This document shows, one piece after another, positions 1 to 64,000 of a stretch of DNA of 64,000 bases. The position numbers were made by a program, and so were the translations under genes. The notes beneath the pieces are model-generated. The model did no database searches, had not been told where the DNA came from, and was given only the letters and a program-made list of their open reading frames with translations. Within the stretch, counting starts at the first letter, position 1. Each line of letters starts with the position of its first letter. The stretch lies in contig JAZURI010000010.1 in assembly GCA_045606105.1 (NCBI GenBank), forward strand, positions 32,001 to 96,000, read 5' to 3'. The DNA is from Spirochaetia bacterium (GTDB taxonomy: Bacteria; Spirochaetota; Spirochaetia; CADAEX01).

Positions 1-453
1 TCATCAACCTACGGAATGAGAAAAAATCCTATCTACGGTTACGAAAACTTCCATAAGGGACTGGATTTCGCCGCTCCTAAAAATACCCCGATAATTGCGG
101 CCGGAAGCGGAATAGTGGAAAGAGCCTCCTGGTTCGATATCTACGGAAACTGTGTCATCCTCAGGCATACCAACGGATACAAGACCCTTTATGCCCATAT
201 GAATTCATACGGAAAAGGGATAAATAAAGGGGTCAGGGTATCCCAGGGACAGGTTATCGGCTATGTGGGCTCCACCGGAATGTCCACCGGCCCTCATCTC
301 CACTACGAGGTTCATTTCAACGGGAAGAAAATAAATCCTGCCTCGGTAAAGTCCCCTCCCGAAAGGAATCTGACAGAAAAGGAGCTGGAAAGATTCAAAA
401 AGAGGAAGCAGGAAATCGATGACCTGTTTGCCACCTTGAAAAACAGTGAATAA
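1..453 (+). CDS. M23 family metallopeptidase (MepM/NlpD-like), C-terminal part; 5' end outside the window
   Basis: Frame is open from base 1 (SSTYGMRKNP...). It has the M23 motifs HKGLDF (HxxxD), YAHM and STGPHLHYEV (HxH). Confidence 0.9.
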   Translation, partial: SSTYGMRKNPIYGYENFHKGLDFAAPKNTPIIAAGSGIVERASWFDIYGNCVILRHTNGYKTLYAHMNSYGKGINKGVRVSQGQVIGYVGSTGMSTGPHLHYEVHFNGKKINPASVKSPPERNLTEKELERFKKRKQEIDDLFATLKNSE

Positions 454-470
454 ACATATATAGTAGTTCC

Positions 471-680
471 ATGATGCCGTTTTTCAAGCTCGGACTGGGC
501 TGTATTCTGATCACATTGGCAATGCTGCTTTTCCTGATGGAATTCAAAGCTTTTCCTCATAACCCTTCGAACCCCCAGTGGTGGGATGAATTTCACGCAA
601 AGCATGTAAGAAAGATAAGACTCGGAGGAAGAATGTCTCTTCTCCTGGGGCTCACCTTCCTGCTTTACGCATTCAAATAA
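471..680 (+). CDS. small hypothetical membrane protein (69 aa)
   Basis: Fills the gap between the M23 gene and the convergent uvrD stop. Two hydrophobic segments flank NPQWWDEFHAKH. No family recognised. Confidence 0.5.
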   Translation: MMPFFKLGLGCILITLAMLLFLMEFKAFPHNPSNPQWWDEFHAKHVRKIRLGGRMSLLLGLTFLLYAFK

Positions 681-682
681 GA

Positions 683-2755
683 TCAGTTGCTGATTTTTTC
701 AAGCCTGGTGTAATTGGTCAGGAACCGGGCTGTTCTACCATTCTCAAACCTTACGATAACCACCGGTTCTCCGTCTTCGGTAAAGCATTTTATTACAGTA
801 CCTACGCCGTAATCGTCCCGGTAGACATAGTCTCCTATACGGAATCCGGATGATACCTGTACAGAGCTCCCCTGCTGCTCGATAAGGGAATCGGGAATAT
901 CCTCAAGAAATCTTGAAGGGGTACATCGCATATCCTCTTTCCAAATCATTCGTTGAGAACAGGATGTCATGTAAAGCTCGTCCCTGGCTCTGGTTATGCT
1001 TACATAGAAGATACGCCTTTCCTCCTCAACTTCATCCTCATCGCCGCCGCTCCGTCCCGGAAAAAGCTCGTCCTCCAGGCCGGTTATGATAACCCGGTCA
1101 AACTCCAGACCCTTGGTATTGTGCATGGTGATAAGGGTAACCTGAGCATTCTCCTGATTCTTATCCTGCCCCATGGAGGAATCCAGCTCGGTATTTTCCA
1201 GAAATTCGGTGATTCCCTCTATATTGCATTGATAATCTTTTGCAGCATTCATGAGCTCGTTAAGGTTGGCTTCTTTAGAAGTATAAGACACAGAATCCTG
1301 TTCCCCATAATATTTTCCAAGTCCGCTTGCATAAATAATTTTTTTAATAAAGCATTTAAGATTTTCATGCTCCTCCTCCCGAAAACTGGCTGAAAGGGAG
1401 CTGTAGATACCGAAAAATTCCCCCAGCCCGCCGCTTTTCCCCTTGAGGGAGGCTATACGGCTGCAGATCTTTTCCGCTATATCCTTTCCGTCGGCTGCAA
1501 GAATCCTGTCAATTCCCACCTTTCCTATACCACGGGCCGGCTTGTTGATGATTCTTCTGAAGGCAACCTCGTCACGGGGATTGACTATAAAGGACATCCA
1601 GGCCAGCACATCCTTGATTTCCTCCCTTTCATAGAACCTGAGAGAGCCTACGATACGGTAGCTTATGCCCTTTCTTGCAAAGACGGTTTCAAAGGTTCTG
1701 GACTGGGCATTGGTACGGTAAAGTATTGCGGTCTCCTTTTTATCCTTCAGGATGATACCGGCACAGTATTCCGCCTCCTCGTATGCATCCCCCAGATACA
1801 TGAGAACCGGCTTCTTTCCCCCTTTCCGGCTTGTACGGAGAGTCTTTCCCAGACGCCCCCTGTTCTTGTCCACAACCACACCGGCCAGCTTCAGAATGGG
1901 AGCTGTGGAACGGTAATTTTCCTCCAGCCTGATGATTCTGGTATTGTCGAAACAGTCGGGAAATCCGATGATATTCTGTACCTCGGCACCGCGGAACTTG
2001 TATATGGACTGGTCGTCGTCTCCTACTACGGTAAGATTCCTGCCGGAACCGGAAAGAAGCTTCAGCAGCTCGAACTGGGCAATGTTGGAGTCCTGGTACT
2101 CGTCCACCAGGATAACCCTGAACTTACGGGAAAGCCGTTCCCTTATTTCGGGATTGTCCCTGAGAAGCTCCACGCTTTTAAGTATGAGATCCCCGAAATC
2201 CACATTGCCGGTCTCTGCCAGCTTTTCCTGATAAGCCCTGTAGATAGGGGGAAATTTCGGGTCAAAGGTAACGGAAGAAAGGTTGTCGTCGGGAGTCAGG
2301 CAGTAATCCTTGGCCCTGGCTATGAGATTGGCATACATCTTCACATCCCGGCTGTCTATGGAGATATCCAGGGTTTTCAGCAGTGAAAGGGTATCGGAAT
2401 CGTCATAAATGGAAAAATTGGGAGAAAGGGAGGCATAATCGCTGTTTCTCCGGAGAAGCCATGCACCGAAAGAGTGAAAGGTCCTGATCATGGGAAGCTC
2501 GTATGATTTCATGTCTCCGGTATAACCCAGAAAACCGGCCACCCTGTCACGCATCTCCTGGGCTGCCTTGTTGGTAAAGGTAACGGCAAGTATGGATGAT
2601 GGAAAAACATTGCAGTGCTCCACCAGATAGGCAATCTTCGAGGTAATGACCCTGGTTTTGCCCGATCCCGCACCGGCCAGGATAAGAAGGGGATTCCCCT
2701 CGTGGACCACAGCCTCATACTGCTCCGGATTCAGCCTGGCAAGATAATCACTCAT
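683..2755 (-). CDS. uvrD: ATP-dependent DNA helicase UvrD/PcrA
   Basis: LNPEQ, AGAGSGKT, TFTNKAA, VDEYQD, VGDDDQSIY, LEENYRS, HNTKGLEF, EERRIFYV, and a C-terminal Tudor-like YGVGTV segment. Confidence 0.95.
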   Translation of the reverse strand: MSDYLARLNPEQYEAVVHEGNPLLILAGAGSGKTRVITSKIAYLVEHCNVFPSSILAVTFTNKAAQEMRDRVAGFLGYTGDMKSYELPMIRTFHSFGAWLLRRNSDYASLSPNFSIYDDSDTLSLLKTLDISIDSRDVKMYANLIARAKDYCLTPDDNLSSVTFDPKFPPIYRAYQEKLAETGNVDFGDLILKSVELLRDNPEIRERLSRKFRVILVDEYQDSNIAQFELLKLLSGSGRNLTVVGDDDQSIYKFRGAEVQNIIGFPDCFDNTRIIRLEENYRSTAPILKLAGVVVDKNRGRLGKTLRTSRKGGKKPVLMYLGDAYEEAEYCAGIILKDKKETAILYRTNAQSRTFETVFARKGISYRIVGSLRFYEREEIKDVLAWMSFIVNPRDEVAFRRIINKPARGIGKVGIDRILAADGKDIAEKICSRIASLKGKSGGLGEFFGIYSSLSASFREEEHENLKCFIKKIIYASGLGKYYGEQDSVSYTSKEANLNELMNAAKDYQCNIEGITEFLENTELDSSMGQDKNQENAQVTLITMHNTKGLEFDRVIITGLEDELFPGRSGGDEDEVEEERRIFYVSITRARDELYMTSCSQRMIWKEDMRCTPSRFLEDIPDSLIEQQGSSVQVSSGFRIGDYVYRDDYGVGTVIKCFTEDGEPVVIVRFENGRTARFLTNYTRLEKISN

Positions 2756-4076
2756 CCGCAGCCACTGCCTCCAGATCCATGTTGTTCCGTTTTATTATCT
2801 TCCCGGTAACCACGTCACCCGGCTTTATTTTTCCTTCCGAAATACCGCTGCAATGAAGAATCACGGCTCCATCCACCTCAGGAGCGTTCATAAAGCCCCT
2901 TCCCAGTGCGATATCCTCTTCCTTGATAAGCTCTTCAACCAGTATCTCGGTCTCCTGTCCTACGAAGCGCTCAAGCCTCTTTTCCGTAATGTCGGTCTGA
3001 AGCTCCTCGGCCCGGGCCTTCCTGAGTCCGGCTGTGGCTGCAGGTACCTTTCCCTTCATCCGGTAAGCCTTGGTACCCTCCTCCTTGGAATAGGTGAAGA
3101 AACCGCACCAGTCCAGCTCCGCCTGCCGGAGAAAATCCATGAGACATTCAAAGTCCTCTTCCGTCTCTCCCGGAAAACCAAGCATGAAGGTGGAGCGGAT
3201 AACACAATCCGGCAGCTCGCTTTTAAGCCGGCGGACCAGCTCCAGATATTTTTCCTTGTTTCCCCTGCGCCCCATGGCAGCCAGCACCTTTTCGGAAGCA
3301 TGCTGGAACGGTATATCAAAATAAGGAACAAATCTTCTGTCCCTTTTCATTATTTCGAGTATTGAAAGATCGATCTTGTCAGGATGCATATAAAGAAGAC
3401 GGATCCTGAAATCGCCGCTGATTACCGAAATCTTCTCCAGAAGCTCCCTGAGAGAGCTGCCTGTGTCGGTACCGTAGGAGGCAAGATCCTGGGTCACAAG
3501 ATTGAGCTCAAACCAGCCCTTCTTTACAAAGCTCCTGATTTCCTTGAGTATGATTTCATCGGGAACGCTTCTCAGTCCGCCCCTGATAATAGGAATGGCA
3601 CAGTAGGTACAGTTGTTGTTGCACCCTTCACCGATCTTGATATAGGCACTGCGGGGAAAATTGAGAAGAAAACGGCGCTCCACAAACCGGTCTGCGGAAG
3701 GGAGCTTATAGGCCACCAGACGGCTCTTCTTTTCAATAATCTCCTCCACCGCCTCAGGAATCCTGTAGATATCGGTATTTCCGATAAAGCCGTCTGCCTC
3801 TGTCATTTCATCGGCCAGCTCCTGACCGTAACGCTGGGAAAGGCATCCGGTGGCAATGATGATCTTGCCGGGATAATACTCCCTGCAGTCAAGGATTGTC
3901 TGTATAGACTCTTCCTTGGCATCGTTTATAAAGCCGCATGTATTGATGAGAAGAACCTCTGCCTTTTCTGCATCGGTGTATTTCCATCCCTTTTTCTCCA
4001 TAAGTGCAATGATGGTTTCGGCATCAACCTGATTCTTTGAGCATCCCAGGTTTTCAATATAGAATGTCTTTTTCAA
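2748..4076 (-). CDS. rimO: ribosomal protein S12 methylthiotransferase RimO
   Basis: N-terminal LGCSKNQVD and INTCGFI..AKEES, radical SAM GCNNNCTYC, GFPGETEEDF, and a TRAM domain with APEVDG. Confidence 0.93.
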   Translation of the reverse strand: MKKTFYIENLGCSKNQVDAETIIALMEKKGWKYTDAEKAEVLLINTCGFINDAKEESIQTILDCREYYPGKIIIATGCLSQRYGQELADEMTEADGFIGNTDIYRIPEAVEEIIEKKSRLVAYKLPSADRFVERRFLLNFPRSAYIKIGEGCNNNCTYCAIPIIRGGLRSVPDEIILKEIRSFVKKGWFELNLVTQDLASYGTDTGSSLRELLEKISVISGDFRIRLLYMHPDKIDLSILEIMKRDRRFVPYFDIPFQHASEKVLAAMGRRGNKEKYLELVRRLKSELPDCVIRSTFMLGFPGETEEDFECLMDFLRQAELDWCGFFTYSKEEGTKAYRMKGKVPAATAGLRKARAEELQTDITEKRLERFVGQETEILVEELIKEEDIALGRGFMNAPEVDGAVILHCSGISEGKIKPGDVVTGKIIKRNNMDLEAVAADE

Positions 4077-4083
4077 AATTACC

Positions 4084-5166
4084 TCAGCGGACTGTTTTTA
4101 CGGAAAGATTGTACTGCCCCTCGGCAGCCTCCTCCCATCCTATTTCAACAACGGAAACCTCGCCTTTGTTTCCGAAAAAGATTTCATGTTCCTTGAGTTT
4201 TGCCTTTACAAAGCCGCTGTCTGACATCCAGAGCTTTATATTCTTGTCCGCCTCCAGCCTGATGCTGTCATCCTCGCGGCAGAATTTCTCATCCCTTCCG
4301 CGGCTGTCTGCATCGCTCATGAAATAGCAGGGACCGCTGAAGTTAACGGTAAAGGCCAGAGGGCGAACCACGGAAGAGGTCATTATCACCGTAGTACCCT
4401 GACTGTGCTTGATTACTGACGGAGCTACAGAAACAGCCTCCGCATATTTGGATTCGGCCGGAGCCTCCAGAGCCTTGTCAAAACGGGCAATGACACTGTG
4501 CTCGGTTTCGTCGGTCTCCTTGATTATTATCCTGATATCATTGTTTCCGTCCCCGTTGAGGTCAAATGAAACATCGGAGCCCGGAAGGAGCCTGGTTTCC
4601 CCGCTGTTAAACCCGAAAACCACACTTTCCTTTACCTGGCGGATAACAATATCATATTCCATGTCTCCGTGAAAAACGGTTACTGTATCATTTTCAAAGA
4701 ATTTACGCTCAAGAAATGCATCCCGGAAGGGATATTCGGTTCCCTTGGCTACCGGCTGAGGTACCTTTCCTGCCGCTGCAGGCTGAAGTATCTCCGGCTC
4801 CTTTTCTTTTCCCAGCTTCGGAACAAAAAATATGACTGCAGCCACAAAGAAAAAAATTATCAGACCGCACAGGAAAAACGGCAGGTTGTTACGGCCGGGA
4901 GATGATGTACTGCCTGAGGCCACCATTAGATTAAGGGGCTTTGACCTGTTGAAAAGATCCAGCATGTACTGAGGATCCGCATCATAGAATCTGGCCAGAT
5001 TCCTGATAAAGCCTACACAGTAGGTGTTTCCCGGAAGCTCATCGTAATAATTGTCTTCGATTGCCCTGATGTATTCCTTGGAGATGTGGGTTGCATCCGA
5101 AACCTGTTCTATGGTCAGATTCCTTTTTTCTCTGTACTTCCTGAACAGAAAACCTACCGAATCCAT
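4084..5166 (-). CDS. rodZ: RodZ-like helix-turn-helix membrane protein
   Basis: N-terminal XRE HTH (REKRNLTIEQVSDATHISKEYIRAIE...LPG.TY..GFIRN.A), one TM segment and a periplasmic C-terminal domain. Lies upstream of rimO. Confidence 0.8.
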   Translation of the reverse strand: MDSVGFLFRKYREKRNLTIEQVSDATHISKEYIRAIEDNYYDELPGNTYCVGFIRNLARFYDADPQYMLDLFNRSKPLNLMVASGSTSSPGRNNLPFFLCGLIIFFFVAAVIFFVPKLGKEKEPEILQPAAAGKVPQPVAKGTEYPFRDAFLERKFFENDTVTVFHGDMEYDIVIRQVKESVVFGFNSGETRLLPGSDVSFDLNGDGNNDIRIIIKETDETEHSVIARFDKALEAPAESKYAEAVSVAPSVIKHSQGTTVIMTSSVVRPLAFTVNFSGPCYFMSDADSRGRDEKFCREDDSIRLEADKNIKLWMSDSGFVKAKLKEHEIFFGNKGEVSVVEIGWEEAAEGQYNLSVKTVR

Positions 5167-5177
5167 AATCTGCCCCG

Positions 5178-5873
5178 TTATTCCGCTTCGAAAAGGAAAT
5201 TTTCAAAGGTATTGGCACTGGCAGGAGAATCATACTCGAACCTGGTGTCCGGAATGTTCTGATTGGTCTTGATATCTGTAAAATCGAATTTGATTTCGGC
5301 ATAGTCGGAGGTTACCCCCACAAGACGACGGATAAGATTGTTCTGATCCACCGAAAGGATAATCTGCCTGAAGCCCTCGTCCGAGGATCTCCATACAAAC
5401 TTGAGTTTTATGACAAGCTCCTCGCTTCCCTCGTCCAGAGGAACAAAGCCGGGGCTTTCCAGATATGCCACAGTATAGTTGCGCCTTAGAAGCTTCAGCC
5501 CCTCGCTGCCGGCCATGACCGCACCGTCTGAAACTCCGGAGCCTTTCTTGAGCTTCTGGGACATGGTAACCCTGTATTTCGGAATATGGATAACCAGTCT
5601 TTCCTTGCCCACCACCAGCACCTGATCCTCCGGATTCTCGAAATTTATCCTGAGAAGAGACGGGTCCTTGTAATAAAGGATTCCGGACATTGTTTCCTTG
5701 TCCTTGGTAATAGTCACCTTTGCCTCATAATCGGCAATTTCCGCATAGGCTGCCGCTACTGTATTGAGATAATCGTTTGCAGTGATGATACGTTCCGGTG
5801 TTTCTGCCTCCTGTGCAAAGGAAAAACAGGCTGTCAACACCAGCAGAACTGTTGCAAGGTAAAGCTTTTTCAC
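5178..5873 (-). CDS. lolA: outer-membrane lipoprotein carrier LolA family
   Basis: GTG start, signal peptide, G.LYYK.P..LRINF..P..QVLV and C-terminal F.DIK.NQ.IPD..F.Y..P typical of LolA. Confidence 0.8.
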   Translation of the reverse strand: MKKLYLATVLLVLTACFSFAQEAETPERIITANDYLNTVAAAYAEIADYEAKVTITKDKETMSGILYYKDPSLLRINFENPEDQVLVVGKERLVIHIPKYRVTMSQKLKKGSGVSDGAVMAGSEGLKLLRRNYTVAYLESPGFVPLDEGSEELVIKLKFVWRSSDEGFRQIILSVDQNNLIRRLVGVTSDYAEIKFDFTDIKTNQNIPDTRFEYDSPASANTFENFLFEAE

Positions 5874-5936
5874 AACAAGAAGTATAGTTTATTTTTCTGA
5901 TTGACACAAGACTTTTTTCCTTTTAAGCTTTTTAAA

Positions 5937-7607
5937 ATGGAGCAGCAGTCAGACAAGCCTATCATAGTCCAGAGCGACGGAACCATTCTTCTCGACGTCC
6001 ATTCCTCCTGTTTCGAACCGGCCAGGGATGATATCTCGGTATTTGCAGAGCTGGAAAAATCGCCGGAGCATATCCATACCTATTCCCTTTCCGCCCTTTC
6101 CATGTGGAATGCGGCATCTGCCGGTATTTCTCCCGAGGAAATAATAAGCAGGCTGGAAAAATGGGCCCGTTTCAGGATTCCTTCCAATGTCCTTTTCAGA
6201 ATCAGGGAAAGCGGAAGCCTTTTCGGAAAACTGATACTTCTTCCATGCGATGACAAACCGGACGAGCTGCTGCTGAAAATCGAGGATGAACATATTTTCC
6301 TCACCCTCAGAGGGACAAAAAAGCTTGAAAAGTACCTGAAGCCCGATCCTGAAAGAAGGGGTTTCATCATAAAGAGCCTGGACCGGGGCACCGTAAAGCA
6401 GGAGCTCATAGGACTGGGATATCCGGTAAAGGACAACATTCCTCTTCTCAAAGGGGCCCCGCTGGAAATACGGCTCAGGGAAACCACCCTTTCGGGCAAG
6501 AAGCTGACCATCAGGGATTATCAGAACGAGGCGGCCCAGGCCTTCTACGGCGGAGGGACACCGGGCAACGGATACGGTACCGTGGTACTTGCCTGCGGTT
6601 CCGGAAAAACAGTGGTGGGAATGAAGATAATGGAGCTTCTGCAGACCAGAACCCTTATCCTTACCACAAATATCGCCGCTGTCCATCAATGGATGGAGGA
6701 GCTTAAGGACAAGACCCACATCAACCCGGAGGATATCGGGGAATACAGCGGCGACCGCAAGGAAATAAAGCCTGTAACCATAGCCACATACCAGATTCTT
6801 ACCTGGAGACCTGACAAGACATCGGGCTTTCCCCATTTCGAGATCTTCAGGCAGAACAGCTGGGGGCTGATAATCTATGACGAGGTACATCTGCTGCCGG
6901 CCCCTGTCTTCAGAATCACTGCAGAAATACAGGCCATAAGCAGAGTCGGTCTTACCGCCACACTTATCAGGGAGGATGGCAGGGAAAAGGATCTTTTCTC
7001 CCTCGTAGGACCCAAGAAATACGACTGCCCATGGAAAATACTCCAGGAAAAGGGATGGATTGCGGAAGCCACCTGCTGCGAAATCAGGATAGATCTTCCG
7101 GAAGAGAGCAAAGTGGATTATGCCACTGCCGGAAAGAGGGAAAAGTTCAGGATAGCCTCGGAAAACAGCCGGAAGCTGGAGGTAATCAAGGAGCTTATCG
7201 ACAACCATAAGGATGATTATATCCTCATAATCGGCCAGTACATTTCCCAGCTGAAAGAGGTAAAGAAGCTGCTGGGCGTTCCGATAATCACGGGACAGAC
7301 ACCGAACAGCACCAGAGAAGAAATATATAACCGTTTCCGCAGAGGTGAAGAAAGGATAATAATTGTTTCAAAGGTGGCAAACTTTGCCATAGACCTGCCC
7401 GATGCATCGGTGGCAATACAGATTTCGGGAAGCTTCGGCTCAAGACAGGAGGAGGCCCAGAGACTGGGAAGAATCCTTCGCCCCAAGGAAAAGAACTCAT
7501 GCTTCTATTCCCTGGTATCCCAGTACACTGTCGAGGAGGAGTTTTCGGCAAACCGGCAGAAATTCCTTACGGAACAGGGTTACCGCTATACAATAGAGAG
7601 CCGCTGA
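5937..7607 (+). CDS. DNA repair helicase XPB/Rad25 family
   Basis: PIIVQSDGTILL, FAELEKSPEHIHTY, LACGSGKT, DEVH, TATLIREDG, SRQEEAQRLGRILRPK. ATG at 5937 preferred to TTG at 5901. Confidence 0.92.
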   Translation: MEQQSDKPIIVQSDGTILLDVHSSCFEPARDDISVFAELEKSPEHIHTYSLSALSMWNAASAGISPEEIISRLEKWARFRIPSNVLFRIRESGSLFGKLILLPCDDKPDELLLKIEDEHIFLTLRGTKKLEKYLKPDPERRGFIIKSLDRGTVKQELIGLGYPVKDNIPLLKGAPLEIRLRETTLSGKKLTIRDYQNEAAQAFYGGGTPGNGYGTVVLACGSGKTVVGMKIMELLQTRTLILTTNIAAVHQWMEELKDKTHINPEDIGEYSGDRKEIKPVTIATYQILTWRPDKTSGFPHFEIFRQNSWGLIIYDEVHLLPAPVFRITAEIQAISRVGLTATLIREDGREKDLFSLVGPKKYDCPWKILQEKGWIAEATCCEIRIDLPEESKVDYATAGKREKFRIASENSRKLEVIKELIDNHKDDYILIIGQYISQLKEVKKLLGVPIITGQTPNSTREEIYNRFRRGEERIIIVSKVANFAIDLPDASVAIQISGSFGSRQEEAQRLGRILRPKEKNSCFYSLVSQYTVEEEFSANRQKFLTEQGYRYTIESR

Positions 7608-7608
7608 T

Positions 7609-8892
7609 TCAGTCGGAAATCCTTTCAATCCTTGCGCCGAGACCCTTGAGTCTTCCGGCCAGATCCTCATATCCCCTTTCAATCTGATAGACATTGCGGA
7701 TAGTACTTTTTCCTTCTGCACAGAGGGCGGCAATAACCATGGCCATTCCGGCTCTCACATCGGGAGAAACCAGATCCGAGCCCTTGAGTCTGGCCGGTCC
7801 GCTTACCACTGCACGGTGAGGATCGCAGAGAACAATTCTTGCCCCCATCTCTATCAGTTTGTCCACAAAGAACATCCTGGATTCAAACATCTTCTCGTGA
7901 ATAAGCACAGTTCCCTTCACCTGTGTGGCAACAACAGTGACAATACTTGTGAGATCGGGCGGAAATCCGGGCCACGGTGCATCGTCTATGGAAGGAATCT
8001 GCCCTCCCATGTCATGACATACCTCAAGCCGCTGTCTCGGAGTCACAAGAATTGAATTTCCGGAGGTTTCCCAGGTTATTCCCAGCTTTCCGAAGGCAAT
8101 TCTGGCCATACGGAGATTTTCCGGAGCTGCATCGGTGATTTCAAGCTCGCCTCTGGTTACGGCAGCCAGGCCGATATAGGATCCCACCTCCATGAAGTCA
8201 GAACCGATCCTGAACTCTGTGGCATGGAGCTTCTTCACACCGCTGATATGAAGGATATTGGAGCCGATTCCCGTGATTTCGGCACCCATGGATACCAGCA
8301 TCCTGCAAAGGTCCTGGACATGAGGCTCGGAGGCCGCATTGCTGATTACAGTCTTTCCCTCAGCCATCACCGCTGTCATCACCGCATTTTCGGTGGCAGT
8401 AACAGAGGCCTCGTCAAGGAAGAGGTCAACCCCCACAAGCTTGTTGGCTGAAACATTGAACATGTTTCCCGATATGTCAATTCTGGCACCCAGTTCCCTG
8501 AAGGCAAGAAAGTGGGTATCCAGTCTTCTGTGTCCTATTACATCGCCTCCCGGAGGGGGAAAGACAACCTTTCCGGTCCTGGCCAGAAGAGGCCCTGCAA
8601 AAAGTATGGAGGCTCTAATTGCCTTGGCATATTCAAGGGGAATTTCCGAATTTCCCATATTGCCGCTCTTTATTTCATAGCGGTTTTTTCCCAGCTTCCT
8701 GACATCGGATCCGAGATAACGGAGGATATTCAGCATTACCTCCACATCCTTGATTTCCGGGATATTGTCCAGAATCACCGGTTCATCGGTTAAAAGTGTT
8801 GCCGCAATACACGGAAGGGCAGCATTCTTGTTTCCGCTTGCCTTTATCTTTCCCTTAAGGGGAAAAGAGCCTTCAATAACATACTTATCCAT
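7609..8892 (-). CDS. murA: UDP-N-acetylglucosamine 1-carboxyvinyltransferase (Asp-type)
   Basis: [57 protein letters not shown] at 8892 has AAGG 7 nt upstream. Confidence 0.95.
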
Positions 8893-8916
8893 ATTCAAAC
8901 CTTACAATGTAGAAAA

Positions 8917-10122
8917 TCAGGTGTCAAGTTCTATCTTGCCGTACTGACCGTCAAAACCGTACCTGATGCGGAAACGGTTTTCCTTTACAGCCCGGATTCC
9001 GTCAAGAACACCGGAAGGAATATCAGTAAGGGCATTGAGTCCGTCCTCAAACCAGATATTGCTTTCGTTGCCGGCCTGCTCCGCCGCACGCAGATAGATA
9101 TCGGCCGCCTTCTTGGAGCCGGTACCGCAGCCGAGGCTTCCGGCAATAACCTCTATAAGAGGAATCTGATACACAAAATCCTGCACCGGTCCCGAATAAT
9201 CGGGGGAAATGCGGCGGATTCTCTCACAGACACCTTCCACAAAGGGCTTTCCGCATACAGGACATATTTCAGGGGGATTTTCGGCAAAGAATATCTCCTT
9301 TCCGTCATGTCCCGGACGGTCTCCCCTGTGGCCGGTCAGGTAATAGCGCCCCTCAAACGGAGGAAATTCCGCAGTTTTCAGAACCCTGCGGCGGAATATG
9401 CTGTCCAGAATCCCCTCCGAAGAAAGCTCCTCCGCATCCAGCAGGGTAAACTCCCGTCCGAGCCTGTTGTAGGCTGCGGAATGGGCATCGCTGGAGGAGA
9501 GAACCGGTACACCCAGCCCTCCGGCCACAGCCGCCAGCATCCGGGGATCTGCGCTGAGCCCCGATTCCAGGCCGTCTATGAGCCCCGTGCTTTTTCCCCA
9601 TATTTCGGATATGGAATCCACAGGATTCTTTCCTCCCAGTATTCCGTCCGGGGTCACTACATGGGCCGGTATAAGGGCTGTCGCAGCCCTTTCCTTCATC
9701 TCTTCAAAAAAGCACGCCATTTCTTCAGAGCTGTCAAACTTCACGAAAGGACGGCCGATTCCCAGCTTTGATCCCTTTGAAAGCATCATTTTCCTTACAG
9801 TCCCGACACTTTCCATATCTGCAAAAAGGATAACCAGGTGAAACAGCTTTCTCTTTCTTTCGTCATATTTATACGGAAGCGTAACTATGATTTCGGACTG
9901 AGGCATCAGGTACTGCCCCTCCTTCATCACCCACATGGATTTAGTGCTGTCAAAGGGGAATTCGCTGTCCAGCTCCTTTTCCCATTTCTCCAGCAGAATA
10001 TCTCCGCTTCCGTAGATGTTGATTCCCTTTATCCCCATGACATGGGAAAGGCGCCGGAAATCAGATTTTCCCGAAGCACCTGCATAGGGAGAATGGGAAT
10101 GAAGATCCACCACATATTTCAT
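8917..10122 (-). CDS. PHP-domain endonuclease Q-like protein (TIGR00375-like)
   Basis: DLHSHS, IPAHVVTP, ESGLSAD, SSDAHS...RLGRE, CPVCGKP..GV.ERI, GFDGQYG. Start reassigned to MKYVVDLH, which gives an ATGA overlap with the upstream stop. Confidence 0.82.
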   Translation of the reverse strand: MKYVVDLHSHSPYAGASGKSDFRRLSHVMGIKGINIYGSGDILLEKWEKELDSEFPFDSTKSMWVMKEGQYLMPQSEIIVTLPYKYDERKRKLFHLVILFADMESVGTVRKMMLSKGSKLGIGRPFVKFDSSEEMACFFEEMKERAATALIPAHVVTPDGILGGKNPVDSISEIWGKSTGLIDGLESGLSADPRMLAAVAGGLGVPVLSSSDAHSAAYNRLGREFTLLDAEELSSEGILDSIFRRRVLKTAEFPPFEGRYYLTGHRGDRPGHDGKEIFFAENPPEICPVCGKPFVEGVCERIRRISPDYSGPVQDFVYQIPLIEVIAGSLGCGTGSKKAADIYLRAAEQAGNESNIWFEDGLNALTDIPSGVLDGIRAVKENRFRIRYGFDGQYGKIELDT

Positions 10123-10574
10123 AGCATGGAACCTCTTCCTATCTGCCTGAATTTCTGTTTTGTGCTTATGAAGGAGATTCCCTTTTTGCTGTCGTACCCG
10201 ATATAGAGAATATATCCCTTCTTGCCGTTGACCTTTACAGCCATCCCTACACAGCATCCATCTACAAACAGGATATCGCCTGGCATAGGCATTCCGCGGG
10301 TATATAAAAGCTTGTTTTCGTCCAGGAGCTGCAGCATCAGGGCACTGTCGCACGGAAGGGTCAGTCCTGCATAGCTATACACCGCACAAACCAGACCGGT
10401 ACTGTCGGCATTGTATTTCTTTCCGTTCACGATAAGGGACGGCCTCCCCTCTGCCCAGTCCGCTCCCTCCAGAAGCTTCTTTACCACATCGGCATTCTCC
10501 ACCGTTCCGGGAGCAGAGCTGCAGCCGGAGCAGAGAATCACGGTAGCAATCATGATAAAAAGCAGTCTTTTCAT
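10119..10574 (-). CDS. lipoprotein with a degenerate NlpC/P60-like domain
   Basis: Lipobox LCSG-C. DSTGLV..VY..AG..LP and PGDILF match the NlpC/P60 pattern. Confidence 0.6.
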   Translation of the reverse strand: MKRLLFIMIATVILCSGCSSAPGTVENADVVKKLLEGADWAEGRPSLIVNGKKYNADSTGLVCAVYSYAGLTLPCDSALMLQLLDENKLLYTRGMPMPGDILFVDGCCVGMAVKVNGKKGYILYIGYDSKKGISFISTKQKFRQIGRGSML

Positions 10575-11896
10575 TTTTTCTTGTCTCCGGTCTGCTCCCT
10601 TACAGCATAAATCAGAGGCAGTTCCTCCGGGGCCTCATCTGAAATGGTATATGCAGCCAGGAACCTTTCCATGGCATTATCTGAATTTGTCCTGTCATTG
10701 ATATGGAAAAGGGCCATTTCCTCGCCGGCCTCCACATAGTCGCCCAGCCGTTTTCCGATAACAACACCTACAGCCGGATCTACGTCATCCTCTTTTCTTG
10801 CCCTGCCGGCTCCCAGCAGGAAAGCGGCGTTACCCACCTCCTTGGTATCCACGGCAGAAAGATATCCCGATTTCGGAGCCTTTACGGAAACTGTCAGTGA
10901 TGCCTGAGGAAGAAGTGATGTATCCTCCGTCACGGCAGGATTTCCTCCCTGGTTACGGATAAGGGCTGCAAGCTTTTCAAGGGCTGCTCCTGATGCCAGC
11001 TTTTCCTCCATGAGCTCATAGGCTTCCGTATCATCGCCGCAGATTCCCGAAAGAATAAGCATCTTTGAAGCCAATGCCATGGAAACAGTCTTCATGGCAC
11101 AGTCACGGTTTTCCCGGAGTATCTCTATGGTCTCCTTTACTGCCAGGGCATTTCCCACGGCATTTCCCAGAGGCTGGTTCATATCTGTAACCACTGCGGC
11201 GGTCCTGACACCGGCCAGGGTTCCGATACCGACCATGGCATCTGCCAGCTTTACGGCAGACCTTACATCCCGCATGAAGGCACCATTTCCGGTCTTCACA
11301 TCCAGGACTATGGCATCGCAGCCCAGCGCCAGCTTCTTGCTCATGATGCTGGAGGCAATGAGAGGAAGGCTTTCCACGGTGGAGGTTACATCCCTGAGGG
11401 CATAGAGCTTCTTGTCGGCAGGAACCAATCTGTCACTCTGTCCCATGACGGCAAGTCCGTCCCTGGATACATTTTCTGCAATGGCCCTGCTGTCGGAAAC
11501 GATGGAAAAACCGGGTATGGATTCCAGCTTGTCCAGGGTTCCACCGGTAAAGCCCAGCCCCCTACCCGACATCTTGGCCACCTTTCCTCCGCAGGCCGCA
11601 ACCAAAGGGGCAACAATCAGGGTCGTATCATCGCTGACACCTCCGGTGGAATGCTTGTCCACCTTTATTCCTTCTATGGAGGAAAGATTCATCCTGTCGC
11701 CGGAATTCACCATGGCTATGGTAAGGTCCGTGGTCTCCCGGTCAGTCATTCCCTGAAAACAGATTGCCATCAGAAGGGCCGAAACCTGATAGTCGGGAAT
11801 TTCCCCCTTCACATATCCTTCAATAAAAAAATTAATTTCTTCCCGGGACAGCTCCATCCCCATTCTTTTTCTGTCAATCAGTTCCTTGAACAACAT
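10571..11896 (-). CDS. pdp: pyrimidine-nucleoside/thymidine phosphorylase
   Basis: IPDYQVSALLMAI, DKHSTGGV, KMSGRGLGFTGGTLDKLESIPG, ASSIMSKK, LDVKTGNGAFM, LGAGR..K.D.VD..VG. Start MLFKELI at 11896. Confidence 0.95.
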   Translation of the reverse strand: MLFKELIDRKRMGMELSREEINFFIEGYVKGEIPDYQVSALLMAICFQGMTDRETTDLTIAMVNSGDRMNLSSIEGIKVDKHSTGGVSDDTTLIVAPLVAACGGKVAKMSGRGLGFTGGTLDKLESIPGFSIVSDSRAIAENVSRDGLAVMGQSDRLVPADKKLYALRDVTSTVESLPLIASSIMSKKLALGCDAIVLDVKTGNGAFMRDVRSAVKLADAMVGIGTLAGVRTAAVVTDMNQPLGNAVGNALAVKETIEILRENRDCAMKTVSMALASKMLILSGICGDDTEAYELMEEKLASGAALEKLAALIRNQGGNPAVTEDTSLLPQASLTVSVKAPKSGYLSAVDTKEVGNAAFLLGAGRARKEDDVDPAVGVVIGKRLGDYVEAGEEMALFHINDRTNSDNAMERFLAAYTISDEAPEELPLIYAVREQTGDKKK

Positions 11897-11897
11897 A

Positions 11898-12503
11898 TCA
11901 GATCCTGTTTCCGATGACACCGATAAAGTGTCTGATAAATTCCACAAGCCTTTCTGTTTCCAGAGGCTTCCTGAGCATCAGATCTGCCCGGCGGCTCTCC
12001 CTGATGCTGGAGTTCATTTCAGTAATGAAGATTATTGCCGGTTTTTCGTAATCCCGCCGGCTGCTTATGGTATCGTAGAGGTTTTCCACGGTGATTTCCG
12101 CAAAGCTTTCGTTGAGAATGATGATTTCAGGCTTTTCGGTCATGAGAAGCCGCCCTGCATCAAAGCTGGTTACGGCAGAAATAAAGGTACATTCCGGAAA
12201 AGGACCTTCCAGGGTATCCCTCAGGTTCTTTATGGCATAGCGGTCCGTATCTATGATCAGAATCTTCATGTCGCTGGTAAAACCGTCGTTGAGGCTGTCC
12301 AGCACCTTGGGAGGTATCTTCATACCCCTTTCCTTGAGAAAATCCACCAGATGCTCAGCATAAATTCGGTATTGCCCGCCCGGTGTGGTGAAGGCCTTAA
12401 GGGAACCGTTCTTTATCCAGTTGATTGCTGTCTGGTTTACCACTCCGCAGATGTTGGCCACCTCCAGGGCAGAATAAATCTTAATCCTCTTGTGCTTCTT
12501 CAT
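11898..12503 (-). CDS. excisionase/MerR-like HTH protein fused to an atypical receiver domain
   Basis: YSALEVANICGVVNQTAINWI...LKAF.TPGGQYRI, followed by a receiver-like fold (KILIID...KPEIIILN...LRKPL). Confidence 0.8.
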   Translation of the reverse strand: MKKHKRIKIYSALEVANICGVVNQTAINWIKNGSLKAFTTPGGQYRIYAEHLVDFLKERGMKIPPKVLDSLNDGFTSDMKILIIDTDRYAIKNLRDTLEGPFPECTFISAVTSFDAGRLLMTEKPEIIILNESFAEITVENLYDTISSRRDYEKPAIIFITEMNSSIRESRRADLMLRKPLETERLVEFIRHFIGVIGNRI

Positions 12504-13122
12504 CCATGCTCCTTATTACAGACATAGAATAACCTTTTTTCAGCAAATTTGCCACTATTTTTTCTTTTGTGATATTCTTTTTTGATGCAGCCTTCCTGTA
12601 AGCCAGCCTTGCACCGGCCATCAATGTCTCCTCATCCAGAATTCCGGATACCGCCCTTTCCGCCGTTTCCCGGCTGACGCCTCTGCTGACAAGAGCTGCA
12701 GTAAGGACCGATTTTCCGGCCGGATTTTTCCAGAGCCTGGATTTAAGCCACAGCTCTGCATAACGGCTGTCATCCAGATACTTTTTTTCCGAAAGGAAAG
12801 CAATAACCTCCTTTACGGTTTCGGAATCAAAATCCCGCTGAAGAAGCTTGCCCCGGAGAAGATATGCCGTATGCTCCGACAGGGAAAGAAGCTCCAGGGC
12901 CTTGCTGCGGCACCTGATAAACCGGTCTCCCTTTTCCAGCTTTTCCGCCGTTCCGGAAGAAATGGTATCCCCTTTGGAGAAGGAATATTCGAGGAAGTCT
13001 GAATCGGAAATAAAAAAAGAGGCTCCTGTCGAGAGCGAAACCTCGATAAAAGCCCCTTTTGTATAAATTCCGGTAACAGTAATATTAACGTTTTGAGAAC
13101 TGGAATCTTCTTCTTGCACCAC
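12481..13122 (-). CDS. recX: regulatory protein RecX
   Basis: KALELLS.SEHT...LR.KL.QR.F, L..K.YLDD.RYA..W, L..RGVS, L.KKGY. Start uncertain: the nearest in-frame GTG codons (13122/13119) lie inside rpsI. Confidence 0.8.
13012..13060 (-). terminator. intrinsic terminator downstream of rplM-rpsI, inside the recX frame
   Basis: Minus strand AAAAGGGGCTTTTATCGAG...CTCGACAGGAGCCTCTTTTTTT: a long stem with G-U pairs followed by T7, starting about 25 nt after the rpsI stop. Confidence 0.7.
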
Positions 13123-13477
13123 GTCTACCGTATTTCTTTCTTTCAACCATTCTGGAATCTCTTGTGAGGAATCCGTTGGCATGAAGTACTTTGATTGTGT
13201 TTTCGTCGTGAGCAGCAAGCGCTCTTGCAATTCCGTGTCTGCATGCACCGGCCTGTCCTGTTACTCCGCCACCTTTTACATTGATGAGGATATCGAACTT
13301 GCCTTCGGCAGCTGTAGCAACCAGTGGCTGCTTAACTGTGTAAACATGCTCAGGGTTAGCGAAATAACTGTCTACTTCCTTTCCGTTGACAACAATGCTT
13401 CCCTTTCCGCTTCTAAGATAAACTCTTGCAACAGAGGTTTTTCTTCTTCCTGTACCCAATGAAAGATTTTTGATCAC
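13085..13477 (-). CDS. rpsI: 30S ribosomal protein S9
   Basis: [44 protein letters not shown]...[10 protein letters not shown]. Confidence 0.98.
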
Positions 13478-13494
13478 TTGTTATCTCCTTACCC

Positions 13495-13923
13495 TTAAAA
13501 TTCCAGCTTTTCAGGATTCTGAGCTGCGTGTGGGTGCTCAGGTCCGGCATAGATCTTAACATTGCTGTAAAGCTTGTTTCCCAGTGCTCCGTGAGGAAGC
13601 ATTCCCTTTACGGCTCTTTCCATCGGATAAGTAGGCTTTTTCTCCATAAGAGCATTGTATGATTCAACTCTCATTCCACCTGGGTATCCGGAGTAGTTAT
13701 AGTAAAGTTTATTCTCTGCCTTGTTGCCTGTCATGATTGCTTTTTCTGCATTGATGATGATTACGTAGTCACCGATTTCCTGGTGAGGAACGTAGCAAGC
13801 CTTGTGTTTTCCTCTTGCGAGGTTTGCAGCCTTAACTGCAACGCGTCCCAGTGGGATGCCTTCTGCATCAAGCACATACCATTTTCTGACAACTTCTTTT
13901 GGTTTTACAAAGATAGTTTTCAT
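13495..13923 (-). CDS. rplM: 50S ribosomal protein L13
   Basis: WYVLDA.G..LGR.A, GKHK..Y.PH..GDYVIIINA, YSGYPGG, AVKGMLP, HPHAAQNP. Confidence 0.98.
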   Translation of the reverse strand: MKTIFVKPKEVVRKWYVLDAEGIPLGRVAVKAANLARGKHKACYVPHQEIGDYVIIINAEKAIMTGNKAENKLYYNYSGYPGGMRVESYNALMEKKPTYPMERAVKGMLPHGALGNKLYSNVKIYAGPEHPHAAQNPEKLEF

Positions 13924-13954
13924 TTATTATAGTCCTTTATAAAAATTTAACCTG

Positions 13955-14010
13955 AAACCTGTCAGAAGCTAGCAGTTCTGAAGGTAACGGACTCAAAACT
14001 GCGCAGGTTT
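13955..14010 (-). promoter_or_regulatory. candidate structured 5' leader of rplM-rpsI
   Basis: Nested complementary segments on the minus strand: AAACCTG/CAGGTTT and GCAGTTTTGA/TCAGAACTGC. Confidence 0.45.
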
Positions 14011-14029
14011 ATCCAGATTAATATACAGA

Positions 14030-14062
14030 ATAATTAATTATTTATTTGTAAGAATTTGTCAA
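14030..14062 (-). promoter_or_regulatory. putative sigma70 promoter of rplM-rpsI
   Basis: Perfect TTGACA on the minus strand at 14062-14057, followed by an AT-rich stretch. The -10 element is only approximate. Confidence 0.4.
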
Positions 14063-14066
14063 GAGC

Positions 14067-14492
14067 TCAGGCCCTTCTTTTTATCAATTTGTACATGAGC
14101 TCAATATCATCCAGAAGCTCAAGCTCCCCCTCGGTAGCACATCTGAAGCGATCCGTCATCCGACCGCAGCTGAAGCATACCTTCCTGTCTTCCGGCTGAC
14201 TGAGATTATAGCCTTCCAGAAAGCTGACAGCCAGGGAGCTGGCAAGATCGGCATGGATATATCTGACACCGCACCGGACCAGCAGTACGGCAGCTGCCTT
14301 TCCCACAGCAGAATCGTGGACACAGAGAATATCATCCCTTAAACCCGGATTCTTCTCCAGGAACCTTTCCGCATCAAGAATGGGATGAAGCCATTTTCCT
14401 CCGGTACTGAAAACAGGCTCAGGGTTTCTGCCGCTCCACATCCGGAAGCTGATTCCCTCCGGCAAAGGGGACTTATATGAAGGAAGATTCAT
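14067..14492 (-). CDS. DUF1893 (TM1506-like) protein
   Basis: D.AVGKAAA.LL...GV..IHA.L.S..A..FL and C-terminal C..E motifs. Confidence 0.7.
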   Translation of the reverse strand: MNLPSYKSPLPEGISFRMWSGRNPEPVFSTGGKWLHPILDAERFLEKNPGLRDDILCVHDSAVGKAAAVLLVRCGVRYIHADLASSLAVSFLEGYNLSQPEDRKVCFSCGRMTDRFRCATEGELELLDDIELMYKLIKRRA

Positions 14493-15202
14493 TTCACGAT
14501 TCTCCAGAAGCCGTTTTTCCTGGCTCCCACCCGGACTATGCGCCCCTGCCGCTTCAGCTGCTGCAGATAACGCTTTACCGTTGCCTCCGAAACACCGATA
14601 CTTCCGGCAAATTCCCGGTAAGTGTATCCCGGATTGGTTTCAGCCTCTTTTAAAAGGTCGTTTATAAGGTCAGTCTTGGTTTCGGTTTCAGGCTCCGGCA
14701 TCAGCTCCGACAGAGCTTCCGATATAAGCCCCAGCATAAATTCGATGAAGAGCCCCGAATTTCCCCTTTCGCCGCTCTCCTCAAGGGCTCTGTCATACCC
14801 GTCCCTTTTTTCCGCAACAAGGCTCTCCAGCGGCAGCCGGCCGAACACACCGTTCCAGCCTGAAAGAAGCTGCTTCAGCAACGCAATGCCCCGCTCTGTT
14901 TCATGGGTTTCGTAAGGCTGGAGATATTCAAATTCGTAGAGCAGCACGCAGCCCTTTATAAGGAGATGATCCTCCGACCTTTCCAGCCACTGCTTCAGGT
15001 CGCTTACAAGGAACGGAATCCGTCCCGGTCTGGGTGGAATACCGGCTGCACTGTCCGGAGCACCCAATCCCTGACGGTACGGGCCGGGAAGAACTGCCTC
15101 TGCAGGACCGGATACATTTTCACGGAAAACGGCCTGCATTGCTGCGATACCGGCTATGTGGTTTATGCTTTTTGCCGTAATTTTAAAGGGTGTCTGATAC
15201 AT
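14489..15202 (-). CDS. degenerate Fic-family protein with C-terminal winged HTH
   Basis: Y..PF.IT N-terminus, H.LIK.CV..YEFEY, LPLES......YD.AL..S...G.S..FIEFML, and HTH IGVSEATVKR.L..LK..G.I.RVG..K.G.W. The Fic catalytic motif is degenerate. Confidence 0.7.
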   Translation of the reverse strand: MYQTPFKITAKSINHIAGIAAMQAVFRENVSGPAEAVLPGPYRQGLGAPDSAAGIPPRPGRIPFLVSDLKQWLERSEDHLLIKGCVLLYEFEYLQPYETHETERGIALLKQLLSGWNGVFGRLPLESLVAEKRDGYDRALEESGERGNSGLFIEFMLGLISEALSELMPEPETETKTDLINDLLKEAETNPGYTYREFAGSIGVSEATVKRYLQQLKRQGRIVRVGARKNGFWRIVK

Positions 15203-15211
15203 CTTGGTTTA

Positions 15212-15793
15212 TTATAGCACGTCATCTTCCGACTTTACAACTGTTTCGTTGTTTGAGAACTCATATTCAAGAACCAGGTGTGCACGGTTTCCTGACTCCT
15301 CGGCCAGGGCAGACAGGTAAACAGCTGTAAGCTCATCAGGAAGATTCTCAACCCAGGCAGCAACAAGAACCCTGTCTTTCATCCTGAGTGTATACATCCA
15401 GTATTCATCATCAACAGGATCTATTACCGATTCCTTGAGTGTGTCTATTATCACGGGGCTGCCGTACTTTGCGGAAAGGCGTCCCGACATCTCCTCGAAT
15501 TTACCTCTTATTTCAGTACCGCAGGTATCGCATTCAATGGATTTTCCCACCGCACTGATATAATTCAGTCCCAGCTCGGAATCGATCTTTGCATAGTATT
15601 TCTCGAATTCGGAATGCTTCTTGTGGGGCTTGATGACAAAATATCCCTCCCGGTCTGCCGGTACAGGTCTGGTTCCGGCACAGGCCTCGGTTATATCCCT
15701 GATGCTCATTCCCTTTTCCAGTCCGAAGGGACCGGCTGCCGCATACTGAGCCACCAGCACGATCATCAGGACCGCAAATATCGATTTTTTCAT
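15212..15793 (-). CDS. exported hypothetical protein
   Basis: Signal peptide followed by AGPFGLEKGMS. Fits the operon spacing. Confidence 0.7.
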   Translation of the reverse strand: MKKSIFAVLMIVLVAQYAAAGPFGLEKGMSIRDITEACAGTRPVPADREGYFVIKPHKKHSEFEKYYAKIDSELGLNYISAVGKSIECDTCGTEIRGKFEEMSGRLSAKYGSPVIIDTLKESVIDPVDDEYWMYTLRMKDRVLVAAWVENLPDELTAVYLSALAEESGNRAHLVLEYEFSNNETVVKSEDDVL

Positions 15794-15812
15794 TTTATCT
15801 CCCCCCGCATTT

Positions 15813-16544
15813 TCAGAGTGATGTCAGGTTCCAGAGCTTTTTTCTGTCGTTTTCCGAAAGCACGGCCGGTATTACGGACGGAATGCCCTGATAGGGCGAA
15901 AGAATCAGACCTGACTCCAGAGCCTTACCGAAAAGCTCCGCATAGTCGGCAGGACTGAGCCTGGACGAAAGATAAGGGCCGTCAATTTCCCATATTTCCG
16001 AAAGAGCTTCTTTAAGGTCATTTCCAAGGTCAAAGGAAGGAGACTTCTTCATGAATGAGATGTAGTTTCGGACCCCTTTTTCAGCCCCTGCCGCAACAAC
16101 CGGCGAAATCAGATCCTCTTCCAGGTCAAGCTCCTCTGCAGAAACCACGACACCGGGTGCAAGGGCTTCGGGTACCGGGAGAATGAAAACCAGGATACCG
16201 TCCCCTTTCTGCATTTCCGCAGGTCTCAGGGTGCTGTATTCAATATCCTCCAGCCTGAGGGCCGCCTCTGCCGAAAAGGAATCCCTGAAAAGATACACAT
16301 GCTTTTCCCTGCCGAAAATATCCTGTACCGCCCTTTTGAGACGATGGGTATACCTGGAAGGAAACGGAGAGAAGATTCCCCTGTCCACATTGTTTTTCAG
16401 AGCAAGACCGTAACCGGCCTGACGATGTCCCATGACAAGACGCCCCTCTTCAAGATACATATCGAGAAAACGCCTGCCGTCTGAGGTATAGAGATGATAA
16501 CCTCTGGCCCTGGTAATTTCAGGAAGAAATTCAAATAAGCTCAT
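15813..16544 (-). CDS. shortened class-III aminotransferase-like protein
   Basis: N-terminal RARGYHLYTSDGRRFLD......VMGH resembles class III PLP enzymes, but the protein is only 243 aa. Confidence 0.6.
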   Translation of the reverse strand: MSLFEFLPEITRARGYHLYTSDGRRFLDMYLEEGRLVMGHRQAGYGLALKNNVDRGIFSPFPSRYTHRLKRAVQDIFGREKHVYLFRDSFSAEAALRLEDIEYSTLRPAEMQKGDGILVFILPVPEALAPGVVVSAEELDLEEDLISPVVAAGAEKGVRNYISFMKKSPSFDLGNDLKEALSEIWEIDGPYLSSRLSPADYAELFGKALESGLILSPYQGIPSVIPAVLSENDRKKLWNLTSL

Positions 16545-16630
16545 TGTCCTAAATTATAACAAAATATTTTTCTGATGTATAGTAAAATTCAATCAAACAT
16601 AATATATTGAAACCATACGGAGGTTATATC

Positions 16631-17938
16631 ATGAAATTTTTCAGTACAAGAGATAAAAACAACATTGTAACTTTCAAGGAAGCGGTTTTCAGAGGACTTT
16701 CCCCTGAAGGAGGCCTTTATGTTCCCGATTCCACTCCGGACCTTTCCGCATTTTATCAGGGTCTGACTGCAGAAACCCCTTTCAACGAGGCTGCTGCCGG
16801 ACTTACATATGAAATACTCAAGGACGAGCTTACCAGGGAAGAGGCAAAAGCTATCTGTGACAGAGCCTTCACCTTCAAGCCTGATATCGTGGATACCGGC
16901 AACGGAATCTTCATCATGGAGCTTTTCAACGGACCTTCCTCAGCATTCAAGGATTACGGTGCATGCTTCCTGGCTGCATCAATGGAGGCCTTCCTCAGCA
17001 AGGAAAACAAGAAAGCCCTTATTCTTACCGCTACCTCGGGAGATACGGGAAGCGCTGTTGCACAGGCATTCTTTGACAAGAAGAACATTGATGTGGTTAT
17101 CCTCTATCCGTCAGGAAGAGTAAGCCCTCTGCAGGAAAAGCAGCTTACAACACTGGGCAAGAATGTGAGAGCCCTTGAAGTAAAGGGAAATTTCGATGAC
17201 TGCCAGCGCATGGTAAAGAAGATGTTCACAGATCCTGACATGAAGTACCTGCCTCTCACATCGGCAAACTCCATCAACCTGGGAAGACTTCTCCCTCAGT
17301 CCTTCTACTACATGTATGCATACAGCCAGCTGAAGGCAAAGTACAAGGATATTGTTTTCTGTGTACCGAGCGGAAACTTCGGAAACCTGACAGCAGGTGT
17401 CCTGGACTGGACATGGGGAATGCCTGTAAAGGAATTCATCGCAGCCACAAACCTTAACAATGAGGTTCCTGAATATCTGGAAACCGGAGAATACAAGCCG
17501 CATCCTTCATTCCAGACCTATTCAAACGCCATGGATGTAGGTGATCCGAGCAACTTTGAGAGACTCCGCCACATCTTTGACAATGATTACAGAAAGATGA
17601 ATGCAATGATCAAGGGTGAATGGGTTTCCAACGAGGATACCATTGCCACAATGAAGAAATACTATGAGGAAAGAAATCTGTTCATGGATCCTCATACAGC
17701 AGTAGGATATCTCTCATCCTGCAGATACAAGGAAAAGTTCGGTGTAGGAGATGACACAGCAATCGTTTCCCTTGCAACCGCTCATCCGGGCAAGTTCCTG
17801 GAGGTTGTTGAACAGGCAACCGGCAAGGTTCCGGCTCTTCCTGAAAATCTGGAAAGACTGCTGAAGCTTGAAAAGCACTCAACTGTAATCGATAATACAG
17901 ATGAAGCTCTTAAGGAATATCTTAAAAAGACTTTCTGA
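16631..17938 (+). CDS. thrC: threonine synthase
   Basis: GLSPEGGLYVP, ELFNGPSSAFKD, ATSGDTG, ANSINLGRL, VPSGNFGN, DPHTA, TAHPGKF. GGAGG lies upstream of ATG 16631. Confidence 0.95.
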   Translation: MKFFSTRDKNNIVTFKEAVFRGLSPEGGLYVPDSTPDLSAFYQGLTAETPFNEAAAGLTYEILKDELTREEAKAICDRAFTFKPDIVDTGNGIFIMELFNGPSSAFKDYGACFLAASMEAFLSKENKKALILTATSGDTGSAVAQAFFDKKNIDVVILYPSGRVSPLQEKQLTTLGKNVRALEVKGNFDDCQRMVKKMFTDPDMKYLPLTSANSINLGRLLPQSFYYMYAYSQLKAKYKDIVFCVPSGNFGNLTAGVLDWTWGMPVKEFIAATNLNNEVPEYLETGEYKPHPSFQTYSNAMDVGDPSNFERLRHIFDNDYRKMNAMIKGEWVSNEDTIATMKKYYEERNLFMDPHTAVGYLSSCRYKEKFGVGDDTAIVSLATAHPGKFLEVVEQATGKVPALPENLERLLKLEKHSTVIDNTDEALKEYLKKTF

Positions 17939-17947
17939 TTTTTTTAA

Positions 17948-17980
17948 AAAGGCAGCGGGGTTCAGACCCTTGTTGCCTTT
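17948..17980. terminator. putative terminator hairpin between convergent thrC and DUF4956
   Basis: AAAGGCAGCGGGGT-TCAG-ACCCTTGTTGCCTTT hairpin with A/T tracts on both sides. Confidence 0.5.
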
Positions 17981-18660
17981 ATTGTGAAACTGCTGTCCGG
18001 AAAGCTTTCCCTCAGCCGGCTGTCTATGTTCTGGACTTTGTTGATATCGGTCCAGACTGTCCTGAACTTAATCTCCACGGAATCACTTCTCCCCTTGTAC
18101 TCAAGAAAACTGACCTGTCCGCCACCTGCCTGGGTTACAGCCTTGGTAATAAAATCCTTGTCCGGAAGCCTGCTGTTTTCATCCTGGCTGAAGGTAAGGG
18201 TGATATCCAGCTCCATGTGGTTAAGGAAATATTTTTTTCCGAAGCCTGAAAAATGGACTGCCAGCATGAGAATCCCGGTAAATACCGCAATGACAGCCGC
18301 AATCAGATAGAAGCCCAGACCGTTTGCCATACCGATAACAATGGCAAGGAAAATGAAGGACATGTCGATGAAGCTGTTTACGCTGGTCCTGAACCTGATG
18401 ATAGAAACGGCACCCACGAGACCGAAGGCAACGGCAAGATTGTTTCCGATAACCATCATGGCACCTGCAAGGATAACCGAAATAAAGACCATGGACTGCA
18501 TCATTATGTAATTGTTCTGCTTGGTCTTGTTCATTACCTTGTAGATTTCTCCCAGGATCAGGTTGAAGAAGGCTGAAAGACCCAGTCCCACCAGACAGTT
18601 CCAGATTGATTCCACCCTGATGGTTGATTTATTGTCTGCAAAAGAATTGAAAATTTCCAT
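17962..18660 (-). CDS. DUF4956 family membrane protein
   Basis: MMVIGNNLAVAFGLVGAVSIIRFRT......FIFLAIVIGMA.G.G.Y, plus a C-terminal ACT-like soluble domain. Confidence 0.85.
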   Translation of the reverse strand: MEIFNSFADNKSTIRVESIWNCLVGLGLSAFFNLILGEIYKVMNKTKQNNYIMMQSMVFISVILAGAMMVIGNNLAVAFGLVGAVSIIRFRTSVNSFIDMSFIFLAIVIGMANGLGFYLIAAVIAVFTGILMLAVHFSGFGKKYFLNHMELDITLTFSQDENSRLPDKDFITKAVTQAGGGQVSFLEYKGRSDSVEIKFRTVWTDINKVQNIDSRLRESFPDSSFTIKATRV

Positions 18661-18676
18661 ATTTCTCCTTTATCCT

Positions 18677-19789
18677 TTAAGGCAGTTCAAGACTCCCCCA
18701 GGTTATGCGTCCCGAGGTACTGTCCAGATATGCTGCCGCTTCATTCTTGTTATTGACAAAATCTCCGTAATATGAACCGTATAACGGATCGTTTCTTACA
18801 GGCAGATCTGCCTCCCCATACATTTCCGCCGCTTCGTCCCTGAGAACGGAAAGGATGTTTTCAGGTCCCGGTGTCACGAAAAGCTCGTTTACCCGGCTGT
18901 TGTATGCAGCCCTGACCTCGGGTACGGATGTAAGCCGGCGTACCAGCTGATTGTCTCCCGAAAGATCGTAACCGCTTATATTGCTGTAGATACAGCTTTC
19001 ATTGTCCCAAGGCAGGAAGTAGAATTTTCCGTCAAAACAGATATAGAAATTTGTTCTGAAGGTATCCTTTACCGTAAGAAAATTATGCACTGCCAGATAG
19101 GATGCAAACTTCTCCACGTCCACATACCTGTTTACAAATTCTCTCCAGCCTTCATCCGATTTGGTTACACAGGCTGAAACAAGATGCTCCAGATTGGCAA
19201 AGTTGTCATCATCCGGGAATTTCTTTTCGGACAGGGATGCAAGGGGATTGTTTGCCCCCAGATCGTTATAATCCTCGAAATAGCACTTGAAAAGCTCTCC
19301 TGCTATCTCGTTTTCGTCATAGTAGGTGATGAAATTGTAGCATCCGATATATTCGTCGTTAAGGAAGAGGACTATGGTTTCGGTATCGCAGGCCGGAAGA
19401 CCCGCCAGCTGATAGGCCCGCATGGCAATCCTGTTATCCACACCACCGCCGGCCTGTCCCCTTTCAAGCACATATTTCTTTCCGTCTATCTTCAGCATGA
19501 AGGATTTCTTGGAATGCATTCTGGATGTATAGCCCCGGACCTTGATCTTTCCTTCTCCGGTCCAGCTCCCCTTTTCAATGCGGCATCTGGCATAGTCATC
19601 GGTAGAAACGGAACCGTAGAGAGTCTCGGTTTCCCGGTCTGTAAGATGGATCTTTACCTTGGAAACGCTCCCCACATCGGGATCGTCATTATCCGCAAGC
19701 CCCACGAACTCGCCGCAGGAAAAAATAAGAAGCGAAAGAACGGGAATTATGGCAAACTTCAGGATTTTACGCAAAAGCTTATACTCCAT
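18677..19789 (-). CDS. CotH kinase family lipoprotein (copy 1)
   Basis: Lipobox LIFS-C. KIKVRGYTSR...KKSF, LFLNDEYIGCY, VDVEKF..YL, D....NFY, FLPWDNE. Confidence 0.85.
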   Translation of the reverse strand: MEYKLLRKILKFAIIPVLSLLIFSCGEFVGLADNDDPDVGSVSKVKIHLTDRETETLYGSVSTDDYARCRIEKGSWTGEGKIKVRGYTSRMHSKKSFMLKIDGKKYVLERGQAGGGVDNRIAMRAYQLAGLPACDTETIVLFLNDEYIGCYNFITYYDENEIAGELFKCYFEDYNDLGANNPLASLSEKKFPDDDNFANLEHLVSACVTKSDEGWREFVNRYVDVEKFASYLAVHNFLTVKDTFRTNFYICFDGKFYFLPWDNESCIYSNISGYDLSGDNQLVRRLTSVPEVRAAYNSRVNELFVTPGPENILSVLRDEAAEMYGEADLPVRNDPLYGSYYGDFVNNKNEAAAYLDSTSGRITWGSLELP

Positions 19790-20784
19790 ATCGGTTCAAA
19801 ATCTGTTTCAAGTCCGCTGCCGTTGTCATAGGTATCGAACTGCACGCCCCCTTCCAGATGCATGAACACGTTGCGGCCGTGGAAATAGTTTCCAAGAAGG
19901 AGCTCCACACGGCGGCTGTCATCTATCCTGTCGATGTCCGGCATAAGGATACCGGCCCTGAAGGCAGGGGTGTATACAAAACGGGATGTACTGAAGTTAT
20001 AGCCCACGGATGCATCGGCCGCTGCGAAGAAGCTTTCCTCCTTGCCCGGAAAATGAAGCAGTCCCACGGGATCCACCAGATTGGTTCCGGCAGAGGCTTC
20101 GGCTGTAACAACCCAGCTTGTGGTATACATGAAATATTTCATATCAAAGAGGAAGTTGTTGTACTGATATTCGTCTCCGATTCCCAGAGCTGCCTGATGA
20201 ACTGCATAAGGAAGATAGGATGCCGTGAAGGCCAGGAAATGGCGGTCCGGCTCGAAGTTGTACATTCCTGTAAGGATAAACTGGGTTTCGTTGTGGGATG
20301 AATTGAAAAAGAAGGTGGCATCCAGTGTCAGATTATCTGTAAGAAAATTGTCATGCACATAGCGGATACCGGTGTCGTTTGAGGACCAGCCCAGCTTCTT
20401 CATGTATTCTACACCCGGGGAATCCATTTCGAAAACCTCGTATCTTTTCTTAACAAAGTCGTTCAGGTAAAGGTCTCTCTGGAAAATTCCCCCCTTTATC
20501 CAGCTCAGCTCGTCAAAGGCATAGACAACCGAAACCTCGTCCGGCTCCACATCCTTCCTGTCAATTTCCATGGAGAGAATGGTGGAAAGACGGTCGCTGA
20601 TCATATATTCGGCGGTAAAGGTCCCTTCCAGCTCGTATTCCAGATAATACTTGTCTCCGGTTACGTCGGAATCATCCAGCTTGAATTCCACTTCAGCATC
20701 AAACTTTATCCTGTCCTCCTTGGCTGCAAAGAGCGAAACGGAACAGAGTATCAAAACAGTAAATAAAATCAGTATCTTTTTCAT
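19759..20784 (-). CDS. putative outer-membrane beta-barrel, porin-like (copy 1)
   Basis: Signal peptide and alternating aromatic/hydrophobic beta-strands. Paralogous to 21880-22893. Confidence 0.6.
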   Translation of the reverse strand: MKKILILFTVLILCSVSLFAAKEDRIKFDAEVEFKLDDSDVTGDKYYLEYELEGTFTAEYMISDRLSTILSMEIDRKDVEPDEVSVVYAFDELSWIKGGIFQRDLYLNDFVKKRYEVFEMDSPGVEYMKKLGWSSNDTGIRYVHDNFLTDNLTLDATFFFNSSHNETQFILTGMYNFEPDRHFLAFTASYLPYAVHQAALGIGDEYQYNNFLFDMKYFMYTTSWVVTAEASAGTNLVDPVGLLHFPGKEESFFAAADASVGYNFSTSRFVYTPAFRAGILMPDIDRIDDSRRVELLLGNYFHGRNVFMHLEGGVQFDTYDNGSGLETDFEPIWSISFCVKS

Positions 20785-21896
20785 AACAGTCCTTTAACTA
20801 TATCTCCCCTGTTGCTGATAAAATATTTTATGTAATTTTTCATATTTGTAAAATCCTTTTCGGTATAACGGTAGCTTGGATCGTTCTTTACGGCAAGAAA
20901 AGCCTCGTCATACCATTTGTCCACCTGTGCCTTCAGCTCATTGAGAAAAGCTGTGTCATCGGCCAGATCTGTCATGGCCTGTTTGTAGGCGGTCCGTACC
21001 GAAGGAACAGTAAGTATACGGCGCTGGATTTTTCCGTCTCCGTAGATACGGCCTGAATTCAGCTCCATTCCCAGCTCGTTGTCCCAGGGGAGGAAAACCA
21101 TCTTTCCGTAATTGTACAGGTAGTAGTTCCAGTTTGCGGTATCGCCCACAGCAAAGAAATCGTGGACCACCATGTATCTGATGAAATTATCCACATCGAT
21201 ATGGGATTCCACCCACTCATTCCATTGGGCATCAGACATGTAGTTTGTGTTTACGATAAGGGTTTCCAGAGAAGAAAAATCGTCGTTATCGGGAAATTTC
21301 CTTTCGGAATTGGAACGGAGAGGATTTTCTTCAAAGCTCAGAAGCTCCACCTTGAACAGCTCCGACATGAAACCGCTTTTCCATGCCTCCAGCTGCTCCT
21401 GGCTGTACATGTCCACCTTGGCGTAGTAGCCGATGTACTTGTCATTGATATAAAGTGCCACTGCCTCTGTTTCAGGAGCAGGTGTAAGAGCCTCCCCCTT
21501 GTACATGAAGTTGTTGTAGGCATACATGACAATACGATTCTTCAGCCAGGTGAAATCCTCGTGCATAAGGGCATAATTTCCCTCGTGCATTCCCTCCTTT
21601 ATCCTCAGGGTAAAGTTCTTTTTCGGGTAACGGCGGGAGGTATTGCCTCTGACTCTCATGGTTCCCTCCACGTTCACGCCGTTGTTTACCGTAATGCGGC
21701 ACGGAGTGTGATCCTCCTCCGGAGGCGAAACGCTGTCGTAGAACCGTTCCATGTTCTCTTCCGAAAAATATACCTTTATCTTCTTTACATTTCCCACATC
21801 GGGATCGGTAAAATCGTCAAATCCGATGAATTCGCCGCAGGAAAAAAGAGAAAAAGATAGAATCAGAACTGTTAAAATCTTAATTCTTGATAACAA
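20781..21896 (-). CDS. CotH kinase family lipoprotein (copy 2)
   Basis: Lipobox SLFS-C. MRVRGNTSR..PKKNF, LYINDKYIGYY, IDVDNF.RY, D....NYYLY, FLPWDNE. Confidence 0.87.
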   Translation of the reverse strand: MLSRIKILTVLILSFSLFSCGEFIGFDDFTDPDVGNVKKIKVYFSEENMERFYDSVSPPEEDHTPCRITVNNGVNVEGTMRVRGNTSRRYPKKNFTLRIKEGMHEGNYALMHEDFTWLKNRIVMYAYNNFMYKGEALTPAPETEAVALYINDKYIGYYAKVDMYSQEQLEAWKSGFMSELFKVELLSFEENPLRSNSERKFPDNDDFSSLETLIVNTNYMSDAQWNEWVESHIDVDNFIRYMVVHDFFAVGDTANWNYYLYNYGKMVFLPWDNELGMELNSGRIYGDGKIQRRILTVPSVRTAYKQAMTDLADDTAFLNELKAQVDKWYDEAFLAVKNDPSYRYTEKDFTNMKNYIKYFISNRGDIVKGLL

Positions 21897-22893
21897 CTGA
21901 CACCGCCCATCTCAGTTCGAGCTTTGTTTTAAGATCATCATCCCCGAAGCCGTCATGCTTGGTAATGATTCCCAGGCCTCCGTCCAGATGGAGCTTGACA
22001 TTCTCCTTATAGGTGAACTGGTTTCCGAACAGTACTTCGAATTCGTTGCAGTCTGCCTCGGAGATCTCGGGAATAAAGGCAGTTCCTCTGAGCATCGGAA
22101 GCCAGCGTACGAAATCTGTAAGCTGTACATTGATACCGCCGTGGATATCGGCTCCGCCGAAGAAAGGATGCTCTGTATCTGCATCAAAGTTTATGTGCCC
22201 CATAGGATTGACCAGCCCGGAGCCCAATGTAAGCTCGGCACCGTAAATATATTTTCCACGGTAATCGGCATAGACCAGGTTGCCGTAGAAATTATCCCGG
22301 GGATAGTCCTTCTCGGATGCATCCCATTTCTTGTGATTCAGGAACGGATAATAGGAAACAAAGATTCCGGCCACCATTTCCTTATCGGGATCCTGACGGT
22401 AGAATCCGCCGCAGAGCTGAGGCTCCAGCTGGGAAGGAATGTAGAGCACATGGGCAAAACCGCCCCAGTTGTCTCCGCTTTCATCCCTGTATTCGTACTT
22501 GCCTCCGATGGCGCGGGAAATATAACCCTGATCCTTCAGTTCCCGGGTAATGATATTCTTTCTGGCAAAAGGACGGTCAAAGGAACCGATATAGTCGTCA
22601 AGAGTCAGGATATTCTCGAATTTACCCGCCTTTACGGAATGGTTTTCAAGAAAGGTATATTTTGCGGAAATCTCATCCACGTCCACCTCGTACTTGTCCA
22701 GCACAGGCTTGAACACCAGCTCTATATCATCGGTGGCATCAAACTTGAAACGGAGCTTTCCCTGAAGGTCGTAAAAATCGTCCTTATCCATTTCATCGTT
22801 GGACTCAATGCTGAACTCAGGCTTGATGGAAAACTGCGAGAATGCAGCAATCGGCACGGCAAACAAAACAAGAAACAAAACCAATTTTTTCAT
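21880..22893 (-). CDS. putative outer-membrane beta-barrel, porin O/P-like (copy 2)
   Basis: Signal peptide and beta-strand pattern. DEISAKY.F...HSVKAGKF.....LDD..GSFDRPF resembles the N-terminal strands of phosphate-selective porins. Confidence 0.6.
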   Translation of the reverse strand: MKKLVLFLVLFAVPIAAFSQFSIKPEFSIESNDEMDKDDFYDLQGKLRFKFDATDDIELVFKPVLDKYEVDVDEISAKYTFLENHSVKAGKFENILTLDDYIGSFDRPFARKNIITRELKDQGYISRAIGGKYEYRDESGDNWGGFAHVLYIPSQLEPQLCGGFYRQDPDKEMVAGIFVSYYPFLNHKKWDASEKDYPRDNFYGNLVYADYRGKYIYGAELTLGSGLVNPMGHINFDADTEHPFFGGADIHGGINVQLTDFVRWLPMLRGTAFIPEISEADCNEFEVLFGNQFTYKENVKLHLDGGLGIITKHDGFGDDDLKTKLELRWAVSVVIKN

Positions 22894-23990
22894 CTTTTCA
22901 ATATCTCCAAATATACTGATATAACTTTCTTTTCGTCAAATTTTTCTTCTGCAAGCATACGGCTCCTTCTGCCCATTTCCAACCTTTCTTCCCGGCTGAG
23001 AAGAATGAATTTCTTAAGCACACGATACAGGTCATCGGCAGATCTCGCCTCGGTTACATAGCCGTTTTCGCCGTCTGTAACTGTTTCCCTGCAGCCCGGC
23101 ATGTCGGTGGTGATTACCGGCCTTCCCATGGCAAGAGCCTCTATGAGAATCTTGGGAATTCCTTCCCTGTAGTAGGATGGAAGCACCACCGCACTGCAGG
23201 AGGCGATATAGGGTCTGACATCCTTGGTCTGGCCGCCGTAGTATGCCCCTTTATCAGGATCCAAGGCCTCCAACTCTGAAAGCCTGACTCCCATGGGATT
23301 GTCATTGTCCGCAGGGCCCAGAAGTACAAATTCCGAATCGGGAAACTCCTTTTTCAGCCTCCCTGCGGCCTCGATAAACTCGTTTATTCCCTTGTTTTTC
23401 AGCATTCGGGAAATGAGCATGAACTTCCTGGTATCGGGAACCGGCGAAAAATCAAACTTTTTAAGGTCAGCACCTGACCCGTTAACAAGATATACATTCC
23501 TTTCGCCGATTATTTTTTCATCGATAAAGAACTGACGGTCATCCGGGTTCTGGAAAATCACGGCAAAAGCCTTTCTGAAGGCCCACTTATAGAGCTGCTT
23601 CACTATGCGGTATGTCATGCCGGACGGATTGTCAAAGGCAGTTCCCAGTCCGTTTACGGTACAGGCTATCCTGATTCCGGCAAGCCGGCAGGCAATGGCA
23701 CTGTAGATATTGGTCTTTATGGTATAGGTAAAAACCATATCCGGCTTTATTTTCTTGTAGATTTTATAGTATTCAAGTATCAGGAAAAGATCTGAAAAAG
23801 GATTCTTTCCCTTTCTTTCCAGGTTCCTTACCTCGTGGAAAACAGTTCCCGGATTCTTTATGGAGGTGAAATTGGCGGCAGGTGCCACGGTGTGGACCTC
23901 ATATCCAAGCCCCTTCAGGGTTTCGATAAGACCGGCCCTGTGGTTGAAAACCGTCCATGCAGTATTTGAAGAAATGACCACCTTTTTCAT
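22890..23990 (-). CDS. glycosyltransferase family 4 (PglA/CapM-like)
   Basis: NT.W...NHR, YTIK.NIY, FQNPDD, NGSG.DL, SRML..KG..EF, LPSYYREG.P..L.EA.AMGRP.ITTD.PGC. Confidence 0.9.
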   Translation of the reverse strand: MKKVVISSNTAWTVFNHRAGLIETLKGLGYEVHTVAPAANFTSIKNPGTVFHEVRNLERKGKNPFSDLFLILEYYKIYKKIKPDMVFTYTIKTNIYSAIACRLAGIRIACTVNGLGTAFDNPSGMTYRIVKQLYKWAFRKAFAVIFQNPDDRQFFIDEKIIGERNVYLVNGSGADLKKFDFSPVPDTRKFMLISRMLKNKGINEFIEAAGRLKKEFPDSEFVLLGPADNDNPMGVRLSELEALDPDKGAYYGGQTKDVRPYIASCSAVVLPSYYREGIPKILIEALAMGRPVITTDMPGCRETVTDGENGYVTEARSADDLYRVLKKFILLSREERLEMGRRSRMLAEEKFDEKKVISVYLEILKR

Positions 23991-23991
23991 A

Positions 23992-25113
23992 TTATTTCAG
24001 AAGCTCCCTGTAAATATCCAGCGTTTCGGAAGCTCCTTTTTTCCAGGAGAATTCGCTTTCGCGCCTGTATCCCTTTTCTCTAAGTTCTTCCCTGAGTTCC
24101 CTGCTTTCTGCAATTTTCTTCATGGCCTCCGTAATTTCCCCGGTTTCAAGGGGATTTACCAGCAGGGCTGCATTTCCGGCAACTTCGGATGTGGAAGAAA
24201 AGTCTGAAGTTATGACAGGAGCGCCGCATTTCATGGCCTCCAGGATAGGAAGCCCGAAGCCTTCGTAGAGGGACGGAAGACAGTATGCCATGGCTCCGGA
24301 ATAAAGCGTATATTTGTCATCGTCGGAAACATAGCCGGTAAAGATAATGTCCCTGCGGTCAGTTCCGGCAGAAACAAAGCTCTTGTGAAGCTTGCCGGCC
24401 ACCACCAGACGGAGCTCTGCCAGGGAAGGATTCTCCTCCTTCAGCTTAATGAAGGCATCGATTGTCCTGCCGATATTCTTGTGAGGTCTCAGCTCTCCCA
24501 GATAAAGGAAATAAGGCTTGTCCAGAGAGAAATTTCTGTAGATTTCCTCATTTTTTTCCATTTTAACCGTTGCAGCCTCGTAAACCACCCTTGCTTTTTC
24601 CGTTTTTTTCCTCAGGGAAGGAAAAACTTTTATAAGGTCATTTTTTGTGGATTCTGATACGGAAATGATGCTGTCGCACCTTTTTACCGCATTTTTCATC
24701 AGATTCCTGAGATAAAGGGATTTGAGTCCCCCCTTGTTGCCGAAAAATTCGGGATGGAGAATATATTTCAGGTCATGGATTGTGACCATCTGTTTTCCTC
24801 TGAAAAAAAGAGGATGATTTGAATAGAGACAATGAAAAAGATCGCACCTGAGCTCTGCTCCGTGCTTCAGGAAAAGAAGATCTCTTTTAAGACCGATGGC
24901 AGGAATATCAAAAACCTTGACTTCAGTATTGTTCATCCCTGCAAGCATGACAATGAATGGGTGATCCTTCTTTAGCGACGGATTTACCATAACTGTAAAA
25001 CGGTAATCTTCAGGTGCAGCCGGAAGAAGCTCCCTGAGCAGTTCCTCCACGTACTGACCTACTCCGGTCCGGCCGTTTTCCACAGCCAGGGCATCAAGAA
25101 TTATATGCTTCAT
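23992..25113 (-). CDS. glycosyltransferase family 4 (MtfB/WbaZ-like)
   Basis: TGVGQY, VTIHDL, SVSESTK.D, PHKN, PSLYEGFGLPILEAM.CG.PV. Confidence 0.9.
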   Translation of the reverse strand: MKHIILDALAVENGRTGVGQYVEELLRELLPAAPEDYRFTVMVNPSLKKDHPFIVMLAGMNNTEVKVFDIPAIGLKRDLLFLKHGAELRCDLFHCLYSNHPLFFRGKQMVTIHDLKYILHPEFFGNKGGLKSLYLRNLMKNAVKRCDSIISVSESTKNDLIKVFPSLRKKTEKARVVYEAATVKMEKNEEIYRNFSLDKPYFLYLGELRPHKNIGRTIDAFIKLKEENPSLAELRLVVAGKLHKSFVSAGTDRRDIIFTGYVSDDDKYTLYSGAMAYCLPSLYEGFGLPILEAMKCGAPVITSDFSSTSEVAGNAALLVNPLETGEITEAMKKIAESRELREELREKGYRRESEFSWKKGASETLDIYRELLK

Positions 25114-25114
25114 T

Positions 25115-25933
25115 CTAAAATCTCCTGAATTGTCTGAAAAAGAATTTTATACGGCGCATGTTCTTGACTCCGTTGGCAAAAGACTTGAAGAAACGGCTTT
25201 TTCTTTTAAGTCCCCGGTAAAATTCGATAACTGCAGAAACAGGACTTCTGTCACCGCCTGTGCTGCCGAACCAGTTTTCCCTGTTCAGTTCGAACCGGCC
25301 TGAAATAGTTTCCTGAAACTCCTTGTTCTGAGGAATGCATACCGGTTTTATACCGTAGAGACGTACATCTATACCAAGCCTGTTGCCTGTAAGCCAGTCT
25401 GCCGGCATACGGATGGGAAAACCTGCGGCAAGAAGCTTTTTCGCACCGCTGAGTTTAATAAGGTAACCGCTGGTCCAGTTGGGATTTTCCACAAAGCGGA
25501 CAATATGATATTTTCCGAAAAGCCTCTGCCTATCCCAGACAGAAGAAACCGCATTGTTATGGGAAAGGAACATAAGTTCCCAGTCCTCAGGAAACTCCGG
25601 CTCTCGACTTAGGATTTCCGGCAGTTCATCACAGAGAATCACATCATCCTCCAGAATCAGCGCCTCTTCGATATTATCCTCAACCATTTTCCTGTAGATA
25701 TTGAGATGGCTCCAGGAACAGCCTATTTCTCCCCTTGTCAGCTCCCGGCCGAAAAATGATACGGAGCCCTCGGAGTCATATCCGGCATCAACTTCTGCCT
25801 GAGACAGCTTACGCCCGTCCACTGCCGGAAATATTTCAAAAGGGATTCCTAACTTATCAAGCTGTGCCGATATAAATTCCCGTCTGTCGGCAGAGCTTTC
25901 AAGATTGACTACAAAAACCGGGGGAAATTTCAT
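25115..25933 (-). CDS. glycosyltransferase family 25 (LgtB/Lex2B-like)
   Basis: FVVNL..S.DRR, F.AVDG, LT.GEIGC..SH, ALILEDD, T.GY.I...GA.KL, P.D. Confidence 0.9.
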   Translation of the reverse strand: MKFPPVFVVNLESSADRREFISAQLDKLGIPFEIFPAVDGRKLSQAEVDAGYDSEGSVSFFGRELTRGEIGCSWSHLNIYRKMVEDNIEEALILEDDVILCDELPEILSREPEFPEDWELMFLSHNNAVSSVWDRQRLFGKYHIVRFVENPNWTSGYLIKLSGAKKLLAAGFPIRMPADWLTGNRLGIDVRLYGIKPVCIPQNKEFQETISGRFELNRENWFGSTGGDRSPVSAVIEFYRGLKRKSRFFKSFANGVKNMRRIKFFFRQFRRF

Positions 25934-26655
25934 TTCTTATCCTCCGAAAAAATTGGTGCCGGAGAAAAGTCCTCTATGAGAAATTCCCTTTTGTCGCGGC
26001 TCCACTGCTTATAGCCGTGGGTAAAGACATTCTCTCCGTAAAAGGTCTTAAGAACATCCCTGTTATGAGGCACCGGAACTGTACGATGATAGAAGCGGCA
26101 TTCCGCAAGGGGATAGATATCTTTCTTAGGATAGACTCTGCGAAGTCCCTTGGTTACGAAAACGATATTGTCATTCTCCTCGTTGCCCCAGATTATATCC
26201 ACATGGAGAGAGTTCTTTCTGCTGAACTGAAGCTGCAGGCACTCCTCCCTTTCTTCAAGGTAATAATGGGTTCCGGAAAGAGCCTTTTCCAGAAGATCCT
26301 TCACCTTTTCCTTGTCCCTGCGAAGCACTCCGATATCTCCGTCGGTTTCCCACGGATTGAAGCCGCCGTGCCTTACAGCCCCCAGATGAGTTCCTATGAT
26401 GGCAAACCATTCCACCGAATTTGCATCCAGGAGATCTCCCAGAAAGGTAAGCAGCTCATAGAGATGATTTATACAGCATACGGGAGAATTCTTACCCTTT
26501 CTTTCGTAATAGAAGTTGATGCTCCACGGATTTTCGTCGCACCTGGCAGTAACGGAGGTGCATACCTTGTCACGCCTGAAAAAGAGAAGGTACCGCAGAA
26601 AAAGACGGCATAAAAGAAGAGTTCCTTTCTGTATTCTCCTGATGAATTTCCTCAA
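25930..26655 (-). CDS. LicD family phosphotransferase
   Basis: GTHLGAVRHGGFNPWETDGDIG, HVDI, IYPL....F.......P.....L..FYG. Confidence 0.85.
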   Translation of the reverse strand: MRKFIRRIQKGTLLLCRLFLRYLLFFRRDKVCTSVTARCDENPWSINFYYERKGKNSPVCCINHLYELLTFLGDLLDANSVEWFAIIGTHLGAVRHGGFNPWETDGDIGVLRRDKEKVKDLLEKALSGTHYYLEEREECLQLQFSRKNSLHVDIIWGNEENDNIVFVTKGLRRVYPKKDIYPLAECRFYHRTVPVPHNRDVLKTFYGENVFTHGYKQWSRDKREFLIEDFSPAPIFSEDKK

Positions 26656-26657
26656 AA

Positions 26658-28115
26658 TTAATCCTTTTTTCCCTTTTTTCTGACTATATTAATCAGATAC
26701 TGAAGACATTCCAGCCTTAAGATCCATGCCATAGCAAAATATACGACAATACCGGCAAAGGCCTGAACCATCATCAAAGGCAGATATCCAAGTCCTGGAA
26801 TCCTTATACTCATTATAATAAGCCCCATCAAAGCCGACAAGCCTATAAACGGAATAACATCCGCAAGCTGCTCCCTGAGGCTGTATCCGATAAGCTTTCT
26901 GTTGGGAAGGGCTCCGATAAGGATTGAAATCAATGTGGTGAAGGCATCAAAAATAACCACCGCTTCCAGGCTTCTGAAAACAAAGGCTGCAACACAGAAA
27001 CCGGCAATCATTATGATTTTCTTGGCAACCTCGATACGTAGAAGGATTTTTCCCTCCCCCATGGCCTTGAGAACCTGAAGATTGGTACTCTGCAGAGGCC
27101 AGAAGGCAAACTTTATACAGGCCCACTGAAGGAAGAAAACACAAGGAAGCCATTTTTCGGTAAGAAGAACAATAACCAGCGGTCTGGCAACCACGGCAAG
27201 CCCCGCCATTGCGGGAATCACCAGGAAAGAGCTGGTAACAATGGCCCGCCGCACCATTTTCTTCAGCTTGGCTTCATCCTCCTGGAACGAAGCAAGGGCC
27301 GGAAACATGACCGACTGTATGGGACCGTCAAGATTGGAAACTATGAACTGAGGGAAGGTAATACCCTTGTTGTAGATTCCCAGGGCGGCGGATGAAAAGC
27401 TTTTTCCGATTATGAGGCTGCAGAAGTCGTTATAGACATAATGAAGCATAGATGCCAGGAAGGTTCTTCCCCCGAAGGAGAACAGAGATTTCAGCCTGGT
27501 AAGGGAAAAAAGCAGTTTAGGCTTCCATTTTATCAGATACCACATGATAAGGTTCTGACAGGTATAGCTGGTTATTTTCTGACCTACCAGAGCCCAGACA
27601 CCGAAGCCGGCATAGGCCATCCAGATTCCCACAAAGGCGGAAACAATAACCCCGGATATGACTATCTTGAAGGATTTCTTGAAAGCCATGTTCCTGGAAA
27701 GGATGGCATGCTGTATGGAATTCAGGGTTCCAAGGAAAATTACCGCCGAAAGGACCCTGAGAACAGGCTTTATTTCGGGAAGCTTGTAGAAACCGGCAAT
27801 GAAAGGAGCTGCAAACCACAGTATGATATAGGTTACGGCAGAGAATGCGATACTGAAGAAGAATACCGAGGAAAAGTCCATGTCATCCGCGTTCTTCTTC
27901 TGTACCAGTGCAACCGAAAAGCCGTTTTCAATGAATATAACGGCAATATCGATGAACACCATCACCAGAACTACGATACCGTAGTCCCTCGGAGCCAGAA
28001 GACGGGCCAGAATAATGGAAATGACAAAGGTTATCCCTTTCTTTCCTATCCTTTCAAAGGCCTTCCAGAAAAGAGAACTTATTATGGTTTTTCTTGTTAC
28101 CGGGTTGCTGCTCAT
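26658..28115 (-). CDS. wzx: polysaccharide flippase Wzx (WzxC-like)
   Basis: LARLL.P.DYG, G...ALVQKK, W.PKL.FS..RLK.LF.FG, IIGK.FS...LG.Y, LLTEKW.P; many TM segments. Confidence 0.88.
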   Translation of the reverse strand: MSSNPVTRKTIISSLFWKAFERIGKKGITFVISIILARLLAPRDYGIVVLVMVFIDIAVIFIENGFSVALVQKKNADDMDFSSVFFFSIAFSAVTYIILWFAAPFIAGFYKLPEIKPVLRVLSAVIFLGTLNSIQHAILSRNMAFKKSFKIVISGVIVSAFVGIWMAYAGFGVWALVGQKITSYTCQNLIMWYLIKWKPKLLFSLTRLKSLFSFGGRTFLASMLHYVYNDFCSLIIGKSFSSAALGIYNKGITFPQFIVSNLDGPIQSVMFPALASFQEDEAKLKKMVRRAIVTSSFLVIPAMAGLAVVARPLVIVLLTEKWLPCVFFLQWACIKFAFWPLQSTNLQVLKAMGEGKILLRIEVAKKIIMIAGFCVAAFVFRSLEAVVIFDAFTTLISILIGALPNRKLIGYSLREQLADVIPFIGLSALMGLIIMSIRIPGLGYLPLMMVQAFAGIVVYFAMAWILRLECLQYLINIVRKKGKKD

Positions 28116-28117
28116 TG

Positions 28118-28822
28118 TCAGAACTTACGGAACCTTCCGTCTGTCTTGTTGGTTTCGGCTATATTGCCGGCCATGGTATCCTCCCAGAACACGCAGGGAA
28201 CATTCCAGGTCTTTCCGTACAGGGCTTCAAGAAAAGCCGGTGCGTTTACAGGGACAGGCACATCAAGCCCCTGAAACGGAATCCTTTCCAGACCGTTATC
28301 CTTCCATGAGAGTTTAATTGCATTGAGTGTGTCGGATTCATCCCGCAGATAGGACCAACACCAAAGATTTCCTCTGCTTCTTGTAAAGACAAAAAGATCG
28401 AAATGGATAACGCCGTTGGAATACTTTTCCACAAAGCCTTCGTTAGGCATATAGTTTCCGTTCATGCTGTAGCGGTATTCTCTGACAAAGCCGATTTTCT
28501 CAAAACTCTTGAACAGGTTTTCATCATATTGGTCTGAAAAAACGCCCATCTCCAGGTCGTCGTCATGCTTTATGAAATCTTTTTCCCGGATTGCCCCCAG
28601 CAGGGTACCGAAACAGATGAAATAGTCAATTCCCAGATTATCAAAAGCATTGAGTACCTCCGGAAAATATTTCCTGACATTGGACTGGAAAACCACCGAT
28701 TTTGCCAGTTGCTTTTTCTCCCCTCTCTTTCTCCTGAGGGTTTTCAGGATGCCTCCCGTAATGGGATTGCTTTTCAGCAGCCGTTTGGCCGCACGGTAAA
28801 TTTTATTATCGTAAATACTCAA
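28118..28822 (-). CDS. LicD family nucleotidyltransferase-fold protein
   Basis: FGTLLGAIREKDFIKHDDDLE, HFDLF, P.N...FL..LYG..W..P. Confidence 0.82.
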   Translation of the reverse strand: MSIYDNKIYRAAKRLLKSNPITGGILKTLRRKRGEKKQLAKSVVFQSNVRKYFPEVLNAFDNLGIDYFICFGTLLGAIREKDFIKHDDDLEMGVFSDQYDENLFKSFEKIGFVREYRYSMNGNYMPNEGFVEKYSNGVIHFDLFVFTRSRGNLWCWSYLRDESDTLNAIKLSWKDNGLERIPFQGLDVPVPVNAPAFLEALYGKTWNVPCVFWEDTMAGNIAETNKTDGRFRKF

Positions 28823-30060
28823 AACAGATTCCTCAATTCCTTCAGCTCCTTCCCGAGTACGGAAGAAATTCTCTGAAGCTGATACCTGATATCACCCAGC
28901 TTCCGGCTTATTTTCATGGAAGCAGTCTTGTTGAAACCGCTGCCGTCAGTATATTTTATTCTTCTTCCAGAATTGTTGTATTTTTCTCCGAAAGGCTTGT
29001 CCACCTTGAAAATCAGTTCGTTTCCCACAGACCTTTCCTTCAGATTGATTATATCCCAGCCATAGCGGTTTTCCTTGTAGAAACAGCATTTTTCTTCAAG
29101 TATGCTCCGGAAGCTGTCGGCCGGATGGGCCTGATCTCCGTTGTTTTTTCCGTCTAAATGCTCGATGTAATAGTAATCGTCGGTTTTTACAGCCCAGAGG
29201 TTATAAGTACTGTAAAGGAACTGATCCACCCCTTTATAATGATAAATATCCTCCATGGCCACGATACGCCCGGTTTTCAGATCTTCAAGAGAGATACCGT
29301 CAGCTTCGGCCTTTTCGCCCAGCCATTCCGCTACGGTCGGAAAGATATCCATAAGGGAAACTGTCTTTTTTATCTCGTTTATTCCCTTGTCGCCCGCTCT
29401 GTGAACGAACAGGGTTATATTTGTACGGGTTTTTCCGATATACTCACTGTTTTTATCGTTTTCCAGAAGACAGCCATGGTCTGAGAACAGAATTATACGG
29501 TCAAATCTATTACCAACTGACCTGATAAATTTATCTATGGCAGAGGCAAGATGCTCCTGACCTACCTTATCGGCAATTTCACGGCTCACCACCGGACCGC
29601 AGGAATAATGATCCACCGCATCATGATAATCATCATATCCCAGCCAGACACACAGGTTTTTGCTGCTGTCTTTTTCTACAGCCTCTGTTATTTCATCGTA
29701 ATCAAAGAAAGCCTCGCCGCAGGAATCAAAATCCCGGGGAACGATTCCCTCTCTCGGGCTGAAAGAATATGGAGAAGCATAGTAGAGAGTCCTGAAATCA
29801 TGTCTTTTAAGAAGCCTGAACAGGTTATCGCATCCGATGTCCAGAAAATAATAGGGCCATTGTCCCCTTTTACGGCATCCGTTTCTTTTAGGATAAAGAC
29901 CGGTGTACATGCAGGCCAGAGCTCTCGGAGTTTCTGCCGCCGGGGTATACGCCTCACGGAACCAGGTGCCTCCCATTTTTTCCATCAATTCAAGCACGGG
30001 ACTGCCGGAAACAAGCTTATCCGGTCTCAGCATGTCACAGAAAAGAAAAAGTATCTTCAA
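28819..30060 (-). CDS. alkaline-phosphatase/sulfatase superfamily protein (paralog B)
   Basis: ILFLFCDMLRPD, YTPAAETPR....YTGLYP.RNG, DYH, FSDHG, SLMDIFPTV, DG.SL. Confidence 0.8.
   Translation of the reverse strand: MKILFLFCDMLRPDKLVSGSPVLELMEKMGGTWFREAYTPAAETPRALACMYTGLYPKRNGCRKRGQWPYYFLDIGCDNLFRLLKRHDFRTLYYASPYSFSPREGIVPRDFDSCGEAFFDYDEITEAVEKDSSKNLCVWLGYDDYHDAVDHYSCGPVVSREIADKVGQEHLASAIDKFIRSVGNRFDRIILFSDHGCLLENDKNSEYIGKTRTNITLFVHRAGDKGINEIKKTVSLMDIFPTVAEWLGEKAEADGISLEDLKTGRIVAMEDIYHYKGVDQFLYSTYNLWAVKTDDYYYIEHLDGKNNGDQAHPADSFRSILEEKCCFYKENRYGWDIINLKERSVGNELIFKVDKPFGEKYNNSGRRIKYTDGSGFNKTASMKISRKLGDIRYQLQRISSVLGKELKELRNLF
30013..30059. repeat. 47-nt direct repeat, copy 1 (5' end of paralog B)
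   Basis: 44/47 identical to 31305-31351 by manual alignment. Confidence 0.85.
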
Positions 30061-30062
30061 TT

Positions 30063-31352
30063 TTACTCCATCATGGCCTGAATAAGCCTTTTAAGCTTTT
30101 TCTTATTGGCAAGAATCTTGAACATCCTGAAAATCTGCAGAGAACGGATAAGAAATTTTGTCTTGAATATATCTGATTTGCTGTACAGTCTCCGCTCCTG
30201 ACCATCCGTAAACCTGATTGCCTTCCCTTTTTCGTTGAAAAGATGGGAAATGGGTGCCGGAAAGGGCTGAATTGTATTTTCATACTGTTTTACAACCTTC
30301 ATTCCGTATTTGTAGTCGCAGGAGTGTTCTTCGATTTTACTGCGGAAAAATGCCAGCTTTTCCTTATCGCCGAAGCTGCTGATTACTTTTCCGGTTCTGT
30401 TGTCTGTCAGTTTATAATGTCGGTCCAGAACAGGATCGTCAAAATCTATCTGCTGAGTAAAGTAATAATCCTTATCCACATAACACCAGACTGTATTTCT
30501 GAAGCCCACCTCGTTTGAGACAAAATAGTTGTTCTCAATTACCAGATAAGAGAAATCATCTGCCAATGTAAGACTCTTTCCGTCAAAATTTTCGCCAGAG
30601 GGATCCTTACCCAGAAGTTCCATTATTGTAGGATAAATATCCATTATTGAGACAATGCTGTCATTCTTAGCCAGTTTTTTATCCCCCTTCCTATGCCAGA
30701 AAAGGGTAATTCCGGTTCTGTCATAGTCCAGTACATCCAAACCTCTCCGAGACTCGTTGTAAAATTTGCAGCCATGATCAGAAAAAATAAAAATATGATC
30801 CCAATAGTCGGGGGAAATTATATCAAAAATCTGACTGAAAGTATTTGACAGATGCAACTGCCCGATCCTGTCTCCGATTGCAGCAGTAGGAGAAAGCCCG
30901 ATGGAGCCGTGATAATCCTCGATTGTCATGAAAGCAATGCTGTTTTCTTCTCTGTCCTTTCTGACCTGCTTCATCATTTCCAAAGGGTCATAAGAAAGAT
31001 AGGAATAATCAAACACATGCTCCGGAAACTGTTTCCTGGAATTGACAGGAGTGGCAAAGATATAGATTCTGTGCTGCTGTTCCCTGAAAAATCTGAAGAT
31101 ATGGTTTTCAGTCTCCAGATAGACCCTCGGATAATGCTCAATTTCCCGGCAGCCGTTTCTGTTCGGGTAAAGACCGGAATAAAAAGCTCCCATACTTCTG
31201 GATGTATCCGGTGCAGGAGAATAAGCTCTGGTATAGACTGTTCCTCCCAGCCTCTCAAGCCAGCCGTCTATCTCCCCTTTTTCCTTTTTCGGATTGACAC
31301 TGTTAAGCTGATCAGGTCTCAGCATGTCGCAGAAAAGAAAAAGTATCTTCAT
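30063..31352 (-). CDS. alkaline-phosphatase/sulfatase superfamily protein (paralog A)
   Basis: ILFLFCDMLRPD, YSPAPDTSR....YSGLYP.RNG, DYH, FSDHG, SIMDIYPTI, DGKSL. Confidence 0.8.
   Translation of the reverse strand: MKILFLFCDMLRPDQLNSVNPKKEKGEIDGWLERLGGTVYTRAYSPAPDTSRSMGAFYSGLYPNRNGCREIEHYPRVYLETENHIFRFFREQQHRIYIFATPVNSRKQFPEHVFDYSYLSYDPLEMMKQVRKDREENSIAFMTIEDYHGSIGLSPTAAIGDRIGQLHLSNTFSQIFDIISPDYWDHIFIFSDHGCKFYNESRRGLDVLDYDRTGITLFWHRKGDKKLAKNDSIVSIMDIYPTIMELLGKDPSGENFDGKSLTLADDFSYLVIENNYFVSNEVGFRNTVWCYVDKDYYFTQQIDFDDPVLDRHYKLTDNRTGKVISSFGDKEKLAFFRSKIEEHSCDYKYGMKVVKQYENTIQPFPAPISHLFNEKGKAIRFTDGQERRLYSKSDIFKTKFLIRSLQIFRMFKILANKKKLKRLIQAMME
31305..31351. repeat. 47-nt direct repeat, copy 2 (5' end of paralog A)
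   Basis: 44/47 identical to 30013-30059. Confidence 0.85.
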
Positions 31353-32302
31353 GAATTATATCCTTTAAACCATTCAATGAATTTATTCAGCCCCACCTTC
31401 AGGTCTGTTGAGGGAGCATACCCGTAATCCCGCTCCAGGGCAGAAATATCGGCAAAGGTTTCCAGAACATCACCGCTCTGCATAGGCATGAGGTTAAGCT
31501 CCGCCTTCCTCCCCAGTCCCTCTTCTATAAAACTGATCATATCGGAAAGCTTTTCAGGTTTACCGCGGCCGATATTATAGATACGGCACTTTTCAAAGGA
31601 ACCGAAATCGGAAAAAAGGATTCTTTCAACACCCTCAGTAACATCATCCACATAGGTGAAATCCCTTTTCATTTCTCCGAAATTATATACATCGATAGGT
31701 TTTCCTTCGGTTATTTTCTTTGCAAACTTGAAATAGGCCATATCAGGTCTTCCCAGAGGTCCGTAAACCGTAAAGAAACGGAGCCCCACCAGGTTCATCC
31801 CGTACATGTCGGCATAAACATGAGCCATAAGCTCATCAGCCTTTTTTGTGGCGGCATAGAGGCTGGCCGGAGAATCGGTCTTTTCAGTTTCTGTAAAAGG
31901 CATCTCCCGGTTGCGGCCGTAAACACTGGAGCTGCTGGCATAGACAATGTTTTTTGTCCCAGCCCGGCGGCAGCCCTCAAGAAGATTAAGAAATGCAGAA
32001 ATGTTGTTTTCTACATAGGTATACGGATTTTCTATGGAGTATCTGACGCCGGCCTGGGCTGCCAGGTTACATACCACATCAAAATTCTTTTCCTCCAGAA
32101 AAGAGAAAAGCTCTTCCCTGCAGCACATATCCAGCTTGCGGAAATCAAGTCCTTCAAGCTTTTCAAGACGGCTGTTCTTCAGCTCCACATCGTAGTAGGA
32201 GTTCATGGAATCAATGCCTGTGATTTCGGCATCGGTTTTCATAAGTCTCCGGCAGAGATGGTATCCTATGAATCCGGCTGCTCCGGTAACAAGTATTTTC
32301 AT
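31349..32302 (-). CDS. UDP-glucuronate 4-epimerase (NAD-dependent epimerase)
   Basis: GAAGFIG, LAAQAGVRYSIENP, YASSSSVYG, P.SLYAATKK, RFFTVYGP.GRPDMA, RDFTYVDD, MQ.GDV..T.AD. Confidence 0.9.
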   Translation of the reverse strand: MKILVTGAAGFIGYHLCRRLMKTDAEITGIDSMNSYYDVELKNSRLEKLEGLDFRKLDMCCREELFSFLEEKNFDVVCNLAAQAGVRYSIENPYTYVENNISAFLNLLEGCRRAGTKNIVYASSSSVYGRNREMPFTETEKTDSPASLYAATKKADELMAHVYADMYGMNLVGLRFFTVYGPLGRPDMAYFKFAKKITEGKPIDVYNFGEMKRDFTYVDDVTEGVERILFSDFGSFEKCRIYNIGRGKPEKLSDMISFIEEGLGRKAELNLMPMQSGDVLETFADISALERDYGYAPSTDLKVGLNKFIEWFKGYNS

Positions 32303-32304
32303 TT

Positions 32305-32748
32305 TCAGTGCTCCACCACGTCTCCGTTTACGATCTTGATGACCTGTGTGGTGGATATTCCCTGTGTACGAGGCACTACCACTACACGGCCCTGCTTATA
32401 AAGGTGACCGAACCAGTATTTTACATATTCCATATCGTCTGCAGCAATGAATATGGCATCAAGCCTGTATTTTTCCATGAAGTCGTTTACTGCAGCCTCT
32501 TCCAGGGCATGAGGTCCCCAGCTGCGGTCAACTATAACGGCATCATCCACATAACGGCAGGACTTTACAATTTCCAGCCTTTCGTTTTCGGAAAAAATCG
32601 GTTTCCGTTTTTCCTGAATGGTAAGCTCATCGGAATCGATTGTTGCCACCACCTCACTGAACATTTCCTTTGCCCTTTTCAGAAGACGGACATGTCCCAC
32701 ATGAAAAAGATCGAATACTCCGTTTACCGCACATCTGTTGTATTTCAT
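32305..32748 (-). CDS. TagD-like cytidylyltransferase
   Basis: GVFDLFHVGH, SD......KR.PI....ER, CRYVD, RTQGISTT. Start MKYNR at 32748. Confidence 0.85.
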   Translation of the reverse strand: MKYNRCAVNGVFDLFHVGHVRLLKRAKEMFSEVVATIDSDELTIQEKRKPIFSENERLEIVKSCRYVDDAVIVDRSWGPHALEEAAVNDFMEKYRLDAIFIAADDMEYVKYWFGHLYKQGRVVVVPRTQGISTTQVIKIVNGDVVEH

Positions 32749-32749
32749 A

Positions 32750-34054
32750 TTACCGTCCCACCGCAAGATATGTGAAGCCACCCTTTTCCAGAGTATTTCT
32801 GCAATATATGTTCCTCAGATCCGCAAAAACATTTCCTCTCATAAGCTGTCTGATCCGAGCTATATCGAGAGAACAGAACTGCTTCCATTCGGTAAGAAGA
32901 ACCAGAGCATCGGCTCCGTCTGCAGTTTCATAAGGATCTGTACTGTATTTTATACTGCTACCGAGGATCTTTTCCGCCTCTTTCATTCCTTCCGGATCGC
33001 AGGCTGTAATTTCCGCCCCATCCTTCAGAAGTTCGGGAATTATCACCAATGAAGGGGATTCCCTCATGTCATCTGTTTCAGGCTTGAAGGTAAGCCCCAG
33101 TATACCGATCCGCTTTCTCCGGAGATTGCCTCCCAGGGCTTCCTTTATCTTTTCCGCCATCCTGAGCTTCTGCCGGTTGTTGACCTCGGTTACTGCTTCA
33201 AGAATCTCTGATTTAAGTCCGTTGTCCCGGAAAATCCTGATAAGGGCTGAAACATCCTTCGGAAAACAGGAGCCGCCGTAGCCCGGACCTGCCTGAAGAA
33301 ATCTTGAACCGATTCTCCTGTCAAAGCCCATTCCCCTGGCCACATCCAGGACATCGGCCCCGGTTTTTTCACAGAGGGCAGATATTTCGTTGATAAATGA
33401 TATCTTGGCTGCAAGAAATGCGTTGCTGGCATATTTTATAAGTTCCGCAGTTTCTGTATTTGTCATGAAGACAGGGGTTCCGGAATCGGCAAGAGGGCCG
33501 TAGATTGTTCTCATCACTTCCCTTGCACGGGAGCTTTCGGCACCTATAACCACACGATCCGGTTTCAGGAAATCATCTATTGCCGATCCTTCCCTGAGAA
33601 ATTCGGGATTGGATGCCACATCAAAGTCAGCTTCCGGATTTTCCTCCCTGATTACCTGAGCCACCTTGCCGGCTGTTCCCACCGGTACGGTACTTTTATC
33701 TACAATAACGGTATATTTTCTGAGATGGGAGGCAAGCTCCTTCGCCGCCGCAAATACATAGGAAAGGTCGGCATGTCCGTCGCCTCTTCTGGAAGGGGTT
33801 CCCACTGCAATGAAAACCGCATCGGACTCCTCTATATGAGGGGCGTAATCCATGGAAAAAGCCAGTCTGCCTGCTTCTGCATTTCTCCTGACCATTTCAT
33901 CAAGGCCCGGCTCATAAATAGGAATCTGCCCTTTAAGCAGGGCCCCTATCCTCTCCTCGCTTTTATCTATACAAACAACATCCCAGCCGAATTCCGCAAA
34001 GCATGTTCCTGAAACAAGCCCTACATATCCGGTTCCGATGACAGATATTTTCAT
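32750..34054 (-). CDS. ugd: UDP-glucose 6-dehydrogenase
   Basis: GTGYVGL, PIYEPGL, IAVGTP, KSTVPVGT, SNPEFLREG, KYASNAFLA.KISFINE, GYGGSCFPKD, FKPETDD.RE. Confidence 0.95.
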   Translation of the reverse strand: MKISVIGTGYVGLVSGTCFAEFGWDVVCIDKSEERIGALLKGQIPIYEPGLDEMVRRNAEAGRLAFSMDYAPHIEESDAVFIAVGTPSRRGDGHADLSYVFAAAKELASHLRKYTVIVDKSTVPVGTAGKVAQVIREENPEADFDVASNPEFLREGSAIDDFLKPDRVVIGAESSRAREVMRTIYGPLADSGTPVFMTNTETAELIKYASNAFLAAKISFINEISALCEKTGADVLDVARGMGFDRRIGSRFLQAGPGYGGSCFPKDVSALIRIFRDNGLKSEILEAVTEVNNRQKLRMAEKIKEALGGNLRRKRIGILGLTFKPETDDMRESPSLVIIPELLKDGAEITACDPEGMKEAEKILGSSIKYSTDPYETADGADALVLLTEWKQFCSLDIARIRQLMRGNVFADLRNIYCRNTLEKGGFTYLAVGR

Positions 34055-34061
34055 TTTTCCT

Positions 34062-35306
34062 CTACTTTGAACCAAAACCTGTAAGAATGGTCTTGACTGT
34101 TTTTATAAAGATCAGCAGATCCAGCCAGAATCCCATATATTTAACATAATAAAGGTCATAGCTGAGCTTTTCTTCCGTCTCCTCCACTCCTGCGGCATAT
34201 CCCTGGACTACCTGTGCCCAGCCTGTAATACCCGGCGATGTAAGATGACGATATGCATAAAAAGGGATCTCCCTTTCAAATTCCTTTACAAAGCAGACCT
34301 GCTCCGGTCTGGGGCCGATAAGACTCATGTCTCCCTTGAGAACATTTACCAGCTGAGGAAGCTCATCAATCCTGAACTTCCTGAGAAATTTTCCCATAGG
34401 AATGATACGGCTGTCGTTGGTACAGGTAAACTTTGCTCCCTGGGCCTCGGACTCTGTAATCATGGTCCTGAACTTGTACATCCTGAAAGGCTTGCCTCCG
34501 CGGCCCACCCTTTCCTGAATAAAAAGAGCCGGTCCCCTGGAATTGGACTTGATGATGATGACGGCAAAAAGACAGAGAGGAAGAATAAGAGGAAGCCCCA
34601 CAATAACGGCAAGACATTCAAGAACCCGCTTTACCGCGAAATAGAGCTTCGGTACCTTGAATCTGGAAACCACACCGGAGGAAAGATGGCGGAGAGAAAT
34701 TCTTCCCGTTGCTTTCTCGTAAACAGTTGCAGCATGGTAGATAGGAATATTGGTAAGGCTTACATTGGCAATAAAACGCATCCATTCCGGAGATATCTTT
34801 TCGTGATAATCGATAATGATTCCGTCACAGTCCTTATTGATTTCAGGCTTTTCGAGAAGCTCCCACCGGTGGCTTCCCTTCTTTGCCAGCTCAAAGCCCA
34901 GCCCCACAGGACAGATAAGGTAGAAAAGGCTTTTCGGATTCCGGTACATGTAGAGCCCCAGTCCGATCCAGAAAACGGTGAACAAATAGAAAATCACCAG
35001 GAATTTTCTTGAATAATAGACCCTGCCTACTGCGATTACCGAAAGCATGATGCAGAGCACAACGGTTATGACAAAAGCCGCAATACCCAGCTGCTCTCGG
35101 AAAGAAAAGCGCTTAATCCTCAGCGACACTATGCCGGCTGCAAGATATCCGAGAATACATATCGAAAGAAAGGTCCTTTTATAAATTGCATCCCAGAATC
35201 TGAAATCCCCGTAAACCAGATAATAGGTTCCGAAAATCATCACCACCATTCCGAGAACAGTCCATACAAGTGCCTTTATAAGAGAACTGTCAATCTTGTT
35301 TTTCAT
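34062..35306 (-). CDS. priming polyprenyl-phosphate sugar phosphotransferase
   Basis: N-terminal TM segments; KR..E, F.QERVG..GK.F..YKFRTM, FLRK.RIDELPQL.NVLKGDMSLIGPRPE, PGITGWAQV. Confidence 0.92.
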   Translation of the reverse strand: MKNKIDSSLIKALVWTVLGMVVMIFGTYYLVYGDFRFWDAIYKRTFLSICILGYLAAGIVSLRIKRFSFREQLGIAAFVITVVLCIMLSVIAVGRVYYSRKFLVIFYLFTVFWIGLGLYMYRNPKSLFYLICPVGLGFELAKKGSHRWELLEKPEINKDCDGIIIDYHEKISPEWMRFIANVSLTNIPIYHAATVYEKATGRISLRHLSSGVVSRFKVPKLYFAVKRVLECLAVIVGLPLILPLCLFAVIIIKSNSRGPALFIQERVGRGGKPFRMYKFRTMITESEAQGAKFTCTNDSRIIPMGKFLRKFRIDELPQLVNVLKGDMSLIGPRPEQVCFVKEFEREIPFYAYRHLTSPGITGWAQVVQGYAAGVEETEEKLSYDLYYVKYMGFWLDLLIFIKTVKTILTGFGSK

Positions 35307-36399
35307 TCTTCTCCCTTTCCCCCACACAGGTAAACGCATATGCAAAAGTCAGAAGCGGTATGTAAATATTGGTCCTGTAACGAATGGCCGCTCCCGGATT
35401 CATTACCCCCTGGATATACTGGGCAAAAAGCAGAAGCACAACTGCCGCAAACCCGAATATCAACCACTGATAGTATACACTGAATTTCCTGAAAATATAC
35501 ACCGGTGCCTTGCGGAGAAGATAAACGAAAGAAAGCAGCAGAAAGCAGTTTTCGATAAAGGTTGCCTTATGCAGCACCGATTTTCCCAGCTCGGCCAGAG
35601 AAGGACCCCACAGGGAGAGTGGCATGAGGTACGGCATCTTGCGGATAAAGTCAAAATGCTCGGTAAAGACAGGCGCTCTCGTAGAACGGGCGGTACTTCT
35701 GTATATGGTATGGAGCTTGTTTAATGTATAGGTGTCTATCTTGTAACGGCACAGGTAAAAGGCCCCGAACATGCACAGCACCATGATTATCAGCAGCACA
35801 AGCTCGGTTTTCCAGGAAAGCGTTATTCTCTGCCTTACGAAAATATAGACAATGGAAAGAGCCAGGAAAGGAATGTAGTAAAATTTTATTACGCAGATAA
35901 ACCAGATTGCAAAAACCAGCGGAACGGAAAATTTTACCGGTTCTCCCTTGAAGAACTTAATGATCTGGGCACAGACGATTCCCATGGAAAATACGACAAG
36001 AGCCTCTTTGCTGGCAGTGGATGACCAAATAGTGAAAGAGGGGCTGAAGCAGAGCAAAATCAGGAAGGTGTACATTTTGGTATTGGCTGTTTTTGCGGCC
36101 TTGAGCAAAGTCCTGATTCCGTACCAGGCAAGACAGGCAAAAACCACGTGCACGAGAACCCTTACCTGAAGCACGCTGCTTACGGTACCGACAACCAGTC
36201 TCGGAAGGAGAACCCAGTCGGTGAATACCCGGTGACCATACTCCTGAAACATCTGGGCAGGTCTTGAATTGAGATAGAGATTAACATCACCCAGCCTTGT
36301 CAGATTGGCAATGACATATTCCGCCAGAAAAGAAAAAATTACCCTGTAGAAAAGCAGATATGTGATAAGCTTGTCAGGAGTGAAATATTTGTTCTTCAA
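35290..36399 (-). CDS. polytopic membrane protein, putative Wzy-like polymerase
   Basis: About 10 TM segments, PS..IWSS...KE, N.GAA.RYR. First gene of the left glycan gene run. Confidence 0.55.
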   Translation of the reverse strand: MKNKYFTPDKLITYLLFYRVIFSFLAEYVIANLTRLGDVNLYLNSRPAQMFQEYGHRVFTDWVLLPRLVVGTVSSVLQVRVLVHVVFACLAWYGIRTLLKAAKTANTKMYTFLILLCFSPSFTIWSSTASKEALVVFSMGIVCAQIIKFFKGEPVKFSVPLVFAIWFICVIKFYYIPFLALSIVYIFVRQRITLSWKTELVLLIIMVLCMFGAFYLCRYKIDTYTLNKLHTIYRSTARSTRAPVFTEHFDFIRKMPYLMPLSLWGPSLAELGKSVLHKATFIENCFLLLSFVYLLRKAPVYIFRKFSVYYQWLIFGFAAVVLLLFAQYIQGVMNPGAAIRYRTNIYIPLLTFAYAFTCVGEREKNEKQD

Positions 36400-36408
36400 A
36401 CGCTCACC

Positions 36409-36451
36409 TTGCTAAAATATTATAATCTGTTATACTATATATTAATAACAG
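36409..36451. promoter_or_regulatory. divergent promoter region with an inverted repeat
   Basis: TTGCTA-N16-TATACT on + (36409-36436), TATAAT on - (36424-36419), and CTGTTAT-N11-ATAACAG at 36427-36451. Confidence 0.45.
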
Positions 36452-36460
36452 GAAAAATCG

Positions 36461-37168
36461 ATGTCCATAATAAAACTGGAAAATGTAAAAAAATATTATA
36501 CTCTGGGAAAAACAGAGGTTTCTGCCATAAAAGGGGTCTCCTTCGACATAGACAGAGGAGATTTTGTCTCAATAATCGGCCCTTCCGGTTCCGGAAAGTC
36601 CACCATCCTCAACATGATCGGATGTATTGATGTTCCGTCTGAGGGAAAGGTCATAATCAACGGCCGGGAAACTTCCCATCTTTCCGACAGGGAGATAACC
36701 GAGCTCCGCCATGAGGTTCTGGGCTTCATCTTCCAGTCCTTCAACCTTCTTCCGGTACTCAATGTCTATGAAAACATTGAATTTCCGTTCCTTATCGGCA
36801 AGAAAAAGTTCACTTCCGCCGAAAAAAAGGAGCATAAGGATTATATCGAGCACCTTATCGATGCCGTAGGGCTTACAAACTGGAGAAATCACCGTCCCAA
36901 CGAGCTTTCGGGAGGACAGCGGCAGAGAGTAGCCATTGCCCGTGCCCTGGCAACAAAACCTAAGGTTATCCTTGCAGATGAGCCTACCGCCAACCTGGAC
37001 AGCAAGACCGGAGAGGATATCATTGCCCTCATGAAGAAAATCAACAAGGATCTCGGTACAACATTTATCTTCTCAACCCATGACCAGAATATTTTCTCTA
37101 TTGCAGACCATGTGATCCGCCTGAAGGACGGACTTGTGGTTGAGGATTTCAGACAGACCGATAATTAG
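36461..37168 (+). CDS. ABC transporter ATP-binding protein, LolD/MacB type
   Basis: GPSGSGKST, GFIFQSFNL, ELSGGQRQRVAIARAL, ILADEPTANLDS, STHD. Confidence 0.95.
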   Translation: MSIIKLENVKKYYTLGKTEVSAIKGVSFDIDRGDFVSIIGPSGSGKSTILNMIGCIDVPSEGKVIINGRETSHLSDREITELRHEVLGFIFQSFNLLPVLNVYENIEFPFLIGKKKFTSAEKKEHKDYIEHLIDAVGLTNWRNHRPNELSGGQRQRVAIARALATKPKVILADEPTANLDSKTGEDIIALMKKINKDLGTTFIFSTHDQNIFSIADHVIRLKDGLVVEDFRQTDN

Positions 37169-38364
37169 AAGCTGGAGGAAATTTCCACAAACAGGGTAAA
37201 TGCCAGCTTGGAATCGATAGGAAAGTCATCGTAGAAGTCATCATCCAGTTCCTTGTGTCCATAGTTCCAAGGTACTGCAAGATTAATTTTCACATGCTTC
37301 CACGGAGAAACACTGAGCCCGCCGATAAACTGTCCCGATTCGCTTTCAACGGAGTGGAGCCATTTGAGACCAAGACTGACAGGGGTTCCGAACATGTTGT
37401 TCCAGTTGGTGGCCATACCCAGACAGTGATCCGGGTCATCTTCTATTCTTCCGTCGTAGTAGTACTCGCCGTAGAGCTTATAGTCCTCGCCGAATTCCTT
37501 GTAAAAACCGAACAGAGCCTCGTGGGTATATTCATCAAGATCATTGTGGGTAAGTACATAATCTGAAAAAAGGTCGGTTCCCAGAATAACAGTCTTGACA
37601 CCGCCCATTATCTTTTCACCGTCTGCCTCGTTGAAGAGTCCGGACAATGTAAAGTTCACGCTTCCGAAAGTCTTGTCTGCCAGACCGGCAAAGGAAATCT
37701 CATCGCTGTGGAGCTTGTCCTCCTCTCCCGGATGAGGGCGCTTCTTATAAAGGGAAACCAGGGAAACCCCGTCAAGCATGTTGGGCAGGGACATTCTGAA
37801 AGCAGTTCCGTTTTCGCAGTCATCCATGAAGTCGGCAGGACGGAAAAGACGGCCGTGACCCCAGGTCATGTAGAATTTTCCCAGCCTGAGATAGGCCTTG
37901 TCCAGCCAGTTGTAATCGCAGTAAAGCTCATCAGCCTCCAGCATGGACCAGGTATCGCTTCCCTCCTCCGAATCAAGCTCTGTCATGAGCTTTCCGAAAA
38001 TGCGGATAGTGGAATCGGGTCTTATGTCAAATGAAACGGTAGCCTTTGAGTAGGCACCTGCAACCTTTTCAGGCTCGGAATCGGGAGGAAGCTCGTCCCA
38101 TCCCATACCGCCACCTCCGCGGACCAGGAAATGCCCCTTTACGGTTACCTTGTCGCTCTGCTCGAACTGGCTGCGGTAATCTATGTCGTTGGGAACCTCG
38201 ATGACTATATCTTCCTGAGGCTCTTCAAATATGCTGTCCAGCTCCGGTTGTATCTCCGGTATCGGTTTCGCTTCAGATTCAACCTCCATCTCCAGTTCTG
38301 TCTGGGCATGGAGAGCAAATGGAATCATAAGAGCAATTACAGCTGCAGCAAGAAGTTTTTTCAA
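37165..38364 (-). CDS. putative outer-membrane beta-barrel protein
   Basis: Signal peptide, acidic N-terminus, ELYCDY....YLRLGK...TWG.G..F.P.D, and a terminal Phe (FVEISSSF). Confidence 0.6.
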   Translation of the reverse strand: MKKLLAAAVIALMIPFALHAQTELEMEVESEAKPIPEIQPELDSIFEEPQEDIVIEVPNDIDYRSQFEQSDKVTVKGHFLVRGGGGMGWDELPPDSEPEKVAGAYSKATVSFDIRPDSTIRIFGKLMTELDSEEGSDTWSMLEADELYCDYNWLDKAYLRLGKFYMTWGHGRLFRPADFMDDCENGTAFRMSLPNMLDGVSLVSLYKKRPHPGEEDKLHSDEISFAGLADKTFGSVNFTLSGLFNEADGEKIMGGVKTVILGTDLFSDYVLTHNDLDEYTHEALFGFYKEFGEDYKLYGEYYYDGRIEDDPDHCLGMATNWNNMFGTPVSLGLKWLHSVESESGQFIGGLSVSPWKHVKINLAVPWNYGHKELDDDFYDDFPIDSKLAFTLFVEISSSF

Positions 38365-38370
38365 AATTTT

Positions 38371-39141
38371 TTACCTGTTTACCTTTTCAAGATATTCTTT
38401 AGTATACAGGGAATCAGGCTGTTTGTTAAGGGATGGGTTCTTGATTGTTACCATAGTTCTTTCATATTCGGTCTTTTCTCCCACCCTGCGGAATACCAGA
38501 TGATCCTGAATAACAATATTTACGGGAACCCAGCGGTCGGAAACCTTCTGATAGCTTGGAATGGCAGAGGTTCTCATAAGCTGCCCCGAAAGGCTGTAAT
38601 CCTCTATTTTCCTTACCAGCCTGTCCTCTGAGACCCAGATTTTTACCTTAGGGAATGAAACCTTGTTGTTTTTGGCTTTCAGAGTGAATACGGTACAGTC
38701 AAACTTACCCAGCTTCTGCTTGGCTATCGCTTCGATTTTGTAATCCTTGGAATAGCTGGAGCCTGTAAAGTCTGAAATACGGAAGCTTGAATTCTCGAAC
38801 CTGTCCTTGGCGCTGGTGAATGTGAAGCTTTTTCCCACAGGGTCGTAAAGCCAGAGGTTATCTCCCAGTTTCAGGTATCCCTTTCCCTTGTCTGCCACAG
38901 GCTGCAGGATAAGAACCAGGAACTTTTCATCCTTGTCTCGGCGGAACATGGCTGCCACAGTTGTGGAGGTGGATCCATCCGGGTCCTTCTTGACTATGGT
39001 ATATTCGGCCGAAAGGTCGGTTTCGTTGAAGGCAACCAGGCTGTCGACCTGCTTCAGCATCTCCTGATAATCGGTATGCTGGGCAGAAGCAAAGGCTGCG
39101 GAGCAAAGTATAAGTACTGCAATCAATAAAAATTTCTTCAT
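38371..39141 (-). CDS. LolA-like outer-membrane lipoprotein-sorting protein
   Basis: Signal peptide; F....P..DKG.GYL..GDNLWLYDP, F.NSSF..SD, K.E.YS.SG.LMRT. Confidence 0.8.
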   Translation of the reverse strand: MKKFLLIAVLILCSAAFASAQHTDYQEMLKQVDSLVAFNETDLSAEYTIVKKDPDGSTSTTVAAMFRRDKDEKFLVLILQPVADKGKGYLKLGDNLWLYDPVGKSFTFTSAKDRFENSSFRISDFTGSSYSKDYKIEAIAKQKLGKFDCTVFTLKAKNNKVSFPKVKIWVSEDRLVRKIEDYSLSGQLMRTSAIPSYQKVSDRWVPVNIVIQDHLVFRRVGEKTEYERTMVTIKNPSLNKQPDSLYTKEYLEKVNR

Positions 39142-39145
39142 GGCA

Positions 39146-40435
39146 TCATTCCTTTCTGAGAGCTTCCGCAGGAGGCATGAGAGAGGCCTTTCTTGCCGGG
39201 CCCCAGGCTGCAGCCACTACGGCAGCTATCATGAATACAAGATTAAGAAGCACTGTCTTCAGGCTGATAAAGAACTGAAGTCTTCCGTTTTCGGTAAACA
39301 TTCCGGCCACTGATATGCTTCGTAAATCAAACAACCCTATGAAATAAAAAGTTACAAGTCCGAGTATAAAGCCCAGTATTGAGGAGATTACCGCCAGCAT
39401 CACGGCTTCGTAGATAAATATCCTCTTTACAGCCCCGGCCTGCATTCCCATGGCCCGCATGGTTCCTATTTCCCTGGTTCTCTCGTAGACCAGAACCCGG
39501 TATGTGTTCAGGATTCCCATCATTACGATAAGGAGGAAAACAAACAGTACAAAATAGGTACATACTATAAAGGCATCCAGAAGGTTCTTTAGCTGCTCCA
39601 GCTGTGCATCCACCGACATGACTCCCGCAATCTCGTCGTTGTTGTGCCTGTTTCCGGATCTGTAGCTGCTGAAATCCTTTCTGGTTTTGATAGGGGGAAA
39701 AACATCCTTGGTTTCTGCCAGGGAGCTGCGGATCTTTTCGGTCAGCTTAGGGATATCGGCCCCCTCCTTGGCATACACGGCTATCTCAGTAGCCCAGTCA
39801 TGCTCCTTGTTCATCAGAAGGTTCAGGATTTCACGGTTCATATAAGCCGCATATCCGAAGATATTGGTCTCCCCGAAGATTCCCTTTACCACAAGATTGG
39901 CCACATTGTACTGCCCCTCGATGGTCTTTATGTAGATAAGTACATCGTCACCCATACGGGCCCCCAGAAGACGGGCCGCCTCCGTACTTATGATTATTCC
40001 GTTCTTTCCCTCTTCACCAAGCATGTTCTCCATGGCTCCTTCCACAAACGGAAGCCTGGAAAGCTCCTTTCCTTCGCTCTTGAAATCGGCACCGACAGCC
40101 CTGAGAAGCCTGATATAGTTTCCTCCGAAGAAGAGCCTGACCTCGCTGCCGTAATAGATGGTTCTCGGAGAGATGGTCCTTATAGGAAGCTTCTTCTCCT
40201 GAATGATTTTTATATATTCCTTTGAATCAGGAATGGACATTCCGGTATTTTCAAAGCCGTATACTATAACATGGCCTGAAAAATAACGGGCTGCCTTGGT
40301 CTTGATGGTTTCAAGGGCTCCGTATGAAAGACCTGTAAGAACGGTAATGAGCATGAAGCCCACCGCAATGGCCAGACCCATGAGGGCATATCTTTTTCGC
40401 TGAAGGAAAAGATTCCGGAGTGCAATACGGAACAT
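39146..40435 (-). CDS. ABC permease, FtsX/LolCE-like
   Basis: IALRNL...RKR, large periplasmic loop, GILNT....VYERTREIGTMRAMG, PARKA....PAEALR. Confidence 0.9.
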   Translation of the reverse strand: MFRIALRNLFLQRKRYALMGLAIAVGFMLITVLTGLSYGALETIKTKAARYFSGHVIVYGFENTGMSIPDSKEYIKIIQEKKLPIRTISPRTIYYGSEVRLFFGGNYIRLLRAVGADFKSEGKELSRLPFVEGAMENMLGEEGKNGIIISTEAARLLGARMGDDVLIYIKTIEGQYNVANLVVKGIFGETNIFGYAAYMNREILNLLMNKEHDWATEIAVYAKEGADIPKLTEKIRSSLAETKDVFPPIKTRKDFSSYRSGNRHNNDEIAGVMSVDAQLEQLKNLLDAFIVCTYFVLFVFLLIVMMGILNTYRVLVYERTREIGTMRAMGMQAGAVKRIFIYEAVMLAVISSILGFILGLVTFYFIGLFDLRSISVAGMFTENGRLQFFISLKTVLLNLVFMIAAVVAAAWGPARKASLMPPAEALRKE

Positions 40436-40436
40436 A

Positions 40437-41882
40437 TCAGCCCCTCCCCATTATTGCCACAGGCTGAATCTTTACGGCAATGGATACCGGATAGATCCAG
40501 GAAAGGGCACCCACCACCGCGGCTCCCGCAAAGTGCATGAGTATGTTTTTCAGGGTTACCGCAGGCTGAAGCCTGTCGCCGCCGAACATGGTTATGAGAA
40601 GATCGTTTTCCAGGGCAATTCCGCCGGAGAAACAGAGTGAGATTATCACACCCAGAATAATACCTATGGTGGAAGCCGCCAAAGTAAGGATCATGGATTC
40701 CGAAATGAAAAGGAGACTGATGAACGGCTTGCCTGCACCGATTCCGCGCATGGTTCCTATTTCGTAGCTTCTTTCCAGTACGGAAATGACAAGAGCGTTC
40801 ATGATAACCAGAACGGCCCCTATGATGATGAAGATAATACCGATATTGAATGCAGCCTGAAGGGCAAATACCATCTGGGCACTTATACCGGCTCCGCTTC
40901 TCCACCCTTTTATGTTTACGCTCCAGTGGTTCTCGTCCGCCATTCCGTCAAGCTCACTCCTGAGGGCTTTTGCATCGGATGTCTTGAAAAGGACAAAGCT
41001 CCAGGCTGTGGATGAGGCCTCTACTATGGCATCCCTGTCTGATGTATCTGCAAGGATGGTCTCTATGTCGCTGAGAGAAAAGGTTTCCTCTGTTTCGGAA
41101 ACCGTATCCTCTGCCTCGGCAAAAAGATCGTCGAAATCAAAGCTCTCTTCCTCTGTGTCGGATTCTGTTGTTTCTTCCTCCACCACATTTCCTGCAGTGT
41201 AGTCTATAAGTCCCCTTACCACGGTCGGATCGGCAAGCAGGATGGCATCAAAAGGGGCCCCCTTGTTTACATACCGGTGACATCCGGCAAAGGTTCCCTT
41301 CCTGATCTTGAAGCTGCCGTTGGAATAAAGGCTGAGCTTTATTTCGGTTCCCGGCTGAAGGGTGTGTCCCAGCTTTGCCTCTGCCTTCTGAAGAAGAGGC
41401 TCACATATAAAGATTCCGCCTGATGAAATATCGGCAGGATTTCCCCGTACTATCTCGATTTCCGGGCAAACGCTGAAATAGCTGTCCGGATCGATTCCGA
41501 ATACAGCGGCGGTATTCCTGAACTTCCCTGTCTCTACTGCGGCAGCGGCTGCAACCACCGGAGTATAGCTTTCGGCATTCTCCAGATATTCAAAGGCACT
41601 GCTTATCTCCGCATAGGCCGGAATAGAGGGGATAACCTCGTAGTCATCAACAACCGGTATCTCGTTTCCGAAAAGGCTGAACGAGGTTTCGCTTTCCGCA
41701 GCCAGCACCACATCTCCCGTAAGGCTGTTCACAAAGGAATCCCGTACTCCCTTGTCCGCACTTTCGAATACCGAGTTGGAAAAGAAAAGGAAGGCCACAC
41801 CTACGGCAATCAGTGTGCCGAGAAGGAGAGTCTTCCGCTTGTTGCGGTATAGGTTTCTAAGTGCCAGCTTCAGAATCAACAT
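40437..41882 (-). CDS. ABC permease, FtsX/LolCE-like, with an acidic insertion
   Basis: LALRNL.RNKRKT, N....SVLERSYEIGTMRGIGA, YP...A..IQPV..M. Confidence 0.9.
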   Translation of the reverse strand: MLILKLALRNLYRNKRKTLLLGTLIAVGVAFLFFSNSVFESADKGVRDSFVNSLTGDVVLAAESETSFSLFGNEIPVVDDYEVIPSIPAYAEISSAFEYLENAESYTPVVAAAAAVETGKFRNTAAVFGIDPDSYFSVCPEIEIVRGNPADISSGGIFICEPLLQKAEAKLGHTLQPGTEIKLSLYSNGSFKIRKGTFAGCHRYVNKGAPFDAILLADPTVVRGLIDYTAGNVVEEETTESDTEEESFDFDDLFAEAEDTVSETEETFSLSDIETILADTSDRDAIVEASSTAWSFVLFKTSDAKALRSELDGMADENHWSVNIKGWRSGAGISAQMVFALQAAFNIGIIFIIIGAVLVIMNALVISVLERSYEIGTMRGIGAGKPFISLLFISESMILTLAASTIGIILGVIISLCFSGGIALENDLLITMFGGDRLQPAVTLKNILMHFAGAAVVGALSWIYPVSIAVKIQPVAIMGRG

Positions 41883-42745
41883 TGTGCTTTATACTGCCTT
41901 ATAAATTCCTCGTAATCCTCATAGGGTGAGGTATAGGTAAAAATACGGTAGGTCGGTTTTTTAAGCCAGTAACCGTAAAGATTGTATTTTTCTGCCAGAC
42001 TTCCCTCTCCGAATGCTTCCTTCTTTATCGTGATGACAGGACAGCGCCGCTCCCCTATCAGATATTCTTCAGGAATATTGCTGCATATAAGGTCGGAAAC
42101 CCGGTCTATCCGTTCCCTGAACCTGTCCAGGTCCAGTTCCTTGAGAACCTTGATGAAATGCTCGAAGATAAAGGTAGGTGCTGTGCTTGGAATCTGACAC
42201 TGCTCCGCAAATTTCCTGTAGCGGGCCAGATTGAGATATGAACATACATCCTCTTCCACGAAATTTTTCCATTCATCCCGTTTTACACAAACCACGGCCA
42301 GCCCGATATAGGATGCAAGCTGCTTGTTGAGACAGGTACAGAATGCCTTTGTCCCTTTCGGAATATCGTAATAGGGAAAGGCACTTACAGCATCTGCTAC
42401 ACCGTTTTCCTTGTAGAAAGGGGTGGAGTTGCTGGATTCAAGCCTGCAGAACATCTCTGTCTCGGGAAAGGATTCATCCCGCAGGTAATTTTTCAGCATG
42501 CTTGTCCACTGTTCCCTGAAATGCCCTTCGTTTCCGATTATCTTAAGTCTGTAGTTCATGGAATACATGATGGCTTCGATTCCAACGGTGGCACTGCCGG
42601 GAATAAAGAGGACATCATAATCCTCAAGACCGAACTTAAGGGTAAAAAGTTCACGGAGCTCCTTGAACTGGTCAAAAAATTCCTTGTCCCTGTGAGAGCT
42701 GTGTATTCTTACGGAATCTGAAAAATATGCATTTGGCCCGAACAT
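41876..42745 (-). CDS. class V PLP-dependent aminotransferase-like protein
   Basis: FGP, HRD.EF, LFIPGSAT.GIEA, ESS.S, DAVSAF, CLNKQL....GLA.V (Lys at the PLP position), P.T.P. Confidence 0.7.
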   Translation of the reverse strand: MFGPNAYFSDSVRIHSSHRDKEFFDQFKELRELFTLKFGLEDYDVLFIPGSATVGIEAIMYSMNYRLKIIGNEGHFREQWTSMLKNYLRDESFPETEMFCRLESSNSTPFYKENGVADAVSAFPYYDIPKGTKAFCTCLNKQLASYIGLAVVCVKRDEWKNFVEEDVCSYLNLARYRKFAEQCQIPSTAPTFIFEHFIKVLKELDLDRFRERIDRVSDLICSNIPEEYLIGERRCPVITIKKEAFGEGSLAEKYNLYGYWLKKPTYRIFTYTSPYEDYEEFIRQYKAQC

Positions 42746-43980
42746 TATATTCCTTCTCTGACCTTAACCATGAAATCCGCAATCCTCTTTCCTGCTTCTC
42801 CCCTGTGCTGCCATGCCTGATTTCCTGCGGCTTCCCTTTTTTCCGCCACATCCGGATTTTCGGTCATCCCTTCAATAATATTTTTTATCTCTTTAAAATC
42901 CTCTTCCCTGAGCTCTCTCCCTATTTCCGGAAGAATCCTGAACTGCCAGAGCTCATGAGGAACCTTTCCCGCATCGTAAGGACGGGGATCAAAGCCGCCG
43001 ATAACCGAAAGAAAAGGCTTTTCACGAAGAAAAGCATAATCCAGGGTAATACTGGAAAAGTCAGAAATCATTATATCAGCTTTTGAAAGAGAAACAATAT
43101 TATCAGGGGCAAAATCCCACTTAATTTTACTGTTTCCCGCATATCTTTCCTGCAGACGGTCCAGCATCTCCTTTTCCACCGACCTTGACTGGGGATGGGG
43201 CCTTATTATCATGTCAAATCCGGCATCGGCCAGCGGATCCAGAAGCCTCTCGCCGTACCTTGAAAGAAGACCGCTGCTGCCCCAGCTGGGTGAAACCAGA
43301 ACCGTGAAGCCATCTTTTTCCCCGCAGACTTCCTTCATTACCGAATCAAGCTTTTCAGAAAGCACATCAAGATAAGGAGAGCCCACTGTCACCAGCTGCT
43401 TTTCAGGCAGGCCGCGGAGTTTTTCCAGATATCTGATATCCTCCTTCTGGTAATCTCCCGAAAGAAGAACGGAATCGAAATAGTCCAGTCCGTAGCGTTT
43501 GTAGAGAGTGGCATCATTTATCATATGAAGCACATGGGAATAATGCTTTACCCCCTTGGAGCGCTTGAGCTGAAAGACATCCAGTCCGGGAGTGGTCATG
43601 AGACAGACATCGGCCTCCAGAAGATTGAGCCTGGCAAAGGCCTTGTTGCCTGCACCGATATATTCACACCGCACATGCTGAAGTTTAAGGTCATTTATCG
43701 GGTCATCCTCCGCAGAGGTAAGATAAAGAAGAGGAAGCCCCCTTCTTTCAAACTCCTCCACCACCGGTTTAAAGGTATTCCAGTACTGCTTTCCCTCGCA
43801 GTAAACCACATAAGGGACAGTCTCCCCCTTCTTCTCCTTTCTGCCTCCGGCAAAAATAACCCGGAGCTTTATGAAAAAGGCCCTGGAAGCAAAGTACAGC
43901 AGGGCAAAGAGGCTGATGAATACGGAAAAGAGCATGCTTCCCGTACCCGGATCTATGTATAGAAGATTGAAGTCAGTCAT
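42745..43980 (-). CDS. CDP-glycerol glycerophosphotransferase (TagB/TagF-like) family protein
   Basis: N-terminal TM with YIDPGTGS, then G.PY.D, VLVSPSWG, RPHPQ, ADIMISDFSS...DYAF..EKP. Confidence 0.8.
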   Translation of the reverse strand: MTDFNLLYIDPGTGSMLFSVFISLFALLYFASRAFFIKLRVIFAGGRKEKKGETVPYVVYCEGKQYWNTFKPVVEEFERRGLPLLYLTSAEDDPINDLKLQHVRCEYIGAGNKAFARLNLLEADVCLMTTPGLDVFQLKRSKGVKHYSHVLHMINDATLYKRYGLDYFDSVLLSGDYQKEDIRYLEKLRGLPEKQLVTVGSPYLDVLSEKLDSVMKEVCGEKDGFTVLVSPSWGSSGLLSRYGERLLDPLADAGFDMIIRPHPQSRSVEKEMLDRLQERYAGNSKIKWDFAPDNIVSLSKADIMISDFSSITLDYAFLREKPFLSVIGGFDPRPYDAGKVPHELWQFRILPEIGRELREEDFKEIKNIIEGMTENPDVAEKREAAGNQAWQHRGEAGKRIADFMVKVREGI

Positions 43981-46564
43981 TGAGCTTCTCCCAGTTTCCG
44001 GCCTTGTAGATATCCCTGTTTACCCGGTACACGGGAGTAAACCGGTAAGTGTTCCTGTTGTGCTCGTTGGCCTCCACGGGACCGGTACCCACCAGTATGC
44101 CGTTCTTCTTTCCGCTGCTGTCCAGCGGTTTCCCGGTAAACGGATTCAGAGGCTTCTCTTCAAAGCCGGATACTGCCAGCACCGGTACATCAGCCACGGT
44201 CATGAAGGTGCGGTCTGTCCTGCAGGGCCCCTCTGACCCGAAATCCTTGAAAAGGAGCAGTGAGCTGTAGGCATTTATAAGGTCGGGATCTCCCTCTGCC
44301 TCCAGAGCCTTGTTTTCCTGCCTGAAGAACCGGCCGTGGTCCGAGGCAATGATTATCCTGGTATTGTCCCAGACACCGTTTTCCCTCATCCAGTCCATCC
44401 ATTTTCCCAGCATCCTGAAGGTGGCTGCATTCACATGATAATGACGGAAAACATATTCGCCGCCAATGTTGTTCTCTCCCCGGTCGGTAATTTCCCGCTG
44501 CAGGGTATAGTCGGGATACTGCAGATATGCAGGCTCGTGGGTGGTATCGTTGTCTATGGCAAAATATGCAGAGCCCTCTCCTTCGGTATCGGAAAGCTCA
44601 CAAATATAATCCAGGGCAGAATACCAGTTTATGAGAACTGAATTCTCATCCCGCCCCTTGCTTTCGTCGGAGCTCCACCAGTCTCCGTGGTCGTAGATGA
44701 TTCCCCTGAGACATACCGGAGAAATACGGAAGAAGTTGAAGAACAGGAAATCCCTCTTTATAAAGTCGGAAAGGACAAAGCCCTCCAGCTCCATGCCGTG
44801 CTCCTTTCTCCACAGCTTCTCGTAGCGGCCGCTGAGATTGAGGGCATTTATATCATCGTCAAATATGGAGTTGTCGGGAATCCAGCTGAAGTTGGCCAGA
44901 GGAGCATCGGTAACGGTGATATCGAAGTCCTTGCTGCCGAAATAGGCAGGCAGCATCTTCAGGGATTCGTTATGCTTCTCCCGGAGTGTCTGATCTGTCC
45001 TTTTGTTGGAGTTTTCAGGAAGATATTCGTAGCCTCCGAAAAGGGCCGGGGCACAGAGAATGGTACAAGAGGAAGGTGAAACTGTGTTGGGGTAATGGAC
45101 AAAGCCAGAAAACTGCGCCGCCACCTCGGGCATCTCTTCAAAGATGGCAGGAACAAAGGAGCTGATTCCCCGGTCCAGCATCATGACAATAACATTTTTT
45201 CCCGTTCTGCTGAAATGGAATACCGGTTTTAACGAATCTTCGTTCCGGCTGTTTTCTCCGGAGGCAACTATTGCTTCCAGCCTGTGGAACTCACTGTTTA
45301 TCTTAAATATGTTGTACCCTGAAAAAGCGGTCAGGGAAAGAACCAGGACTACAGTCAGGGATTTTATGTACTTTTCCTTTTTCAGGCAGAAAACCGGAAC
45401 CAGAACTGCCGCCACAGCCGCAAATACAGCCATATCCACAGGGAATTTGGCAAGCTCGTTCTTTATCTTCAGTCCGCTTTCAAATTCAATTCCGTTCCCC
45501 ACCAGTACAGTACCGTAGTTGCCCGGAAAGGCATAGGTGTTCACCAGAGACCATACCACTGCGAAAACCATGAGAAAGGCCATGGCAGACTGTACCTTTT
45601 TCGAGAAAAGGAAGTAGATGGCAACAAGCCAGGCTGTTATGCCCAGAGTCTGGAAAAACGGAAATTTCACCAGGCTGAGGGGATTATCATAAGGTTCTAT
45701 AAATGAAAATTCGGCTACAGAGGAGCTTACAAGGGAGGTTGGTATAACTATACCTACCAGCAGGAGAAATGCACTGCAGACCAACATGAAGAGTCCAAGA
45801 CGGTTCCGGTCATTTTCAAGGAGAGGATTCAGAGGTTTTGAGAGAATATTTCCCGCTTTCTCCCTCAGCGCCGCAGCTGCAGCCGGCATTTCCGGAAGCC
45901 TGATCTTATAGCAGATATTCTTGAAAAGTGAAAAAACATTGTTAAGGGTCCAGTAAAGGACAAGTCCTGCCGGGGAATTGTAGAGCAGCACCAGAAACAG
46001 GGCCGCCATACCGTAGAGCTGCATCTTTTCCTTCAGCATGAAACCCTTTACGTATACTGCGCTGGCGACAATATTAATCAGGGTCATGGCTATAGGGAGA
46101 ATATTTATCGGAAAGCTTCCTATGGTAAAAAGACGGTCGGGACTTCCCAGATCTCGGAAAATCCAGAATTCAGCCCCTTTAAGCATCTCCAGATTTGAAA
46201 GGAAGGAATAGGCCGCAATGAAGAACGGAACCTGAATCATCAGGCTTATGGAGCTTCTGAGAGCCATTACGGGATGATAATGATTCTGCCTGTAGAAGGT
46301 GGTGAGAATCATATAGCGCTCATCCCCCTTGAACACAGCCTTGATTTCATCTATCTCCGGCTTGAAACGGGTCTGGATATCCCGCTCCTTCTGCTGCCAT
46401 CGCTCTGCAATGATGTAGAGAGGCAGGGAAAGGAAGCTTACTGCCAGGCTTACCGCAGCTATGGAAAGCCCGTAATTGTCAAAAAGCCGGTCGGTAAAAA
46501 GGAAGACCGTTTCTATGAGAAGCTCAATAGGATAGATAAAAACAAGATAGAGAAAATCTGCCAT
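43973..46564 (-). CDS. YidC/Oxa1-domain protein fused to a sulfatase/LTA-synthase-like domain
   Basis: About aa 1-220 is YidC-like (GLSI...LPL, KP.I..IK, LMIQVPFFIA.Y, DL..PD, ILPI.M, PAGLVLYW..NN). Extra TM segments follow. The C-terminal domain has NVIVMMLD, HEP, NTRIIIASDHG. Confidence 0.85.
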   Translation of the reverse strand: MADFLYLVFIYPIELLIETVFLFTDRLFDNYGLSIAAVSLAVSFLSLPLYIIAERWQQKERDIQTRFKPEIDEIKAVFKGDERYMILTTFYRQNHYHPVMALRSSISLMIQVPFFIAAYSFLSNLEMLKGAEFWIFRDLGSPDRLFTIGSFPINILPIAMTLINIVASAVYVKGFMLKEKMQLYGMAALFLVLLYNSPAGLVLYWTLNNVFSLFKNICYKIRLPEMPAAAAALREKAGNILSKPLNPLLENDRNRLGLFMLVCSAFLLLVGIVIPTSLVSSSVAEFSFIEPYDNPLSLVKFPFFQTLGITAWLVAIYFLFSKKVQSAMAFLMVFAVVWSLVNTYAFPGNYGTVLVGNGIEFESGLKIKNELAKFPVDMAVFAAVAAVLVPVFCLKKEKYIKSLTVVLVLSLTAFSGYNIFKINSEFHRLEAIVASGENSRNEDSLKPVFHFSRTGKNVIVMMLDRGISSFVPAIFEEMPEVAAQFSGFVHYPNTVSPSSCTILCAPALFGGYEYLPENSNKRTDQTLREKHNESLKMLPAYFGSKDFDITVTDAPLANFSWIPDNSIFDDDINALNLSGRYEKLWRKEHGMELEGFVLSDFIKRDFLFFNFFRISPVCLRGIIYDHGDWWSSDESKGRDENSVLINWYSALDYICELSDTEGEGSAYFAIDNDTTHEPAYLQYPDYTLQREITDRGENNIGGEYVFRHYHVNAATFRMLGKWMDWMRENGVWDNTRIIIASDHGRFFRQENKALEAEGDPDLINAYSSLLLFKDFGSEGPCRTDRTFMTVADVPVLAVSGFEEKPLNPFTGKPLDSSGKKNGILVGTGPVEANEHNRNTYRFTPVYRVNRDIYKAGNWEKLND

Positions 46565-47310
46565 TATTTAAGAAGCTTTAATACTCCGTTTACTGCATAA
46601 CAGAAAAAATTGAAGGCTGCCTCTGGCAAAGGAAGCTTCAGTTCCTTTCTGTAGATATCCCAGGTCCAGCCGAAAACCTTCAGCTTGCTGCCGGATACGG
46701 ATGTACTGCTTACCCGGTAAAAACCTTCCACAGTTCCCGTATTTCTGGCAATGAACCCCTTTCTGAGAATTTCAAGCCACATGAGATAATCTTCATGATG
46801 TATTTCTTTCTGGTATACCTTGCCCACCTTGGCTGTATCGTAGATTCCGGTAAGGTTTCCGATACAGTTTCCCTTCAGGAGGGTCCTGAAGTCTGCCGAA
46901 GCGGGAGAAATCACAGTATTTGTCACATTGCCGGCTTCATCCATTTTCTTGTACAGGGAAAATACGGCCCCGCAATTCTTTTCCTCAAACAGCGGAAGCT
47001 GATGTGCCAGCTTTTCCGGCAGCCACATGTCATCGCAGTCCAGAAATGCAATATACCTTCCTGCAGCCTCTTTTATTCCCACATTGCGGGGAGTTGCCGG
47101 CATCCGGGTGGTACGGTCATTGATAAGCAGCCTGATACGGCTGTCCCTTTCCGCATAGGCCTGTACTGCAGAGCGGGTATTGTCTGTGGAAAAATCGTCT
47201 ATTACCAGCAGCTCCCAGTAGGGATATGTCTGGGCAATAACCGATTCTATTGCCTTTCCTATGTACTTTTCGCCGTTATGACACGGCATGATTACAGAAA
47301 CAGTTACCAT
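46564..47310 (-). CDS. glycosyltransferase family 2 (TuaG-like)
   Basis: VSVIMP.HN, WELLVIDD.STD, RN.GI..A.GRYIAFLD.DD.W.PEKL, HEDY.MWL. Confidence 0.9.
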   Translation of the reverse strand: MVTVSVIMPCHNGEKYIGKAIESVIAQTYPYWELLVIDDFSTDNTRSAVQAYAERDSRIRLLINDRTTRMPATPRNVGIKEAAGRYIAFLDCDDMWLPEKLAHQLPLFEEKNCGAVFSLYKKMDEAGNVTNTVISPASADFRTLLKGNCIGNLTGIYDTAKVGKVYQKEIHHEDYLMWLEILRKGFIARNTGTVEGFYRVSSTSVSGSKLKVFGWTWDIYRKELKLPLPEAAFNFFCYAVNGVLKLLK

Positions 47311-47312
47311 AA

Positions 47313-48779
47313 TTACCTGAACAGATATTTTTTCAGCTTGGAGAAGGCCTTGAGAGAACGCTTCAGATCGTCAAAATCGGTAAGCCCCACCTTGAGACGG
47401 TGCAGGATATAGCTTACCCTGAGATAATATTTCTTCCTGGCTATATTGCAGAATTCCACCATCTCCTCTGCACTGAGTCCCGGAAGATTCAGCAGTGTGT
47501 TGTGAGTGCCGTCCTCCTTGCAGTACTGGTCATATTCCAGGGTTAAATATCCTTTGGAACGGGCCAGATTGTAGGCGTCGGTTCCCGGATAAGGAATCAG
47601 CGGGAAAAACTGGGCTGTATCGGTATTGAGCTTAAGAGCCAGCTTCAGGGTATCCTCCATGGTCTGCTTTGTCTCTCCGTCGTTTCCCACCATATAGCAG
47701 GCATGGATCAGAAGTCCCGCCTTCTTGGCATTGGCCACATAGGAGTGAATCTGCTGAAGAGTGATTCCCTTCTTGATGTTATCCAGGATTTCCTGACTTC
47801 CGCTCTCGATTCCCGGAATGATGAGACGGCATCCCGCTTTCTTCATAAGCTTCATGGTTTCCAGATCGAGGGTGTTGACCCTGGCGTTGCAGAGCCATTT
47901 AAGCCTTTTGTTCAGCTTTTTTTCTATAAGGAGACGGGATATTTTCTTTACTCTCTCCTTGTTGATGGTAAAGGTGTCGTCTTCGATAACCACCTCTTTT
48001 ACATCGGGGAAGTTTGCGGCAATGTACTCAAATTCCTCCACCACGTTCTCAGGAGTTCTGGCCCTGAACTTACGGCCGTGCATTATCTGCGGATAGACAC
48101 AGAAGCTGCAGTAGCAGGGACATCCTCTTCCTGTGAAGATCTGCACGGAAGGATAGGTGGCTGCGGCAAAGAAATAGTCCCTTTCATCCAGATTTTCCTT
48201 TATGAATTCGGAAGCAAAAGGAATGTCATCCATATCGTGGATTACCGGCATGGCAGGAGTTCTGACAAACCCTCCCTCTTTTCTGACAAAAAGACCTCTC
48301 GATTCAGCTGGATCTCCCCCCTTATCAAGAGTATCTGCCAGTTCCTTTACGGAATAATCGAATTCTCCCATGGCAATGGCATCTGTTGCAGTGCTGTAGC
48401 CCATGGTTTCCTCAGGACAGGCTGTAGGATGAGTTCCTACCAAGGTAATATAGGAATACGGATAAAGCTCCTTAAGTGCTGTACCGAACATTACATCGCT
48501 CTTGATGGAAGGAGTACTTGTATTAAGGACAAAAAGAAGGTGTTCGTCGGAGGAGGCAAGAGCCTTTACCTTTTCGAGGGTCTGCTCCTCGTTGAGAGGC
48601 TTGGCCGGAGCATCGATAAAATCCACCCGGTGCCCGTGCTTCTGACAGTAGGCTGCCGCATAGATAAGCCACAGCGGATAATAAAGTGCGCCGCTTTTGG
48701 TTATGGCCGGGCTGCGGGACTCCCTGGAAAATTTTCCGTATTCTGCCTTGAAAGGCGGGTTTATGAAAACTATATGCAT
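47313..48779 (-). CDS. B12-binding-domain radical SAM protein (HpnJ-like)
   Basis: N-terminal cobalamin-binding-type domain (YPLWL.YAA, GTHPT, GEFD), GRGCPCYCSFC, EDDTFT, GIESGSQ.IL..IKKG, PYPGT. Confidence 0.85.
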   Translation of the reverse strand: MHIVFINPPFKAEYGKFSRESRSPAITKSGALYYPLWLIYAAAYCQKHGHRVDFIDAPAKPLNEEQTLEKVKALASSDEHLLFVLNTSTPSIKSDVMFGTALKELYPYSYITLVGTHPTACPEETMGYSTATDAIAMGEFDYSVKELADTLDKGGDPAESRGLFVRKEGGFVRTPAMPVIHDMDDIPFASEFIKENLDERDYFFAAATYPSVQIFTGRGCPCYCSFCVYPQIMHGRKFRARTPENVVEEFEYIAANFPDVKEVVIEDDTFTINKERVKKISRLLIEKKLNKRLKWLCNARVNTLDLETMKLMKKAGCRLIIPGIESGSQEILDNIKKGITLQQIHSYVANAKKAGLLIHACYMVGNDGETKQTMEDTLKLALKLNTDTAQFFPLIPYPGTDAYNLARSKGYLTLEYDQYCKEDGTHNTLLNLPGLSAEEMVEFCNIARKKYYLRVSYILHRLKVGLTDFDDLKRSLKAFSKLKKYLFR

Positions 48780-49405
48780 AACAAACTCCTGAGCTGTTCA
48801 ACGCTTTCGGCTGTAGTAAACGGATAATCTTTGCCGGGTTCAAAACCGAAGCCGTAGGTTACCCCGATAAAGTCCACTCCGGCAGCCTTTGCCCCTTCGG
48901 AATCCACGGTGCTGTCTCCAACCATTACAGCCTCTTCCTTGCTGATACCGGCAAGGGTACAGCACATTCCGATAATGTCGGCCTTGGTCATGCTGTCTCC
49001 GGCATCCATACCGCAGATGGCATCAAAAAGGGAATCTATACCCAGAATTTCAGTAAGCTTACGGGCAAGAACCTGATTCTTCATGGTGGCAACAGCAAGC
49101 CTGAGCCCTTTTTTACGACAATCGGCAAGCAGCTTCTCCATACCGTCATAAACACGGGACATTGCCAGCCCTGTTTCGCCGTAGTGCTTCCGGTATATGG
49201 TTATGACCCTGCGGGTCTCCTCCTCGGAAAGCCCCATAATAACATTGTATGTCCTGAACAGTCCCGCGCTCAGCAGAGGCTTCATGTCTGCTTCATCCGG
49301 TTCCTGCAATCCCATTTCCCGGATGGTATGCCGATGGGTATCCAGAAGTCCTTCCGAAGTATCGGCAACTGTTCCGTCCAAATCAAATATAATAAGTTTT
49401 TTCAT
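48770..49405 (-). CDS. HAD-family phosphatase
   Basis: FDLDGT..D, AT.K, K, MVGDS..D..GA..AG..F.GV.YGFG. Confidence 0.9.
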   Translation of the reverse strand: MKKLIIFDLDGTVADTSEGLLDTHRHTIREMGLQEPDEADMKPLLSAGLFRTYNVIMGLSEEETRRVITIYRKHYGETGLAMSRVYDGMEKLLADCRKKGLRLAVATMKNQVLARKLTEILGIDSLFDAICGMDAGDSMTKADIIGMCCTLAGISKEEAVMVGDSTVDSEGAKAAGVDFIGVTYGFGFEPGKDYPFTTAESVEQLRSLLCI

Positions 49406-49411
49406 TTTTCT

Positions 49412-50239
49412 TCAATATTTTCCGAAATCAAGCTCTGCAACCTGATGGGTTTTTCTTTCACTTTCAGGAGGCAGCTTCATATAATCACCGAAAAGCTCGG
49501 TAAGAAATCCGTGGTACTCCTTAAGGACCATGAACTTTTCATCCTCAAACTGAAGCTCGGTATAGCCGTCAAAAAGGTATGCGCTGCGGAATTCCTTAGG
49601 TGCCCCGTAACGCCCTGCCAGATAGACTCTGGTATTTGTATTTTTTTTGTTCAGTTTATAGGGATAATTCAGAATTCTGTTTCTGAGCCAGGCTTTAGGA
49701 ACGAAGAAAAAGCAGATTTTCATCATTTCCGCCACAATTCTCTTGAGCTTGGTGGTTCCGTTCTTATAGCCGTTTTTCATGGAATAAAGAACAGACAGGA
49801 AATTAAGCTGACGGAAGTAAAGGGTAGCCAGAAAACGGTTGTCATGAATCGTGTCGTAAGGAAGGACATCTACCAGAAATCCGCACTGACTCAGGGTCTT
49901 TGGCTGCTGTACAGTCCTGTAGACTGTATCCTTCAGAACCACCTTGGAAAAAAATGTTCCTACTTTCGGATCGTGCTTTAAGCTCATGAGTGAAAATTCA
50001 GGCCCCAGCTCCTGCGGCGCCACCTCGATAAAACGGTCGTAGTCGGAACGCATCATGGCAATGTCGATGTCATCGTCCCACGGGATAAAGCCCTTGTGTC
50101 TTACGGCTCCGATAAGGGTTCCCCCGGTAAGGAAGTATTTTATGTCATGCTTGGTACAGATTCTCTTGATTTCCTTAAGAACCTTAAGCTCCAGAAGCTG
50201 TACCTTCCTGAGCTCTTCAGGTGTCAGTGTCTTAGTCAT
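49412..50239 (-). CDS. LicD family phosphotransferase
   Basis: GGTLIGAVRHKGFIPWDDDIDI.M.R.DY, VDV.P.D, FE, L...FGDYM.LPP..ER..H. Confidence 0.92.
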   Translation of the reverse strand: MTKTLTPEELRKVQLLELKVLKEIKRICTKHDIKYFLTGGTLIGAVRHKGFIPWDDDIDIAMMRSDYDRFIEVAPQELGPEFSLMSLKHDPKVGTFFSKVVLKDTVYRTVQQPKTLSQCGFLVDVLPYDTIHDNRFLATLYFRQLNFLSVLYSMKNGYKNGTTKLKRIVAEMMKICFFFVPKAWLRNRILNYPYKLNKKNTNTRVYLAGRYGAPKEFRSAYLFDGYTELQFEDEKFMVLKEYHGFLTELFGDYMKLPPESERKTHQVAELDFGKY

Positions 50240-51266
50240 GTTTCATACTCTCTATAAGTCGGCTGATCATTCCATTCATATCTGTTTTTGCCCGCCAGCC
50301 CAGTTCTTCAAGCTTTGATGTATCAAGAACCACCTTGAGTACAGGATTATATCCAAGCTTTGTAACATCCTCTGCCAGATCAAAAATCACTTTGACGGAA
50401 GATGTCGGATCCTGTCTGCAGAACAATTCTGCCAGCTCTGCAATGGAAACAGCTGTTGTACTGTTTGCTATGTTATATGCTTCTCCGGCATTTCCACGGA
50501 AGAGAACTGTAAGGATTCCCTCTGCGGCATCTGCAGTATAACAATAATTGCGTACAGTTTCACCCTTAGTACGGAGAACTATATCCTTTTTTTCAATTAC
50601 ACTTCTGGCAAACTGAGCAAAAACCCTGTTGTCATTATAAGAAACACCGGCTCCGAAAGTCTGGCACAATCTCGCAACCTTTACAGGAATTCCGAACTGG
50701 ACGGCATAGGCCTTGCACAAGGTTTCGGCCATTCTCTTGCTTTCAGGATAACTGGATCTTACAGACATGGGATCTGTAAAACCGGAATCTGATTCTCTGA
50801 CAACTCTGATTCCGACTGAGGAATCAAACTGTCCGTAAACTTCAAGGGAACTCAGAAAAACAAAGCCCTTGATTGCTTTTTCCCTGCATTGCCTGAGAAG
50901 ATTTTCCGTTCCGAAGAGAATTGTTTCTATCGTATCAACCGGCTTATCAACAAAAGTTTTTGAGTCGGTGGTACCTGCCCCGTGGATTATGTAATCAACC
51001 TCTATCCCCGAAATATCCAGTTCCTTTATATCAGAGAACAAAGGGATAATATTAGCCGGAGGATTCTTCCCGAAAACTGCTTCAAATCTGCTTCTGCTTC
51101 TGCATGCTGCATATATTGTACAGGATTTACCGGCTATGGCTTTTACAAGCAGGGAACCGATCAACCCCGTTGCGCCGGTTATAAGCACTGATTTTCCGAT
51201 GCAGTTTTCAATAATACTGCTTTCAGAAAGGTTTTTTATGTCTTCTGCAAGAATGGTATTCATCAT
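50232..51266 (-). CDS. NAD-dependent epimerase/reductase, probable CDP-alditol synthesis
   Basis: ITGATGLIG, IIH.A, SS.EVYG, RSSYPESKR.AE, R..QTFG.G. Paired with the IspD/TarI gene. Confidence 0.8.
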   Translation of the reverse strand: MMNTILAEDIKNLSESSIIENCIGKSVLITGATGLIGSLLVKAIAGKSCTIYAACRSRSRFEAVFGKNPPANIIPLFSDIKELDISGIEVDYIIHGAGTTDSKTFVDKPVDTIETILFGTENLLRQCREKAIKGFVFLSSLEVYGQFDSSVGIRVVRESDSGFTDPMSVRSSYPESKRMAETLCKAYAVQFGIPVKVARLCQTFGAGVSYNDNRVFAQFARSVIEKKDIVLRTKGETVRNYCYTADAAEGILTVLFRGNAGEAYNIANSTTAVSIAELAELFCRQDPTSSVKVIFDLAEDVTKLGYNPVLKVVLDTSKLEELGWRAKTDMNGMISRLIESMKHD

Positions 51267-51979
51267 AATCCGAATATCTGCTGATTTTCCCGTACATCAT
51301 AGAGGGCACGGAAGGTATAGAAATCGGCAGGTGTTGTAATCTTTATATTGTCGGCTGTACCGTAAACCACAAAAAGCTCGTGGCCGTAGTGCTGCATAAG
51401 GGAAGCTGAATCTATCATATTTGTGCTTCCGTCGGCTATGGCCTTTTCATGGGCCTCTGTAAGCTGTCCCAGAACAAAGCACTGCGGAGCCTTGGCATGG
51501 AAGCATCTGCTTCTGTCCTTGATACTGCATATCTTGCTTCCGTCCAACTCGACTATGGTTTCCTGGGCCGGTACAACGGTAATTGCGGAACCCTTCTCCT
51601 TTACAGACCTGATACAGTCGGAAATAAGGGTTTCTGTTACAAAAGGGCGGACTCCGTCGTGAACCAGAACCACGGAATCGGCCGGAGCAAATCCCGCAAT
51701 GGCTCTGAGACCGTTATAAATCGACTGCTGCCCTGTTTCCCCGCCCGGAACCACGGCTCTGACCTTGATCATTCCGTACTGAGAAAGAAGCTTTTCCAGA
51801 TAAGGAATCCAGTCCTTGATACAGGCAATGACTATGTTGTCTATTTCAGGATGCTTCTGGAAGTTTTCCAGGGTATGGATAATAATTTCCTTGCCGTAAA
51901 GGCTGAGAAACTGCTTTGGCTTTGATCTGCTGTTCATCCTGCTGCCGGATCCTCCGGCAAATATAAGTACATTATTCAT
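51263..51979 (-). CDS. IspD/TarI-family cytidylyltransferase
   Basis: IFAGGSGSRM....PKQFL, GG.TGQ.SI.NGL, VHDGVRP, PQ.F, NIKITTP.D. Confidence 0.9.
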   Translation of the reverse strand: MNNVLIFAGGSGSRMNSRSKPKQFLSLYGKEIIIHTLENFQKHPEIDNIVIACIKDWIPYLEKLLSQYGMIKVRAVVPGGETGQQSIYNGLRAIAGFAPADSVVLVHDGVRPFVTETLISDCIRSVKEKGSAITVVPAQETIVELDGSKICSIKDRSRCFHAKAPQCFVLGQLTEAHEKAIADGSTNMIDSASLMQHYGHELFVVYGTADNIKITTPADFYTFRALYDVRENQQIFGL

Positions 51980-51991
51980 AGATTGATCCCT

Positions 51992-53440
51992 TTATCCTCT
52001 GCTTAATCTTCTTTGAATCGCTTTCAAAAAATCCATTATAAACCTGTTCTTTTCTAAAATAAGCATTATTCCGTAAACAAGCAATCCCGTAAAAATCGCA
52101 ATTCCGGTACTGAGCCACATACCCGGAATAAATCTGATACAGATATAAACAAATATACCCATTACAGAAGCATTGAACAAATACAAAAGAAAATATCTGC
52201 CTACTTGTTTCAGGTCAACGATTTTACGACCGTGATAAAACAAAAAAGCTGTATAAAATGTCTGCGAAAACAAAGTAGTGATTGCTGCCCCGTATATATT
52301 AAATTCCGGAATAAGTATCAGATTCAGAATAAAATTCATACATACAGCGAGAAACAAACCGCAGAAAACTATTTTCTCCTTTCCTATTGGAATAAAAGTC
52401 TGTCCTCCCATCACGGAACTGAGACCGGATGAAACAATCAGCAGTGTCATTATCCTCATGGCCGGCACAGCAGAGATGTATTTTTCTCCGCAGAAAGCAG
52501 ATATGGCCGCATGACCTACAAGAATCAGCCCCAGAAAACAAGGTATAGCCATCATAAGAAAAACATCGAAATTCTTATGTACAAGAGACCGGAATTTGTC
52601 TTCCTCTCCGGTCTGGACATAGTATGAAAGCCGAGGAACTATAACAGCTCCTACTGCAACTACCATAGTTAAAGTCAGACTGATTATCTTATGGGAAGCA
52701 GTATAAATTCCCACATACCAGTCTCCGCATAGAAAACCAAGCATTACATTGTCTATTGTCACATGAACAGTTACAACAACGGCAGTAGCAAATAAAATGA
52801 AAATAGGCTTCAGATGTTTTTTAAGCTCAAGCTTCTTTACCAGAGAAAAATCAATAAACTTCCGGCTGTAGAACCAGTTACATATATTCGAGCCGACATT
52901 TGAAATAACGGCAATAGAGGCGTAAATGAGATAATCCTCAGGTTTTTTCACAAAAACATAAAGCAGGACAACACTCAGCACCTGAAAAAAGAATGCCCTG
53001 ACTGTAATATATTTAAAATCCTCCAGTCCGCCGTATAACCACTCAAACCCCAATACAATAAAAAGGATCTTGGAACTGATCAGAATAATCAGGCTTCTGT
53101 ATTCAGAGAGTTTAGGAACAAAAAAAACAGCGGCAAAAAGAAGAAAATAAGCTACCGCTGTCGAGCAGATATTGATTGTAAATATTTCCTTGGTAACCTT
53201 TGAAAGCTCTGCTTTATTGTCCCGCACCTTGGCTGTTTCCCTGACTCCATAGGCGCCGACTCCTAAAGATGCAATCATAATAAAAAAATCTACAAAAGAC
53301 CGGGCAAACGAGACCATTCCTATTCCTTCCGGCAAAAGAACTCTGGAAGCATAAGGAAATGTTATGATTGGGAAAAATGTGCTCATGAAAACTCTCATGG
53401 CGTTCAGAACTGCATTTTTCTTCAGTGACGGTGTTTTCAT
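51992..53440 (-). CDS. wzx: polysaccharide flippase Wzx (RfbX-like)
   Basis: SLKKN..LN, FP.ITFPY.SRVL.PEG.G, EW.Y.G.EDF.YIT.R, KHLKP, D..MLG, PRLSY. Confidence 0.88.
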   Translation of the reverse strand: MKTPSLKKNAVLNAMRVFMSTFFPIITFPYASRVLLPEGIGMVSFARSFVDFFIMIASLGVGAYGVRETAKVRDNKAELSKVTKEIFTINICSTAVAYFLLFAAVFFVPKLSEYRSLIILISSKILFIVLGFEWLYGGLEDFKYITVRAFFFQVLSVVLLYVFVKKPEDYLIYASIAVISNVGSNICNWFYSRKFIDFSLVKKLELKKHLKPIFILFATAVVVTVHVTIDNVMLGFLCGDWYVGIYTASHKIISLTLTMVVAVGAVIVPRLSYYVQTGEEDKFRSLVHKNFDVFLMMAIPCFLGLILVGHAAISAFCGEKYISAVPAMRIMTLLIVSSGLSSVMGGQTFIPIGKEKIVFCGLFLAVCMNFILNLILIPEFNIYGAAITTLFSQTFYTAFLFYHGRKIVDLKQVGRYFLLYLFNASVMGIFVYICIRFIPGMWLSTGIAIFTGLLVYGIMLILEKNRFIMDFLKAIQRRLSRG

Positions 53441-53445
53441 GAAAT

Positions 53446-54405
53446 CTAAAAAATAAAAAATACTGCCATCAGAAAAAACCTGTATTTCTGACGGGATGTA
53501 GTAAAAATATGATCATAATTATTCCAGATCATCTTCAAAGCCTTGATTCTTCCCGCAAGAGGAAGTTTCCTGGCTCTCATGTTAAAATAGAATATACAAT
53601 CCTGTATTATTTTTTCCTGTCCGGCTGTTACTGAATAGCGTTTTTTCAGTTCATTGATATAATCAAACCGGTCTGTTTCATACTTTTTTCTTTCAAATAT
53701 TCTGGAAATACAGGTCCTGATTAAAGTCAGTGTACTTCTTTTATTATGCTGTGTAACCTGAGTTGTATGCTGCCTGTACCTTGTTATTATATCAAAAGTA
53801 TATCTTATTCTGTCTGAAAAACAGGAACAGAAAGCAAACCATGTATCATGAAAAGGAATATTTTCCGGTATAGGCAATGCTTTTTCAAAAAAACTACGGT
53901 GCATCAGCATGGATGCTCCCTGAAACGGATTTCTGGTACAGAACAGTTTATAAAGAAGATTGTCCGAATCCTCAAACTTGTGCAGTCCCTCGGTTTCATT
54001 GAGATTTATCCCTTTGCTGTTATTGTTTTCATCAATCAGCTCTGCATTTCCGCATGCAATTAGATGACCTTGGATCAGATTCAATAATTTTTCCAGGTGT
54101 TCCGGCAGCCATATATCATCCTGATCGCTCAGGGCTATATATTCTCCTTTGCAGAGTGAAATTGCTTTTTCAAAGTTCTTTTTAAAACCAAGATTTTTCT
54201 CATTTACATATAATTTGATTCTGGAATCTTTACCGCAGTAATCCTTGATGATTTTTACAGTGGAATCCTTTGAACAATCATCACATATGATTAATTCAAA
54301 ATTGTCATAGGTCTGGGTTAATATTGAGTCCAATTGTTCTGCAATATATTTTTCCCCGTTATAAGAGGTCATTGCAATGGATATCAGCTCATTTTTTTCA
54401 AGCAT
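53446..54405 (-). CDS. glycosyltransferase family 2, probable rhamnosyltransferase
   Basis: SI.M.SYNGEKYI.EQLDSIL.Q, DD.S.D.T, NLG..KNF, LSDQDD.W, HD.W, YRQH. Adjacent to rml genes. Confidence 0.88.
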   Translation of the reverse strand: MLEKNELISIAMTSYNGEKYIAEQLDSILTQTYDNFELIICDDCSKDSTVKIIKDYCGKDSRIKLYVNEKNLGFKKNFEKAISLCKGEYIALSDQDDIWLPEHLEKLLNLIQGHLIACGNAELIDENNNSKGINLNETEGLHKFEDSDNLLYKLFCTRNPFQGASMLMHRSFFEKALPIPENIPFHDTWFAFCSCFSDRIRYTFDIITRYRQHTTQVTQHNKRSTLTLIRTCISRIFERKKYETDRFDYINELKKRYSVTAGQEKIIQDCIFYFNMRARKLPLAGRIKALKMIWNNYDHIFTTSRQKYRFFLMAVFFIF

Positions 54406-55241
54406 TTTTTAAGTGAATCCTTCCAATAAGGTATTGTTATGTTAAATGTGTTTCTGAATTTAGCCTTGTCAAGAACCGAGTAGGCCGGTCTTTTTACCTT
54501 TGACGGAAACTCCTCAGACCTGCAGGAAAATATCCTGCATTTTGTGTGACCGGAAATCTCCGCAATTTCCTTTGCAAAATCAAACCAGGAGCATACTCCT
54601 TCATTGGTATAATGATAAATTCCATCATTTCCGATAAAACCGTTGCTTTCAACCAGATTAAAGATTGCTGCGGCCAGATCTCCGGCATATGTCGGTGTTC
54701 CTATCTGATCATAAACCACTTTAATACTTTCCTTTTCAGCGGTAAGACGGAGCATTGTCTTTACAAAGTTGTTTCCGAAAGAAGAATAAAGCCATGCGGT
54801 ACGTATTATAACAAAACGGCATCCCGATTCCTTTACAGCTTTCTCGCCGGCAAGCTTTGTCCGTCCATAGACGCCTAAAGGATTTACATCATCATCTTCC
54901 GAAAAAGGGAGATTCTTTGTTCCTCCGAATACATAATCGGTAGAAACATGCACCAGCAGTGCATTGCTTGAAAGAGCTGCCTCTGCAAGGTTCTTAACAG
55001 CGATATGGTTTATTCTGTCGGCCGATACTTCATCATCCTCTGCCTTGTCAACTGCGGTATAGGCGGCACAGTTTATGATTACATCAATCTCTCTTTCTCT
55101 GACTGCTTCAAAAACCGCATTACGGTCTGTAATATCAAGCTCTGAAACGTCAGTAAAAAAATATTCGTTTGCGGAACTTACGACCAGCTGACGGATTTCG
55201 CTGCCAAGCTGTCCGTTTGAGCCGGTTACAAGTATTTTCAT
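54384..55241 (-). CDS. rfbD: dTDP-4-dehydrorhamnose reductase
   Basis: GSNGQLG, NCAAYTAVDKAE, STDYVF, YGRTKLAGE, RTAWLY, DQ.G.PT, RP.YS.L. Confidence 0.95.
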   Translation of the reverse strand: MKILVTGSNGQLGSEIRQLVVSSANEYFFTDVSELDITDRNAVFEAVREREIDVIINCAAYTAVDKAEDDEVSADRINHIAVKNLAEAALSSNALLVHVSTDYVFGGTKNLPFSEDDDVNPLGVYGRTKLAGEKAVKESGCRFVIIRTAWLYSSFGNNFVKTMLRLTAEKESIKVVYDQIGTPTYAGDLAAAIFNLVESNGFIGNDGIYHYTNEGVCSWFDFAKEIAEISGHTKCRIFSCRSEEFPSKVKRPAYSVLDKAKFRNTFNITIPYWKDSLKKCLKKMS

Positions 55242-55247
55242 GTTACC

Positions 55248-55796
55248 TCAATCAAAAAGCCATGCATCCTTGAAAAGCGGATGCTTCTTATCCTTTTCTG
55301 AAAGAATTATATCCGCTGCCGGAATTTTCCAGTCTATTCCCAACTCCGGATCATTCCAGATAATTGCACCTTCACTCTGCGGAGCATAATAATTATCGCA
55401 TTTATACTGAAAAACCGCCTCCTCGCTGAGAACAACAAAGCCGTGGGCAAAGCCTTTAGGAATAAAAAGCTGGCGATGATTATCCTCGGAAAGCTCAATT
55501 CCGATATGTTTCCCGAAAGTCGGAGAACTTTTACGGATATCTACTGCTATATCCCACACACGCCCCTTTACTACCCGGATTAGCTTTGACTGGGTATAAG
55601 GAGGTTTCTGGAAATGGAGTCCCCTGAGTACACCGTAAGAGGATTTGGATTCATTATCCTGTACAAAGGTTGTTTTACAAACTTTTTCCTCAAATTCAGA
55701 TAGGACAAAGCTTTCAAAGAAATATCCTCTGTTATCTCCGAAAATCCTTGGCTCAATTATAAAAACACCCTCAATATCTGTCTTTATATAGTTCAT
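55248..55796 (-). CDS. rfbC: dTDP-4-dehydrorhamnose 3,5-epimerase
   Basis: D.RGYFFE, FVQDNES.S..GVLRGLHFQ, GFAHGF, YKCD..Y, S.KD. Confidence 0.96.
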   Translation of the reverse strand: MNYIKTDIEGVFIIEPRIFGDNRGYFFESFVLSEFEEKVCKTTFVQDNESKSSYGVLRGLHFQKPPYTQSKLIRVVKGRVWDIAVDIRKSSPTFGKHIGIELSEDNHRQLFIPKGFAHGFVVLSEEAVFQYKCDNYYAPQSEGAIIWNDPELGIDWKIPAADIILSEKDKKHPLFKDAWLFD

Positions 55797-55812
55797 TTAT
55801 TATCCTTTCCGG

Positions 55813-57312
55813 TTATTTTACATAAACCCCTTTATACATTTTCACTGCCTCTTTAGGATCTCCGTCAAACAAAATCCTGCCGTGATCAAACCAGATTGCT
55901 CTGGTACAGACTTTCTCTACAAAGCTTAATCCGTGGGTTACCACAATTACTGCCTCTGCATTTTTTATCATTTTCTGTATTGTTTCACTGGCTTTTTTCT
56001 TAAAAGAAGCATCTCCTGCACTTAATGCCTCATCTATGATAAAAAGCTCAGGCTGAATGGCAGCTGCTATACTGAATCCTAACTTGGATCTCATCCCGCT
56101 GGAATAATTTTTTATCGGTTTTTCGGCATGTTCACCCAACTCTGCAAACTCCAATATTTTAGGCTGGAGTTCCTTCAGTTTTTTCCTGGGAATACCTATC
56201 ATCATGCCGTTAAGCATTATATTGTCTTCAGCGGGAAGCTGATTATTAAACCCGGAACCAAGGCTCAGAAGGGCTGAAGTTTTTCCCTTAACCTCAAGTG
56301 TCCCTTCATTCGGCTTATAAATTCCTGTCAATGTACGACATAACGTCGATTTACCGGCTCCGTTATGACCGATAATTCCAACAATCTCCCCACGGTTTAT
56401 ACTGAAAGAGACATTTCTCAATGCCCAGAATTCTTTCTTTTTTATTTTAAATAAGATTCCGAGATTTTCAGCCTTAATGACACATTCATCCTTAATATCA
56501 GCGACAGTCTGTCTATACTCAGCATCCTTTTCGATAGGCTTATTCAAAAGAGTTGTTTTTTTTATGGGAACAATATTTTTAAGATAGGCATCTGCAACTT
56601 CATTTGGTTTTCCTTCTGCTTTTACAAATCCCTTGTCAATCCAGATTGCCCTTGTACAACGATTCCTTACAAACTCCATATCGTGGGTAACAATAACAAT
56701 CATCCGTGCTTTGGAAATAAGCTCTTCCATTTTTCCGGCAGATCTCTTTCTGAATTCCAGATCCCCCGTACTCAGAGTTTCATCCAGAACCAAAGTCTCC
56801 GGAGCCAGCATAGCAGCAATACTGAAGCCCAATCTTATTCTCATGCCGGTTGAATATTTTTTCATGGGAACATCTATGAATTCCTTTAATCCTGAAAATT
56901 CAAGAATCGTTTCATAATACTCTTTCATCTGCTTTCGGGATAAGCCCATCATGGTTCCATTCAGATAAATATTCTCTTTTCCTGTCAGTTCAGGATTAAA
57001 GCCGGCTCCCAAGGCAAGAAGGGCTGATACACTCCCATTTATATCAATGGTCCCCTTATCCGGCTTAAGCAAACCGCCTAGAATACGACATAAAGTAGTT
57101 TTTCCGGTTCCGTTTGAACCGATTACTCCCAGAATTTCACCGGAATATCCCTCAAAGCTTATGTCGTTAAGCACCCATTTTTTCTTTTTTTTAAAATTTT
57201 TGAGCCTTATTTTATTTAGAATATAAGACCTGAAATCTTCCCGATTCTTATCAGTATTGTAACAAAGCCCCAGATTTTTAGCTTTTATAATCAGTTCTTT
57301 TTTTTCTGTCAT
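55813..57312 (-). CDS. polysaccharide/teichoic-acid export ABC ATPase (Wzt/TagH) with two tandem NBDs
   Basis: NBD1: GSNGTGKTT / YSTGM / LVLDE / VTH. NBD2: GHNGAGKST / YSSGM / FIIDE / VTH. Confidence 0.9.
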   Translation of the reverse strand: MTEKKELIIKAKNLGLCYNTDKNREDFRSYILNKIRLKNFKKKKKWVLNDISFEGYSGEILGVIGSNGTGKTTLCRILGGLLKPDKGTIDINGSVSALLALGAGFNPELTGKENIYLNGTMMGLSRKQMKEYYETILEFSGLKEFIDVPMKKYSTGMRIRLGFSIAAMLAPETLVLDETLSTGDLEFRKRSAGKMEELISKARMIVIVTHDMEFVRNRCTRAIWIDKGFVKAEGKPNEVADAYLKNIVPIKKTTLLNKPIEKDAEYRQTVADIKDECVIKAENLGILFKIKKKEFWALRNVSFSINRGEIVGIIGHNGAGKSTLCRTLTGIYKPNEGTLEVKGKTSALLSLGSGFNNQLPAEDNIMLNGMMIGIPRKKLKELQPKILEFAELGEHAEKPIKNYSSGMRSKLGFSIAAAIQPELFIIDEALSAGDASFKKKASETIQKMIKNAEAVIVVTHGLSFVEKVCTRAIWFDHGRILFDGDPKEAVKMYKGVYVK

Positions 57313-58088
57313 CAGAGAGCCTTAATTATCCTGTGTTCATTATCGCTGTAAAATTTAAACAAACCTAAAATAGCTGTTACAGAAATTGCAGCCAATAACA
57401 AAAGCAGTTTGAAATCCGGAAGCTGATGATACATGAGAATATCCCTGTATGCCTGCAATATCCAGGCAAGAGGATTGAATTTAAGAACCCAGTGATATTT
57501 TTCAGGAAGAAATGAAACATCCCAGATAACAGGGGCAACAAAATGCATTATTGTAACCAGATGTCCTACCACATTCTTGAAATCTCTGATAAATACGCAG
57601 ATATATGAAAGAAACAGTGCGATTGCAAGCTGGAACAAAAGCTGCACTATCAGAACTATCGGAAGATAAAAAATATGTATAGTTGGAAAAACATGGTTAC
57701 ACAGTAAAAATATTTCTACTATCACCAACCCGAAAAGAAAATTAATAGTCTGGGATATTGTGGTCCCGAAGGAAAAAATAGCCTTGGGCAGATATATCTG
57801 AGTAATTATTCCTGCCTTTGTTACGATTGCATTTGTCGAAAGGAGAACCGAAGTGCTGAAATATCTGAAAACCACCATTCCTATAACAAGAAAACATGGA
57901 TAATCAGCCCCACCCCTCCTCATAATGATAACCACAAGAAAGTAATAAACAATAATACTCAGGAACGGATCAAGGAGCCACCATAAATAACCCAGAAATG
58001 TATTCCTGTTTTCTGCCTTAAGATCTGATGTTACCAGATAGAAAATAAGGTCTTTTCTCCGCCACAAATCTTCGATGTATTTTCTCAC
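57312..58088 (-). CDS. polysaccharide ABC-2 permease (Wzm/TagG)
   Basis: DLK...R.T.LGYLW.LL.P, I.QIY.PK..F, RD, P..W, NP......YR; about 6 TM segments. Confidence 0.9.
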   Translation of the reverse strand: MRKYIEDLWRRKDLIFYLVTSDLKAENRNTFLGYLWWLLDPFLSIIVYYFLVVIIMRRGGADYPCFLVIGMVVFRYFSTSVLLSTNAIVTKAGIITQIYLPKAIFSFGTTISQTINFLFGLVIVEIFLLCNHVFPTIHIFYLPIVLIVQLLFQLAIALFLSYICVFIRDFKNVVGHLVTIMHFVAPVIWDVSFLPEKYHWVLKFNPLAWILQAYRDILMYHQLPDFKLLLLLAAISVTAILGLFKFYSDNEHRIIKAL

Positions 58089-58091
58089 TTT

Positions 58092-59162
58092 CTATTCCCT
58101 GTCTCCGTAGTTTTTCTCAATCCATTTAAGGTATTCCCCGGAGCGGATTGAGCTGCTCCATTCTGTATTATCAAGATACCATCTTACTGTTTTTCTCAGC
58201 CCCTGGGCAAAATCCACGGACTGCTTCCAGCCCAGCTCACGCTTCAGCTTGCTGCAGTCGATGGCATAACGCCTGTCGTGTCCCGGCCTGTCCTTTACAA
58301 AGGTAATCAGCCCTTTTATCTCATCGGCATCGGCTCCTGTCTCCTCGGCAAAAATCTCGCAGAGGGCATGAACCAGACGGATGTTTTCCCATTCATTTTC
58401 TCCGCCGATATTGTAACTTTCCCCCACAACACCCTTTTCCAGCACAGCCCAGACCGCACTGTTGTGATCCTCCACATAGAGCCAGTCCCTGATATTCTTT
58501 CCGTCTCCGTAAACCGGCAGAGGCTTCCTTTCCTGCATGTTGCTTATCATTACCGGAATCAGCTTTTCCGGAAACTGATAGGAGCCGTAATTATTTGAGC
58601 AGTTGGTCAGAGTAATCGGAAGTCCGTAGGTATGGAAATAGGCCCTTACCAGGTGGTCGCTTGATGCCTTGGAGGAGCTGTAAGGGCTTCTCGGATCGTA
58701 AGGGGTCTCCTCTGTAAAATACCCCTCTTTCCCCAGGGAACCGAAAACCTCATCGGTGCTTACATGGTGAAACCTCACATCCTTTCTCTCTCCCCATACG
58801 GAGCGGCATGCCTCAAGAAGGGCAAAGGTACCGTTTATGTTTGTCCTGATGAACTCTCCGGGTCCCATAATACTTCTGTCCACATGGCTTTCTGCCGCAA
58901 GATGAATGACAGCATCGATTTCATGCTCTTTCATTATGCGGATATTGTTTTCTGTATCACAGATATCGGCATGCTCGAAGAAATAGCGTTTTCCCCCTTC
59001 CCTTGCCTCAATGTCGGCTATGTTAAGGGGATTTCCCGCATAGGTAAGCTTATCCAGATTCACCACCTTTCCGTCGAAATCTGTCTTTTCAAAGATATAT
59101 CGGATAAGGTTACTGCCTATAAATCCGGCACCGCCGGTGATAAGTATATTTCTGAATTTCAT
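58092..59162 (-). CDS. rfbB: dTDP-glucose 4,6-dehydratase
   Basis: [70 protein letters not shown]. Confidence 0.97.
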
Positions 59163-60037
59163 AACAGATCCTCAGCAATGAATTTAAGATATGTTCCGTA
59201 ATCTGTCTTATATCCGGATGCAATCTCCAGAAGCTGTTCTTTTGTAATCCAGCCTTTTCTGTATGCAATTTCTTCGATACAGGAAACATAAAACCCCTGT
59301 CTTTTCTGTATTGCCGCCACAAAGTTGGTGGCCTCCATCAAACCATCATAGGTTCCGGTATCCAGCCATGCAGTTCCACGGCCTAGAAGCTGAACCTGAA
59401 GCTTACCCTCGTTCATGTAATCGTTGTTGATGGAGGTGATTTCTATTTCGCCCCTGGCTGACGGCTTGGTGTTCAATGCCTTCTGAATAACATCGTTAGG
59501 ATAGAAATAGAGCCCCGGAACTGCATAGTGGGATTTAGGCTTTGCCGGCTTTTCTTCAATGGAAACTGCCTTTCCATCTGCATCGAATTCCACTACACCG
59601 TAAGCTGTGGGATCCTTTACATAGTATCCGAAAATAACTGCGTTATCTGTGTTTTCAATACATTCCCGGCTTTTTTTCAGAATACCTGTCATTCCCTGTC
59701 CGTAGAAAATATTGTCTCCCAGAACAAGAACCACGGAATCATCTCCGATAAACTCCTGCCCTACAATAAATGCATCGGCCAGTCCCCTCGGCTTTTCCTG
59801 AACCTTGTATTCAAACTTCATGCCGATTTTTTCACCGGAACCCAGAAGTTTTTCAAAAAGAGGCAGATCTGCCGGAGTGGAAATAATCAGGACCTCCCGT
59901 ATTCCTGCCAGCATGAGCATGGAAAGCGGATAATATATCATCGGTTTATCATATACCGGAAGAAGCTGCTTTGATACGGCGTGAGTTATAGGGTAGAGCC
60001 TGGTTCCGGCCCCGCCTGCAAGAATAATCCCTTTCAT
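59159..60037 (-). CDS. rfbA: glucose-1-phosphate thymidylyltransferase
   Basis: [57 protein letters not shown]. Confidence 0.97.
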
Positions 60038-60561
60038 TTGATATTTCCCTTTATAATAATATCATTCAGCCGGCATACACCGGTTATACTGTTTTTTTCT
60101 GACTGTTCGCTGACAATAACATATGTATCGTTATCCTCTGTTCCGGTGTAAATATCCGAGACAGAAAATTTAATGTTTCTTTTCACACAGGCATATTCCA
60201 CCAGAAATTCCAGATCGCTTTTTCCCGCAAGAAGAACCTTGCCGAATCCCTGTTCCGCCGCCTGTTCCACCGCTTTTTCGATTTCGCTCCGATAAAAGGA
60301 AATGTCTGCCACTGTCTGCCTGAAGCAACGGTAGCTTCTTTTAAGGATTTCCTCCACTCCGGCCGGAGAAACCCGGTATCTGATATTTCTGCTGTTAACC
60401 TTTTCAATGGTCAGAAAACCCCGTTCCTCGAGATTCCTGAGCACAGCATTGGTCATTCCCAGGGAAATACCTGCCTTTTCAGCTATATCCCGCTGTTTTA
60501 TTGAGTTATCGTTATAGATGTATTCAAGAATTGATGTTTCTTTTTCGGATGTAATGATCAT
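60034..60561 (-). CDS. winged-helix (MarR-like) regulator at the head of the glycan operon
   Basis: E..ILE.I......QRDIA...GISLGMTNA.L..L..RG.......NSRNIRY...P.G..E. Start reassigned to ATG 60561 (GAGG upstream). The stop overlaps the rfbA start. Confidence 0.8.
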   Translation of the reverse strand: MIITSEKETSILEYIYNDNSIKQRDIAEKAGISLGMTNAVLRNLEERGFLTIEKVNSRNIRYRVSPAGVEEILKRSYRCFRQTVADISFYRSEIEKAVEQAAEQGFGKVLLAGKSDLEFLVEYACVKRNIKFSVSDIYTGTEDNDTYVIVSEQSEKNSITGVCRLNDIIIKGNIK

Positions 60562-60655
60562 AAAAGGGCATACCTCGCCCGTTGTCATTCCTGAGATCAT
60601 GGACCGAAGGCTCGGAAACGCCGCCGGAACAGGCTGTTTCTCCGCACAACAGATT
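60562..60655 (-). promoter_or_regulatory. candidate structured 5' leader of the glycan operon
   Basis: GC-rich island in an AT-rich intergenic region. CTGTTGT/ACAACGG encloses internal hairpins; GGGC-GAGGTAT-GCCC-TTTT lies directly before the ATG. Confidence 0.4.
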
Positions 60656-60675
60656 GAGTTGTTCAATTATAGAAC

Positions 60676-60704
60676 ATTTTACTTTATTTGTTTTTATAAA
60701 TCAA
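60676..60704 (-). promoter_or_regulatory. putative sigma70 promoter of the glycan operon
   Basis: Minus strand TTGATT-N17-TAAAAT, just downstream of the metK terminator. Confidence 0.55.
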
Positions 60705-60727
60705 TAATTATTTGATATATATAATAT

Positions 60728-60754
60728 AAAAAAAGGAGCTCTCAGAGCTCCTTT
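60728..60754 (-). terminator. intrinsic terminator of ahcY-metK
   Basis: Minus strand AAAGGAGCTC-TGA-GAGCTCCTTT with a T7 tract. The metK stop codon forms the loop. Confidence 0.75.
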
Positions 60755-61896
60755 CTTATTGCTTCTGCCATATCTGTCTTTTCCCAGGAAAAAATATCCC
60801 GGCCGAAATGACCGTAGGCTGATGTCTTCTGGTAAATCGGCTTCTTGAGATCCAGAGTCCGGACAATTCCTGCCGGTGAAAGATCAAAGAGCTTCCTTAC
60901 AGCCTTTTCGATGCCCTTTTCCTCAACCTGTGCGGTTCCGAAGGTATTTACCATTACAGAAACGGGAAACGGTACTCCGATGGCATATGCCAGCTGTACC
61001 TCGCATCTTGTACAGACTCCCGATGCCACTATGTTCTTGGCTATGTATCTGGCCATGTAGGCTGCAGATCTGTCCACCTTGCTTGGGTCCTTCCCAGAGA
61101 AGGCACCTCCTCCGTGACGCCCCATTCCGCCGTAGGTATCAACTATGATCTTGCGGCCTGTAAGACCGGTATCTCCGTGAGGTCCGCCGATAACAAAACG
61201 CCCTGTAGGATTGATGAAATACTTGATGTCTTCGGTTCCGAAATCGGCCTCTGTCAGCACCGGATTGATTATGTCGGAAATGATGGTATCCCTGATTTCG
61301 TCATAGCTTATATCCTCATCATGCTGATGGGAAACAACCACGGTATCAATTCTTTTCGGAACAAAGCCCTCGTATTCTATGGTTACCTGGCTCTTGGCAT
61401 CCGGTCTGAGCCATTTTATTGCCTTGCTCTTTCTCAGTGCTGCTGCCCTGATAAGAATCTTGTGAGCCAGCATGATAGGAGCCGGCATAAGCTCCTTGGT
61501 CTCATTGCAGGCAAATCCGAACATGAGCCCCTGGTCCCCGGCTCCCTGCTCCCCTTTGTAGAGACCTGTTCCGGAAACTCCCTGGGAAATGTCCGGCGAC
61601 TGGTTGTGGATAACATTGAGAACTGCCATGGAATCGCAGTCCAGGCCGTAATCTGCCTTTGTATATCCGATATCCCTTGCCACTTCGCGGGCAATCTGCT
61701 GGATATCCACATATGTTTCGGTGGTTATTTCCCCTCCGATGAGCACCATTCCTGTGGTTGCAAAACATTCGCAGGCCACCCTTGATTCGGGATCCTCCCT
61801 GAGACACGCATCCAGAACTCCGTCTGAGATCTGGTCACAAAGCTTGTCGGGATGCCCTTCGCCCACCGATTCCGATGTAAAAAGATAATTCTTCAT
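60742..61896 (-). CDS. metK: S-adenosylmethionine synthetase
   Basis: [72 protein letters not shown]. Confidence 0.98.
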
Positions 61897-61905
61897 TCCT
61901 TTTCC

Positions 61906-63330
61906 TTAATATCTGTAATGCTCCGGCTTGAACGGACCATCCACAGAAACGCCTATATAATCTGCCTGTGCCTGTGTAAGCTTTGTCAGCTTAACTCCGA
62001 TCTTTGAAAGATGGAGTCTTGCCACCTCTTCGTCCAGCTTCTTAGGGAGACAGTAAACCTTTTTCTCAAGCTCATCCTGCTTTTCCCAGAGCTCAATCTG
62101 TGCCAGAGCCTGGTTTGTAAAGGAATTTGACATTACGAAAGAAGGATGTCCTGTTGCACAGCCCAGGTTAACAAGTCTTCCCTCTGCCAGGATGTAGATT
62201 GATTTTCCGTCAGGGAATACATACATGTCGTACTGAGGCTTGATGTTTACTTTTTTGATTCCTTCGATTTCATTGAGACGACCCACCTGGATTTCCATAT
62301 CGAAGTGACCGATATTGCATACAATGGCCTGATCCTTCATTCCCTTCATGTGCTCGGCGGTAATGACATCACGGTTTCCGGTGGCTGTAACATAGATGTC
62401 GGCCCATCCCTGTGTATCCTCCACAGTCTTTACCTCGTACCCTTCCATTGCAGCCTGAAGCGCACAGATCGGATCTGCCTCTGTAACTATAACTCTTGAC
62501 CCCATGCCTCTCAGCGACTGGGCAACTCCTTTTCCCACATCCCCGTAACCACAGACAACCGCCACCTTTCCTGCCACCATTACATCGGTTGCTCTCTTGA
62601 GACCGTCCAGCATGGATTCCCGGCATCCGTAGAGGTTGTCAAACTTGCTCTTGGTAACAGAGTCGTTTACATTGATTGCAGGAATAAGAAGCTTGTTCTC
62701 TGCAGCCATCTTGTACAGACGGTGAACGCCTGTGGTTGTCTCCTCGGAAACACCTTTCAGCTCCTCCATGATTCTGTGCCATCTGTCCTTGTCTTCATTG
62801 TAGATACGACCCAGGGTCTTCAGCAGCTGGAGCTCATCCTCGCTTTCCGCCTCCTTGTTGAGAAGCTCGGGATTTTCCTCGATTTCATATCCCAGATGAA
62901 CCATAAGGGAAGCATCCCCTCCGTCATCCACGATAAGCTGAGGTCCTTTTCCTTCCGGAAATGATATTGCCTTGTAAAGAAGCTCCCAATATTCGGAGAT
63001 GGCCTCTCCCTTGTATGCAAATACCGGAACTCCTGCCGGATTTTCTGCTGTTCCTGGACCCACCACGATACCTGCAGCAGCATGATCCTGTGTGGAGAAG
63101 ATATTACAGCTTGCCCACCTTACATCTGCACCCAGATGAACCAGTGTTTCTATAAGAACTGCTGTCTGAATGGTCATGTGAAGGGAGCCTGTGATCCTGA
63201 CCCCTCTGAGAGGCTGAGCGTTGCCGTACTTCTCCCTGACAGCCATAAGGCCGGGCATTTCGAACTCGGAAATGGTGATCTCTTTTCTGCCCCATTCATG
63301 CAGATTAATGTCTTTTATCAAATATTCCAT
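61906..63330 (-). CDS. ahcY: adenosylhomocysteinase
   Basis: [74 protein letters not shown] lies upstream of ATG 63330. Confidence 0.97.
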
Positions 63331-63391
63331 ATAAATCTCCAATTATAAAATATCACTTTTATTTTTTTTGATAAAGTGTTATCCTTTAAAT

Positions 63392-64000
63392 ATGCTCAGG
63401 GTACTGGTTTTTACCATAGCTTTTTTCCTCGCATTTCTCATAAATCTCGGTGTTACACCGCTTCTCATCAGGATTTCCCACAAATTCAAGTGGTATGATA
63501 CCATTGATGAAAGAAAAATTCATCCCGACAGGATGCCCCGTATAGGCGGAGTAGGTATTTTTGTCGGCTTTGCGGCAGCAGCCTTTGTATATGTCGTAGG
63601 TTGTCATATCTTTGATGTGAAGGAGCTGAACGATCTTTCAAAATATTCCCACCTGTTATTGGTTATCGGATTTTTTATCATAACCTCAATGGGTCTTATG
63701 GATGATTTCCTGAATCTGAGAGCCAGGCTCAAATTTGTTATACAGATAATTGCAGCCCTGTGTATATCTCTCGGCGGCTTCCACTTCCATGTCATCCACA
63801 TTCCGGGAACCGAAATCGGCTTTGAACTGAATCCTGTCATTGCCCATGCCCTTACTGTACTCTGGATAATTGCCTTCTGCAATGCCATAAACCTTATGGA
63901 CGGAATGGACGGCCTGGCCGGCGGTATCTCCTTTATCGGAGCTGTTTTCTACATTATCCTTTTCGGTCTTTCATCCAACTTCACCGCAATGGCGGTTTCA
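63392..64000 (+). CDS. MraY/WecA/TagO-family undecaprenyl-phosphate GlcNAc-1-phosphate transferase, 3' end outside the window
   Basis: Not in the supplied ORF track. Manual translation from ATG 63392 gives MLRVLVF...DERKIH...PRIGGVGIF...GLMDD...KF..Q...NAINLMDGMDGLAGGIS. Confidence 0.9.
   Translation, partial: MLRVLVFTIAFFLAFLINLGVTPLLIRISHKFKWYDTIDERKIHPDRMPRIGGVGIFVGFAAAAFVYVVGCHIFDVKELNDLSKYSHLLLVIGFFIITSMGLMDDFLNLRARLKFVIQIIAALCISLGGFHFHVIHIPGTEIGFELNPVIAHALTVLWIIAFCNAINLMDGMDGLAGGISFIGAVFYIILFGLSSNFTAMAVS

Follow-up and report, generated by a model that had tools for sequence, protein, structure and literature searches.

A five-gene module at the end of a glycan gene run

The window analyzed here is a 64,000-nucleotide stretch of DNA from a gut spirochaete (a Spirochaetia genome that is 99% complete, labelled G000). 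It contains a module of five minus-strand open reading frames at 17962..22893. The first gene, barrel A (21880..22893, 337 aa), encodes a signal peptide and a predicted 16-stranded outer-membrane barrel of the OprP/OprO family (Porin_O_P-like), which is the predicted seat of the next product, CotH-2 (20781..21896, 371 aa, TTG start). CotH-2 is a lipoprotein (Cys20) with a predicted single-domain CotH kinase fold that includes R83 G84, K92 K93, D252, N257 and D272, and it is predicted to form an extracellular lid on barrel A. A second pair follows, consisting of barrel B (19759..20784, 341 aa), a barrel A paralogue with 28% identity, and CotH-1 (18677..19789, 370 aa), a lipoprotein (Cys25) of the CotH kinase type with D242, N247 and D262 and 38.5% identity to CotH-2. 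The last gene encodes the MgtC-like inner-membrane protein DUF4956 (17962..18660, 232 aa).

The initial annotation described five tightly packed or overlapping genes attached to a GT4 gene by a 4-nt overlap, and the reading frames are found as it placed them: the GT4/barrel A junction is -4 nt, followed by -17, -4, -31 and +16 nt down to DUF4956. The module ends an unbroken run of 18 genes from 36399 to 17962, in which all 17 junctions fall between -56 and +16 nt. Directly upstream are two minus-strand GT4 glycosyltransferases (22890-23990 and 23992-25113; Pfam), the module's most constant glycan neighbours in the genus; the same pair stands upstream in relatives. According to Pfam, the rest of the run (25115..36399, minus strand) encodes a GT25 protein, two LicD proteins, a Wzx flippase, two sulfatase-fold proteins, an epimerase, a cytidylyltransferase, a UDP-sugar dehydrogenase and a priming sugar transferase. 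It also holds an unannotated polytopic membrane protein that is Wzy-like by eye only. Outside the module, a convergent threonine synthase (16607..17938, plus strand; Pfam Thr_synth_N) is its fixed chromosomal landmark in the family and is the same in relatives.

The five module genes are real and under selection, since dN is lower than dS for every one of them (compared with two relatives) and the set recurs: of the 20 family genomes, 11 carry CotH, and these 11 are also the ones with DUF4956 and the barrel. NCBIfam offers no name for any of the five. In one metatranscriptome run, a 3,568-base contig spans 19097-22664, although such contigs may reflect DNA carry-over and demonstrate no single transcript; runs X2-X4 gave small shares only. 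A weak sigma70-like site (22910..22939, minus strand; 10/12 matches) lies 17 nt upstream of barrel A, within the 3' end of the GT4 gene, and is possibly due to chance; 38 such sites were observed against 26.1 expected. We rejected it as barrel A's own promoter: it is a single 10/12 site, not evidently conserved, and when more distant relatives were inspected by eye, no such site was seen ahead of their barrel A genes.

Porin-family barrels and exported CotH proteins

The AF2 model of barrel A (pLDDT 90.8) has 16 strands and an L3 loop. Its best structural match is OprP (2o4v; Z 25.8, rmsd 4.0, 309 aligned), and OprP/OprO is also the best sequence-profile match of the barrel (E 0.0013). Assignment to the Porin_O_P clusters of the Atlas scored 0.97. 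Neither window barrel alone matches Pfam PF07396 (Porin_O_P), but 20 of 79 aligned relatives do, with a best E of 8.6e-10. Barrel B is placed in this class by its homology to barrel A, the one barrel that was folded (hhalign probability 100, E 2.8e-65; blastp E 8e-37). BamA was found in 19 of 20 family genomes, G000 included. The model and the profile comparisons place both barrels, by computation, among the OprP/OprO-type porins of the outer membrane; the fold of barrel A, its OprP match and the Porin_O_P matches of its relatives bear out the earlier view of them as outer-membrane proteins.

The likeness to Pseudomonas OprP/OprO (PDB 2o4v, 4rjw) lies in the 16-strand barrel with a long L3. 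In other respects the proteins differ: the barrels here have approximately 320 mature residues rather than 411, are strongly acidic and carry a predicted lipoprotein lid that OprP lacks. Their net charges are -20 and -28, and the subfamily mean is -18.6 compared with -2.6 in distant relatives. The basic ladder and central phosphate site of OprP involve D94, Y62, S124, S125, K121, K126, R34 and R133 (PMC5877670). In a weak, sequence-only alignment, barrel A keeps only the equivalents of D94, S125 and R133 among seven alignable site residues; those of R59, R60, Y62, K121, S124 and K126 are lost, and R34 cannot be placed. In 42 of 51 subfamily rows an acidic residue (Asp or Glu) stands at the K121 position. 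Acidic barrels that keep only three of the seven OprP site residues fit poorly with an anion channel, and phosphate selectivity of the pore is doubtful. Acidity was rejected as a marker of VTC loss, because a VTC-linked barrel (L119) is likewise acidic (-31). The two barrels at locus L144 (-12 and -23) and another barrel-like protein in the window (-42) speak against such a marker as well. The barrel alignment yielded no motif fit for a locus scan.

Both CotH proteins match Pfam PF08757 well above its curated cut-off of 23.8 bits (CotH-2: E 7.4e-32, 111.6 bits; CotH-1: E 9.4e-19, 68.5 bits). Our reading of their motifs agrees with the initial one: the lipoboxes are SLFS-C20 in CotH-2 and LIFS-C25 in CotH-1, and each protein carries VRG, KK[SN]F, D-x4-N and PWD. 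None of the 47 aligned CotH proteins, tandem copies included, departs from CotH-2 at D252, N257, D272, R83, G84 or R88 (CotH-2 numbering). The family profile aligns with Bacillus CotH (5jd9) over nearly the full chain (E 8.1e-23), and at this level of sequence alignment the catalytic residues match those of the solved CotH. Computation thus shows each CotH to be an exported lipoprotein with an intact predicted kinase active site.

Among characterized relatives, Bacillus CotH phosphorylates CotB and CotG with ATP, and the B. subtilis enzyme needs D228 and D251 for activity (PMC7821199). The spore-coat kinase (PDB 5jd9/5jda) shares D-x4-N, PWD and almost its whole chain with the proteins described here. 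The CotH proteins of the module, putative kinases, differ from it in being lipoproteins; their N-terminus, of a conserved CGEF type, is expected from the model to dock on a porin. Five weak candidates for Ser/Thr-rich exported substrates resembling CotB/CotG were considered, and none was convincing.

Fungal CotH proteins act as adhesins. CotH here might similarly serve as a surface adhesin or porin plug, its kinase chemistry being incidental. CotH-1 expands into several tandem copies in relatives, and across the genus there are more of these diverging CotH copies than there are barrels; fungal CotH proteins are also linked to virulence (PMC9973265). However, the catalytic residues stay invariant even in the tandem copies and the linkage to DUF4956 is strict, which makes a non-catalytic role very unlikely.

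A predicted kinase lid on the porin

Barrel A and CotH-2 are predicted to form a complex, with a score of 0.82 compared with 0.00 for the best control. The score expresses model confidence for barrel A/CotH-2, the one pair modelled; of 157 solved pairs 116 attain the mark used, and of 215 mismatched pairs 2 do. The runs share at least 66% of contacts, with partner pLDDT values of at least 88. CotH has a pLDDT of 88-90 inside the complex, compared with 39.8 for a single-sequence AlphaFold model of CotH-2. The barrel A interface comprises 51 residues, 36 in extracellular loops, 15 in the outer halves of strands and 0 on the periplasmic side. With all 51 on the extracellular side, the model makes CotH an outer-surface lid that would cap the extracellular mouth of the barrel pore. 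In the model, the lipidated N-terminus of CotH-2 follows the last barrel strand and the R88-K93 loop contacts the barrel. The interface includes the subfamily-specific barrel residues P230 (94%), G232 (80%) and T323 (81%). Interface conservation was rejected as independent support, since interface loops show no overall excess over other outer loops (0.43 versus 0.425).

The proposed pairing of barrel and CotH is therefore matched by the complex prediction. The trans-envelope machine of the initial annotation survives in part: a lipid-anchored CotH associates with an outer-membrane barrel in the model, but the kinase would sit on the outer cell surface and not in the periplasm. In SusCD/RagAB, a surface lipoprotein caps the extracellular face of a barrel and the two are encoded as a tandem gene pair, the barrel being a 22-strand TonB-dependent transporter with a plug. 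The likeness is one of geometry alone, a lipoprotein lid on the extracellular face and a tandem gene pair; the barrel here is a small 16-strand porin rather than a TonB-dependent 22-strand transporter, and the lid has a predicted enzyme fold. We found no published description of this lid model. It gives a concrete structure to consider, made of two small single-domain proteins with named residues.

A lid on a pore could also import. CotH might capture or break down external phosphorylated compounds, the products entering through the barrel and DUF4956 as in SusCD-like import. Some loci have phosphate-related neighbours, namely alkaline phosphatase (L118), a 2H phosphodiesterase (L032), SdiA-regulated propellers (five loci) and ppx-ppk1 (L132). 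Against this, importers are not missing: a Pit transporter is encoded in G000, and Pit, Pst and Na/Pi systems all occur in two relatives that bear the module, which is therefore no stand-in for them; a role as substitute phosphate importer was rejected for want of a pattern complementary to these systems. Scavenging would also leave the glycan linkage unexplained, and it conflicts with an acidic pore that has lost the basic OprP site. We consider it unlikely.

Donor and target of the predicted surface kinase

Many non-sporulating bacteria export CotH-type kinases, which would need a phosphoryl donor outside the cytoplasm. The usual guess, made from gene neighbours, is polyphosphate produced by VTC. 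The initial annotation expected DUF4956 to travel with CotH and VTC and proposed polyphosphate handling as one function. The CotH linkage held, but the VTC linkage did not: VTC was found in none of the 20 family genomes, and neither Pfam searches nor two custom profiles (--max, 17,660 six-frame segments) found VTC/CYTH in G000, with a best E of 1.1. PPK1 and PPK2 were not found in this genome either. Among the 11 module-bearing family genomes, PPK1 occurs in none and PPK2 in three, and eight lack VTC, PPK1 and PPK2 altogether. Polyphosphate made by the cell thus finds no support in this lineage and, as G000 lacks VTC, PPK1 and PPK2, is unlikely to be the donor. The lineage amounts to a natural deletion experiment: purifying selection has kept CotH, the porin and DUF4956, even with duplication, in genomes that have no VTC and, for the most part, no polyphosphate kinase. 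We found no published description of a VTC-free variant.

Polyphosphate could still be donor or cargo if it came from an unrecognised polymerase or from the environment. VTC adjoins 1 of 33 subfamily loci; at the metagenomic locus L144 it stands with DUF4956, and at L132 ppx-ppk1 comes next. Elsewhere, PPK1 is present in 9 of 9 genomes of a second family, and VTC co-occurs with other spirochaete DUF4956 in 6 of 6 genomes. Set against the genome counts above, these cases leave such a source improbable. G000 does encode a membrane pyrophosphatase and one phosphofructokinase, and no family I pyrophosphatase was found in it. This set is suggestive, and only that, of PPi as a donor.

DUF4956 itself belongs to its family by Pfam (PF16316; E 9.8e-14, 51.9 bits versus a cut-off of 30.6), by an Atlas score of 0.95 and by its architecture: four hydrophobic segments on hydropathy, taken as membrane segments, a conserved GLVGAVSIIRFRT core (the RFRT core) and a cytoplasmic C-terminal domain. 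MgtC matches with E 0.0033. All 12 of the other barrel-bearing genomes encode it, and an alignment and tree place two distinct DUF4956 clades next to a barrel-CotH pair without VTC. To our knowledge, no ATP-exporting activity has been described for DUF4956 or MgtC proteins.

The module is enriched beside glycan genes, as expected if its homologues associate with polysaccharide loci. In 19 of 22 genomes a module copy has glycan genes no more than four genes away, compared with a 4% background in G000 (54/1322); counted by locus, only 19 of 31 are glycan-adjacent, representing approximately four independent placements. The adjacent glycan type varies, from Wzx/LicD here to heptose/GT9, GtrA/GT2 and Glf elsewhere, and the content of the glycan run differs between relatives.

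We favor a kinase at the cell surface whose targets would be surface proteins or the glycan of the same cell, and whose small donor, ATP or PPi, would arrive by way of DUF4956 and the pore; we give this reading a probability of about one half. The barrel-CotH pair would be the unit of duplication, and CotH would phosphorylate a target on the cell surface, most likely a conserved part of the glycan made by the neighbouring GT4 genes, or else a surface protein. Such phosphorylation might tune aggregation, adhesion or charge. The least certain step is supply: a small molecule, either PPi or the ATP that CotH is known to use, would leave the cytoplasm via DUF4956 and reach the active site through the pore. 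The donor would not be VTC-made polyphosphate, because the lineage has no VTC.

One of the closest known arrangements is that of Gram-positive pel loci, whose accessory genes encode CotH, a polyphosphate polymerase (VTC) and DUF4956 (10.1101/768473; S. intermedius SIR_1594/1593/1592, PMC12345266). In both sets the host does not sporulate and a polysaccharide operon ends with genes for DUF4956 and an exported CotH; in the pel set, deleting either of these genes alters a polysaccharide phenotype. The present module differs in having no VTC, a diderm host with dedicated porins, duplicated barrel-CotH pairs, a single-domain lipoprotein CotH without FN3 and a glycan locus of the flippase/GT type rather than Pel. 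A Pfam scan of 46 window proteins found no Pel family, and the module is not contiguous with a pelDEAFG operon. In artificial sputum, S. intermedius lost more than 50% of its Pel-dependent aggregation when either the CotH or the DUF4956 gene was deleted. The Pel level shifted too, in opposite directions for the two genes; a comparable drop in aggregation is not reported when the VTC gene is deleted (PMC12345266). Opposite shifts are not what a simple donor pipeline would lead one to expect, and they count against the surface-kinase reading.

The same shifts would suit a regulatory coupling, in which the CotH lid acts at the surface and DUF4956 is no donor channel. With an ACT-type sensor domain, DUF4956 would instead regulate glycan synthesis or phosphate/energy status from the inner membrane, in the manner of MgtC. 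MgtC, which DUF4956 resembles, is an inhibitor of ATP synthase that also acts on PhoR (10.1101/2024.04.20.589940), and several barrel-CotH copies have no DUF4956 alongside. Yet two pair-adjacent DUF4956 copies (152 and 175 aa) have lost the C-terminal domain and retained the membrane core, and regulation would leave the donor of a surface kinase unexplained. We regard this alternative as doubtful.

The surface-kinase reading can be taken a step further, to a dedicated bacterial ecto-kinase: CotH seated on its own porin would phosphorylate the exported glycan with ATP or PPi sent via DUF4956, and VTC would be an optional addition to a DUF4956-porin-CotH core. We offer this version tentatively; if true, it would be a new mode of modifying the bacterial surface after export. 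A lineage free of VTC agrees with the Streptococcus knockouts, where the phenotype came with loss of the CotH or DUF4956 gene, not of the VTC gene.

The module and its glycan setting

The five module ORFs lie on the minus strand exactly where the initial annotation had placed them: barrel A (21880-22893), CotH-2 (20781-21896, lipobox Cys20), barrel B (19759-20784), CotH-1 (18677-19789, lipobox Cys25) and DUF4956 (17962-18660). They close an 18-gene run that starts at 36399 and in which all 17 junctions measure between -56 and +16 nt. By Pfam, the run encodes a priming sugar transferase, a UDP-sugar dehydrogenase, an epimerase, a cytidylyltransferase, two sulfatase-fold proteins, two LicD proteins, a Wzx flippase, a GT25 and two GT4 enzymes. 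The module genes are real and conserved: compared with two relatives, each of the five has a dN lower than its dS, and the named homologues are from Spirochaetia. The source genome (1.46 Mb, 99% complete) carries BamA and is therefore diderm.

The proposed association with polysaccharide loci extends well beyond this genome. In 19 of 22 genomes (18 without a looser case, L111), and at 19 of 31 loci, glycosyltransferase, flippase or sugar-nucleotide genes are found no more than four genes away from at least one module copy, some genus neighbours being assigned by eye via homology to scanned genes. The background in the source genome is 54 of 1322 ORFs, a count from 14 seed queries that may be an underestimate. 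Because related genomes are not independent, these reduce to roughly four distinct placements: next to threonine synthase in the host's family, next to a large gene that we take to be ileS in a second family, and at loci L118 and L032. GT4 genes are the constant neighbours, and the remaining glycan content is variable. If the module has a glycan target, a conserved core is more likely than a variable repeat.

Porin-like barrels and CotH kinases

Barrels A and B are paralogues, and neither has a Pfam match singly. In a 79-row alignment, assembled after searching 1.84 billion representatives, 20 rows match Porin_O_P, and OprP, a phosphate-selective Pseudomonas porin, is the top sequence hit in the PDB (E 0.0013). 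Modelled by AlphaFold (pLDDT 90.8), barrel A forms 16 strands, and its L3 loop is long. Compared with 48,161 representative chains, it matches OprP first (Z 25.8, rmsd 4.0, 309 aligned; runner-up 22.3), while Foldseek returns general 16-strand porins, with OprO sixth and OprP eighth. The barrels group with OprP by fold, as modelled for barrel A, in agreement with their proposed identity as outer-membrane porins.

However, the likeness does not extend to the phosphate site. Of the eight OprP site residues given in the excerpted text of PMC5877670, seven can be placed on barrel A and three (D94, S125, R133) are kept, in a weak sequence alignment. The K121 position, also weakly aligned, is acidic in 42 of 51 rows of the module-type subfamily. 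The net charge of that subfamily averages -18.6 over 47 full-length rows, versus -2.6 in distant barrels (28 rows). Phosphate selectivity is doubtful, and phosphate scavenging as the role of the module is improbable. We also considered acidity as a sign of VTC (polyphosphate polymerase) loss and ruled it out, because one VTC-linked barrel is likewise acidic.

The proteins encoded alongside are CotH and DUF4956 family members. Both CotH proteins score above the Pfam cut-off and keep VRG, KK, D-x4-N and PWD. The claim of intact catalytic motifs holds in sequence alignment: R83, G84, R88, D252, N257, P270, W271 and D272 are invariant in all 47 aligned relatives, and the profile aligns almost full-length with Bacillus CotH (5jd9; E 8.1e-23). 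B. subtilis CotH needs D228 and D251 (PMC7821199, in part), spaced 23 apart like the two Asp residues of 5jd9; by the profile alignment, these probably correspond to D252 and D272 here. With the motifs invariant, a non-catalytic adhesin role for CotH is very unlikely. At about 365-395 aa, the CotH proteins of the subfamily are lipoproteins with one domain, mostly with CGEF at the start, unlike the longer, LTD/Fn3-bearing CotH proteins that adjoin VTC in other spirochaetes. G001 carries an additional CotH of greater length (731 aa; L033:8405-10600), which adjoins the S-adenosylmethionine synthetase gene where the glycan region reaches its distal end.

The suggestion that barrel and CotH form a complex gained support from structure prediction. 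Barrel A (residues 20-337) with CotH-2 (residues 20-371) scored 0.82, compared to 0.00 for the best control; 116 of 157 solved complexes reach the score mark, as do 2 of 215 mismatched pairs, counts that are approximate here because our own alignments were supplied. Runs showed at least 66% contact agreement and partner pLDDT of at least 88. PDB sequence searches returned only free CotH and free OprP/OprO and no complex of the two, so recall of a similar complex is not evident. Assuming a periplasmic N-terminus for the mature barrel (standard porin topology), which yields long outer loops and inner turns of 3-7 residues, none of the 51 barrel contact residues is on the periplasmic side: 36 belong to extracellular loops and 15 to the outer halves of strands. 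In the predicted complex, CotH meets the barrel with its R88-K93 loop and also with residues 20-33, right behind the lipidated Cys, which touch barrel residues 322-326. Barrel P230, G232 and T323 are conserved in the subfamily and not in distant barrels; outer-loop interface positions have no overall conservation excess (0.43 versus 0.425). For this one pair, the prediction puts CotH at the cell surface, as a kinase lid over a porin. We put at about one half the probability that such a lid phosphorylates the cell's own glycan or proteins at the surface, with a small exported molecule as phosphoryl donor.

A gene set without VTC

The barrel profile matches 23 of 401 genomes in a class-wide sample; one (G083, E 5.5e-23) was excluded as a distant VTC-type barrel, leaving 22. 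The usual order places the barrel gene immediately ahead of the CotH gene, often overlapping it. Each genome of the host's genus combines two barrels with between two and four copies of CotH, and one metagenomic locus has a tandem run of about four CotH copies. DUF4956 is present in all 12 barrel-bearing genomes outside the host's family. DUF4956 had been expected to travel with both CotH and VTC, and only the first half applies in the host's family: CotH, DUF4956 and barrel have an identical distribution, 11 of 20 genomes, and VTC was found in none of the 20. Of 21 genomes from other families, the same six carry DUF4956 and VTC.

Searches of the source genome found no VTC, CYTH, PPK1 or PPK2; custom VTC profiles with filters off gave a best E of 1.1. 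Among the 11 module-bearing family genomes (one just 74% complete), PPK1 is in none, PPK2 in three, and VTC, PPK1 and PPK2 are all missing from eight. Outside the family, VTC is in 7 of 12 barrel-bearing genomes; in all of these but G083 it lies at other sites, mostly with its own DUF4956. It lies near the module in just one (L144) of 33 subfamily loci, several of them ended by contig edges. At L132 the module is followed by ppx and ppk1, and all nine genomes of the second family have PPK1. Polyphosphate from another source as the donor is quite improbable. The simplest history would be an ancestral set that contained VTC and then lost it. In a 26-row DUF4956 tree, read without a clade test and with its long branches flagged, 17 VTC-free copies and two long-branched VTC-linked rows fall on one side of a starred branch, and two truncated VTC-free copies nest within VTC-linked ones. 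Given these two positions, barrel-CotH joined VTC-free DUF4956 at least twice.

A cotH/polyphosphate polymerase/DUF4956 set is described beside Gram-positive pel loci (10.1101/768473, in part). In the portions of PMC12345266 consulted, deleting S. intermedius SIR_1594 (CotH) or SIR_1592 (four TM plus ACT, MgtC-like) lowers aggregation in artificial sputum by >50%, with less Pel in the former and more in the latter; the aggregation and Pel results given for the SIR_1593 (VTC) mutant mention no decrease. A regulatory role for DUF4956 is somewhat unlikely. The same portions state that the trio was not found away from pel loci, and our loci include VTC-DUF4956-CotH sets without a pel gene among scanned neighbours. 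The spirochaete locus falls outside the pel accessory set. In the literature searched, which covered few subscription journals, neither a porin-CotH complex nor a set lacking VTC was found described. The locus is a VTC-free variant of a known gene set; it separates VTC from the module core and offers a testable predicted structure.

Other genes around the module

The source genome has a membrane pyrophosphatase and Pit, and genome-wide searches found no family I pyrophosphatase, Pst or Na/Pi cotransporter, a minimal phosphate economy. Adjoining the glycan run, 36461-41882 holds two FtsX-type permeases and a LolA-like protein (minus strand). An ABC ATPase (36461-37168, plus) converges, with a 4-nt overlap, on an unannotated acidic exported protein that is barrel-like by eye (37165-38364, minus). 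FtsX or LolA-like genes also occur near the module in L104, L109 and L118; such genes could provide a path by which surface lipoproteins are exported. At 43973-46564, an 863-aa protein fuses a YidC/Oxa1 insertase domain to a sulfatase-fold domain, and the gene after it is CDP-glycerol phosphotransferase-like; L111 has a similar pair adjoining the module. A second glycan cluster (42745-60037) contains rml genes, an ABC exporter with doubled ATPase (55813-57312), a second Wzx, IspD-like, LicD and a radical SAM/B12 protein, and GC falls to 37-40% across 52001-58000.

Elsewhere, two genera have an inverted barrel B that is separated from its CotH by an SIS-domain gene (GmhA-like by eye), with GT9 genes nearby (L028:11191-11748, L029:9358-9927, L030:8182-8739). 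In one genus, a right-handed beta-helix protein is encoded immediately upstream of barrel A (L028:6507-7559, L030:12338-13393); the VTC-type set at L119 has a Cthe_2159 carbohydrate-binding protein at a similar place. Five genomes of the second family encode an SdiA-regulated-type secreted protein in or beside the module, at varying position, probably an extra component (L105:8562-9278, L106:8569-9318, L107:10560-11291, L116:11926-12687, L117:10596-11372). Barrel-CotH pairs broken by internal stops occur in G014 and G240 (L035:8054-10088, L114:9283-10550), and both genomes have an intact copy elsewhere.

Follow-up and report, generated by a model that had tools for sequence, protein, structure and literature searches.

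Membrane transferases of the alkaline-phosphatase (AP) superfamily with a threonine nucleophile are represented by LtaS, EptA and OpgB, and to our knowledge all characterised members of this type draw their head groups from bulk phospholipids, with no dedicated loader. The first metal ligand of LtaS and EptA is Glu, and PbgA, with the same architecture, is generally held to be non-catalytic. TagF-family enzymes, as far as we know, usually lengthen polymers on lipid-linked acceptors and are not known to load lipids with individual head groups. The periplasmic transferases of the Gtr and Arn systems use a small donor linked to a lipid. In Gram-positive YidC, a positive charge within the hydrophilic groove is important for insertion. 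A literature search that included phosphonate papers found no description of a YidC–AP fusion or of a system pairing it with a TagF-like enzyme.

The window, a 64,000-nucleotide stretch of DNA from a Spirochaetia bacterium (contig JAZURI010000010.1, positions 32,001 to 96,000), contained such a fusion. The initial annotation had placed an 863-aa ORF at 43973-46564; these coordinates were exact, and the strand was minus. The ORF was composed of the following parts:

43973..46564, minus strand: 863-aa fusion ORF, YidC-like module + 5-TM anchor + alkaline-phosphatase-fold transferase (ORF list, translation)
45905..46564, minus strand: YidC/Oxa1-fold module, aa 1-220, with interface helix, TM1, cytoplasmic C1 hairpin and TM2-TM5 (PF02096, 3wo7 alignment, model helices)
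46436-46438, minus strand: codon of groove site Ser43 (3wo7 alignment)
45812..45904, minus strand: linker, aa 221-251, cytoplasmic and poorly conserved (pLDDT 53-64; mean pairwise identity 24%)
45263..45811, minus strand: second membrane domain, aa 252-434, five TM helices, LtaS/EptA/PbgA-like anchor (model helices)
43976..45220, minus strand: extracytoplasmic alkaline-phosphatase-superfamily domain, aa 449-863 (structural alignment, invariant residues)
45173-45175, 45062-45064 and 44336-44341, minus strand: catalytic codons of D464, T501, and D742 + H743

A YidC/Oxa1 core at about aa 1-220, with its groove arginine lost, had been read from the sequence, and both claims held. PF02096 (60KD_IMP) matched aa 31-218 with 79.4 bits (cut-off 35; E 4e-22), a phmmer search of PDB sequences found Bacillus halodurans YidC2 (3wo7) at E 1.5e-9, and the model agreed; the NCBIfam YidC domain TIGR03592 scored slightly under its cut-off (81.1 versus 84.3). 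The cytoplasmic C1 coiled-coil hairpin was present (model helices 31-77 and 81-93) and aligned with the C1 region of 3wo7. The segment ilIRLallPL of YidC2 aligned with laVSFlslPL of the fusion, and therefore R72, the positive groove residue of YidC2, corresponds to Ser43. Among 37 full-length homologues this site was S in 19, T in 16 and N in two, with R or K in none, and the polar groove residues Q111, N164, N208, N209 and S212 were invariant in the family.

A separate yidC gene (583 aa, with periplasmic domain; 214 bits) was found about 35 kb away on the contig, flanked by yidD and jag/khpB in the order yidD-yidC-jag; the initial annotation had proposed looking for a canonical copy near rnpA/jag. 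Its groove position is Lys in alignment with the fusion, and its core is 28% identical to the fusion module. The fusion gene is located in a glycan operon and not in a yidD/rnpA-yidC-jag context. Judging from sequence and gene context, the YidC-like module is not the housekeeping insertase of the cell, as had been supposed.

In the AlphaFold2 model (pLDDT 85.3, pTM 0.69), the anchor helices were 252-281, 295-319, 322-345, 374-393 and 397-434, matching the earlier estimate of about five more TM segments. The following domain (aa 454-863) aligned with sulfatases, phosphonate monoester hydrolases and LtaS/LtaP at Z 19-21 (VIA-align), LtaS/LtaP at Z 19.4-19.8 being level with the sulfatases. Foldseek matched the fusion to MCR-1, PbgA, LtaS and EptA (E 4.5e-8 to 1e-6), with MCR-1, PbgA and EptA as full-length matches; the family profile matched LtaS at E 0.012. 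Of the two Pfam domains expected, 60KD_IMP was above its cut-off and Sulfatase (PF00884) was not, with 16.6 bits under a cut-off of 25; for many homologues, a precomputed match to PF00884 is on record. The motifs on which an AP-superfamily domain had been recognised, D464 (MLD), T501 (SSCT), H676 (HEP) and D742/H743 (SDHG), were invariant in 37/37 fusions and 18/18 C-module sequences, with the metal and nucleophile residues all present. T501 stands at the start of model helix 501-510 and matches LtaS T300 by spacing and secondary structure. The C/S-x-P-x-R motif of formylglycine (S1) sulfatases is absent at the nucleophile position, where T501 is followed by ILCAP (consensus T-L-x-G-A-P). Some C-modules are unfused, with their own N-terminal helix and no fused insertase. 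According to the model, the C-terminal part is a predicted Thr-type AP-superfamily transferase on a five-TM anchor, like LtaS, EptA and PbgA.

The mean pairwise identity was highest in the YidC-like domain (66%), followed by the AP domain (47%) and the second TM domain (37%). Natural split forms were also found, consisting of a YidC-like gene of ~230 aa and then an AP protein of 766-781 aa, divided at the linker.

The genes around the fusion were the following:

46564..47310, minus strand: GT2 glycosyltransferase, 248 aa (PF00535, 113.7 bits)
47313..51979, minus strand: upstream operon-like run of B12-binding radical SAM, HAD phosphatase, LicD, SDR reductase and IspD-like cytidylyltransferase genes (Pfam)
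42745..43980, minus strand: TagF-like CDP-alcohol phosphotransferase, 411 aa, with N-terminal motif Y8-S15 and a hydrophobic helix (PF04464, model, Foldseek)
41876..42745, minus strand: protein without family assignment, 289 aa, next gene after the TagF-like one (neighbour table)

Overlaps of the fusion with its GT2 and TagF-like neighbours had been noticed before, and they amount to 1 nt (GT2 stop with fusion start) and 8 nt. Conservation of the position of the GT2 gene is confined to the genus (loci L012 and L013), where the upstream gene order 47313..51979 is repeated and the 289-aa protein is also kept in place (BLASTP label unk289). The latter protein showed no Pfam family at E <= 0.001, and at E <= 0.1 a chance-level match only. 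The upstream run is a candidate for head-group supply; the supply genes in the present locus are the IspD-like and SDR genes and a TagD-like gene. Cargo genes differ between loci, and AEP-pathway genes were found in 28 of 77.

The constant neighbour is the TagF-like gene. Its product matched PF04464 with 26 bits (cut-off 22.1), and its model (pLDDT 89.6) gave TagF 3l7i_D as the top Foldseek match (2.4e-13), indicating the GT-B-like fold of TagF; capsule polymerase was also matched. It contains an invariant H262 in RPHPQ and an ISDFS motif aligned to TarL. Of 77 related loci, 50 contained a homologue, which was the next gene downstream in 33, the second gene downstream in ten and the next gene upstream in six; as many loci stop at contig ends, these counts are lower bounds. 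Among 31 related genomes, 17 contained both a YidC-like paralogue and a TagF-like gene and 14 contained neither. Twenty-six of 29 TagF-like matches lay within 200 nt of a YidC-like match, including those of five genomes with a separate YidC-like gene of ~230 aa. The TagF-like protein has a mean column identity of 67%, and is 45-71% identical across loci with differing cargo genes. Judged by gene content and conservation, it is an obligate, highly conserved partner of the YidC-like gene. Because the YidC-like and TagF-like parts are the most conserved and tandem fusion paralogues often have one TagF-like gene in common, the arrangement suggests a loader and dock that stay constant while the transferases vary.

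A complex was predicted between fusion aa 1-250 and the TagF-like protein, with ipSAE 0.77, 0.77 and 0.79 in three runs; the best of three controls was 0.01. The score mark was met by 58 of 80 solved complexes and two of 110 mismatched pairs, an approximate calibration since custom alignments were used. The runs agreed on at least 91% of contacts, with a partner pLDDT of at least 82. TagF-like residues 9-37 were predicted to contact the groove, including the five invariant polar residues named above, and the C1 hairpin (73-93) to contact TagF-like residues 135-137, 161-166, 189-191 and 331-334. Invariant positions were enriched at the interface on the YidC-like side (17/39 versus 55/250 overall, p 8e-4) and on the TagF-like side (15/33 versus 69/411 overall, p 5e-5), an enrichment not independent of the alignments behind the prediction. 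In this prediction the N-terminal helix of the TagF-like protein lies in the YidC-type groove, and the cytoplasmic hairpin carries the catalytic domain of that protein.

Considering these results, the reading we favour, which we hold as possible though somewhat short of probable, is that the fusion is the membrane-embedded core of a trans-membrane machine with two enzymes, which puts a phosphate-linked head group on the cell envelope. The YidC-like module would be a dock, whose hydrophilic groove may hold the N-terminal segment of the TagF-like enzyme while its cytoplasmic hairpin may clamp the catalytic domain. At the cytoplasmic face, the TagF-like enzyme would move a phospho-alcohol from a CDP-activated alcohol onto a membrane lipid; in the present locus the donor is probably CDP-glycerol or CDP-polyol, from the cytidylyltransferases of the locus. 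The head group would pass across the membrane via the YidC-type groove, and Thr501, in a transferase with the putative metal site D464, D742 and H743, would take it up as a covalent phospho-enzyme and deliver it to a periplasmic glycan or glycolipid produced by the surrounding locus. The lipid-linked intermediate, the groove passage and the identities of donor and acceptor are what we infer. That the groove flips or presents a lipid-linked donor, as the initial annotation also considered, is plausible by analogy, because Escherichia coli YidC is described in a preprint as scrambling phospholipids in vitro (bioRxiv 10.1101/2023.09.01.555937).

Several observations go against this relay. A TagF-like helix permanently in the groove could obstruct the lipid path and not line it; single head-group charging of a lipid is not known for the TagF family; LtaS, EptA and OpgB need no loader, and the AP domain may therefore not require the TagF-like product; and the similarity of the TagF-like proteins across different cargo loci fits a cargo-specific donor poorly.

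A different explanation, which we regard as rather unlikely, is that the YidC-like module is only a scaffold. The AP domain would take glycerol-phosphate or phosphoethanolamine from ordinary phospholipids, like LtaS, GacH, OpgB and EptA, and the TagF-like enzyme would separately build or extend an acceptor polymer at the cytoplasmic face, with no special lipid-linked donor; the module would just tether both enzymes, and perhaps thin the membrane or, by scrambling, provide phospholipid. This agrees with the known Thr-type transferases, which draw on bulk phospholipids, and with the TagF family, whose members are polymerases or primases on lipid-linked acceptors and whose fold, together with capsule polymerase, was matched here. 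The steady TagF-like identity despite differing cargo genes is also in its favour, and the gene pairing and predicted complex fit it equally well. However, a scaffold leaves unexplained why the YidC fold is the most conserved part, with Q111, N164, N208 and N209 invariant, why an invariant polar motif at the TagF-like N-terminus is predicted inside the groove, and why the module is accompanied by genes making CMP-AEP or CDP-alcohols.

We consider it unlikely that the module is a dedicated insertase or chaperone, inserting its own ten-helix enzyme in cis, as the initial annotation had also offered, or the N-terminal anchor of the TagF-like protein, so that the predicted complex would be a snapshot of insertase and client. 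In its favour, the module keeps the YidC fold, with the C1 hairpin and most of the motifs, and the predicted placement of the TagF-like helix in the groove looks like an insertion intermediate. However, the positive groove residue is missing in 37/37 homologues, the normal YidC of the genome could handle such clients, and the unfused C-modules manage without a fused insertase. Nor would one expect a transient chaperone to be the best-conserved part, or to occur one-to-one with a single client gene.

Highly improbable is a non-catalytic sensor with an AP fold that senses or regulates envelope lipids like PbgA/YejM: PbgA 6xlp_A is among the best full-length structural matches (Foldseek E 1.6e-7; in the separate structural alignment, it covers model residues 226-863), but every fusion and C-module sequence keeps the nucleophile Thr and the full set of metal ligands, and the gene is located in a biosynthetic operon. 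That two genes were joined artificially by an assembly error or frameshift, for which the split forms in some genomes could be cited, is virtually inconceivable and is refuted by full-length fusions (848-971 aa) found both in complete genomes and on many independent contigs, besides the unbroken reading frame and the same-genus orthologues in five genomes with 62-88% identity over residues 1-863 or 3-862. Homologues are mostly fused, species-representative genomes contain at least 564 stretches coding for relatives, and the expectation of similar fusions in other spirochaetes was borne out by their abundance among Treponema-type spirochaetes.

Compared with the YidC/SpoIIIJ/Oxa1 insertases (YidC2 3WO6/3WO7, E. 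coli 3WVF), the fusion module shares the five-TM core, the cytoplasmic coiled-coil hairpin and the conserved TM2 (Q-x-P) and TM5 (YW..N) motifs, but its groove has no positive charge, it lacks the periplasmic P1 domain, signal and lipobox, and it is either joined to an AP-type enzyme or encoded next to one, with a TagF-like enzyme as partner. The partner has the GT-B-like fold of TagF/TarL (3L7I, 8VA1) with the RPHPQ His and the TarL-aligned ISDFS motif, whereas it is only ~16% identical to them, has its own invariant N-terminal motif and hydrophobic helix, and its gene nearly always adjoins a YidC-like gene (26/29 within 200 nt).

LtaS/LtaP, GacH, OpgB and EptA/MCR-1 have, like the fusion, five TM helices and then an extracytoplasmic AP-fold domain, with a Thr nucleophile at a helix N-terminus ~37 residues past the first metal-binding acid and the D-H pair of the SDHG motif. 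Sequence likeness is limited to the metal motifs, and the first metal ligand of the fusion is Asp instead of Glu. Only the fusion has a YidC-fold module ahead of the anchor, and its gene is linked to that of a cytoplasmic CDP-dependent enzyme, a partner not needed by the known members. PbgA/YejM (6XLP, 6V8Q) is alike in the architecture of TM anchor and AP fold over residues 226-863, whereas in the fusion the catalytic residues are invariant and PbgA is regarded as non-catalytic. The proposed relay would follow, by analogy, the logic of GtrA/GtrB/GtrC and ArnC/ArnEF/ArnT, from cytoplasmic loader through membrane passage to periplasmic transferase, but the three protein families are unrelated to those, and the moved group would be a phospho-alcohol or phosphonate instead of a sugar.

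The fusion gene was found as an unbroken open frame of 863 codons, as the initial annotation had claimed (ORF call and translation of the window). Judged from the Pfam labels of the window ORFs, it sits in a long co-directional envelope-glycan locus, and the glycan setting proposed earlier agrees with these neighbours. The upstream GT2 gene overlaps the fusion by 1 nt and the downstream TagF-like gene by 8 nt, so the two overlaps that had been noticed are real. The genes discussed by coordinates were located as follows.

28118-28822: second LicD gene
28819-30060, minus strand: sulfatase-family protein of about 420 aa (PF00884, 45 bits)
30063-31352, minus strand: sulfatase-family protein of about 420 aa (PF00884, 36 bits)
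41876-42745, minus strand: 289-aa protein directly past the TagF-like gene
42745-43980, minus strand: TagF-like gene, 411 aa
43973-46564, minus strand: fusion gene, 863 aa
47313-48779, minus strand: B12-binding radical SAM enzyme, between the LicD/HAD genes and the GT2 gene

The locus further contained rmlABCD-type genes, an ABC-2 exporter pair, a Wzx-type flippase, GT2 enzymes, an IspD-like cytidylyltransferase with an SDR, two LicD genes, a HAD phosphatase, a TagD-like cytidylyltransferase, a Bac_transf initiating transferase, a UDP-glucose dehydrogenase and LolCDE/LolA-like genes. The two sulfatase-family proteins are soluble-looking, lack a polytopic N-terminus and adjoin the second LicD gene of the same locus; these two and the fusion make up the full set of AP-superfamily (alkaline-phosphatase fold) genes in the window's genome, where no membrane AP-type transferase other than the fusion was found. 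The radical SAM enzyme, which occupies the same place in two loci of the same genus (L012 and L013), may modify the head group or a sugar. The 289-aa protein had no significant Pfam match, and its position is kept in the same genus. The fusion/TagF-like pair is flanked by LolCDE-like and LolA-like genes and a family-less protein of 389-399 aa (36461-42745 in the window), and the same flank was observed in the complete genome of another genus (L009, 693-2650); the association of these flanking genes with the pair may be no more than synteny.

The YidC/Oxa1 core read at the N-terminus was recovered by Pfam as 60KD_IMP over residues 31-218, with 79.4 bits against a cut-off of 35. The YidC C-terminal domain model of NCBIfam gave 81.1 bits, slightly below its cut-off of 84.3, and a phmmer search of PDB sequences matched B. 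halodurans YidC2 (3wo7) over residues 8-227 at E 1.5e-9. In that alignment Ser43 stands opposite the groove arginine of YidC2; across the fusions this site is occupied by S, T or N, and R or K is never seen there, which bears out the earlier suggestion that the arginine was lost. Q111, N164, N208 and N209, four polar residues of the groove, do not vary among the fusions.

In the genome of the window (1.46 Mb, 99% complete), PF02096 matched one further gene, at 217 bits: a 583-aa YidC with a periplasmic domain, encoded between yidD and jag/khpB.

L001 394-2145 (G000 contig C10, outside the window): housekeeping YidC, with Lys, not Arg, at the groove site

The fusion is therefore not the only yidC of the genome, and the claims that it is not the housekeeping insertase and that a canonical copy lies elsewhere both stand.

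Similar fusions had been expected in other spirochaetes, and they proved to be numerous. A word-indexed protein search with the fusion placed 7277 of 8000 scored candidates at E <= 0.001; the best 120 of them were nearly all 847-971 aa long with 98-100% query coverage, and the named sources among these 120 were Treponema, Breznakiella and uncultured Spirochaetia. The few relatives with named sources were annotated 'YidC/Oxa1 family membrane protein insertase'. Residues 225-863 retrieved 2115 cluster representatives at E <= 0.001, including 884 at E <= 1e-30, in an exhaustive HMMER search, and the majority of the 150 representatives listed were fusions of about 900 aa. At least 564 of 600 pattern matches in species-representative genomes encode a relative of the fusion. 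In the ESM Atlas, clusters that combine both Pfam domains were commonest in Campylobacterota and Pseudomonadota, which serves as a lead only.

The window's genome has one fusion/TagF-like pair, unlike four genomes of the same genus (G001, G002, G003 and G006), in which a second, diverged fusion with its own TagF-like gene was observed as an open frame of 958-980 aa, 12-14 kb from the orthologous fusion. Fusions were also seen on MAG contigs labelled Prevotella, Desulfovibrionaceae, Clostridiales, Paratractidigestivibacter and Anaerovoracaceae (loci L023, L072 and L075; also L055 and L085). In a quick tree the TagF-like genes of L023, L072 and L075 formed short branches nested within Treponema clades, and the fusions of these three loci represent either mis-binning or recent transfer. 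The window's genus formed its own TagF-like clade in the same tree.

The AlphaFold2 model of the fusion drew on 37 full-length homologues; it has a mean pLDDT of 85.3 and a pTM of 0.69 and places five further membrane helices between the two domains (residues 252-281, 295-319, 322-345, 374-393 and 397-434). For the C-terminal domain, Pfam and NCBIfam searches returned sub-threshold matches only (PF00884, 16.6 bits under a cut-off of 25), and the family profile matched PDB sequences only around the DHG motif, in sulfatases, phosphonate monoester hydrolases and LtaS, so a fold search was needed. Residues 454-863 aligned with sulfatases, phosphonate monoester hydrolases and LtaS/LtaP at Z 19-21 (about 300 residues, rmsd 3.2-4.2); as these scores are all tied, the fold does not part LtaS-type from sulfatase-type relatives and the assignment rests on the nucleophile residue. 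The top full-length Foldseek matches were MCR-1, PbgA, LtaS and EptA (E 4.5e-8 to 1e-6). D464, T501, H676, D742 and H743 were invariant in 37/37 fusions and 18/18 C-module sequences (the fusion without its YidC-like module), and this covers the four motifs that had been named earlier. T501 lies at the start of helix 501-510, 37 residues past D464, and this position is the nucleophile site of the superfamily. The sequence of the AP domain has no C/S-x-P-x-R motif; with T501 as nucleophile it is a Thr-type transferase or hydrolase, and a formylglycine sulfatase is ruled out. Of the LtaS/sulfatase-like domain in the initial annotation, the fold, the motifs and the candidate Thr nucleophile were upheld, and PF00884 stayed under its cut-off.

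The TagF-like gene is the most constant neighbour of the fusion. ORFs called in 77 related loci were assigned by BLASTP to the proteins of the window. On this basis the homologue is the next gene downstream, in the same orientation, in 33 loci; it is the second gene downstream in 10 and the gene immediately upstream in 6. By clustering it was present in 50/77 loci, many of which end at contig breaks; the commonest other neighbours came far behind, namely GT4 (25 loci) and a PntC-aminotransferase fusion (19 loci). Among 31 related genomes the TagF-like profile matched 17, exactly those with the extra YidC-like paralogue, and the remaining 14 had neither gene (they comprise a genome of the same genus at 92% completeness, another of the same family at 81%, and 12 from other families), which is a pattern and not a statistic because related genomes are not independent. 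By coordinates, 26/29 TagF-like matches in these genomes have a YidC-like match no more than 200 nt away; one of the other three is 3.7 kb off, and two are fragments on contigs without a listed YidC-like match.

In one complete genome the fusion is divided between two genes, one for a YidC-like protein of about 230 aa and the next for an AP protein of 781 aa. In split forms the gene adjoining the TagF-like gene is the YidC-like one (about 230 aa, PF02096 94 bits). Tandem fusion paralogues sharing a single TagF-like gene are frequent in the related loci. Mean pairwise identity among the fusions is 66% for the YidC-like module, 24% for the linker, 37% for the second TM domain and 47% for the AP domain; the TagF-like proteins have a mean column identity of 67%. 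This conservation pattern and the tandem paralogues with one TagF-like gene read as a constant pair, YidC-like module plus TagF-like enzyme, serving variable outward-facing transferases.

The TagF-like protein was modelled with pLDDT 89.6, its top Foldseek matches being TagF chains (2.4e-13), and its N-terminus carries an invariant motif (Y8-S15), after which comes a hydrophobic helix. Co-folding of this protein with fusion residues 1-250 scored 0.77, 0.77 and 0.79 against 0.00, 0.00 and 0.01 for three controls; the calibration mark was reached by 58/80 solved complexes and 2/110 mismatched pairs, counts only roughly valid here because the prediction used author-supplied alignments. At least 91% of contacts were common to the runs, with partner pLDDT of at least 82. 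In the predicted complex, TagF-like residues 9-37 touch fusion residues 50-60, 98-115, 164-171, 179-186 and 208-216, together making up the groove that faces the cytoplasm, with the invariant polar residues among them, and the cytoplasmic C1 hairpin (73-93) touches TagF-like residues 135-137, 161-166, 189-191 and 331-334. Invariant positions are enriched at this interface on the YidC-like side (17/39 vs 55/250, p 8e-4) and the TagF-like side (15/33 vs 69/411, p 5e-5), an enrichment that is not independent of the alignments given to the model. The complex is a predicted interaction, and its score expresses model confidence rather than a measurement.

The best reading, to which we give slightly less than an even chance, is a trans-membrane relay from a TagF-like loader through the YidC-type groove to the Thr501 transferase. 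The TagF-like enzyme would dock with its N-terminal segment in the groove and its catalytic domain on the hairpin, and would move a phospho-alcohol from a CDP-activated donor onto a membrane lipid; the head group would pass the membrane along the groove, and Thr501 would transfer it onto a periplasmic glycan or glycolipid. Phospholipid scrambling by E. coli YidC in vitro is described in the consulted part of a preprint (bioRxiv 10.1101/2023.09.01.555937). The earlier interpretation is partly supported, namely in that the fusion is not the housekeeping insertase, that the positive groove residue is absent family-wide, that the C-terminal part is of the Thr type and that similar fusions are numerous; the groove may be repurposed for a lipid donor, or may insert the protein's own TM domain. 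The observation behind this interpretation is confirmed.

More speculatively, it is possible, if rather doubtful, that an Oxa1-superfamily fold was turned from an insertase into a fixed trans-membrane hub and conduit, with the TagF-like N-terminal segment permanently in the groove like a frozen insertion intermediate, and a lipid-linked phospho- or phosphono-head group going from the CDP/CMP-dependent loader to the fused periplasmic LtaS/EptA-type transferase. If this is true, bacteria would have a widespread and so far unrecognised way to decorate their envelopes with glycerol-phosphate, polyol-phosphate, phosphocholine or aminoethylphosphonate (AEP).

It is unlikely that the module is a pure scaffold and the AP domain draws on ordinary phospholipids. 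A dedicated insertase or chaperone role, for a module that keeps the YidC fold beside a separate housekeeping copy, is less likely still. A PbgA-like sensor, with PbgA among the structural matches, is very improbable, and an assembly or frameshift artefact is negligible, being ruled out by the unbroken frame and the many full-length homologues.

Under the relay reading, the cargo seems interchangeable among the fusion/TagF-like loci. AEP genes occurred in 28/77 related loci (PEP mutase, phosphonopyruvate decarboxylase and a fused cytidylyltransferase-aminotransferase), and the fused enzyme has the same domain make-up as Tde1415, which produces CMP-AEP according to the part of PMC6697681 consulted. 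The window's genus has no AEP genes, with IspD-like plus SDR, LicD, HAD and radical-SAM genes in their place; the assembly of the window's genome, 99% complete, yielded no PEP mutase, and phosphonate cargo was rejected there.

The fusion family may bear on a missing step of phosphonate tailoring, the route that takes CMP-AEP and comparable activated head groups to glycans outside the cytoplasm; the later tailoring steps were called enigmatic in the part of Rice et al. 2019 consulted. The name 'YidC/Oxa1 family membrane protein insertase' masks the likely role of these genes. Members of the family are plentiful in Treponema of the gut, the rumen and termites, and the surface glycolipids of these Treponema influence host interactions.

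In literature on YidC, sulfatase, LtaS, phosphoethanolamine-transferase, teichoic and phosphonate topics we found no description of the YidC fusion or of its TagF-like pairing. The sole near-match was 'multiple sulfatases' in Selenomonas phosphonolipid clusters (PMC8942020, consulted part); neither fusion nor pairing was found in the consulted text of PMC6697681 and PMC8942020, whose neighbourhood figures or tables may show these genes. Every part belongs to a known superfamily, and the combination and the apparent use of the YidC fold match no described system that we found. YidC/Oxa1 proteins are known as insertases and, more recently, also as scramblases. A large family that keeps the YidC fold without the key charge, tied to two phosphotransferases, would give this ancient fold a second, non-housekeeping role and would offer a natural setting in which to study the handling of lipid or helix cargo by the groove.
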